In this document: positions 1-32,000 of the stretch, piece after piece
Layout: every line of letters starts with the position of its first letter
Position numbering within the stretch: position 1 is the first letter of the stretch
Assembly: GCA_001766815.1 (NCBI GenBank)
Contig: LYOS01000001.1
Span: forward strand, 450,001 to 482,000
Origin: Candidatus Syntropharchaeum caldarium
Lineage (GTDB): Archaea > Halobacteriota > Syntropharchaeia > Syntropharchaeales > Syntropharchaeaceae
Direction: 5' to 3'
DNA length: 32,000 bases
Notes under the pieces: model-generated
What the model saw: the letters and a program-made list of their open reading frames with translations, nothing else
Databases searched by the model: none
Told to the model about the DNA's origin: nothing
Position numbers and translations under genes: made by a program

Positions 1-1367
1 CACACGACCCAGCAAGTCCGTACAGAGGCTTAAACAGCTTCGATGCAGATGGCGATGGCGCCCGTGATGCAGTGAGGGTTGAGAGTGAGAACACGCTCGG
101 CATGGATATCGATCAGGATGGCGTGAATGAGTCCATGAACCCCGATGGTATTGCACTTAACGGCGATGAGACGGTTGTCTTCACACTCAGGAAGTACATG
201 AACGAGGGAGACACACTCCAGTTCTTCGACCACAAGGTTACACTCAAGGAGGTCTTCAGCTATCCAGATGTTGCGATCCTTGATGTCTGTGACAACGAGG
301 GTGGCAGCAGTACAAACTGTGAACAGGACGTTACGATAGCAGAGGGTAACTACGTGCTCTTCTACCGCGGTGCGATGAGAAATGAAGGAACGACCTTCTA
401 CGTGAAGCTGATACAGGCTGATGCAAATGATAATAAGGCGATCGTTGAGGTCGGACGAATGTTTGGTCAGACCCATGCAAACATAGGGGCTAACCTCTAC
501 TGGAACCAGAAAGCATTCATCGTGGATGGTGTCCTCTACAGCGTGGCTGCGATCATGACAGGACCTATCGGTACTTACGATGGTGACTGCTTCAAGTACA
601 TCACGATCCGCGAGAAGCTTCCAAAGTTCCCGATCAAGATCTACGGCAAGCATCTCGATGTACTGGAGCCCTATGAGCTAATTCCAGAGCCAGCACCGTT
701 CAGCGAGGATCACGAGGTGCTCGTTGATGTGCTGCCATACCAGTTCATACCACAGGATCAGCAGGATAAGATCGGCGATAAGATCGCACGACCACCACTC
801 GAGATCTGGTACACCGAAGAGTCGATTGAGCCACGGTTCACAGGATCACTGCTTGAGATACTGGATGAGCCTGAGTGTCTCGGTCCGAACTTCATCCATA
901 ACGACTACTGCTCGAGTCTTCTCAGCGAACAGTGGATGGTTGAGTGGTTCCACACATACCCAGAGCAGTACACAGCATTCGTGCTACCAGAGGGCGAACT
1001 CTACCTGATGACGCTTGCATGGTTTGCACCAGAGGCAGAGACAACGATCTGGGATAGTGATCCATATGAGCCAATCGTTACCAAGTCAGGCGACCGCGCG
1101 AAGTTCTGGTATGACCCAGCAGATCCGACGGATATCTATGTGACGAAGACAACTCAGACACCGCCACCGCCACCACCGACATGCAAAGGCGACTTCAACG
1201 ACGATGGCGTCATCAACTTCGATGACTTCGTGGAGTTTGCAGGAGCATACGGTTCTTCCAGTGGTGATCCCAACTACAACGCTCTCGGCGACTTCAACGA
1301 CGATGGCGTCATCAACTTCGATGACTTCGTGGAGTTTGCAGGCGTCTATGGCACATCCTGTCCGTGA
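1..1367 (+). CDS. Surface/secreted protein with an unassigned N-terminal region and a C-terminal dockerin; the 5' end lies outside the window
   Basis: The frame is open from nt 3 to the TGA at 1365-1367, with no stop upstream of the track's GTG at 72, so the gene is truncated by the window edge. It ends with a Pro-rich linker (TQTPPPPPPT) followed by GDFNDDGVINFDDFVEFAGAYG and GDFNDDGVINFDDFVEFAGVYG. This is a duplicated Ca-binding loop-helix (DxNxDGxIxxxD) as in type I dockerins. Confidence 0.8.
   Translation, partial: HDPASPYRGLNSFDADGDGARDAVRVESENTLGMDIDQDGVNESMNPDGIALNGDETVVFTLRKYMNEGDTLQFFDHKVTLKEVFSYPDVAILDVCDNEGGSSTNCEQDVTIAEGNYVLFYRGAMRNEGTTFYVKLIQADANDNKAIVEVGRMFGQTHANIGANLYWNQKAFIVDGVLYSVAAIMTGPIGTYDGDCFKYITIREKLPKFPIKIYGKHLDVLEPYELIPEPAPFSEDHEVLVDVLPYQFIPQDQQDKIGDKIARPPLEIWYTEESIEPRFTGSLLEILDEPECLGPNFIHNDYCSSLLSEQWMVEWFHTYPEQYTAFVLPEGELYLMTLAWFAPEAETTIWDSDPYEPIVTKSGDRAKFWYDPADPTDIYVTKTTQTPPPPPPTCKGDFNDDGVINFDDFVEFAGAYGSSSGDPNYNALGDFNDDGVINFDDFVEFAGVYGTSCP
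1182..1364 (+). other. Dockerin module (two F-hand segments)
   Basis: 61 aa, CKGDFNDDGVINFDDF...GDFNDDGVINFDDF. The two segments are encoded by a base-perfect 56-nt direct repeat (1188-1243 and 1287-1342). Confidence 0.8.
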
Positions 1368-1391
1368 AATGCGGACAGATGAGTTAATGAG

Positions 1392-3641
1392 GTGAAGACA
1401 ATGAAGGCAAGAATGACAGGGGCGGGCTTTGCAGCCCTCCTCTTAATATTTAGTCTCTTCGCAACCATTAGCGTGAGTACAGTCACAGCAGCAGGTCCTG
1501 AGGTCTATGTTAACCCAGCGTTAACTGAAGATCTCTGCCCGGGTGATACATTCACGGTCACGGTCGAGGTGGACTCCGACACATTCAACCTCAGAGCCGT
1601 TCAACTGGATCTGGTGTATGATACAACCAAATTCCAGGTAAACGGTGCTACTGTCGAGGATGATCTCTTTGGAGCAGGTAACTATCTGGATCTAAGCGAT
1701 CTCACAGACGACGGAGAGCTGAACCTCGCTATAGCCAGTACGAATCCACCCTACGGACCAGAATCTGGAACCCTTGTAACCGTAGAGTTTGAGGTGAAGG
1801 CCGGCGTTCCAGACAACACATACGCACTCGATCTGCAGAATGTCGTGCTCAAGGATGAGAACAACGATGACATTCCAGGTGTTACCGTAACCGACGGTGC
1901 GGCTGAGGTAGATTGTGGTGCACCACCAGCAGGTCCTGAGGTCTATGTTAACCCAGCGTTAACTGAAGATCTCTGCCCGGGTGATACATTCACGGTCACG
2001 GTCGAGGTGGACTCCGACACATTCAACCTCAGAGCCGTTCAACTGGATCTGGTGTATGATACAACCAAATTCCAGGTAAACGGTGCTACTGTCGAGGATG
2101 ATCTCTTTGGAGCAGGTAACTATCTGGATCTAAGCGATCTCACAGACGACGGAGAGCTGAACCTCGCTATAGCCAGTACGAATCCACCCTACGGACCAGA
2201 ATCTGGAACCCTTGTAACCGTAGAGTTTGAGGTGAAGGCCGGCGTTCCAGACAACACATACGCACTCGATCTGCAGAATGTCGTGCTCAAGGATGAGAAC
2301 AACGATGACATTCCAGGTGTTACCGTAACCGACGGTGCGGCTGAGGTAGATTGTGGTGCACCACCAGCAGGTCCTGAGGTCTATGTTAACCCAGCGTTAA
2401 CTGAAGATCTCTGCCCGGGTGATACATTCACGGTCACGGTCGAGGTGGACTCCGACACATTCAACCTCAGAGCCGTTCAACTGGATCTGGTGTATAATCC
2501 GGCTGTGCTACAGGTCAACACAATCACGGAGAATGGACTCTTCGCAACATACCTCACAGAGCCAGGCAGTGGTGACGACGGTGCTGGAACGATCCACTAT
2601 GGAATGTCCAGTACTGAAGGTACTTATACACCATCAGCTGGAACCTTCATAACTGTGGAGTTTGAGGTTTTGCCTGGGGCACCTGATGCGACGTATGCAC
2701 TCGATCTGCAGAATGTCGTGCTCAAGGATGAAAACAACGATGACATTCCAGGTGTTACCGTAACCGATGGTGCGGCTGAGGTGTATTGCGTGGATAACCC
2801 ACCAATCCCGGACATAACCGAGCCAGCAGACGGTGCAGAACTGTGCCCAGATGATCAGGTCACGATCAGCGTTGTCGATCTCAGTGGTGAAGGTGATATT
2901 GTATCCACGGTCATCGAGTACTACTATGATGCGGACTGCAACGGTGTAGCAGATGATGGAAATAGCTGGATAGAGATCACCAGTCCATGGAATACAACCG
3001 GATTGGATCCTGGTTGCTACCTGATACGGGCGACGATGGAAGACGATATAGGTCAGACCGGAGAAGACCAGATCGGTGTGGAGATTCTACCGTGCTGTGA
3101 TGCGGACTTTGTGCTCTACCTTGAAGCAGGGTGGAACCTGGTTTCAGTGCCAAAGCCGATCCTGCCATTTGGTGTCAATGCAACAACACTCTTTGATCTG
3201 GTACCTGGTGAGACCGCGTCTTACTATGATGCGTCAACCGCTTCATGGATCAACGATGGTGATATAATCGTTGCACCATGTCAGGGATACTGGGTCTACA
3301 AGGTTGCACCTGAGGCGATCTGTATCTACTACGACAGGTCGGTCCTGATCCCACCGGTACAGGAGCTGTATCAAGGCTGGAACATGATCGGGCATATCGA
3401 TGACACCGTCTGGAGCGTTGAGGACTTTGTCGTTGCCACAGGACTCAGCAATGTGTGCTGTGAAGATAAGGCAACGATGATCGCAACGCTCGAAGAACAG
3501 GGAATGTCGCCTACAGATGTAAGACTCGTGTACAACTACCCAGCAGCCCCAGGAATCTCTGAGTTCGACAGTATGACACCGGGCTATGGATACTGGGCGT
3601 TCCTGACTGAAGAGCACCTGATGCCTGGAACAACTGCATGA
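1392..3641 (+). CDS. Scaffoldin-like secreted protein: signal peptide, three tandem cohesin modules, an Ig-like spacer and an unassigned C-terminal domain
   Basis: N-terminal signal peptide (MKTMKARMTGAGFAALLLIFSLFATISVSTVTAA). Three roughly 146-aa modules follow the cohesin pattern (PGDTFTVTVEV...LRAVQLDLVYD...GTLVTVEFEVKAG...TYALDLQNVVLKD...IPGVTVTDGAAEV). The start is GTG 1392, or ATG 1401 preceded by GAGGTGA at 1389-1395. The gene lies 24 nt downstream of a dockerin gene. Confidence 0.85.
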   Translation: MKTMKARMTGAGFAALLLIFSLFATISVSTVTAAGPEVYVNPALTEDLCPGDTFTVTVEVDSDTFNLRAVQLDLVYDTTKFQVNGATVEDDLFGAGNYLDLSDLTDDGELNLAIASTNPPYGPESGTLVTVEFEVKAGVPDNTYALDLQNVVLKDENNDDIPGVTVTDGAAEVDCGAPPAGPEVYVNPALTEDLCPGDTFTVTVEVDSDTFNLRAVQLDLVYDTTKFQVNGATVEDDLFGAGNYLDLSDLTDDGELNLAIASTNPPYGPESGTLVTVEFEVKAGVPDNTYALDLQNVVLKDENNDDIPGVTVTDGAAEVDCGAPPAGPEVYVNPALTEDLCPGDTFTVTVEVDSDTFNLRAVQLDLVYNPAVLQVNTITENGLFATYLTEPGSGDDGAGTIHYGMSSTEGTYTPSAGTFITVEFEVLPGAPDATYALDLQNVVLKDENNDDIPGVTVTDGAAEVYCVDNPPIPDITEPADGAELCPDDQVTISVVDLSGEGDIVSTVIEYYYDADCNGVADDGNSWIEITSPWNTTGLDPGCYLIRATMEDDIGQTGEDQIGVEILPCCDADFVLYLEAGWNLVSVPKPILPFGVNATTLFDLVPGETASYYDASTASWINDGDIIVAPCQGYWVYKVAPEAICIYYDRSVLIPPVQELYQGWNMIGHIDDTVWSVEDFVVATGLSNVCCEDKATMIATLEEQGMSPTDVRLVYNYPAAPGISEFDSMTPGYGYWAFLTEEHLMPGTTA
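1491..2804 (+). repeat. 438-bp tandem repeat encoding the cohesin modules: copies 1 and 2 identical, copy 3 mosaic
   Basis: Copy 1 (1491-1928) and copy 2 (1929-2366) read identically base for base. Copy 3 starts at 2367 and is identical to them up to about 2495. It then diverges centrally and returns to near identity from about 2693 (acgtatgcactcgatctgcagaatgtcgtgctcaagga...). Confidence 0.95.
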
Positions 3642-3666
3642 GGTGATCGAAAAAAATAGCGATATA

Positions 3667-3694
3667 GAAAGGATTATTTTTCCTTTCTTTTTTT
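3667..3694 (+). terminator. Hairpin plus T7 tract downstream of the scaffoldin gene
   Basis: Stem gaaagg (3667-3672) and cctttc (3682-3687) flank a 9-nt loop, followed directly by ttttttt (3688-3694). Oligo-T tracts are the established archaeal termination signal. Confidence 0.55.
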
Positions 3695-3745
3695 ATTATT
3701 TATCAAATTCAGGGTTGTAAAAAAAAACGATTTAGAGGTGAAAAA

Positions 3746-4453
3746 ATGAAAATGAAAGACTTAGCTGTTACAGGATTAGTTTTGATCATGCTTATCGGAG
3801 CGTTTGCTCCTGTTGTATCAGCAGATGAGCAATCCACCACACCACTCCCGCCAAACAAGTTCTGGGGTACTGTAAATCTAAACGGTGAGCCGCTTGCTGC
3901 TGGATACATGGTGAAGGCGTACATCGATGGCGAGCTTCGAGGGAGTGTGATTGTTACAACACCGGGTAAATATGGTGAACCTCCATCTCTCTATCTTGTA
4001 GTAGATGGTAGTGCATCTGATGAGGGAAAGACAATAACCTTCACACTTGCAGGTGTTCCAGCTGAGGAGACTGCAACCTGGAAGGCAATGAATCCTCCAC
4101 AGGTACTTAACCTCACAGCAAGTGGTGAACCCAAGGAAACACCTGTACCAACCCCCACACCTCGTCCCACGGTAACAGCAACACCAGCTGCAACAGCAAC
4201 TCAAACGCCAGCACCCCAGGATCACGCCCAGGGCGAGAGTAGTACTGATTCATTCAACCAATCGGATGGAGCCATAAGTAGTGTGATCGACTCAATCTTT
4301 GGTGGTAACGAGGCTTCGGATGAAGAAATCCCGGGTGAATCGGGAAATCTTAGAACAATATATGCGATATTGATAATCGAAGCGATCCTGATTGCAATTG
4401 GAATCACAGGTATTCTCTTCTATTTCAGAAAGAAACGAAGAGGTGGTATATAA
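3746..4453 (+). CDS. Type I membrane-anchored surface protein (paralog A): signal peptide, conserved roughly 100-aa N-domain, Pro/Thr linker, C-terminal TM helix
   Basis: GAGGTGA RBS at 3734-3740. Signal peptide MKMKDLAVTGLVLIMLIGAFAPVVSA. N-domain PLPPNKFWGTVNLNG...[10 protein letters not shown]...ETATW. Linker ETPVPTPTPRPTVTATPAATATQTPAP. TM helix IYAILIIEAILIAIGITGILFYF followed by RKKRRGGI. Confidence 0.75.
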   Translation: MKMKDLAVTGLVLIMLIGAFAPVVSADEQSTTPLPPNKFWGTVNLNGEPLAAGYMVKAYIDGELRGSVIVTTPGKYGEPPSLYLVVDGSASDEGKTITFTLAGVPAEETATWKAMNPPQVLNLTASGEPKETPVPTPTPRPTVTATPAATATQTPAPQDHAQGESSTDSFNQSDGAISSVIDSIFGGNEASDEEIPGESGNLRTIYAILIIEAILIAIGITGILFYFRKKRRGGI

Positions 4454-4476
4454 TTAGAGATTAGGAGGTAATAGTT

Positions 4477-5376
4477 ATGGAAATGAAAAAACTTGCAGCG
4501 ATTGGCATACTGGCACTACTCTTACTCTCAGTCTTCACAGCGGTATCGATGACATCGGTGATGGGTGATACAACACCATTGCCCCCAAACAAGTTCTATG
4601 GTAATGTAACTTTGAACGGTACCGATGCTCCAATCGAGACAGTAGTAAGCGCGTACATCGATGGTGAGCTTCGTGGAAGTACCACGGTCACGACAGAAGG
4701 GAAGTATGGTGATAATCTCAACTATCTTATAGTAAATGGCAGTGCAGCAGATATCGGCTCAACGATCGTCTTCTACGTCAATGGTGTTCGTGCAAATGAG
4801 ACTGCCACATGGCAGAACATGGAACCACCGAGAAAGCTTGACCTTGGTGCAGCAGGTGAGTCAGAACCGACAGATGAGCCCACTCCTGAGCCGACTGAAG
4901 AACCAACTCTTTCACCAACTGCCACCGAATCAGGTGGAACTGGTCCAGGTGGAGGAGGTGGAGGCGGAAGCGGCCCCACTGACTCGGACGGTGATGGTAT
5001 TCCAGATATAGATGAAATGAGTGGCTGCACAGACCCGGACAACCCTGACACTGATGGAGATGGTCTCAATGACTTTGAAGAAACTGTTAAAGGCGCAGAT
5101 GGCTGGATAACCGATCCATGTGATCCTGATACCGATGGTGACGGTGTATGGGATGGCAAAGATGCGTATCCGCTTGATTCAACAAGGTCTACGATAGAAG
5201 AAGTGACCGCAACAGCAACCGAGCCACCAGCAGCAACCGAGGAAGCCACACCAGAACCACCAGAACCAACACCAGGCGAAGAGCAGGGTGCTGTTAGCTG
5301 GTACATGATCATCGGTGCGATCGTACTGATACTGATCGGGCTTGTACTGGTCTATCTGTACATGCAGAGGGAGTGA
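4477..5376 (+). CDS. Type I membrane-anchored surface protein (paralog B) with thrombospondin-type-3-like Ca-binding repeats
   Basis: AGGAGGT RBS. Signal peptide, then the same N-domain as 3746-4453 ([15 protein letters not shown]...[10 protein letters not shown]...ETATW). PE/PT linker and a poly-Gly run ([11 protein letters not shown]). Asp-rich repeats [29 protein letters not shown] and [18 protein letters not shown]-terminal TM helix [21 protein letters not shown]. Confidence 0.75.
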
Positions 5377-5378
5377 AC

Positions 5379-5397
5379 AAGAAGAGTGTCTCTTCTT
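5379..5397 (+). terminator. Perfect 8-bp hairpin immediately after the stop codon, followed by T-rich sequence
   Basis: aagaagag (5379-5386), tgt loop, ctcttctt (5390-5397), then ctccctattctttatattttt. Confidence 0.45.
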
Positions 5398-5474
5398 CTC
5401 CCTATTCTTTATATTTTTGAAATACCGAGAGGGGTAATAAATATAAAAGAAGAAATATAAGCTACAGAAGAGGT

Positions 5475-7628
5475 GTGACTTTGAAGATCGCATTAACGAT
5501 TTTAGTTCTGTTCCTATTAACGTTCTCTTGCGTTGCAACTGCATATGAGGATGCAAATCTCGATGAGGTTGGAAAAATTCTTGATGATGCCGGGATGAGC
5601 TTCTATGACCTCTATCCCATACAGCAGGAAATAAGAGATAGGAATTTGAACTGGACTGCCGGGGTGACATCAGTATCCAATCTTTCAGTTGAGGAGAAAA
5701 GGGCGTTATGTGGTCTTGAAGTTAACTCTGGTACATTACTATCTACTGCCCAGACCCTCAAGGCGCCTGTGGAATTGAGGGTAAACTCCACATCCACATC
5801 TTACGGAACGTTCGACTGGCGAGATGTGAACGGAGGAGACTGGATGACCACTGTGAAAAATCAGGCTTCGTGTGGGAGTTGCTGGGCGTTTGCAGATCTT
5901 GGGGTGATCGAGGCTCGGGTAAACATCGAACTCAACGATCCTGACTTTGACCTGGATCTATCAGAGCAGCACCTTGTATCTGCCTGCTGTCCTGCTGGGA
6001 ACTGTGGTGGTGGCGATCCACTCGGTGCTTTCTTTTATATCCAGGAGAATGGTGTGCCAGTGGAGGACTGCTTTCCATACCTTGCCGATAATAGCGACTG
6101 TACCCCATGCACAGATTGGGAGGATGGTGCATGGACGATTGGAGACATCTATCAGGTTGTGCCGGGCACAACAGAAGCTTACAAATGGGGGCTTGAAAAT
6201 TATGGTCCCATGGTCGTTGCACTTGATGCCCCTGACGACATGTTCTATTACACAGGTGGTATTTATGAACCACTTGATGGATGGAGTGGTACCCCAAACC
6301 ATGCGGTTGTGCTTGTTGGATACAATGATACCGGTGAATACTGGATCATAAAGAACTCATGGGGAGAGGGTTGGGGCGAAGGTGGATATGGGAGGGTTCA
6401 TTATGGTGATCTTGAACAGTATAGCGATTATGGATTTCCACTCGTGATTGATAACGTATCAGGACCAACGCCTGTTCACAACCTTAACACATCAGAGGAT
6501 TTTTACACAATCCAGGCTGCAATAGATGATCATGATACGTTAAATGGGCATATCATTGAGGTTGAAGATGGGGTGTATCATGAGAACATTAAGGTAAACA
6601 AGGGTGTAACAATCCGATCGACAAGCGGGGCCGGAGGTTGTATCATTGTTGCAAGAAATCCAGATGAGCATGTCTTTAATGTAACTGCTGATTCTGTAAA
6701 TATAAGCGGGTTTACGGTGGAGGGGGCAGTATCAGAAACCGGGATAATTCTTGAGAGTGTAAATCATTGCAGCATCTTCGATAATATCATATCCGATAAT
6801 AAGTATGGCATTTACCTCAACCATTCTTCAAGAAGCAGACTGCATAACAATTCAATATCGAATAACAGCTATAACTTTGGTGTAAGCGGTGAAAGCCTCT
6901 CAGACTACATCCATGATCTTGATAGTACAAATACCGTAAATGGTAAGCCTATTTATCTGATTATAAATCAGAGTGGTCTGGTCATAGACCCCTCGTGGAA
7001 CGCTGGTTTTCTGGGTGTTGTGAACTCGGATGATATAACCGTCGAAGGCATAACCATAGGCGAGAATGTAAAGGGTGTACTCTTTACCTACACGAACAAC
7101 TCAACGATAACGAATGTGACCAGTCTGGATAATGATTATGGCATATATCTCTATGAATCATCGAATAATGTGATTACAGAATGTAATCTAACTTCAAACA
7201 AAAACGGAATTTATATAAACTCGTCATGTGATAATCGAGTGCACCACAATAAATTCATTGATAACATAATTCAGGGATGTGATGATATGAATACCAACAT
7301 CTGGGATGATGGCTATCCATCGGGTGGTAATTACTGGAACGATTATTTCTGTGTGGATGATAACGGTGATGGAATCGGGGATGTACCCTATCAAATAGCA
7401 GGTGGTGCAGGGGCAGTAGATCGGTATCCCCTGTGTTTTTTTACTTTCTCATGTAAAGGTGACTTCGATAGTGATGGTGACATCGACTTCGATGATTTTG
7501 TGGAGTTTGCAGGAGTATATGGTTCTACCACCGGTGATCCCGAGTACAACGCTCTCGGCGACTTTGATGACGATGGTGACATCGACTTCGATGACTTCGT
7601 TCAGTTTGCTGGAGGGTATGGTACCTAA
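5475..7628 (+). CDS. Secreted papain-family (C1) cysteine peptidase fused to a right-handed parallel beta-helix region and a C-terminal dockerin
   Basis: Signal peptide (LKIALTILVLFLLTFSCVATA). The start is GTG 5475 or, more likely, TTG 5481, which lies 5 nt after AGGTG. C1 catalytic motifs: NQASCGSCWAFA (Cys codon 5880-5882), NHAVVLVGY (His codon 6300-6302) and WIIKNSWGEGWGEGGY. Then about 300 aa of NosD/PbH1-like beta-helix turns (repeated N.I..N..GIYL...S.N). It ends in CKGDFDSDGDIDFDDFVEFAG...GDFDDDGDIDFDDFVQFAG. Confidence 0.85.
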   Translation: MTLKIALTILVLFLLTFSCVATAYEDANLDEVGKILDDAGMSFYDLYPIQQEIRDRNLNWTAGVTSVSNLSVEEKRALCGLEVNSGTLLSTAQTLKAPVELRVNSTSTSYGTFDWRDVNGGDWMTTVKNQASCGSCWAFADLGVIEARVNIELNDPDFDLDLSEQHLVSACCPAGNCGGGDPLGAFFYIQENGVPVEDCFPYLADNSDCTPCTDWEDGAWTIGDIYQVVPGTTEAYKWGLENYGPMVVALDAPDDMFYYTGGIYEPLDGWSGTPNHAVVLVGYNDTGEYWIIKNSWGEGWGEGGYGRVHYGDLEQYSDYGFPLVIDNVSGPTPVHNLNTSEDFYTIQAAIDDHDTLNGHIIEVEDGVYHENIKVNKGVTIRSTSGAGGCIIVARNPDEHVFNVTADSVNISGFTVEGAVSETGIILESVNHCSIFDNIISDNKYGIYLNHSSRSRLHNNSISNNSYNFGVSGESLSDYIHDLDSTNTVNGKPIYLIINQSGLVIDPSWNAGFLGVVNSDDITVEGITIGENVKGVLFTYTNNSTITNVTSLDNDYGIYLYESSNNVITECNLTSNKNGIYINSSCDNRVHHNKFIDNIIQGCDDMNTNIWDDGYPSGGNYWNDYFCVDDNGDGIGDVPYQIAGGAGAVDRYPLCFFTFSCKGDFDSDGDIDFDDFVEFAGVYGSTTGDPEYNALGDFDDDGDIDFDDFVQFAGGYGT
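7452..7625 (+). other. Dockerin module of the protease
   Basis: Two DxDxDGxIDFDDF loop-helix segments separated by GVYGSTTGDPEYNAL. Same architecture and linker as the dockerin at 1182-1364. Confidence 0.8.
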
Positions 7629-7672
7629 TGTCCATGATAATAGTCCAATGCTTAGAATACAAGGTGTAAAGT

Positions 7673-8500
7673 ATGAAAACAATGGATAGTAAAAGAGGGT
7701 TGGCGGGCTTAACCGTATCCCTATTAATATTCAGTCTATTCGTAACTCTTGGCATAAGCACGGTAGCAGCAACGGCACCCAGCGTCTCTATTGACCCAGC
7801 GTTGACAGAGAACCTCTGCCCGGGTGATACATTCCATGTAACAGTCACGGTGAACTCATCCACATACAACCTCAGGGCAGTTTCGATGGATCTTGTCTAT
7901 AACTCGACCGTCCTGCAGGTGAACGAGATCACAGTTAGCGGCCCCTTCACATCGTACCTCACAGAGCCAGGCAGTGGTGACGACGGTGCTGGAACAATCC
8001 ACTATGGCATAGCGAATACTGAGGGAACATACAGACCATCTGCTGGAACTTTCATAACTGTAGAGTTTGAGGTGAAGGCAGGTGCCGCTGACGGAAACTA
8101 CGCGCTTGCTTTACAGAATGTCGTGCTCAAAGACGAGAATAATGATGTTATTCCAGGTGTTACGGTAACCGATGGTGAGGGTGTGGTGGAATGTAATGCT
8201 ATATCACCCACCGCTACAGCCAATGAGACCGCAAATGCGACAGCCACTGTTACAGCAACCCCCACAGCCAACGAAACCGCAAATGCGACAGCTACTCCAA
8301 CGGCAAACGCTACAGCCACCGCAACCGAGACCACAACGGCCACTGCAACACTGACAGAGATCCCCACCACAACAGCCACTGCCACAGAAACACCGGCAGA
8401 AACGCCAGAATCGACTGAGACGCCAGTTCAACCTGGATTCGGCATAGCTCTTCTCCTGATAGGGCTTGCAGCAGTCTACATATTAAAGCGAAAGAATTAA
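7673..8500 (+). CDS. Cell-surface anchor protein: signal peptide, single cohesin module, Thr/Ala/Asn glycosylation-type linker, PGF-CTERM sorting signal
   Basis: AAGGTG RBS 6 nt upstream of the ATG. The signal peptide is homologous to that of the scaffoldin. The cohesin module (PGDTFHVTVTV...LRAVSMDLVYN...GTFITVEFEVKAG...NVVLKDENNDVIPGVTVTDGEG) resembles the centre of scaffoldin copy 3. The C-terminus is PVQPGFGIALLLIGLAAVYILKRKN. Confidence 0.85.
   Translation: MKTMDSKRGLAGLTVSLLIFSLFVTLGISTVAATAPSVSIDPALTENLCPGDTFHVTVTVNSSTYNLRAVSMDLVYNSTVLQVNEITVSGPFTSYLTEPGSGDDGAGTIHYGIANTEGTYRPSAGTFITVEFEVKAGAADGNYALALQNVVLKDENNDVIPGVTVTDGEGVVECNAISPTATANETANATATVTATPTANETANATATPTANATATATETTTATATLTEIPTTTATATETPAETPESTETPVQPGFGIALLLIGLAAVYILKRKN
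8420..8497 (+). other. PGF-CTERM archaeosortase (ArtA-type) recognition signal
   Basis: The PGF tripeptide (codons 8432-8440) is followed by a hydrophobic helix and a basic tail (KRKN) at the extreme C-terminus, after a Thr-rich linker. This is the established PGF-CTERM architecture. Confidence 0.8.
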
Positions 8501-8573
8501 GTTTGGGTTGGGTATTTTATCCATCCCTTGCCCTTTATTTTTACTTACCCATACAGAGCGGGAAGTGAACATT

Positions 8574-8587
8574 AAAAAATAAAAAAA
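8574..8587 (-). terminator. Oligo-T termination tract downstream of hsp20
   Basis: The minus strand reads TTTTTTTATTTTTT beginning 11 nt after the hsp20 stop. Confidence 0.5.
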
Positions 8588-8597
8588 GATGGGGGGT

Positions 8598-9032
8598 CTA
8601 TTTAACCTCAATTCGCTTGACTTCAGGAGCCTCTGTTTTGGGCATCTCAATCTTCAGAACCCCATTTTCAAAAGAAGCTTCAACCTTCTCGCTCTCAATC
8701 TCTGCCGGAAGCGGAATTGATCTGTAGTATCTCCTGTATGACCGTTCCTTCCTGATATATCCCTCTTCTTTCTTTTCCTCCTCGTGCTTTACCTCTGCAG
8801 AAATCTCAAGACGATCTCCTTTGATCTCGACATTGAGATCTTCCTTCGATATTCCCGGCATATCAGCCTTCAGGACCAACCTGTCATCTTTATCGATTAG
8901 ATCGATCGATGGCACCGCTGTTACAAGCTCTTCGCCTGGCACTGGCAGAAGTTTTGCGCCTTCGTAACCAATTTCACCAAATATATCATCCATCCATTCT
9001 CGCATTCGTCTGATCTCTTCAAACGGATCCAT
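8598..9032 (-). CDS. hsp20: Small heat-shock protein, Hsp20/alpha-crystallin family
   Basis: Alpha-crystallin domain pattern (DLIDKDDRLVLKADMPGISKEDLNVEIKGDRLEISAE...FENGVLKIEMPK). The start is set at ATG 9032 (MDPFEE...), preceded by AGGTGGG, rather than at the track's ATG 9056. Confidence 0.85.
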   Translation of the reverse strand: MDPFEEIRRMREWMDDIFGEIGYEGAKLLPVPGEELVTAVPSIDLIDKDDRLVLKADMPGISKEDLNVEIKGDRLEISAEVKHEEEKKEEGYIRKERSYRRYYRSIPLPAEIESEKVEASFENGVLKIEMPKTEAPEVKRIEVK

Positions 9033-9097
9033 GACCCACCTTCTATGAAACACCATTTTTTCACCTCCTTTCGGTTTTTCATATCAGAGATATGAAT

Positions 9098-9439
9098 TCA
9101 TCCTGCAACCTCATTACCAAACGTTATTCTACCATCTGCAAGATACTCACATGAGACATCAAGCACCTTATCTGATCCCGCGTCACCAGCGACGTGTATC
9201 GTCTCAACCGCGCACCCTTCCTCAATCAGGATCTTGATGGCACCCCAGAGATCACCTTCGAGCATGACCTGCATCCGTGAATCGGTTGCTATAACCTCCT
9301 TAAATCCATCTGTAAACCTACCAAGACGCGATAGAATCCGATCCATCATATCATCATCGATTCTACCTTTTGCAACGATCGTCTTCATCCTGCGCAATCC
9401 GGATCTTCTTCTCATCTGTACTAAATCTCGCATGCTCAT
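9098..9439 (-). CDS. Hypothetical 113-aa protein, first gene of the hsp20 operon
   Basis: Clean ORF on the same strand, 65 nt upstream of hsp20. No motif recognised. Confidence 0.5.
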   Translation of the reverse strand: MSMRDLVQMRRRSGLRRMKTIVAKGRIDDDMMDRILSRLGRFTDGFKEVIATDSRMQVMLEGDLWGAIKILIEEGCAVETIHVAGDAGSDKVLDVSCEYLADGRITFGNEVAG

Positions 9440-9518
9440 GATATATGAACCCCCATGCCTCCTACCTCTATTAAGTGCAGGGATTCCCTGCTAAATAATG
9501 CAATTCTCATACAATTCC

Positions 9519-9549
9519 TTTATATCTCTCAGTATCACAAAGATATAAA
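9519..9549. promoter_or_regulatory. Perfect 9-bp inverted repeat carrying two opposed TATA-like elements in the divergent intergenic region
   Basis: tttatatct (9519-9527) and agatataaa (9541-9549) are exact reverse complements separated by 13 nt. They lie between the divergent genes 9098-9439 (-) and 9677-10669 (+). Confidence 0.35.
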
Positions 9550-9676
9550 TTGAATTGAGAATGGGGTGTTATAAATGTGTTCACCACCCTAATCGGCATT
9601 CAAAAGATTCTAAACCCTTTTTTCCTTTGTGGATGCACGATAGGTTTATTAGTGTTAAGTGAAATTGTAAGTTAGT

Positions 9677-10669
9677 GTGAACTCAATGCAACGAAAGAAC
9701 ATTTCATTGACCGATGATCACATCAAGATGCTCGAACCGTTCATCAAGGAGCACGAGGGTAACATCTCCGCCGCGATAAGATCCGTGATAGAGATCGCAT
9801 GCAAAAGATCACCATCTGTAGAGGGGCGCGAGTTAACACAGCTCCATCCTTTAATCGCAAGATGGCTGATCAAGAATTCGGCTGGATGCGTTCCAGATCC
9901 AGATGCCATAAAAGAACTCATGTGTGAGCTTGGTTATCTTAACGGGCATACATCAACCGATGATGTCTGTAGGGGATTATGTAACATAGTCGATACCGCT
10001 GGTTTTAATGTTGAGATGGAGGTTATGGAGTGTGGGAAGAAAGGTATCCTTCTGAAGTTCAAGGGGCACGATCCACTCATGAATGAGTTTGTCGCAATGA
10101 TGATCTCCCTTGGTCTTGCATCTTTAGATCTCCCATACAGAATCAAATCAATAGATGAACCCTCGACACTGATGAAGATAGCCTATGAGAGGGGAGCGGG
10201 GGCATACGAGCGTGTGGTCGAGCACTTTGGCTACAACCAGTTCTTCTGCGATGAACTTAAAAACAGGTGGGAGTGGTGGAAGTGGGTTGTCGAGACATCA
10301 GCGATGCTCAACTACAAAATGATCTTCATAACTGAGACCGTTCTTGAGAATCTCATCCAGGGTAAGAGTTGTCCAGGTGGTGTAACATACATTGAGCGAA
10401 AGAGCGGAAAGTACTGTAAGGAAATACCGTTTGATGAGTTTTTTCTGCTTCTTCGAGAGCTGTTTAAGAATGCCCGAATAATTGATGAAATGACATATCA
10501 TGAAGATAGTGGTGAGATACTGATCTATCACAACTTCCGTGATCCTGTGGTGATAGAACAGATCGCAGAATGGATCGAAAATCTGATAAAGATCCACTGG
10601 CCGAATCTTGAACACGAGACATCCGCGCAAACAACGGTCTTCAGAAGGATTGAAGATGCAGAAGATTGA
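9677..10669 (+). CDS. Hypothetical protein with a probable N-terminal ribbon-helix-helix DNA-binding motif
   Basis: RKNISLTDDHIKMLEPFIKEHEGNISAAIRSVIEIA fits a strand-helix-GxS/T-helix RHH (CopG/Arc-like) pattern. The remaining roughly 280 aa are unassigned. The start is GTG 9677 or ATG 9686. Confidence 0.5.
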   Translation: MNSMQRKNISLTDDHIKMLEPFIKEHEGNISAAIRSVIEIACKRSPSVEGRELTQLHPLIARWLIKNSAGCVPDPDAIKELMCELGYLNGHTSTDDVCRGLCNIVDTAGFNVEMEVMECGKKGILLKFKGHDPLMNEFVAMMISLGLASLDLPYRIKSIDEPSTLMKIAYERGAGAYERVVEHFGYNQFFCDELKNRWEWWKWVVETSAMLNYKMIFITETVLENLIQGKSCPGGVTYIERKSGKYCKEIPFDEFFLLLRELFKNARIIDEMTYHEDSGEILIYHNFRDPVVIEQIAEWIENLIKIHWPNLEHETSAQTTVFRRIEDAED

Positions 10670-10724
10670 GCTTCTCAAGTTCTGGATGGGTAGATCTATA
10701 AGGCTTGAGTAGTATCTGGGAATT

Positions 10725-11486
10725 ATGTGTGCATCCTCAACAAAGAAATGGTTTGATGAGTGGGCAGACGAGTATGATGACATCCTTCCACGTGTTCGTG
10801 AGTACCAGAAACTTGTTGAAAGAATTGTTGAGTACGCCCGGGTAAGGAATGGAGACACGGTGCTTGATATCGGGTGTGGGACAGGATATTTGAGTTTGAA
10901 GCTCATGGATGTTGCAGCATGCAGGCTTGTTGCCGTTGATCTCTCATCCGAGATGCTGAAGGTCTTTAGAGAGAAGCTTTATCACCTTAGAGCAGAGGGT
11001 TATGATTTTTCTACCGGTATAGAACTTGGATCGGGTGATTGTCTCTCTCTGCCTTTTAAGGATGGGACATTTGATGTTATTACATCATCGGTTGTGATGC
11101 ACCACATTAAACCTGAAAAGAAACAAATCGCGTTGAGCGAGATCCACCGGGTTCTTAAGCCAGGTGGGAGATTTTTACTTGGTGAGCTGAACTTCGATGC
11201 AACAGGAGATCTGAATGATTCTGTGCGGCTTGAGCGAGTCATGGCAGGTCTTACAAAGGTACTCTCGACGATCGTGGCATCACTCGGTGCTGGTGTGCTC
11301 GATCGGATGTTTGATAACGCAAAACGCCATCTCCTCTGTGACGATGAGTATGCAATAACCATTGATATGTGGGAAAAACTCTCTATAGATGCCGGTTTTA
11401 ATCCCATCTGGCGCGAGGTGCTTCCATCTGGTGCATGGGGATTTTTATGCCTGGAGAAGGCTACCTGCACAAAGGAGCAGCCTTAA
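10725..11486 (+). CDS. Class I SAM-dependent methyltransferase
   Basis: Motif I VLDIGCGTGYLSLKL, then FDVITSSVVMHH and LKPGGRFLLGE (Methyltransf_11/UbiE-like pattern). Confidence 0.8.
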   Translation: MCASSTKKWFDEWADEYDDILPRVREYQKLVERIVEYARVRNGDTVLDIGCGTGYLSLKLMDVAACRLVAVDLSSEMLKVFREKLYHLRAEGYDFSTGIELGSGDCLSLPFKDGTFDVITSSVVMHHIKPEKKQIALSEIHRVLKPGGRFLLGELNFDATGDLNDSVRLERVMAGLTKVLSTIVASLGAGVLDRMFDNAKRHLLCDDEYAITIDMWEKLSIDAGFNPIWREVLPSGAWGFLCLEKATCTKEQP

Positions 11487-12049
11487 ATCAAAATTTTATC
11501 CCTCACCTCCCCAAATACCTCCTCAATGCTCCTGTTCCCATCTATAAATACGACGTTACCCTCTGCAACCTTCCTGAAGTTACGGGAGATCTTTTCAAGC
11601 TTCTCAAGCTCTTCGAATAACTCTATCCCATTATTTCGCTGCTTTATTCGCTCAAGCGATACTTCAGGCGGTGTCTCGATGACAAAGGTAAGATCAGGGG
11701 TTATAGAATACCGATTTATCATAACAACCCACTCAAGATCAAGCGTTAGCGACTGATACGCATAAGACGATAACCGATACCGATCAGAGATCACGATCTC
11801 TCCTTTCTCAATTCTCTCAACGATTATTTTCGTGTGCTCAACCCTGTCTGCTGCAAAGAGAAGTGCGAGTGTTGCATCACTCACCTCAATCTCCTTTCTC
11901 AGGACACGCCTGATTAACTTCCCAATCTCTCCTGTTGTGGGTTCTTTTGTGAGATATACGGTGTAACCCTTGCTTTCTAACCATTCTGCAAGGAGCTTAC
12001 TCTGTGTTGAGAGTCCTGAGCCATCTGTACCTTCAAATGCGATCAGCAT
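11483..12049 (-). CDS. tmk: Thymidylate (dTMP) kinase homologue with a non-canonical P-loop
   Basis: MLIAFEGTDGSGLSTQ...TKEPTTGEIGKLIR...FAADRVEH...SDRYRLSSYAYQ...PDLTFVIE matches the TMPK pattern. The start is set at ATG 12049. The track's upstream extension to 12232 overlaps the radical-SAM gene and is rejected. Confidence 0.75.
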   Translation of the reverse strand: MLIAFEGTDGSGLSTQSKLLAEWLESKGYTVYLTKEPTTGEIGKLIRRVLRKEIEVSDATLALLFAADRVEHTKIIVERIEKGEIVISDRYRLSSYAYQSLTLDLEWVVMINRYSITPDLTFVIETPPEVSLERIKQRNNGIELFEELEKLEKISRNFRKVAEGNVVFIDGNRSIEEVFGEVRDKILI

Positions 12050-13061
12050 AGATGCACCACGGCTCTTCTGCAAGATAACTCCCGTTGACCGCAAAAGCAC
12101 GCGCCCTGCAACCGCCACAGATCGTGTTATATCGGCATGATCCGCATCGCCCCTCAAGCAATTCTGGATCGCGAAGTTCCTTGAAGACCTCAGATTCTTT
12201 CCAGATCTCTTCAAAACCTGTTTCCCGCACATTTCCGACCTTTATCGGCAGATATGGGCATGGGTTCACATCACCATCTGGTTTTATCCTGCAGTAGGCT
12301 GTTGCAGCAAGGCATCCCTTTGTAAACCTCTTAATCTGCCAGTTGTCCTCACCACCACGCTGCATGGCAATCCGCATAAACTGAGGTGCACAAACCGCTT
12401 TAAGTTCAATCGGAAAGTCCTGACTCTTTTCATATAAAAATACAAGCATGTCTTCGTACTGCTGTGGCGTTACATCGATGACATCCTCTGCCCTTCCTGT
12501 CGGGACAAGGAAAAAGAGATGAAAAGCATCAGCTCCAAGATCAAGTACGAAATCCATCATATCAGGGATTTCTTCATAGTTATCCCTTGTGATGGTTGTG
12601 TGAACCTGAAAGCTCAAACCGCCCTCCTTACACGCCTTTGCACCACCAATCGCAGCAGCGTGTGAGCCTTCAAGCCCCCTGAAATGATCATGGATCGAGG
12701 GTGAGAGGGCATCGATACTGATCCCCACCCGTGCAACACCCGCGTTTTTGAGCTTTGAAACAACTTCGTCGGTGAGGAGGGTTCCATTTGTGCCCATAAC
12801 GATCCTCAAGCCCTTGGAGTTCCCGTAGGATGCGATCTCGTAGATATCCTTTCTCAGAAGTGGCTCACCACCGCTCAAGATCAAAATAGGCTTTGAGAAA
12901 GATGCAATATCATCGATCAGCCTGAATGCTTCATCGGTATTCAGTTCGTCAGGAGGTGCTTCACCAACTCCAACCGCATCGATGTAACAGTGATCACAGA
13001 ATAAGTTACACTCGTATGTTGTGTTCCATGAGATCAATCGTGGTAAAAACGTATCGTTCAT
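12033..13061 (-). CDS. Radical SAM enzyme with a C-terminal SPASM-type auxiliary-cluster domain (NirJ/AhbC/AhbD-like)
   Basis: CNLFCDHCY (CX3CX2C), GGEPLL, and a Cys-rich C-terminus (CPYLP...GRCGSCRYNTICGGCRARAF). The size and N-terminal pattern (LISWNTTYECNL) resemble the alternative-haem-pathway radical SAM enzymes. The specific assignment is unverified. Confidence 0.65.
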   Translation of the reverse strand: MNDTFLPRLISWNTTYECNLFCDHCYIDAVGVGEAPPDELNTDEAFRLIDDIASFSKPILILSGGEPLLRKDIYEIASYGNSKGLRIVMGTNGTLLTDEVVSKLKNAGVARVGISIDALSPSIHDHFRGLEGSHAAAIGGAKACKEGGLSFQVHTTITRDNYEEIPDMMDFVLDLGADAFHLFFLVPTGRAEDVIDVTPQQYEDMLVFLYEKSQDFPIELKAVCAPQFMRIAMQRGGEDNWQIKRFTKGCLAATAYCRIKPDGDVNPCPYLPIKVGNVRETGFEEIWKESEVFKELRDPELLEGRCGSCRYNTICGGCRARAFAVNGSYLAEEPWCIYADRI

Positions 13062-13067
13062 CTGTAA

Positions 13068-13616
13068 TCATAATCTGGCAAGAACGCCACCATTAACCGC
13101 TTCTGCAACCTCACGCCCCTTCATGATCTCAAGCAGCTTGAAAGCAAACTCCATCGCAGTTCCAGGTGAGCGGCTCGTCACAATCTTTCCGTCGACAACA
13201 ACTCGATCTTCACGATAATCGCCAGCGTCAATCTCATCCTTTACCGAGGGGTGACTTGTTGCAGAGACGTGCGCCAATATCTCAAGATCCGAGAGCGTCG
13301 TGGGCGCACCACAGATTGCAGCTATGATCTTGCCAGCCTCGTGCATCTGCTTTACCGCCTCACGAATCTTTGGATCATTCCTCAGATTGATGTAGCCTGG
13401 ATTTCCACCGGGCAGGACAATCGCATCAAAATCAAGTGGATTAATCGCATTTAAAACCGTATCTGCCATGACTTTGACGCCATGCGCAGCCTCAACGAGC
13501 TCAGTCTCACTGAGTGAAGCCGTCACAACCTCGATACCTCCACGACGCAGTATATCCACGACCGTAAGAGCTTCGATCTCCTCAAAACCTGGTGCAAGTG
13601 GCAATAAAACCTTCAT
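13068..13616 (-). CDS. DJ-1/PfpI (ThiJ) family protein
   Basis: MKVLLPLAPGFEEIEALTVVDILRRGG..., DAIVLPGG, and the nucleophile-elbow Cys in AAICGAP. Confidence 0.85.
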   Translation of the reverse strand: MKVLLPLAPGFEEIEALTVVDILRRGGIEVVTASLSETELVEAAHGVKVMADTVLNAINPLDFDAIVLPGGNPGYINLRNDPKIREAVKQMHEAGKIIAAICGAPTTLSDLEILAHVSATSHPSVKDEIDAGDYREDRVVVDGKIVTSRSPGTAMEFAFKLLEIMKGREVAEAVNGGVLARL

Positions 13617-13622
13617 CCTGCA

Positions 13623-14084
13623 TCACCTCATCTTCTTGAGAAGTTCATTGATTGCATCACCATGATAACCAAGTTCTCCTCCTTCTTTGAATGATCGCTT
13701 GATACCTTTGTGACCCTTTCTTGGAGGATGAAGCCTGAAAACAGGTTTTAATCCCGGTATATCCGTGATTTTTACTTTTTCTTCATATATAGACTTTGAA
13801 AGTTCTTCGATCGAGTTAAACTCGGTATTATCTCTTAGATATTCATCCGTGAGCCGACTTCCACCCTTGAGGCGTCCACGCAGTTGCAAGAGCCGTACAA
13901 TACTATCGAGACTAATTTCGCCCCATGCAACGTAGTTTGTAACCTTTTTGATCATGCCAAGATAGTGCACATCATCTGGCAGCAGGACGCAATGGTTAAT
14001 CCTGTGTAGCCGCAGCATCTTCAGTGTATCACGGATCTCGGGCCTTAAGCCCACATCACCTCTCAGTCTTACAACCGCATACAT
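13623..14084 (-). CDS. rpl30p: 50S ribosomal protein L30 (uL30), archaeal long form
   Basis: MYAVVRLRGDVGLRPEIRDTLKMLRLHRINHCVLLP. The start is set at ATG 14084, preceded by GAGGAGAGG. Confidence 0.9.
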   Translation of the reverse strand: MYAVVRLRGDVGLRPEIRDTLKMLRLHRINHCVLLPDDVHYLGMIKKVTNYVAWGEISLDSIVRLLQLRGRLKGGSRLTDEYLRDNTEFNSIEELSKSIYEEKVKITDIPGLKPVFRLHPPRKGHKGIKRSFKEGGELGYHGDAINELLKKMR

Positions 14085-14092
14085 GCCTCTCC

Positions 14093-14746
14093 TCACACCT
14101 TCATTGTAACCGTTGCTTTTAGTGCATCAAACGTTGCCATCGCGAAGTTCAGAGTTGTCCGTTCCTGTCCTCCTGAGTATGTCCAGACATCGTCGATTCC
14201 AGCAAGCTTCAGAACTTTCTGGGGTGTCTCACCACATACAAGCCCAAGTCCTTTTGGTGCAGACTTCAGAACGATTTTTACGCTCCCAGCCTTTCCCGTG
14301 ACTTCGAATGGCACGGTATGAGGATCTCCGCATCCGCATTCCCATGAGCCGCATCCTCGCCTTATTTTTATCAAATTGAGCTTTGCAGCTTTCGCAGCCT
14401 TTGCAATTGCAGGTCCAACCTGCAGATCCTTTGTCTGTGCAACCCCGACATATCCGTCTTCATTCCCGACAACGACACAGACCCTGAATTTAACTCTTCT
14501 GCCCGAGTCTGTCATTCGCTGTACCATATTGATATCAATCACGTCTTCTTTAACATCAGGGAGGAGTGTATCGATGATCTCGGATTCCCTGATCGGAAGG
14601 CCAGAATTTAATGCATCATCAATTGTATCGATCTTACCAGCTTTAACCAGCTTACCAAGTTTTGTTTTCGGAACCCAATCTGATAGATCCACATTGCTCG
14701 CACGGCTTCCATTTTGCCGCCCTTTACCTCGTTTACCTCGCGCCAT
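14093..14746 (-). CDS. rps5p: 30S ribosomal protein S5 (uS5)
   Basis: [11 protein letters not shown]...[29 protein letters not shown]...; position between L18 and L30. Confidence 0.9.
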
Positions 14747-15257
14747 CTAAGATCACACCTTTCACACGATCAAAATTATCCGGCAGATCAACATATTTCT
14801 CAAGATATTCTGCGATTATTTCACCTCTAATTCTCGAATCATCTGGAAACATCTCTTCAGAACATGGCACATGAAGCCCCGCATCGATCGCACCCTTGGC
14901 AGCAGCATAAACCTTTGCCCCTTTCGATGATGTTGCAAGTCCGATATCGAGTATCGCCTCCTCAAAACCAGCTTTTTTTGCTCGCACTCCGAACAACAAT
15001 CCTGTCAGATAAGCTGCTGGTGTATTTCCGCAGTGTCCCTCATATCCAAGCTTTAAAAGCTCGTTAGCCCGTGCAGAGACATGAGTAATATCACCCACAT
15101 TATCAAAAACCACCAGCTGGATTGTGATTCCATTGTTGCTCCGTCTTACCACCATCCTTGGTTTTTTTGAAACTAAAAGCCGCAACCTTCCATGATAATT
15201 CGTCTTTCCTTCGCGCCGTCTTCTGAACGGAACTTTATATCTTGGGCCTCTTGCCAT
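14733..15257 (-). CDS. rpl18p: 50S ribosomal protein L18 (uL18)
   Basis: [28 protein letters not shown]...; conserved operon position. Confidence 0.9.
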
Positions 15258-15258
15258 T

Positions 15259-15708
15259 TTATACCTCTTTTCTATAACTCTCGATAAATGTTCTGAGATG
15301 GTTCAGATCCCTGAACTCTCCCCCTCCTGCTTTATTGTACAGCATCCTGTATGTGGTACGATCGATTGTGCCATCCTCACGCAGCTGTTTCAAAAACTTT
15401 CGCTGCGCACGAATCTTGACGATCCATCGCCTTTTTCTGGAAAGTCGTGCATATTTCGCCCCTTTTCTTTTACCATGCCCACTGCGATGGCCATAACTTC
15501 GTTTTTCATCTCTGATACGTGCCCGTCCTCTGCTAACACCCTTCACCGGTTTTCGCTTAATGATGCCTTCTGCTATAAGCCCCCGTATGTCTTCGCGGGT
15601 CACAGCCTCTGCGATCGTATCAGATTCTTCTGGATTTAGCCAGACACGCCCAGCTCCAACCCCAAGAACCTTTGCTGCCAGTCTTTTCTGATGCTGTAGG
15701 TCGGTCAT
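15259..15708 (-). CDS. rpl19e: 50S ribosomal protein L19e
   Basis: [25 protein letters not shown]...[36 protein letters not shown]. Confidence 0.9.
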
Positions 15709-15736
15709 AAATACTCACATATTTCCCATGTCCAAT

Positions 15737-15745
15737 CTATATAAG
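15737..15745 (-). promoter_or_regulatory. TATA-like box for the L19e-L18-S5-L30 transcription unit
   Basis: The minus strand reads CTTATATAG, centred about 33 nt upstream of the L19e ATG. With the usual archaeal -26/-27 spacing this implies a very short or absent leader. A second A/T box (ttttataattta) lies in the loop between two CTGCAG hexamers at 15766-15793. Confidence 0.4.
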
Positions 15746-15787
15746 ATTTTCCGCACTGCAGGGGTTTTATAATTTATGCTGCAGCGA

Positions 15788-17044
15788 CTACCTGAATGGA
15801 ACTGGTTCGTTTAACAGGAAACTTCCATCCATGATCCTTTTTTTAAGCTCTTTTGCAATTTTTACCCCTCCGCAAAGGTCTGACTGGCGGCATACAATTG
15901 GAATATCTCTTGATCCAATCCTCACAGATCCATTATCGCCAGAGAACGCTCCAGCAGTGCAGATCAGACTGCATGATCCACAGTTGAAGCAGCGATTCCG
16001 ATCAATCTGCTTTAATGCGATCGAGAAGGCATGTGTTGGGCAGAACTCGTCAACAGGGCATTTTTCACAATCAATACATGCGTCTGGATCAAATGTAGTC
16101 GATAAATCTTGATTCCAGACATCAGCATATGTAATCTCGCCTATCGGGATTCTGCCATGAACGTCAACCACCTTGAGGGGTATCTCGTGGTTTAACTTCT
16201 TCAGATTCTCAAGTATCTGTTCATTGAGTACAGGGATCGGTATGGCCCATGAATTTATAACTTCAGGCCCTGCTGACGTCTTAAATCCACCCATATATAT
16301 CGGGTTCATGTCATGCATGTCTGCAAATCCAGATAGATTTGGCTTCTCCCATGTGCTGCGTGTTCCCACTCCCTCAACAAAACCCTCTGCACCGTTCATT
16401 AGGATGCGCGTTCCTATACCGATTGTATCAAGATGGGGATCATTCTCAAGTGGATTTATCTCTCCACAACCAGAGAATGTGAGTTCCTTTAGCGAGCCTT
16501 TGAGCGGCAAAGTGGAGAAGATCGACGATACTTCGCACTCTTTTGTATTTACAAATGCCATGTAGTTCTTAAATGCGTTCCTAACTCCAACCATACGCGC
16601 AAATGGTATCTCATCCAGTCTTATCGTGGTATCGATCTGCTTACCATCTGATGATGTAATCTCAACCGTGATACTGTGACCATCGACGAGATCCCTGAAA
16701 AGATCCCCTCCTCCATAATCGCCATTATGCGCTGTTCCATATACAACAAGATCAAGAACCCCAAGCCGTTCATTAGGACAGGGTCCAGGAAATGCAGGAA
16801 TGCCATTCAGGCGAACGTCTATCGCACGCACAAATGTATCAGGTCTGGAAACATGAAAAGAGAGTATCGCCATTGTACCACTCATAATCCCCCTTGTTCC
16901 GCAGGTTACAACATCGATATCATCAAAAGTTATCGCATCTCGCCCCTCTTCCCGCACAAGGTTACAGAATTCATCCGCACTCATAACTCGTACTGAACCA
17001 TCCATGATCCGTCTGTTGATCATGGCGATACTTCGTGCCGTCAT
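15788..17044 (-). CDS. COG1900/DUF39 (homocysteine-biosynthesis-type sulfur-incorporation) protein fused to a C-terminal 2x[4Fe-4S] ferredoxin domain
   Basis: N-terminal pattern INRRIMDGSVRVMSADEF...DVVTCGTRGIMSGT... is typical of DUF39. The C-terminus holds CIDCEKCPVDEFCP and CFNCGSCSLICTAGA. Confidence 0.65.
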   Translation of the reverse strand: MTARSIAMINRRIMDGSVRVMSADEFCNLVREEGRDAITFDDIDVVTCGTRGIMSGTMAILSFHVSRPDTFVRAIDVRLNGIPAFPGPCPNERLGVLDLVVYGTAHNGDYGGGDLFRDLVDGHSITVEITSSDGKQIDTTIRLDEIPFARMVGVRNAFKNYMAFVNTKECEVSSIFSTLPLKGSLKELTFSGCGEINPLENDPHLDTIGIGTRILMNGAEGFVEGVGTRSTWEKPNLSGFADMHDMNPIYMGGFKTSAGPEVINSWAIPIPVLNEQILENLKKLNHEIPLKVVDVHGRIPIGEITYADVWNQDLSTTFDPDACIDCEKCPVDEFCPTHAFSIALKQIDRNRCFNCGSCSLICTAGAFSGDNGSVRIGSRDIPIVCRQSDLCGGVKIAKELKKRIMDGSFLLNEPVPFR

Positions 17045-17045
17045 T

Positions 17046-17402
17046 TTATCTCCTTACCAGTGTATGGAGTGTCACCTCTTTTGACCCAAAAAATTCCTTT
17101 GAAAAGTTTGCGACGACTTCAGGATCATACGACTTGCAGCTGAAGATGTCAATGTACCCGTTTGCTGTTCTGTCCACAAAATGACCAGATATTAACGATG
17201 TTTCGATGAATTGAACGACCGAATATCCTCCATTATCGCTTTTTTCACCGAAATAGAGGATCATGGCCTCGCCAAAGGGTTTCATATCGATAAGCTCACA
17301 GAGATCCTTGATGTATTGCTTGATCGCCTCAGGATTTCTGATAAGCGCAGGATCACACCCATACAGATCGATACTTGTCGATAACCCCCATGCCTCATTC
17401 AT
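17046..17402 (-). CDS. Small AdoMet-decarboxylase-fold (SpeH-like, pyruvoyl-type) protein with a non-canonical processing motif
   Basis: GLSTSIDLYGCDP..., GGYSVVQFIETSLISGHF and GYIDIFSCKSYDP parallel the SpeH pattern (G.H...D..GC / GVS.v..l.ESH.siHT.PE / a.vDvftCG). It ends 1 nt before the next gene's ATG. Confidence 0.5.
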   Translation of the reverse strand: MNEAWGLSTSIDLYGCDPALIRNPEAIKQYIKDLCELIDMKPFGEAMILYFGEKSDNGGYSVVQFIETSLISGHFVDRTANGYIDIFSCKSYDPEVVANFSKEFFGSKEVTLHTLVRR

Positions 17403-17482
17403 GCAGAGAATAATCGTTGGATCAAGTTATAAAGTTTTTTGAGCTGTCGGTAGCAGACGCAAACCTCCTAAAAATAGTAAAA

Positions 17483-17490
17483 TTTATATA
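17483..17490 (+). promoter_or_regulatory. TATA-like box upstream of fpoI
   Basis: tttatata lies 87 nt upstream of ATG 17577. This implies a leader of roughly 60 nt that carries GGAGG at 17568-17572. Confidence 0.35.
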
Positions 17491-17576
17491 TCTTGCATCA
17501 AAGAAACATCTCAATTAATATTCATAATTCAATCAGATGGTTTAGCTCTGAGCTTTTCGAGTCTGAAGGAGGATCT

Positions 17577-17960
17577 ATGAAGGGGATAGCCAAAGGAATG
17601 GGAGTAACATTCAGGTACAACTTCAAACCAGCCATTACAGTACAGTATCCTGACGAGAGCCCCGTCATCGAAGAGCGCTTCAGAGGGCATCATCACATCA
17701 TGAGCAAAAACTGCATCGCATGTAACCTCTGTGCAAAGGCATGTCCTGTCGGTGCGATCAAGCTCTCATTTGAGAAAGGTGAAGATAAAAAGAAGGTTTT
17801 AACTGAGTACGAGCTTGATATTGGTGTTTGTATCTGGTGTGGGTTATGTGTTGACGCCTGCCCAAAAGATGCGCTTATCATGTCACAGGATTTTGAACTT
17901 TTTGCACGGGAACGAGAAGAACTGAAACGTAATCTTTTGGAGGAGGAAATTCATGCTTGA
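17577..17960 (+). CDS. fpoI: Fpo/Nuo complex subunit I (2x[4Fe-4S] ferredoxin-type)
   Basis: CIACNLCAKACPVGAI and CIWCGLCVDACPKDAL; N-terminus KGMGVTFRYNFKPAITVQYPDE. The start is set at ATG 17577 behind GGAGG, not at the track's 17493. Confidence 0.85.
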   Translation: MKGIAKGMGVTFRYNFKPAITVQYPDESPVIEERFRGHHHIMSKNCIACNLCAKACPVGAIKLSFEKGEDKKKVLTEYELDIGVCIWCGLCVDACPKDALIMSQDFELFAREREELKRNLLEEEIHA

Positions 17961-18195
17961 GAGTTTTGTATTTGCAATTGTTGCGTTGATCCTCCTTCTT
18001 TCGAGTATCATGGTTGTGAAATCAAAAGAAGTGATGCACAGTGCATTATCGCTCGCTGTGATGCTCATCGGAATTGCGGGTGTGTATGTCATGCTTGACG
18101 CCGAATTTCTGGCAGCAGTTCAGATCCTCGTCTATGCGGGTGGCGTTGTGATACTGATTGTATTTGCGATATTCATGTTGAGGTGGGAGCGATGA
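17953..18195 (+). CDS. fpoJ: Fpo/Nuo subunit J, N-terminal part
   Basis: FAIVALILLLSSIMVVKSKEVMHSALSLAVMLIGIAGVYVMLDAEFLAAVQILVYAGGVVILIVFAIFM is the NuoJ core. The J subunit is split into two ORFs, as reported for the Methanosarcina fpoJJ arrangement. Confidence 0.8.
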   Translation: MLESFVFAIVALILLLSSIMVVKSKEVMHSALSLAVMLIGIAGVYVMLDAEFLAAVQILVYAGGVVILIVFAIFMLRWER

Positions 18196-18446
18196 CGATG
18201 AATTACAGTACCGGACTGATAAAGGCATTGATTGTTCTTATAATGCTATATGGAATTGTAATGACGATCCAGTCAACTACATGGGAGATCGATGAGTTTG
18301 CGATCGATAAAACACCAGAAAACTTCGGGTTTGCCCTATTTAACGAGTCGCTTGTTGCGTTTGAGGTTACATCAGCCGTTCTCACCGCAGCACTTGTCGG
18401 TGCGCTCTTTCTGGCAATGAGGGAGAAAGAGGTGATGAGTCGATGA
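18192..18446 (+). CDS. fpoJ: Fpo/Nuo subunit J, C-terminal part
   Basis: Two-TM protein between J(N) and K. ATG 18192 follows GAGGTGGG and overlaps the preceding stop. Confidence 0.65.
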   Translation: MTMNYSTGLIKALIVLIMLYGIVMTIQSTTWEIDEFAIDKTPENFGFALFNESLVAFEVTSAVLTAALVGALFLAMREKEVMSR

Positions 18447-18739
18447 TCCCACTCGAATGGTACCTCATACTTGCTGGTACCTTATTTTCAATCGGTGCTT
18501 ATGGAATACTCGTTGAACGCAATGGTCTTAAGGTTTTGATGTGCCTTGAGATCCTTCTAAATGCAGCAAATATTAATCTTGTTGCTTTTTCAAGGGGAAA
18601 TCTCATGGGACAGCAGTTTGCACTCTTTTCAATCGCTATTGCAGCATGTGAGGTTGCGGTCGGTCTTGCACTCCTTATAATGCTCTTCAGGTACATGGAC
18701 ACGATCGATCTTGAGACTTTCAATATACTGAGGTGGTAA
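18443..18739 (+). CDS. fpoK: Fpo/Nuo subunit K
   Basis: 98-aa three-TM protein, LEILLNAANINLVAFS...AACEVAVGLALL (NuoK pattern). Confidence 0.85.
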   Translation: MIPLEWYLILAGTLFSIGAYGILVERNGLKVLMCLEILLNAANINLVAFSRGNLMGQQFALFSIAIAACEVAVGLALLIMLFRYMDTIDLETFNILRW

Positions 18740-18741
18740 CA

Positions 18742-20667
18742 ATGGCGTGGATTGAATATGCATACTGGATCGCACTTCTGCCCCTGATTGGGTTTGTTCT
18801 GGAGCTATTTGTCGGTAAATACACCTGGAAGCGGGGTGGTATATTTGCAAACCTCGCCATACTTGGATCAACGATCATCGCTATTGGAACACTCACAGAG
18901 GTTCTTGGAGGTGCAAGGATAGATGTATCTGTGTCATGGTTCTTTGATGGCATTGTAGTCGGATATTTGATTGATCCGCTTGCAATCGTGATGCTGTGTA
19001 TGGTATCATTTGTTAGCCTGATGATTCACATCTATGCAACCGCTTACATGGATGAAGATCCGAACAAGTCACTCTACTTTGCAGAAACTGCACTTTTCAC
19101 CTGTGGAATGCTTGGACTTGTTCTCTCAAACAATCTCTTACAGTTATTCATCTTCTGGGAGCTTGTTGGTGTCTGTTCATATCTCCTGATTGGATTCTGG
19201 TGGTACAAACCAGAAGCAGCAGCAGCGGGAAAGAAAGCGTTCCTGACAACCCGTGTTGGAGACGTTCTCTTCTTGCTGGGTATTATATTGCTCTATTTCA
19301 ATGTTTCACATCTGCCTGAACCGCTATCATTCAAATATCTCTTCTCGCTTGAGGTACTTGAAGCAATCCCACATACGCACCTGACAGCAATCGCACTCCT
19401 GTTTCTGGGCGGTGCTGTTGGAAAAAGTTCACAGTTTCCGCTTCATGTCTGGATTCCAGATGCGATGGAAGGTCCAACAACGGTTTCCGCTCTCATCCAT
19501 GCAGCAACAATGGTAACAGCAGGAATTTATCTTGTTGCAAGGACGTATCCGATCTTTATCGCATCACCCGACGCTCTGGTTGTTGTTGCGGTACTTGGCG
19601 GTTTCACAGCCCTCTTTGCAGCAACACTCGGTCTTGTCGTGAATGATATAAAGCGGGTGCTCGCCTATTCAACGATCAGTCAGCTTGGGTACATGCTCTG
19701 CATGCTTGGCGTTGGATCGATCATCGGAGCATTTGCGGTTGGATACTCACTCTTCCATCTGATCTCACATGCATTCTTCAAAGCCCTTCTCTTCCTCTGT
19801 TCTGGGGCTGTGCTTCATGGGCTTGCAAATACGAGGGATCTGAGGGAGATGGGTGGACTACTTAAGAAGATGCCAGTAACCGCAATTGCGATGCTGATCG
19901 GTGCATTGAGCCTTTCAGGATTCCCATTGACAGCAGGCTTCTTCAGTAAAGATCGAATCATCGAGACCGCCTATGAGTACGGAGTTGCAACCAATAACTT
20001 CCTGCCATGGATATTTATCCTCCTTGCAGCTCTTCTTACAGCAGTTTACACATTCAGGCTCTGGTTTATGGCATTTACAGGTGAACCACGAAGTTATCTT
20101 GCAGAACATGCACACGAAGCTTCAAAGATCATGACGATACCGTTGATTGTGCTCGCAGCATTTGCACTATTCTTTGGCATCTTCCAGAAAAAATTCTATA
20201 CGTTTGTGGGTGCAAACTTTGACTCGCACCTGATCGAAGAACTGGCACATATCGGTGGGTATCATTTTCATCATGCCGGTCATGTGCCATTTGTAGTCAT
20301 GATACTTCCTGCAGTCTGTGCAATCGGAGGAATTGCGATTGCTTACGGAATCTGGTATAATAATCGGGTCGATGTATCAACGTTCATCTCAAAGGAAAAC
20401 CCGATCTATAGATTGCTCTGGAACAAGTACTATCTCGATTTCATCTTCAAAGATTTGATTGCAGAGCGAGTATTTGGGTTTGTGGCGCTTGTTGCAGAGG
20501 CATTTGATAAGTATGTGATAGATGGCGTCGTAAACGGAATAAGCTACCTGGTACTTACAACAGGATCCAGACTGCGCAAGATCCAGACAGGTGTTGTCGA
20601 AACGTACGCGACCGCGGTCGTGATTGGGGTGGTTATACTTATACTTCTCATAGGAGGGGTTATCTGA
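18742..20667 (+). CDS. fpoL: Fpo/Nuo subunit L (antiporter-like)
   Basis: FIFWELVGVCSYLLIGFWW, GKSSQFPLHVWIPDAMEGPTTVSALIHAATMVTAG, AYSTISQLGYM. ATG 18742 lies 6 nt after GAGGTGG. Confidence 0.9.
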   Translation: MAWIEYAYWIALLPLIGFVLELFVGKYTWKRGGIFANLAILGSTIIAIGTLTEVLGGARIDVSVSWFFDGIVVGYLIDPLAIVMLCMVSFVSLMIHIYATAYMDEDPNKSLYFAETALFTCGMLGLVLSNNLLQLFIFWELVGVCSYLLIGFWWYKPEAAAAGKKAFLTTRVGDVLFLLGIILLYFNVSHLPEPLSFKYLFSLEVLEAIPHTHLTAIALLFLGGAVGKSSQFPLHVWIPDAMEGPTTVSALIHAATMVTAGIYLVARTYPIFIASPDALVVVAVLGGFTALFAATLGLVVNDIKRVLAYSTISQLGYMLCMLGVGSIIGAFAVGYSLFHLISHAFFKALLFLCSGAVLHGLANTRDLREMGGLLKKMPVTAIAMLIGALSLSGFPLTAGFFSKDRIIETAYEYGVATNNFLPWIFILLAALLTAVYTFRLWFMAFTGEPRSYLAEHAHEASKIMTIPLIVLAAFALFFGIFQKKFYTFVGANFDSHLIEELAHIGGYHFHHAGHVPFVVMILPAVCAIGGIAIAYGIWYNNRVDVSTFISKENPIYRLLWNKYYLDFIFKDLIAERVFGFVALVAEAFDKYVIDGVVNGISYLVLTTGSRLRKIQTGVVETYATAVVIGVVILILLIGGVI

Positions 20668-22208
20668 TGACATTTGGTCCAATCACACTGATACTTGCTG
20701 TACTTTTAATCGGGGCAGTCATCACATTTCTGACTCGTACACAGAAGCAGGCAAGGAGCGTTGCGCTTGTATCATCGGGCATCGCACTTTTAATTGCTCT
20801 ATCGATGTATCTTGGGTTCAATGGCAAGAATGGCATGCAATATACAGAGTCAGTCACCTGGATTGCATCGCTTGGCATCGGATACAACGTGGGTGTCGAT
20901 GGCATCGGACTTCCAATGGTAATCCTTGCAACGCTAATCTCGTTCCTCTGTGTGATCTATGCATGGGGAGAGGGGCACAGACCAAATCAGTTCTTTGGGC
21001 TGGTGCTTCTGATGGATATGGCACTTGTTGGAGTCTTTGTCGCGCTTGATTTCTTTCTCTTCTACATGTTCTGGGAATTGACGCTGGTACCAATGTTCTT
21101 TTTGATCGGTATCTGGGGAGGTCCGCGAAAGCACTATGCCGCGATTAAGTTCCTGATATATACGCATGTTGCAAGTGTCGCAATGATGCTCGCGATCTTT
21201 GCGATGTACTACTTCAATGGTGCAGCAACTGGTACTTATACATTCGATATGACCTATCTGCTCTCGCGATATGCTGCGGGTGCAGTACCCATCTCGCCGT
21301 TGTGGATCAATCTAATACTCGGAGGTATGTTATTCGGATTCATGGTGAAGATGCCAGCAGTTCCGTTCCATACATGGCTTCCAGACGCCCACGTTGAGGC
21401 GCCAACCGTGGGAAGTATCCTGCTGGCTGCAGTGCTTCTCAAGATGGGGGGGTATGGACTGTTCAGAGTGATAATTCCACTTATGGCAAACCCCGATGCA
21501 TCCACGACCTTTGTCCTCGTCATTGCAGTCTTTGGCGTCGTGAGCATTCTCTTCAGTACTTTTGTCGCGCTGGCACAGAAGGACCTCAAGAAGCTTGTTG
21601 CATACTCCAGTATCGGGCACATGGGCTACATATCACTTGGAGTTGCAGGTGCGGTTGCATTCGGGACATCAGAGCTGCCAAGAATCCTTGCGGAGACGGG
21701 AGCGATGTATCAGATGTTCTCACATGGGATCATAACAGCCGTGCTCTTTGGATCTGTGGGTGTAATACAGCATGCAACAGGCACAAGGATTATCGAGGAT
21801 CTCGGTGGGCTCACAAAACACATGCCAAAACTTGCTTTCGTGATGCTTGCAGGATTCCTTGCATCGCTTGGTCTTCCTGGCATGAGTGGTTTTGTCGCCG
21901 AGTTTGCAATCCTGACGGGTTCATTCTCACAGATCCCAATCTTCGTGCTTCTTGCTATGTTTGGAATCGTGTTTGTGGCAGCGTATCACCTGTGGGCAAT
22001 CCAGAGGGCGTTATTTGGGCCATACAATGAATATCTTGGGGATATCCATGATATAGCAATCTATGAGCTTCTTGCGCTTGCGATACTTGTGGCACTGATC
22101 ATTATACTTGGAACGCCAAACCCGATCTGCAATCATCTCTTTTCTGAGGTGATGCAACCAACGGCAGCAAATATACTATCGATTTTACCCAAAGGAGGTC
22201 TGCTATGA
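20667..22208 (+). CDS. fpoM: Fpo/Nuo subunit M (antiporter-like)
   Basis: FYMFWELTLVPMFFLIGIWGG, KMPAVPFHTWLPDAHVEAPT, AYSSIGHMGY. ATG overlaps the fpoL stop (TGATG). Confidence 0.9.
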   Translation: MTFGPITLILAVLLIGAVITFLTRTQKQARSVALVSSGIALLIALSMYLGFNGKNGMQYTESVTWIASLGIGYNVGVDGIGLPMVILATLISFLCVIYAWGEGHRPNQFFGLVLLMDMALVGVFVALDFFLFYMFWELTLVPMFFLIGIWGGPRKHYAAIKFLIYTHVASVAMMLAIFAMYYFNGAATGTYTFDMTYLLSRYAAGAVPISPLWINLILGGMLFGFMVKMPAVPFHTWLPDAHVEAPTVGSILLAAVLLKMGGYGLFRVIIPLMANPDASTTFVLVIAVFGVVSILFSTFVALAQKDLKKLVAYSSIGHMGYISLGVAGAVAFGTSELPRILAETGAMYQMFSHGIITAVLFGSVGVIQHATGTRIIEDLGGLTKHMPKLAFVMLAGFLASLGLPGMSGFVAEFAILTGSFSQIPIFVLLAMFGIVFVAAYHLWAIQRALFGPYNEYLGDIHDIAIYELLALAILVALIIILGTPNPICNHLFSEVMQPTAANILSILPKGGLL

Positions 22209-23671
22209 ACTACGAACTGCTCTTACCTGAACTTATCGTCGCAGCTTCTGCACTCATCGTGCTTCTGGCAGTCTTCATCAAGGATGGTGGGAAGAAATTT
22301 GCAGGCTATCTAAGTATCATCGCACTTCTCACAGCACTCATTCTCGTCCTGAAGGATGGACTTGTCACACCAGCTGCGTACTTCAATGACACGATCGTAA
22401 TCGATCCGCTGAGCCAGATCTTCAATATGATCTTTCTCGTTGTGGCACTCCTTGTTGTAATCGCAGGAATCAGGTACAACGAGGATAAACCGAATGCCGA
22501 GGTCTTCTACTCGCTTCTCCTCTTTGCAACACTTGGTATGATGATTGTTGCAATCTCAAACGACCTCATCCCGTTATTTGTCGGATTTGAACTCGCAAGC
22601 CTCGCAACATATCCGTTAGCAGCGTTTGAGCGGGAGAAACGTGGTATCGAGGCATCGGTCAAGTATTTTGTGATCGGGGGCTTATCATCAGCAATACTCC
22701 TCTTTGGGCTATCCTACATCTATGGTGTGACAGGCACAACGAAGATACCCGAGGTGGCAGACGCACTCGCTGTTAATCTGATGACTCCAGCATCACTTCT
22801 TGGACTCCTCTTTGTTATTGCAGGTTTCGGGTTCAAGATGGCGCTCGTGCCGTTTCACATGTGGGCGGTCGATGTCTATGATGGCGCACCCTATATTGTG
22901 ACAGCTCTGCTATCATCTGCATCCAAGAAGATGGCGTTTATCGCTGGCTTCAAGGTACTGATCGTCGGGCTTATCGCACTCAGGGTTGATTGGTATATCG
23001 GAATCGCACTGCTTGCAGTTATGACGATGACACTTGGCAACGTTGTTGCAGCGGTTCAGAAGAGTGTTAAGCGGATGCTTGCATACTCAAGCGTTGCCCA
23101 TGCAGGATATATCGCCATTGCATTTGTTGTAATCTCAAAATCATTATCTGCAGCAGAGATCGCGGTTGCAGGAGGTATTCTTCACATCTTCTCACACGCC
23201 CTGATGAATCTGGGTGCGTTTCTCATCGTTGCGGTTGTTGCAACTGCCGCGCTCTCAAAGGTTAAACCAGGAGAGGAGGATAATCTTGACAACTATGCTG
23301 GACTCGGAAGGATCGCACCTGTAACCGCCCTCCTGATGGCGATCCTGATGCTCTCTCTCGGTGGTGTGCCGCCTACGTTCGGGTTCTTCAGCAAAGCCGT
23401 GATATTCCTTTCTGCAATCAAGGCCGACCTTTTATGGATTGCTATAATCGGCGTCCTGAATAGTGCGCTCTCTCTTTTCTATTATGCGAGAGTTGTGATG
23501 TATATGTACTACCGTGACCCAGTTCTCGATCGCGTCAGCGAGCCACTTATGTATATACTTCCGATAGCACTTGCAACCGTGGGTGTTCTGCTTCTCGGAC
23601 TCTATCCACCAACCTACGAATGGGCGTTTGAGGCAGCGCGCACGCTTCTTGCAATGGGAGGTATTCTATGA
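22205..23671 (+). CDS. fpoN: Fpo/Nuo subunit N (antiporter-like)
   Basis: GFELASLATYPL, FKMALVPFHMWAVDVYDGAP, AYSSVAHAGY. ATGA overlap with fpoM. Confidence 0.9.
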   Translation: MNYELLLPELIVAASALIVLLAVFIKDGGKKFAGYLSIIALLTALILVLKDGLVTPAAYFNDTIVIDPLSQIFNMIFLVVALLVVIAGIRYNEDKPNAEVFYSLLLFATLGMMIVAISNDLIPLFVGFELASLATYPLAAFEREKRGIEASVKYFVIGGLSSAILLFGLSYIYGVTGTTKIPEVADALAVNLMTPASLLGLLFVIAGFGFKMALVPFHMWAVDVYDGAPYIVTALLSSASKKMAFIAGFKVLIVGLIALRVDWYIGIALLAVMTMTLGNVVAAVQKSVKRMLAYSSVAHAGYIAIAFVVISKSLSAAEIAVAGGILHIFSHALMNLGAFLIVAVVATAALSKVKPGEEDNLDNYAGLGRIAPVTALLMAILMLSLGGVPPTFGFFSKAVIFLSAIKADLLWIAIIGVLNSALSLFYYARVVMYMYYRDPVLDRVSEPLMYILPIALATVGVLLLGLYPPTYEWAFEAARTLLAMGGIL

Positions 23672-24081
23672 TCAAAGAAGGATTTTATCGGTTGATGATC
23701 GCATACTATAATGGCTGGGCCGAGTTTGAGAGCATCTATGGTGATATAGATCTCGTGGTGCATTATCTCAAGCGCGGTCTGAAGTATGCCGAACGACTGA
23801 AGCGCGTGGCATCCAGCGAGAGAGATATTCATGTCGCAGAGGCGAACATCAGGAAAGCGCGACTTATCCTCTCGTTGTTTGAAGAAAAGATCTCGGTCTC
23901 TGAGTTCAAGAAAGGGATGCAGGAACTTGAAAAGTACCCGATCGCATTCAGGAGGGGGCGGGAGGATATTGGAACGCCAGAAGAGGCAATAGCAGCGACA
24001 ATTCACCGTATTGAGTACACCTATGATCGTTATGATGTGAGATACCCCAGCTTTGACATGCATCGAAGTGGTGATAGATGA
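23668..24081 (+). CDS. Hypothetical soluble, helix-rich 137-aa protein translationally coupled to fpoN (occupies the fpoO position)
   Basis: ATGA overlap with the fpoN stop. No TM segment, no Cys and no recognised motif. In Methanosarcina the gene after fpoN is fpoO, but homology cannot be asserted from memory. Confidence 0.5.
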   Translation: MIKEGFYRLMIAYYNGWAEFESIYGDIDLVVHYLKRGLKYAERLKRVASSERDIHVAEANIRKARLILSLFEEKISVSEFKKGMQELEKYPIAFRRGREDIGTPEEAIAATIHRIEYTYDRYDVRYPSFDMHRSGDR

Positions 24082-24332
24082 TGATTCAGGAATGTATCGA
24101 GGAAATGAAACACAAGGGCGGCGCGGAAGGGGCTGCAGAATTTATCAGGTGCATCAAGCGGCATAAAGAGGAAGTTTACTGGGATGAAGAGCTTGGAAGG
24201 CTCAAGGTTGCAGCTGAGGTCTGGCAGGATGGTTGGGAAGATCTGATGCGAGAAGTGACAGCGAAACTTGGTATCACAGATCGCAATAGCTACATTGCGG
24301 TTAAGAATAAATATAATCTGACGATGTATTAG
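24078..24332 (+). CDS. Hypothetical 84-aa acidic protein, coupled to the preceding ORF
   Basis: ATG overlaps the preceding TGA (ATGATGA). No motif recognised. Confidence 0.4.
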   Translation: MMIQECIEEMKHKGGAEGAAEFIRCIKRHKEEVYWDEELGRLKVAAEVWQDGWEDLMREVTAKLGITDRNSYIAVKNKYNLTMY

Positions 24333-24443
24333 GGTATCAGACTTTGAGTGGAGCGTAGCGAAACCAGATATGTGTCTGTTAGGCGCTGTTGGTCACCCAA
24401 CTTTCCATGATCAATTCTAAACTCAGTAAATTTTTTGAGTATT

Positions 24444-24611
24444 TCAGATAATCCACGGGAAGACCGTAACAACGATGGTCAGAAAGCCAAGGATGATGCA
24501 GAACTTTGAGAAGTTCAGATGCCTGGCAGATCTCATGAGAAGGTCTATCGTGGCATATCCTGTGAGAAAAGCGACAGTGATCATGACAAGCACATAAGCT
24601 ATCCGAAACAT
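24444..24611 (-). CDS. Candidate 55-aa two-TM small membrane protein downstream of fpoH (below the ORF-track length cutoff)
   Basis: Hand translation of the minus strand gives MFRIAYVLVMITVAFLTGYATIDLLMRSARHLNFSKFCIILGFLTIVVTVFPWII*. GGAGTG lies about 10 nt upstream of the ATG. It is in the same frame as fpoH, 16 codons after the fpoH TGA. Confidence 0.4.
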   Translation of the reverse strand: MFRIAYVLVMITVAFLTGYATIDLLMRSARHLNFSKFCIILGFLTIVVTVFPWII

Positions 24612-24659
24612 GGCATAAGCTACACTCCGCTGCGCAGAGATAATTGCGCTGGTGAAACT

Positions 24660-25697
24660 TCACATCACTGCCAGCACACCGCCAGTTATTACGATATTCA
24701 ATAATGCAAGCGGTAGGAGCCACTTCCATCCAATATCAAGTAATTGATCAATCCTGACCCTTGGTAAGGTTGCACGAATCCAGAATATCACCCATATCAC
24801 GATAAAGGTCTTTATGGCAAACCAGAGCCATGACGGCAGGAACGGCCCATTCCAGCCTCCAAGATATAGCGTGGTGAGAATTCCCCCTGCAACAAAGAGT
24901 TCGAGGTACTCAGCTAAGAAGAAGAAGGAGAATTTCATCCCTGAATATTCGGTTGTGTAACCTGCAACCAGTTCTGATTCAGACTCCTGGAAGTCGAACG
25001 GAATTCTTCCAAGATCTGCAAGGAGTCCGATGAAGAATATCACAAATCCAAGCGGCTGGAGAATAATATAAGGTAATCCAGTCTGTGCTTCAACGATTCC
25101 AGGTAAACTCAATGTTCCTGCAAGTAATACTACCCCTATAGCAGCGAGAACCATCGATATTTCATAGCTTATAATCTCTGCCGCCCTTCTAAGCCCTGCA
25201 AGAACCGCATACTTGTTATTCTGCGCCCATGACGCCATAATAATACCAAGCGTCGGAAGTGATGAGACTGCAAGCAGGAAGACGATCCCAACGCTGAGAT
25301 CTGTCATAACAAGGGTTTTTCCGAAGGGAATTACAGCAAGTACAACCACGACTGGTACAAACATCACGATCGGTGCAAGCAGGAAGACCCATCTATCGAT
25401 CGTCTTTGGGTGAACATCCTCCTTGACAAGCAGCTTGATACCATCTGCGATCGGCTGCAGGAGTCCATGTGGCCCTGTTCGCATTGGCCCTATTCGCTGC
25501 TGAATATCACTCAGGACCTTCCGTTCAAGCCATGTCAGGTATGCAAGTATCAACGACGCTACGGTCGCAACAACCCCTGCGATAGCAAGTACCAGCATTA
25601 TCCTGATCACAATCTCTGGTAAAAAACCTGAAAGTATCTGATAGACTCCCAGCTGACTCAGGATTCCAACAAGTGAATCATACATCGTTGTTGTCAT
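24660..25697 (-). CDS. fpoH: Fpo/Nuo subunit H
   Basis: YLTWLERKVLSDIQQRIGPMRTGPHGLLQPIADGIKLLVKED, GYTTEYSGMKFSFFFLAEY (NuoH pattern). Confidence 0.9.
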   Translation of the reverse strand: MTTTMYDSLVGILSQLGVYQILSGFLPEIVIRIMLVLAIAGVVATVASLILAYLTWLERKVLSDIQQRIGPMRTGPHGLLQPIADGIKLLVKEDVHPKTIDRWVFLLAPIVMFVPVVVVLAVIPFGKTLVMTDLSVGIVFLLAVSSLPTLGIIMASWAQNNKYAVLAGLRRAAEIISYEISMVLAAIGVVLLAGTLSLPGIVEAQTGLPYIILQPLGFVIFFIGLLADLGRIPFDFQESESELVAGYTTEYSGMKFSFFFLAEYLELFVAGGILTTLYLGGWNGPFLPSWLWFAIKTFIVIWVIFWIRATLPRVRIDQLLDIGWKWLLPLALLNIVITGGVLAVM

Positions 25698-26800
25698 CTA
25701 TCCATCTCCCCAAGACATATATCCAGGCTACCCACGGTCGCAACAAGATCCGCAATCTTTGCATTCTCACACATGACAGGCAGTGCAGCAACGTTGCTGT
25801 ATGCAGGTGAGCGAATCCTGAGCCGATACGGCTTATCAGATCCATCACTTATTATTAAAAAGCCAAGCTCACCTTTAGAACCTTCAACACGAGAATAAAC
25901 CCTTCCAGGTTCTGGCTTTATCTTCTTCGGAACCTTTGCCATGATTTCTCCTTCTGGAATCTTGTCAAGTGCCTGCTGAACGATCTTCATACTCTGTTTC
26001 ATCTCCTCAACTCGAATGAGGTAACGGGAATAGACGTCACATCCATGCTCCACAGGAATCCTGAAATCGAACCGATCATAGATCGAGTAAGGCTCAATCT
26101 TTCGCGTATCGTATTCAAGTCCTGATGCTCTGGCAATAGGTCCTGTCACACCATAATCGATCGCATCTTCTTTTGGTAGTATCCCGACTCCGACCGTTCT
26201 TGCCAGCAGGATCTCGTTCTCGGTCAAGATCGTCTCATACTCACTCAGCTTCTCAGGAAACATATCGAGGAAGTTCTGCAGGCGGTCGGCAAAGCCTTCT
26301 GGCATATCTTTTGAGACACCGCCGATTCGCATGTATGAAAATGTTATCCTCGCACCGCAGAGCATCTCGAAGATATTTAAAATCTCTTCTCGCTCCCTGA
26401 AACAGTAGAAAAACGGTGCCATCGCGCCAAGATCAAGCCCCCATGCAGAGAGCCATACAAGGTGTGACGCAATCCTTGAAAGCTCTGCCATCATCACCCT
26501 GAGGTACTCAGCTCGCTCTGGGACCTCAATTCCAAGAAGTTTCTCTACTGCCGTAACATAACCGAAGTTGTTGAGCATGCTTCCGGCATAATCGAGCCTG
26601 TCGGTGTATGGGATGAACTGTGGGTAAGTCAGTGATTCTGCAAGTTTCTCCATGCCGCGGTGGAGGTACCCGATGACTGGATCGACCTCTCTAACGATCT
26701 CACCTTCAAGCTTGAGCCTGAGCCTCAGAACACCGTGTGTTGCAGGATGAGCAGGACCCATATTGATCGGGATCTCTACAACCTTTCTTATATCTGACAT
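25694..26800 (-). CDS. fpoD: Fpo/Nuo subunit D
   Basis: NMGPAHPATHGVLRLRLKLEGEIV, GYLHRGMEKL, RIRSPAYSN..., and the C-terminal SLDICLGEMDR. Confidence 0.9.
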   Translation of the reverse strand: MSDIRKVVEIPINMGPAHPATHGVLRLRLKLEGEIVREVDPVIGYLHRGMEKLAESLTYPQFIPYTDRLDYAGSMLNNFGYVTAVEKLLGIEVPERAEYLRVMMAELSRIASHLVWLSAWGLDLGAMAPFFYCFREREEILNIFEMLCGARITFSYMRIGGVSKDMPEGFADRLQNFLDMFPEKLSEYETILTENEILLARTVGVGILPKEDAIDYGVTGPIARASGLEYDTRKIEPYSIYDRFDFRIPVEHGCDVYSRYLIRVEEMKQSMKIVQQALDKIPEGEIMAKVPKKIKPEPGRVYSRVEGSKGELGFLIISDGSDKPYRLRIRSPAYSNVAALPVMCENAKIADLVATVGSLDICLGEMDR

Positions 26801-27246
26801 ATCTCCACCCCCGTCTCATCCTCAAGCTCTACCTTCTGCTCCTTATCCAGTGGATAGCTCTTCAAGAGTGGATATCCATCCCAGCTATCTGGCAAAAGGA
26901 TTCTTGCGAGTTTGGGATGTCCTTTGAACTTTATCCCGAACATATCGTACGCTTCCCGTTCATGCCAGTTCGCACCACGCCAGAGTGAGGTGACAGTTGG
27001 CAGTATCGGATTATCCTTCGAGATTCTCACGGTGAGCATTATCCGATCTGGCTTCGAGTAGGACGCAATATTATATATTACTTCCAGATATTCCTCAAAG
27101 TCAGCGCCTGTTATTGCCTCAAGAAAGTCAAAGCCCTTATTTTTGAGGAATGTGCAAACCTCGATGATCTGATCTGGCTCGACAAGTAGAAGTCCATCTT
27201 CGGATTTTACCACATGAGGAAACTCATTGAGAAGTTCTTCACTCAT
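26788..27246 (-). CDS. fpoC: Fpo/Nuo subunit C
   Basis: [38 protein letters not shown]. Confidence 0.9.
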
Positions 27247-28367
27247 GTTACAACCTCCTCTGGCTTTTTAGCTTTAGCAAACAGCTCGACAATCTTATTT
27301 GTGACGGTACGCTCTTCGTTCATCCGTTTGTGAAGCTGGAGGAACGCATTGAGGAGTGCCTCTGGTCTCGGCGGGCAGCCCGGAAGATATATATCCACAG
27401 GTATGACTTTATCCACGCCTTTGAGTACGCTGTATGAGTTGACAAAGGGACCGCCTGTCATTGCACACGCACCCATTGCGATAACATACTTTGGCTCAGC
27501 CATCTGATCATAGAGCCTCCTGAGTCGTGGTGCCATTTTCTGCGTGATCGTGCCTGCCACAATGAGAACATCTGCCTGTCTGGGTGAGTTGCGGAAGAGC
27601 ATACCATATCGATCCATATCATTACGTGAGGCAAATGTCGCCATCATCTCCAGCGCACAGCATGCAGTTCCAAACGCCATGGGCCAGAGTGAGCATGTCC
27701 TGCCCCAGTTGAGGAATCTATCAATCGACGTCAGGATGATATTTTGATAGAAGCCAGGATCGATTCTTTCATCGACGATCATCCCTGCCTCTGGGAGCAT
27801 ATCCTCTATCGCCCACTGTTTTCTGAAGTGTTTGTTCGAATCCTGCATAATGAGGTATGTCCAGTATATTCCAAACAATCCAAGCGTTACGGCTCCGAGC
27901 GCAAGATAGGTACCTGCAGGTCTTGATGGAAGAGTATCTTCAATCTTTTGTCCAGTATAGCGTGAAAAAAAACGGTTCTGTCTCTCTGCATGCATCATGA
28001 GATCATTTGTGAGGCGCCACTCAACATAAAGTCCAAGCGTAATAATTCCCAGGATAATTCGTAAAAATGAGAGGTCTCTGAACTCACCTGTTTCATATCC
28101 CTCGTTGTGTATCTTTTTAAGATCGGCAAGCAGATCTCTCTTCTTTACATCGAGTCCCACAAGATCTATGATCCGCTCTTCAAGATCCTTCTGTCGTTTG
28201 AAGTGTTCATTTCGCCTGTGAATTAGTTTAAGGTGGAGCAGGATAAAGAGAAGACCAAAAGTTAAAAAACCACCGAGAATCCACCAGTTCGAAACCTCCT
28301 CATCTGTAAGGATACGCCTTCCTATTGCTCTTTTAATCCTTTCATTGATATATGTTCGATCCATCAC
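27243..28367 (-). CDS. fpoB: Fpo/Nuo subunit B fused to a roughly 200-aa N-terminal three-TM extension
   Basis: The C-terminal roughly 165 aa are canonical NuoB ([43 protein letters not shown]). The N-terminal part is one continuous ORF with ATGA coupling to fpoA. It contains three hydrophobic helices, each followed by an N.HF/NRFF motif. Confidence 0.85.
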
Positions 28368-28732
28368 GCATCACCAACCCATTCAAGAGCTCCTATCTTC
28401 CATGCATATGCATAGCCCGCGACAAGAACGCCGATGAAAATCATCATCTCAATGAACGCAAACGCTCCTAAACCCCCAAATGAAACCGCCCATGGATACA
28501 GAAAGATAGCTTCAACATCAAAGATGACAAAGACCAGAGCGTAGAGATAGAACTGGATACCGATATTCTTACGTGAATCACCACCCAGGGCTATCTCACC
28601 ACATTCATATATCGTGAATTTTTCATCATTCGGATGAGATGGTCTCAAAAGCCAGGAAGCTACAAATGCAATAACAGGAAACATTATTCCAACAATCGTA
28701 ATCAAGGCGATTTCCATATAACCTGACATCAT
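28364..28732 (-). CDS. fpoA: Fpo/Nuo subunit A
   Basis: FTIYECGE...[25 protein letters not shown]. Confidence 0.9.
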
Positions 28733-28760
28733 TCACACCCAACGAAAACCACCCTTTTTT

Positions 28761-28772
28761 AGTATATAAAAA
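28761..28772 (-). promoter_or_regulatory. TATA-like box upstream of fpoA
   Basis: The minus strand reads TTTTTATATACT about 30 nt upstream of the fpoA ATG, which implies a very short leader. Confidence 0.4.
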
Positions 28773-28835
28773 TTTCTAAATAAACATCCACCACAATTAT
28801 CAAACCTTGCGATTTCAAATATGGAGAGGGAAAAT

Positions 28836-29642
28836 TCAGCTCAAAAACAGGTTGCAGATGGTGAGGGTTGCAACAAGCGCCTCCTCCAGCCGAACTGTTG
28901 CAGTACCCTGCTGCTTAACAACGTTTATCACCGGGTAACCAAACTCAGCCATTGAGTGGTTATCGTCCTGAAGAATCTCCTCAATCCCCCTGCTCGGCGA
29001 TCCAAAAACAAGTACGATTCTGTCGAGATCAACGTATTCTCTAAGGTCTTTGAGAAGTGCAATATCTACAATATCACCTGTTTTTGATGTGAATATCACC
29101 CTTCCATTGAGTTTTCTATCCCTAAGTGCCTTGAACAAGCTCTTTCGCACCCTGACGCGATAGCCCCAGTAACAGGGAATGCTGGCGGGGTCAACGATCT
29201 CAACCTCAGGCGGATCGATCGATGTGATCCTGACAGTAACAACACCAGCCTCCTCTCCTGTTCCTTTTTTTATCACAGCCAGCTCATCAAGGCCGATATC
29301 AACCTTTCTGCCTTTCACAAATCCCATCCTGAACTCTCCAACCTCAATACTCTTATGCTGTGGGTGCGATGGTGTTTGAAGTGGTGGAATTATACCTGCA
29401 AACCTCAGATTTTTTGAGATCGGAAAGAGGTGACGCTTCAGGTGAGGTGGGCAGTTTGCATACTCCAGAAGTTCGCGGATGAAAGCGGTATCATCGAACG
29501 AGCGATCCCGATAGATCACAATCTCATCGACACGGAATATCGACGCAGCTCGTGCAATCTGCCCAACCCTGTACGCTCTGATTTTCTCATCAGCAATCTC
29601 CATCGTGAGGGAGGATGGGATCAAAATTGTGATTTTTTTCAT
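28836..29642 (-). CDS. SPOUT-superfamily putative RNA methyltransferase (DUF171/COG2106, MTH1-like)
   Basis: ITILIPSSLTMEIADEKIRAYRVGQIARAASIFRVDEIVIYRD is the characteristic N-terminal pattern of this family. The length (268 aa) fits, with room for a central OB-like insert. Confidence 0.6.
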   Translation of the reverse strand: MKKITILIPSSLTMEIADEKIRAYRVGQIARAASIFRVDEIVIYRDRSFDDTAFIRELLEYANCPPHLKRHLFPISKNLRFAGIIPPLQTPSHPQHKSIEVGEFRMGFVKGRKVDIGLDELAVIKKGTGEEAGVVTVRITSIDPPEVEIVDPASIPCYWGYRVRVRKSLFKALRDRKLNGRVIFTSKTGDIVDIALLKDLREYVDLDRIVLVFGSPSRGIEEILQDDNHSMAEFGYPVINVVKQQGTATVRLEEALVATLTICNLFLS

Positions 29643-29693
29643 CTATCTTACCTTTCGATACCTTTTTATCTCGCTGATACTAAAGATTGACGG

Positions 29694-30350
29694 ATGAAAC
29701 TGACGGATAAGATCTACTGGTACCCGGAGTATGGTATGCTTGACTGCAACACATATTTATTTCGTGATGAGACAACGCTGTTGATCGATCCAGGCAACAG
29801 TTCATATCTCAATCACCTTGTCGCATCGCTTGAAGAGGATGGGATCAAAATTAGTGATATTGATCTTATTGCCTTCACTCATCTTCACATTGATCACTGC
29901 AGCGGAAGTCAGGATCTGAAGGAATTGAGCGGTGCAAAAATTGCTTTCCACAGGATCCAGGATGAAAATAACAATATCCTTGGTGAAGTCTCTCGTTTCT
30001 TTGGTTTGAGTTCCCCCAGGTTCACAGCTGACATTCTCCTCTCAGATAGTTTGAATATCGGTTCAAGAGAGATAAGAATGATAGTAACACCAGGCCACTC
30101 ACCAGAAAGCATCTGTTTTTATGATCAAACCGATAAAGCGCTGGTATGTGGCGATGTGATCTTTGATAGAAGCGTTGGCAGGACTGATCTTCCGAGAGGG
30201 AGTGGACAGGAGCTTAAAAATTCGATAAACTATTTATCAGGTCTTGATCTGGAGTATCTGCTTCCTGGGCACATGGGAATTGTAAAAGGTAGGAGGGCGG
30301 TTATCAATAATTTTGCATTTGTGAAAGAGGCTTATTTTGGATTTATGTAG
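29694..30350 (+). CDS. Metallo-beta-lactamase-fold hydrolase (glyoxalase II-like)
   Basis: AFTHLHIDHCSG (HxHxDH), TPGHSPESICFY, CGDVIF...GRTDLP, LLPGH. Confidence 0.85.
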   Translation: MKLTDKIYWYPEYGMLDCNTYLFRDETTLLIDPGNSSYLNHLVASLEEDGIKISDIDLIAFTHLHIDHCSGSQDLKELSGAKIAFHRIQDENNNILGEVSRFFGLSSPRFTADILLSDSLNIGSREIRMIVTPGHSPESICFYDQTDKALVCGDVIFDRSVGRTDLPRGSGQELKNSINYLSGLDLEYLLPGHMGIVKGRRAVINNFAFVKEAYFGFM

Positions 30351-30389
30351 CAGATTGTCGTTTAACTTGCACACACCAGCATAAGATCT

Positions 30390-31316
30390 ATGCTGTTAAA
30401 TTACCTCCTCCAGACCATAGTCCTTGTTACAATAGGCGTGATACTTGCAAATATTTTTATTGAAGCAAAAATACTATCAAAGCTCACACCGCTTGTAAAA
30501 CCCATCTGTAAACGATCCAATTTATCTGAAGCCTGTATTTTTGCACTCTTTACCTCTCTCCTGAGCCCTACCGCATCCAAATCAGCCCTTGCAACCTTCT
30601 ACAATCGGGGGGATATCACAGAGAGCGAGGTGATTGTGACCACGCTCATGAGTACATTCCCGATGGTTGTGGGTGGATCGCTATTCAAGGTTCAGGCATT
30701 GATCACAATTATGATCCTTGGTCCAATTGTAGGAAGTATTTATATCACATTGAATTTCTTTGCAGCTTTCATACAGACCTTTTGGGCGTTTGTTTACTCA
30801 AAAATAGCCTTTCCACCCTGTTCAACCAGTGTCGATGATGATTATCAGGTTGATAAACTTCTGCTCACATTTGATACGATTAAAAGCGGTTTAAAAGCGG
30901 CGTATTTGGTGCTTATGCGAATTATTCCTGTGCTGACTGTCACGGTGCTTGTGATTGGTTATTTACTCGATCATGGTATGATGGATATGATCGCACATCT
31001 CTTTGATCCTGTGCTCGGCTTGCTTGGCATTCCAGGAGAATGTGCTGCAGCGCTGGCGGGTCAGTTCATCCACTACACGGTTGGATATGCCGTCATCGGA
31101 TCGCTCCTTTCAGAAGGGATTATAACGGAAAAGGATGCGGTAATGACACTTCTCATTGGGAGTATGATCGTCATAACGCTCATATACATCAAATTCAGTG
31201 CCTCGATGTACATCTCGCTATTCGGGAAGCTTGGAGTTAAGGTGGCACTCATCAACTATGCAAGCAGCATGCTGGCGAAAGTTATCACTATCGGGCTGGT
31301 TCTCTGGCTGATGTAA
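30390..31316 (+). CDS. Polytopic membrane protein, possibly of the nucleoside-recognition (Gate) domain family
   Basis: Roughly 8 hydrophobic segments. The N-terminal pattern (ANIFIEAKILSKLTPLVKPICKRSNLSEAC...) resembles Gate-domain proteins. The assignment is tentative. Confidence 0.4.
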   Translation: MLLNYLLQTIVLVTIGVILANIFIEAKILSKLTPLVKPICKRSNLSEACIFALFTSLLSPTASKSALATFYNRGDITESEVIVTTLMSTFPMVVGGSLFKVQALITIMILGPIVGSIYITLNFFAAFIQTFWAFVYSKIAFPPCSTSVDDDYQVDKLLLTFDTIKSGLKAAYLVLMRIIPVLTVTVLVIGYLLDHGMMDMIAHLFDPVLGLLGIPGECAAALAGQFIHYTVGYAVIGSLLSEGIITEKDAVMTLLIGSMIVITLIYIKFSASMYISLFGKLGVKVALINYASSMLAKVITIGLVLWLM

Positions 31317-31329
31317 GCTTCACTGAGCT

Positions 31330-31971
31330 TCACGCATTCGATGCCACGTACAGATTTCCAAATATGTTCATGGCAACAACGCCGATATAGAAACCTCCGA
31401 ATATTGCTATTATCCATCCAAGTAACGGTATCGCCGAGATCAATGAGAGAACGACCATCAGTACGAATATGACCACATAAGCCAGGATGTAGTCTCCAAG
31501 CACAGACTTTATCCGTGAAATTAGCTCACCAGGCTTGAATGCATTTCCCACTGAACCGCTCGCCACGTACATCGCCAGTGCCATCGGAATGAAAAATCCG
31601 AAGATTATCGCAAGTATTCCTCCTATAATTATGGCACTAAACATAGCAAATATATTAGGAAACGTATCCGCCGTTACAGTAGATGCTAATCCACCAACCA
31701 TTACAACCGCCACAGTCACGACGATCAGAGGGATCAAGAGGTATATGAAGCATATTATAGTCGCTAACAAACCCTTCACAAAGAGTTCGCCCCATCCTTC
31801 CCATTCTGGCATTCCTGGCGACCCTTTGATTGCCTTCTCCATCGTCTTCAGGTAGAAACCTGTTACGAGCAGATTTACGATCGGTATGATGGAGAGTATG
31901 CCACCTATTACTACCTTCGCAATCCATTTTTCATCCTCAGTCGGAAACTTTACTGCAGACCCTATATCCAT
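31330..31971 (-). CDS. DUF4013-like archaeal membrane protein
   Basis: FPTEDEKWIAKVVIGGILSIIPIVNLLVTGFYLKTMEKAIKGSPGMPEWEGWGELFVKGL matches the remembered DUF4013 N-terminal pattern. The protein has 4-5 TM helices. Confidence 0.5.
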   Translation of the reverse strand: MDIGSAVKFPTEDEKWIAKVVIGGILSIIPIVNLLVTGFYLKTMEKAIKGSPGMPEWEGWGELFVKGLLATIICFIYLLIPLIVVTVAVVMVGGLASTVTADTFPNIFAMFSAIIIGGILAIIFGFFIPMALAMYVASGSVGNAFKPGELISRIKSVLGDYILAYVVIFVLMVVLSLISAIPLLGWIIAIFGGFYIGVVAMNIFGNLYVASNA

Positions 31972-32000
31972 ATTTTAACCCCCATGATTTATAGTGATTT

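What the first reader, a model, noticed from the sequence alone, without database searches (positions are those of the whole stretch)
1..8500. Archaeal cohesin-dockerin surface-assembly locus built from two dockerin-gene to cohesin-gene pairs
Seen directly: six consecutive plus-strand genes all encode exported proteins. Gene 1 ends in a dockerin and is followed 24 nt later by a gene with three cohesin modules. Gene 5 ends in a near-identical dockerin and is followed 44 nt later by a gene with one cohesin plus a PGF-CTERM anchor. The dockerin 3' ends, the short spacers and the MKTM... signal peptides of the two cohesin genes are homologous, so the pair looks like a duplicated module. Established knowledge: cohesin-dockerin pairs are the Ca-dependent connectors of bacterial cellulosomes. 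Non-cellulosomal cohesin and dockerin modules have been noted in archaea (Archaeoglobus, ANME genomes) but have no defined function. PGF-CTERM proteins are lipid-anchored by archaeosortase A. Inference: together these genes would form a complete self-contained kit of cell-anchored cohesin, soluble polyvalent scaffoldin and dockerin cargos. No glycoside hydrolase is present; the only recognisable enzyme is a protease. This would be a surface 'proteolysome', adhesion or matrix-remodelling complex rather than a cellulosome.
Basis: partly seen in the sequence, partly recalled or inferred. Interest (0 to 1): 0.85.

Follow-up and report, generated by a model that had tools for sequence, protein, structure and literature searches.

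The report
Archaeal cohesin-dockerin surface display locus
A butane-oxidising archaeon (Candidatus Syntrophoarchaeum caldarius) encodes a six-gene kit whose sequence suggests it hangs a giant surface protein and a protease on the cell through cohesin-dockerin plugs; in close relatives each plug and its socket are replaced together by an unrelated pair, which points to which parts bind which.

Summary
Window 1-8500 carries six co-oriented genes.

- **g1** is cut by the window edge and ends in a dockerin.
- **g2** starts 24 nt later and has a signal peptide, three cohesins, an Ig domain and a conserved C-terminal domain (CTD).
- **g3 and g4** are membrane-anchored proteins that share an N-terminal domain.
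- **g5** has Peptidase_C1, a beta-helix and a dockerin.
- **g6** starts 44 nt later and has a cohesin and a PGF-type anchor.

- The dockerins fall below Pfam's cut-off but match a solved dockerin (E=1.7e-11).
- They are 74% identical at the protein level, not near-identical.
- The spacers are not homologous.

The window comes from Ca. Syntrophoarchaeum caldarius.

The main new evidence is comparative. The block [tag, spacer, signal peptide, receptor modules] spans the gene junction. In relatives that share 93-97% flanking nucleotide identity, this block is replaced whole by an unrelated pair: an EF-hand-like tag X and DUF11/CLIPPER-like Ig modules Y.

Across 24 junctions, dockerin always precedes cohesin (11) and X always precedes Y (13). 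None is mixed. This supports local cognate pairing.

Archaeal cohesin-dockerins, including ANME scaffoldins, are already published. This is therefore a new variant of a known kind. The cargo's function is unknown, and binding is inferred, not shown.

The parts
1..1367 (+). g1, 3' part of a giant secreted cargo protein (454 aa visible). The conserved body ends in ...KFWYDPADPTDIYV, followed by a proline linker and a C-terminal dockerin (about 1180-1364).
   Evidence: Open from the window edge. No Pfam family for the body. Body homologues occur in ANME-1, Methanoperedens, GoM-Arc1, Methanosarcinaceae and Archaeoglobus. Dockerin matches 2y3n_B at E=1.7e-11.
1180..1931 (+). Junction-spanning tag/receptor cassette 1: dockerin, stop codon, 24-nt spacer, signal peptide, first cohesin.
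   Evidence: 77% nt identity to the equivalent block of L004. Paralogous to 7450-7900. The whole block upstream of position 2797 is replaced in L021.
1392..3641 (+). g2, trivalent scaffoldin: signal peptide, cohesins at about 1486-1923, 1924-2361 and 2362-2786, then an Ig-like domain and a conserved C-terminal domain (CTD, 2787-3638).
   Evidence: Cohesin E=9.5e-42, 3 stretches. Perfect 438-nt tandem repeat. CTD is 52% identical to the GoM_oil orthologue and 96% to P0121/P0330. Big_7 was detected in orthologues.
3746..4453 (+). g3: signal peptide, G3N domain of about 100 aa, Thr/Pro linker, C-terminal transmembrane helix with a basic tail. Candidate membrane tether for the g2 CTD.
   Evidence: Exact match to OFV68819.1. 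No Pfam or NCBIfam family. A G3N gene follows every CTD scaffold.
4477..5376 (+). g4: paralogue of g3 (the same G3N domain), with a poly-Gly stretch, thrombospondin-type-3-like Asp-rich Ca-binding repeats and a C-terminal transmembrane helix.
   Evidence: Repeats D6/D7 shared between g3 and g4. Weak TSP3 hits in g4. TSP3_bac in the orthologue.
5475..7628 (+). g5, cargo enzyme: signal peptide, papain-family cysteine protease, right-handed beta-helix (NosD/CASH-like), C-terminal dockerin (about 7450-7625).
   Evidence: Peptidase_C1 E=8.5e-47 and NosD E=6.1e-23. Catalytic Q-C(GSCWAF)-H(NHAV)-N(NSWG) motifs read directly from the translation. Dockerin matches 2y3n_B at E=1.2e-5.
7450..8200 (+). 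Junction-spanning tag/receptor cassette 2: dockerin, stop codon, 44-nt spacer, signal peptide, cohesin.
   Evidence: 81% nt identity of the dockerin to 1180-1367. 69% to the L004 block. Replaced by X' + 2 Y' + dockerin in L001.
7673..8500 (+). g6, anchoring protein: signal peptide, one cohesin, Thr/Asn-rich linker with N-x-T sequons (12-nt periodic repeats, 8205-8384), PGF-type C-terminal sorting signal.
   Evidence: Cohesin E=1.3e-13 and PGF-CTERM 18.9 vs 18.8 bits. C-terminus aligns to the ends of ArtA-dependent S-layer glycoproteins. Repeats D4.

Best explanation
The locus encodes a cell-surface display system.

Two secreted cargo proteins each end in a symmetric, two-repeat, Ca-loop dockerin of one family. 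These are g1, a giant beta-rich protein of unknown function with adhesin-like features, and g5, a C1 cysteine protease fused to a beta-helix. The dockerins plug into cohesins carried by two receptor proteins encoded immediately downstream. g6 has one cohesin on a glycosylated stalk that ends in a PGF-type signal, presumably lipid-anchored by archaeosortase A. g2 has three cohesins.

g2 has no anchor of its own. It carries a conserved Ig + CTD tail that probably binds the G3N domain of the membrane-anchored proteins g3 and g4.

The dockerin at the 3' end of a cargo gene and the cohesin(s) at the 5' end of the next gene form one contiguous DNA cassette. That cassette is inherited, duplicated and exchanged as a unit, which keeps plug and socket matched.

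Shown: module identities, the architecture, the cassette swaps, and the covariation of tag and receptor. Inferred: physical binding, Ca dependence, lipid anchoring, the CTD-G3N tether, and what the cargo does (adhesion or matrix or coat building, plus proteolytic remodelling).
For: Module identities.

Cassette swap 1. L021 is a Syntropharchaeales MAG that is 93.3% identical in DNA to window 2797-5806. Similarity stops exactly at the cohesin/Ig boundary. Upstream of that point, L021 has five Y' modules and a g1 that ends in the X' tag.

Cassette swap 2. L004 and L006 are 97.5% identical up to the end of the g1 body and 94.3% identical from the CTD onward. The block in between is linker + dockerin + spacer + signal peptide + cohesin in L004, and linker + X' + spacer + signal peptide + 2 Y' in L006. 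These two blocks share no similarity.

Same genome pair, second junction. In GoM_oil (L001) the g5 orthologue is 70% identical up to the residue before the tag. It carries X', and the g6 position carries Y' modules.

Survey. 11 junctions are dockerin then cohesin, 13 are X then Y, and 0 are mixed. Lineages include ANME-1, Methanoperedens, GoM-Arc1, Methanosarcinaceae and Syntrophoarchaeales. Fisher's exact test gives 1/C(24,11), about 4e-7, uncorrected for shared ancestry.

CTD and G3N. A G3N gene followed all 10 CTD scaffolds examined with my models (an eleventh, L007, by eye) and was absent next to the 2 directly PGF-anchored receptors checked in that call.

Same dockerin type elsewhere. This dockerin type also occurs on other secreted proteins of related archaea, including subtilase, Peptidase_C39-like, beta-helix and cohesin proteins. 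Archaeal cohesin-dockerin binding has been shown experimentally for Archaeoglobus, as cited in PMC9012536.
Against: No binding was tested.

The tag and receptor are adjacent in the DNA, so a single recombination event moves both. Linkage alone therefore explains part of the covariation.

The Pfam dockerin model is below its cut-off for both window tags. PGF-CTERM is borderline, TIGR04126 was not reported, and no artA lies in the window.

The AF2 model of the g1 body is poor (pLDDT 53.8), so the cargo's function is a guess.

The two cohesin subtypes (c1/c2 versus c3/g6, 60% identity) and the two dockerin subtypes could have narrower specificities than assumed.
Confidence: 0.7

Rival explanations
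1. Structural coat reading. The g1-type giant protein is an S-layer-like or sheath/canopy subunit, and the cassette is essentially its membrane anchor (a two-component surface layer, loosely like SlaA/SlaB). The protease is a secondary passenger.
For: In many lineages the cassette is just the giant protein plus a single receptor module ending in PGF-CTERM (L011, L014, L023, L025, L033, L037, L041). The best PDB fold hit of the confident part of g1 is the DUF1608 S-layer domain of Methanosarcina MA0829 (3u2g, E=6.8e-3, prob 0.94). Chadwick et al. note proteins in ANME-2c that combine S-layer domains with a dockerin (PMC9012536).
Against: The fold hit is above E=0.001, comes from a low-confidence model and has TM 0.16-0.24. 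There is no sequence match to DUF1608. Some orthologues carry VWA, PKD and FG-GAP inserts, which suggest adhesion rather than a lattice. No expression-level data are available.
Confidence: 0.25
2. The complex exists mainly to concentrate proteases on the cell surface for protein scavenging or matrix remodelling.
For: g5 is an intact C1 protease with a dockerin. Many archaeal C1 peptidase homologues carry cohesin and/or dockerin domains (P0010, P0011, P0013, P0017, P0020, P0021, P0079-P0081, P0087). This dockerin type also occurs on a subtilase and on Peptidase_C39-like proteins.
Against: Only one of the two local cargos is a protease. The conserved core of the cassette across lineages is the giant g1 protein plus its receptor, usually without a protease. 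There are four cohesins for one protease.
Confidence: 0.15
3. Adjacency without local pairing. The modules are real, but each dockerin binds cohesins encoded elsewhere or binds promiscuously. The dockerin-cohesin juxtaposition and co-replacement then simply reflect physical linkage of neighbouring DNA.
For: Tag and receptor are contiguous, so any replacement of the junction moves both. The helix residues of the g1, g5 and L004 dockerins are the same (FDDFVEFAGxYG), which suggests one broad specificity. Relatives contain many other proteins with this dockerin.
Against: There are 0 mixed junctions among 24, across deep lineages and at two separate junctions per genome. The breakpoints fall exactly on module boundaries on both sides. 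Within a genome both junctions carry the same system (window: dockerin/cohesin twice; L001: X'/Y' twice).
Confidence: 0.12

Closest known systems
Bacterial cellulosome (Clostridium / Pseudobacteroides cohesin-dockerin scaffoldin systems)
   Same: Same two module families. The dockerin aligns over its full length to the B. cellulosolvens dockerin 2y3n_B. There is a polyvalent scaffoldin (3 cohesins) and a separate cell-anchored single-cohesin protein. Dockerins sit at the C-termini of secreted proteins. Each dockerin has an internally duplicated segment, as in dual-binding-mode dockerins.
   Different: No glycoside hydrolase, no carbohydrate-binding module and no SLH or sortase anchor. The anchor is a PGF-type archaeal signal. 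The scaffoldin has no dockerin of its own but has an Ig + CTD tail. The cargos are a giant unknown protein and a C1 protease. Plug and socket are encoded across one gene junction.
Non-cellulosomal archaeal cohesin-dockerin proteins (Archaeoglobus fulgidus; ANME-1, ANME-2a and ANME-2c scaffoldin-like proteins, Chadwick et al. 2022, PMC9012536; Timmers et al. 2017, PMC5244752)
   Same: Same phylum-level setting of alkane- and methane-oxidising archaea. Multi-cohesin proteins are present. Dockerins sit on non-cellulolytic surface proteins. A role in the extracellular space or in cell contact has been proposed.
   Different: Those reports are domain inventories and state that the partners are unknown. 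Here a conserved gene cassette predicts specific partners. It is found in Syntrophoarchaeum, and it can be exchanged for a non-cohesin, non-dockerin pair.
DUF11/CLIPPER fibrillar-adhesin stalk domains (PMC12617251). Relevant to the alternative Y modules in relatives, not to the window itself.
   Same: 16 of 42 Y-family proteins hit PF01345. The AF2 model is tandem Ig-like beta-sandwiches. They are found in archaeal surface proteins with PGF-CTERM.
   Different: The Y' modules of L001 and L006 themselves give no Pfam hit. Here they occupy the exact position of cohesins and covary with a C-terminal tag, which suggests a receptor role rather than a passive stalk.

Membership tests
Cohesin (PF00963) | Profile HMM score above the curated cut-off | tested here: met
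   g2: 142.9 bits with 3 stretches. g6: 51.7 bits. Cut-off 24.1.
Cohesin (PF00963) | Nine-stranded beta jelly-roll fold | not tested
The only sequence hit to a solved cohesin was weak (5n5p_A, E=0.037).
Dockerin type I (PF00404) | Profile HMM score above the curated cut-off | tested here: not met
   17.2 bits (g1) and 8.8 bits (g5) against 22.9. Tags at the same position in orthologues pass at 41.6, 32.9 and 29.1 bits.
Dockerin type I (PF00404) | Two tandem segments of about 22 residues, each a 12-residue EF-hand-like Ca loop (D1, N/D3, D5, G6, N/D9, D12) followed by a helix | tested here: met
   DFNDDGVINFDDFVEFAGAYGS / DFNDDGVINFDDFVEFAGVYGT in g1. DFDSDGDIDFDDFVEFAGVYGS / DFDDDGDIDFDDFVQFAGGYGT in g5.
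Dockerin type I (PF00404) | Significant similarity to an experimentally solved dockerin | tested here: met
   2y3n_B is the top hit over the full length, E=1.7e-11 (g1) and 1.2e-5 (g5). EF-hand proteins score lower.
Dockerin type I (PF00404) | Ca2+-dependent binding to a cohesin | not testable with these tools
The only support is indirect: covariation at 24 of 24 junctions.
PGF-CTERM / archaeosortase A substrate | C-terminal PGF motif + hydrophobic helix + basic tail recognised by the family models | tested here: inconclusive
   Pfam PF18204 scores 18.9 against 18.8, a borderline pass. TIGR04126 was not reported. The motif ...VQPGFGIALLLIGLAAVYILKRKN is read directly, and the tail aligns to the ends of ArtA-dependent S-layer glycoproteins.
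PGF-CTERM / archaeosortase A substrate | artA present in the genome | not testable with these tools
   None in the 32-kb window. The S. caldarius genome was not retrievable.
Cellulosome | Dockerin-bearing glycoside hydrolases and a carbohydrate-binding module on the scaffoldin | tested here: not met
   No GH or CBM family in any of the six proteins. The locus works like a cellulosome scaffold but is not one.
Peptidase C1 (papain family) | HMM above the cut-off and the catalytic Gln/Cys/His/Asn present | tested here: met
   160.5 bits against 20.7. NQASCGSCWAF, NHAVVLVGY and KNSWG read in the translation.

The most novel reading that the evidence does not exclude
The X tag is an EF-hand-like loop plus two helices (about 45-65 aa, at least two subtypes). 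The Y module is a divergent DUF11/CLIPPER-like Ig domain. Together they would form a previously unrecognised plug-and-socket system, functionally equivalent to dockerin-cohesin. Alkane- and methane-oxidising archaea would swap the two systems as junction-spanning cassettes to re-wire how a conserved giant surface protein and its accessory enzymes are attached to the cell. The S. caldarius window is the cohesin-dockerin allele of that polymorphic locus. A relative with 93% flanking nucleotide identity carries the X/Y allele.
Probability: 0.45. Interest if true: 0.8.

Novelty: new variant of a known kind. Interest (0 to 1): 0.62.

Why it matters
Genome surveys have found cohesins and dockerins to be strikingly abundant in ANME and related archaea. 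The published surveys say explicitly that nobody knows which dockerin binds which cohesin or what the complexes do.

This locus makes that question directly testable. It predicts cognate partners from gene order and gives a natural negative control in the X/Y allele. It also identifies the conserved cargo, a giant protein shared by ANME-1, Methanoperedens, GoM-Arc1, Syntrophoarchaeum and others.

If the X/Y pair binds as predicted, it would be a new modular protein-docking system. That would matter for understanding syntrophic consortium surfaces and would be a candidate orthogonal part for synthetic protein scaffolds.

Tried and rejected
- **Complex prediction.** No interface model exists.
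- **First genome-contig scan** with the CTD alignment found nothing. The S. caldarius contig itself could not be fetched: g6 is not on record and g3 lies only on a 1.9-kb Logan contig. So the 5' end of g1, artA and the genome-wide dockerin count remain unseen.
- **Is Y a divergent cohesin and X a divergent dockerin?** hhalign gives probabilities of 1% and 0.4%. Foldseek on the high-confidence Y model gives generic Ig/adhesin/macroglobulin hits with no cohesin in the top 50. The X'' profile against PDB gives only a weak EF-hand hit. Homology is rejected at detectable levels. An EF-hand-like loop in X is seen by eye only.
- **g1 function from structure.** The AF2 model is poor (pLDDT 53.8). The DUF1608 S-layer hit is kept only as a hint.
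- **Pfam and NCBIfam for the g1 body, g3/g4 N-domain, CTD and X tag.** No family found.
- **Cellulosome reading.** Rejected: no GH or CBM.
- **tRNA or integration signals near the locus.** None found.
- **A. sulfaticallidus locus (P0144).** Could not be fetched.
Full report
**1. What is in the window**

Positions 1-8500 hold six genes on the + strand.

- **g1** is open from the first base and is therefore truncated. 454 aa are visible. It ends in a proline linker and a 60-aa tag.
- **g2** (1392-3641, 749 aa) has a signal peptide, three cohesins (Pfam PF00963, E=9.5e-42, three stretches) and a 284-aa tail.
- **g3** (3746-4453) and **g4** (4477-5376) share an N-terminal domain of about 100 aa (repeats D6/D7). 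Each then has a Thr/Pro-rich linker and a C-terminal transmembrane helix with a basic tail. g4 also carries thrombospondin-type-3-like Asp-rich repeats (weak hits).
- **g5** (5475-7628, 717 aa) has a signal peptide, Peptidase_C1 (E=8.5e-47), a NosD/beta-helix region (E=6.1e-23) and the same kind of 60-aa tag. The papain catalytic motifs NQASCGSCWAF, NHAV and NSWG are intact in the translation.
- **g6** (7673-8500, 275 aa) has a signal peptide, one cohesin (E=1.3e-13), a Thr/Asn-rich linker full of N-x-T sequons and a PGF-type C-terminal signal (PF18204, 18.9 bits against a cut-off of 18.8).

The intergenic regions g2-g3 (104 nt) and g4-g5 (98 nt) are AT- and T-rich. g3-g4 are 23 nt apart with a GGAGGT motif. 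I infer three transcription units: g1-g2, g3-g4 and g5-g6.

**2. Are the tags dockerins?**

Pfam Dockerin_1 gives 17.2 bits for g1 and 8.8 bits for g5, against a cut-off of 22.9. Three other lines of evidence rescue the call.

- phmmer against all PDB chains puts the dockerin of the B. cellulosolvens GH48 enzyme (2y3n_B, solved in complex with a cohesin) first. The alignment is full-length, with E=1.7e-11 for g1 and 1.2e-5 for g5. Other dockerins follow, and EF-hand proteins score lower.
- Each tag is two near-identical 22-residue segments with the canonical Ca-loop positions and a following helix.
- Orthologues of g1 in Methanosarcinaceae (L012), Methanoperedens BLZ2 (L013) and GoM-Arc1 (L018) carry tags at the same position that pass the Pfam cut-off, at 41.6, 32.9 and 29.1 bits.

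I accept them as dockerins of a divergent archaeal subtype (GDFxxDGxIDFxDFVEFAGxYG). The same subtype occurs on subtilase, Peptidase_C39-like, beta-helix, lamin-tail and cohesin proteins of related archaea.

**3. Corrections to the observation**

- The two dockerins are 81% identical in DNA and 74% in protein.
- When the two junctions are aligned, the dockerin part is 80.9% identical. The spacers are 25% identical, which is not homologous. The signal peptide plus cohesin start is 64% identical.
- Cohesins 1 and 2 are a perfect 438-nt tandem repeat (1486-2359). This may reflect a recent duplication; short-read assembly can also miscount such repeats.
- Cohesin 3 is a mosaic. Its first 42 and last 45 residues or so equal those of cohesin 1/2, while its centre resembles the g6 cohesin. 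It is 73% identical to cohesin 1/2 and 74% to the g6 cohesin.

**4. Source organism**

g3, uS5 and FpoD match OFV68819.1, OFV68831.1 and OFV68847.1 of Candidatus Syntrophoarchaeum caldarius exactly. The contig is 491,986 bp. The rest of the window fits this assignment: archaeal ribosomal proteins, methanogenesis marker 16 and Fpo/Nuo subunits. No archaeosortase gene lies in the window.

**5. Comparative evidence for pairing**

This is the main new result.

The closest homologue of g5 lies in a syntenic six-gene locus of Ca. Syntrophoarchaeum sp. GoM_oil (L001). The bodies are orthologous:

- g5 is 70% identical up to the residue before the tag.
- The g2 tail is 52% identical.
- The g1 body gives E=2e-21.

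The interaction parts, however, are all different.

- Both cargos end in an unrelated tag of about 45 aa, called X' here (...YDTNGxxGIQKxEAVxAIADYLIxGTIDKAxAVxVLxCYFF).
- The receptor proteins carry five (g2') or two (g6') copies of an unrelated module of about 105 aa, called Y' here, in place of cohesins.
- g6' ends in a Pfam-significant dockerin instead of a PGF signal.

Two much closer comparisons fix the breakpoints.

L021, from a Syntropharchaeales MAG, is 93.3% identical in DNA to window 2797-5806. That stretch covers the g2 tail, g3, g4 and the start of g5. Similarity ends exactly at the cohesin/Ig boundary. Upstream of it, L021 has five Y' modules and a g1 that ends in X'.

L004 and L006 are 97.5% identical through the end of the g1 body and 94.3% identical from the CTD onward. 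The block between them shares no similarity. In L004 the block is linker, dockerin, spacer, signal peptide and one cohesin. In L006 it is linker, X', spacer, signal peptide and two Y' modules.

So the tag at the 3' end of one gene and the receptor module(s) at the 5' end of the next gene form one exchangeable cassette that spans the gene junction.

**6. Survey**

I built HMMs for cohesin, dockerin, X', X'', Y, CTD, G3N and the g1 body. I used them to classify every locus obtained from the protein database, the GTDB genomes and the JGI metagenomes.

- **Dockerin then cohesin, 11 junctions:** two in the window, plus L004, L008, L012, L013, L018, L030, L031, L035 and L039.
- **X then Y, 13 junctions:** two in L001, plus L021, L006, L011, L014, L022, L023, L025, L026, L033, L037 and L041.
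- **Mixed junctions:** none.

A naive Fisher test gives about 4e-7. Shared ancestry and some near-duplicate loci inflate this. Physical linkage also contributes. Even so, the absence of any mixed junction stands out. It holds across ANME-1, Methanoperedens, GoM-Arc1, Methanosarcinaceae and Syntrophoarchaeales, and at two separate junctions within a genome. This is what selection for matched partners predicts.

In many lineages the receptor is a single Y module ending in PGF-CTERM. That suggests the ancestral job of the receptor gene is to anchor the giant g1-type protein to the membrane.

**7. The g2 tail and g3/g4**

The tail (a Big_7-like Ig domain plus CTD) has 17 homologues. All sit at the C-terminus of proteins whose N-terminal modules vary between cohesin, Y and PKD.

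A gene encoding a G3N domain on a transmembrane or PGF anchor followed all ten CTD scaffolds examined with my models, and an eleventh (L007) by eye. The two directly PGF-anchored receptors checked in the same call had no such neighbour. I infer, with about 0.4 confidence, that the CTD binds G3N. On that reading g2 is tethered rather than soluble.

**8. What are X and Y?**

Y' and X' give no Pfam, NCBIfam or PDB sequence hit. Profile-profile comparison with my cohesin and dockerin alignments gives probabilities of 1% and 0.4%.

The Y family is large. There are 1329 representative clusters at E<=1e-3, and 16 of 42 sampled members hit DUF11/CLIPPER. CLIPPER is a CnaA-like Ig stalk domain of fibrillar adhesins (PMC12617251).

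AF2 models the protein with two Y' modules plus CTD (P0125) at pLDDT 90.3, as tandem beta-sandwiches. Foldseek returns generic Ig, adhesin and macroglobulin hits, and no cohesin.

X'' is a GGNGDGxIDLDEVVNAIxDYL loop-helix followed by a second helix, FxKxDLIxYIxxYL. Against PDB it gives only a weak EF-hand match.

g1-family proteins carry at least four tag types in total.

**9. Function**

The cargo g1 has no recognisable family. Orthologues occasionally carry VWA, PKD or FG-GAP inserts. Its AF2 model is poor, at pLDDT 53.8. The only notable fold hit is the DUF1608 S-layer domain 3u2g, at E=6.8e-3.

I therefore commit only to 'large surface or adhesion or coat protein displayed through cohesin-dockerin, together with a protease-beta-helix enzyme'. 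The specific readings (S-layer-like coat, adhesion to the syntrophic partner, proteolytic remodelling) remain open rivals.

**10. Relation to the literature**

Timmers et al. 2017 (PMC5244752) counted cohesin and dockerin domains in ANME. Chadwick et al. 2022 (PMC9012536) described ANME proteins with a dockerin and up to five cohesins. They also reported dockerins on ABC substrate-binding proteins and on S-layer proteins, and stated that the partners need experimental determination.

My full-text searches found no paper describing this cassette, its swaps or an X/Y pair.

**11. Verdict**

- The locus is a new variant of a known kind of system.
- It has unusual evolutionary behaviour that yields concrete, testable partner predictions.

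Noticed in passing
window 1486-2359: Two cohesin-coding units of 438 nt are 100% identical in tandem. GoM-Arc1 (L018) also has two identical leading cohesins. This is either very recent duplication or gene conversion, or a copy number that short-read assembly cannot fix.
   Followed up: partly
window 2362-2786: Cohesin 3 of g2 is a mosaic. Its ends are identical to cohesin 1/2 and its centre resembles the g6 cohesin (73% and 74% identity). This suggests recombination between the two receptor genes.
   Followed up: partly
L001 11744-12652; L011 6168-7400; L041 10653-11753: Some receptor proteins of the alternative system (Y modules) end in a canonical dockerin. In L041 a protein combines cohesins with a dockerin. 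The two docking systems therefore appear to be chained hierarchically in some genomes, like type I and type II cohesin-dockerins in cellulosomes.
   Followed up: no
P0144 (Archaeoglobus sulfaticallidus), P0150: g1-family proteins of a cultured archaeon and of a Methanosarcinaceae MAG end in yet another tag type (NPYDxNKNxxIEMxELxxAxxDW...). The downstream partner could not be fetched. A cultured host would make the system experimentally tractable.
   Followed up: partly
window 8205-8384: The g6 stalk is built from degenerate 12-nt repeats encoding (T/A)-A-N-(E/A)-T units. It carries many N-x-T sequons, which suggests a heavily N-glycosylated spacer.
   Followed up: no
window 17493-28732: The Fpo/Nuo genes are split into two divergent groups. 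A 4Fe-4S protein and the L, M, N-type antiporter subunits lie on the + strand (17493-24081). H, D, C, B and A lie on the - strand (24660-28732). The subunit B homologue (374 aa) has a long N-terminal extension with a DUF4234 hit.
   Followed up: no
window 9098-10669: Two ORFs (113 aa on the - strand, 330 aa on the + strand) between the HSP20 gene and a methyltransferase have no Pfam family.
   Followed up: no
window 11483-13061: The thymidylate kinase ORF (11483-12232) and the radical SAM/SPASM ORF (12033-13061) overlap by 200 nt as listed. The kinase domain starts at residue 66, so its true start is probably further downstream.
   Followed up: no
L008 6827-7633 and 7643-9004; L018 15166-17058: In relatives the G3N family diversifies. 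One g4-like protein ends in a half-dockerin and is followed by a protein with two cohesins and a lamin-tail domain. Another protein has two G3N domains, a lamin-tail domain and PGF-CTERM.
   Followed up: no
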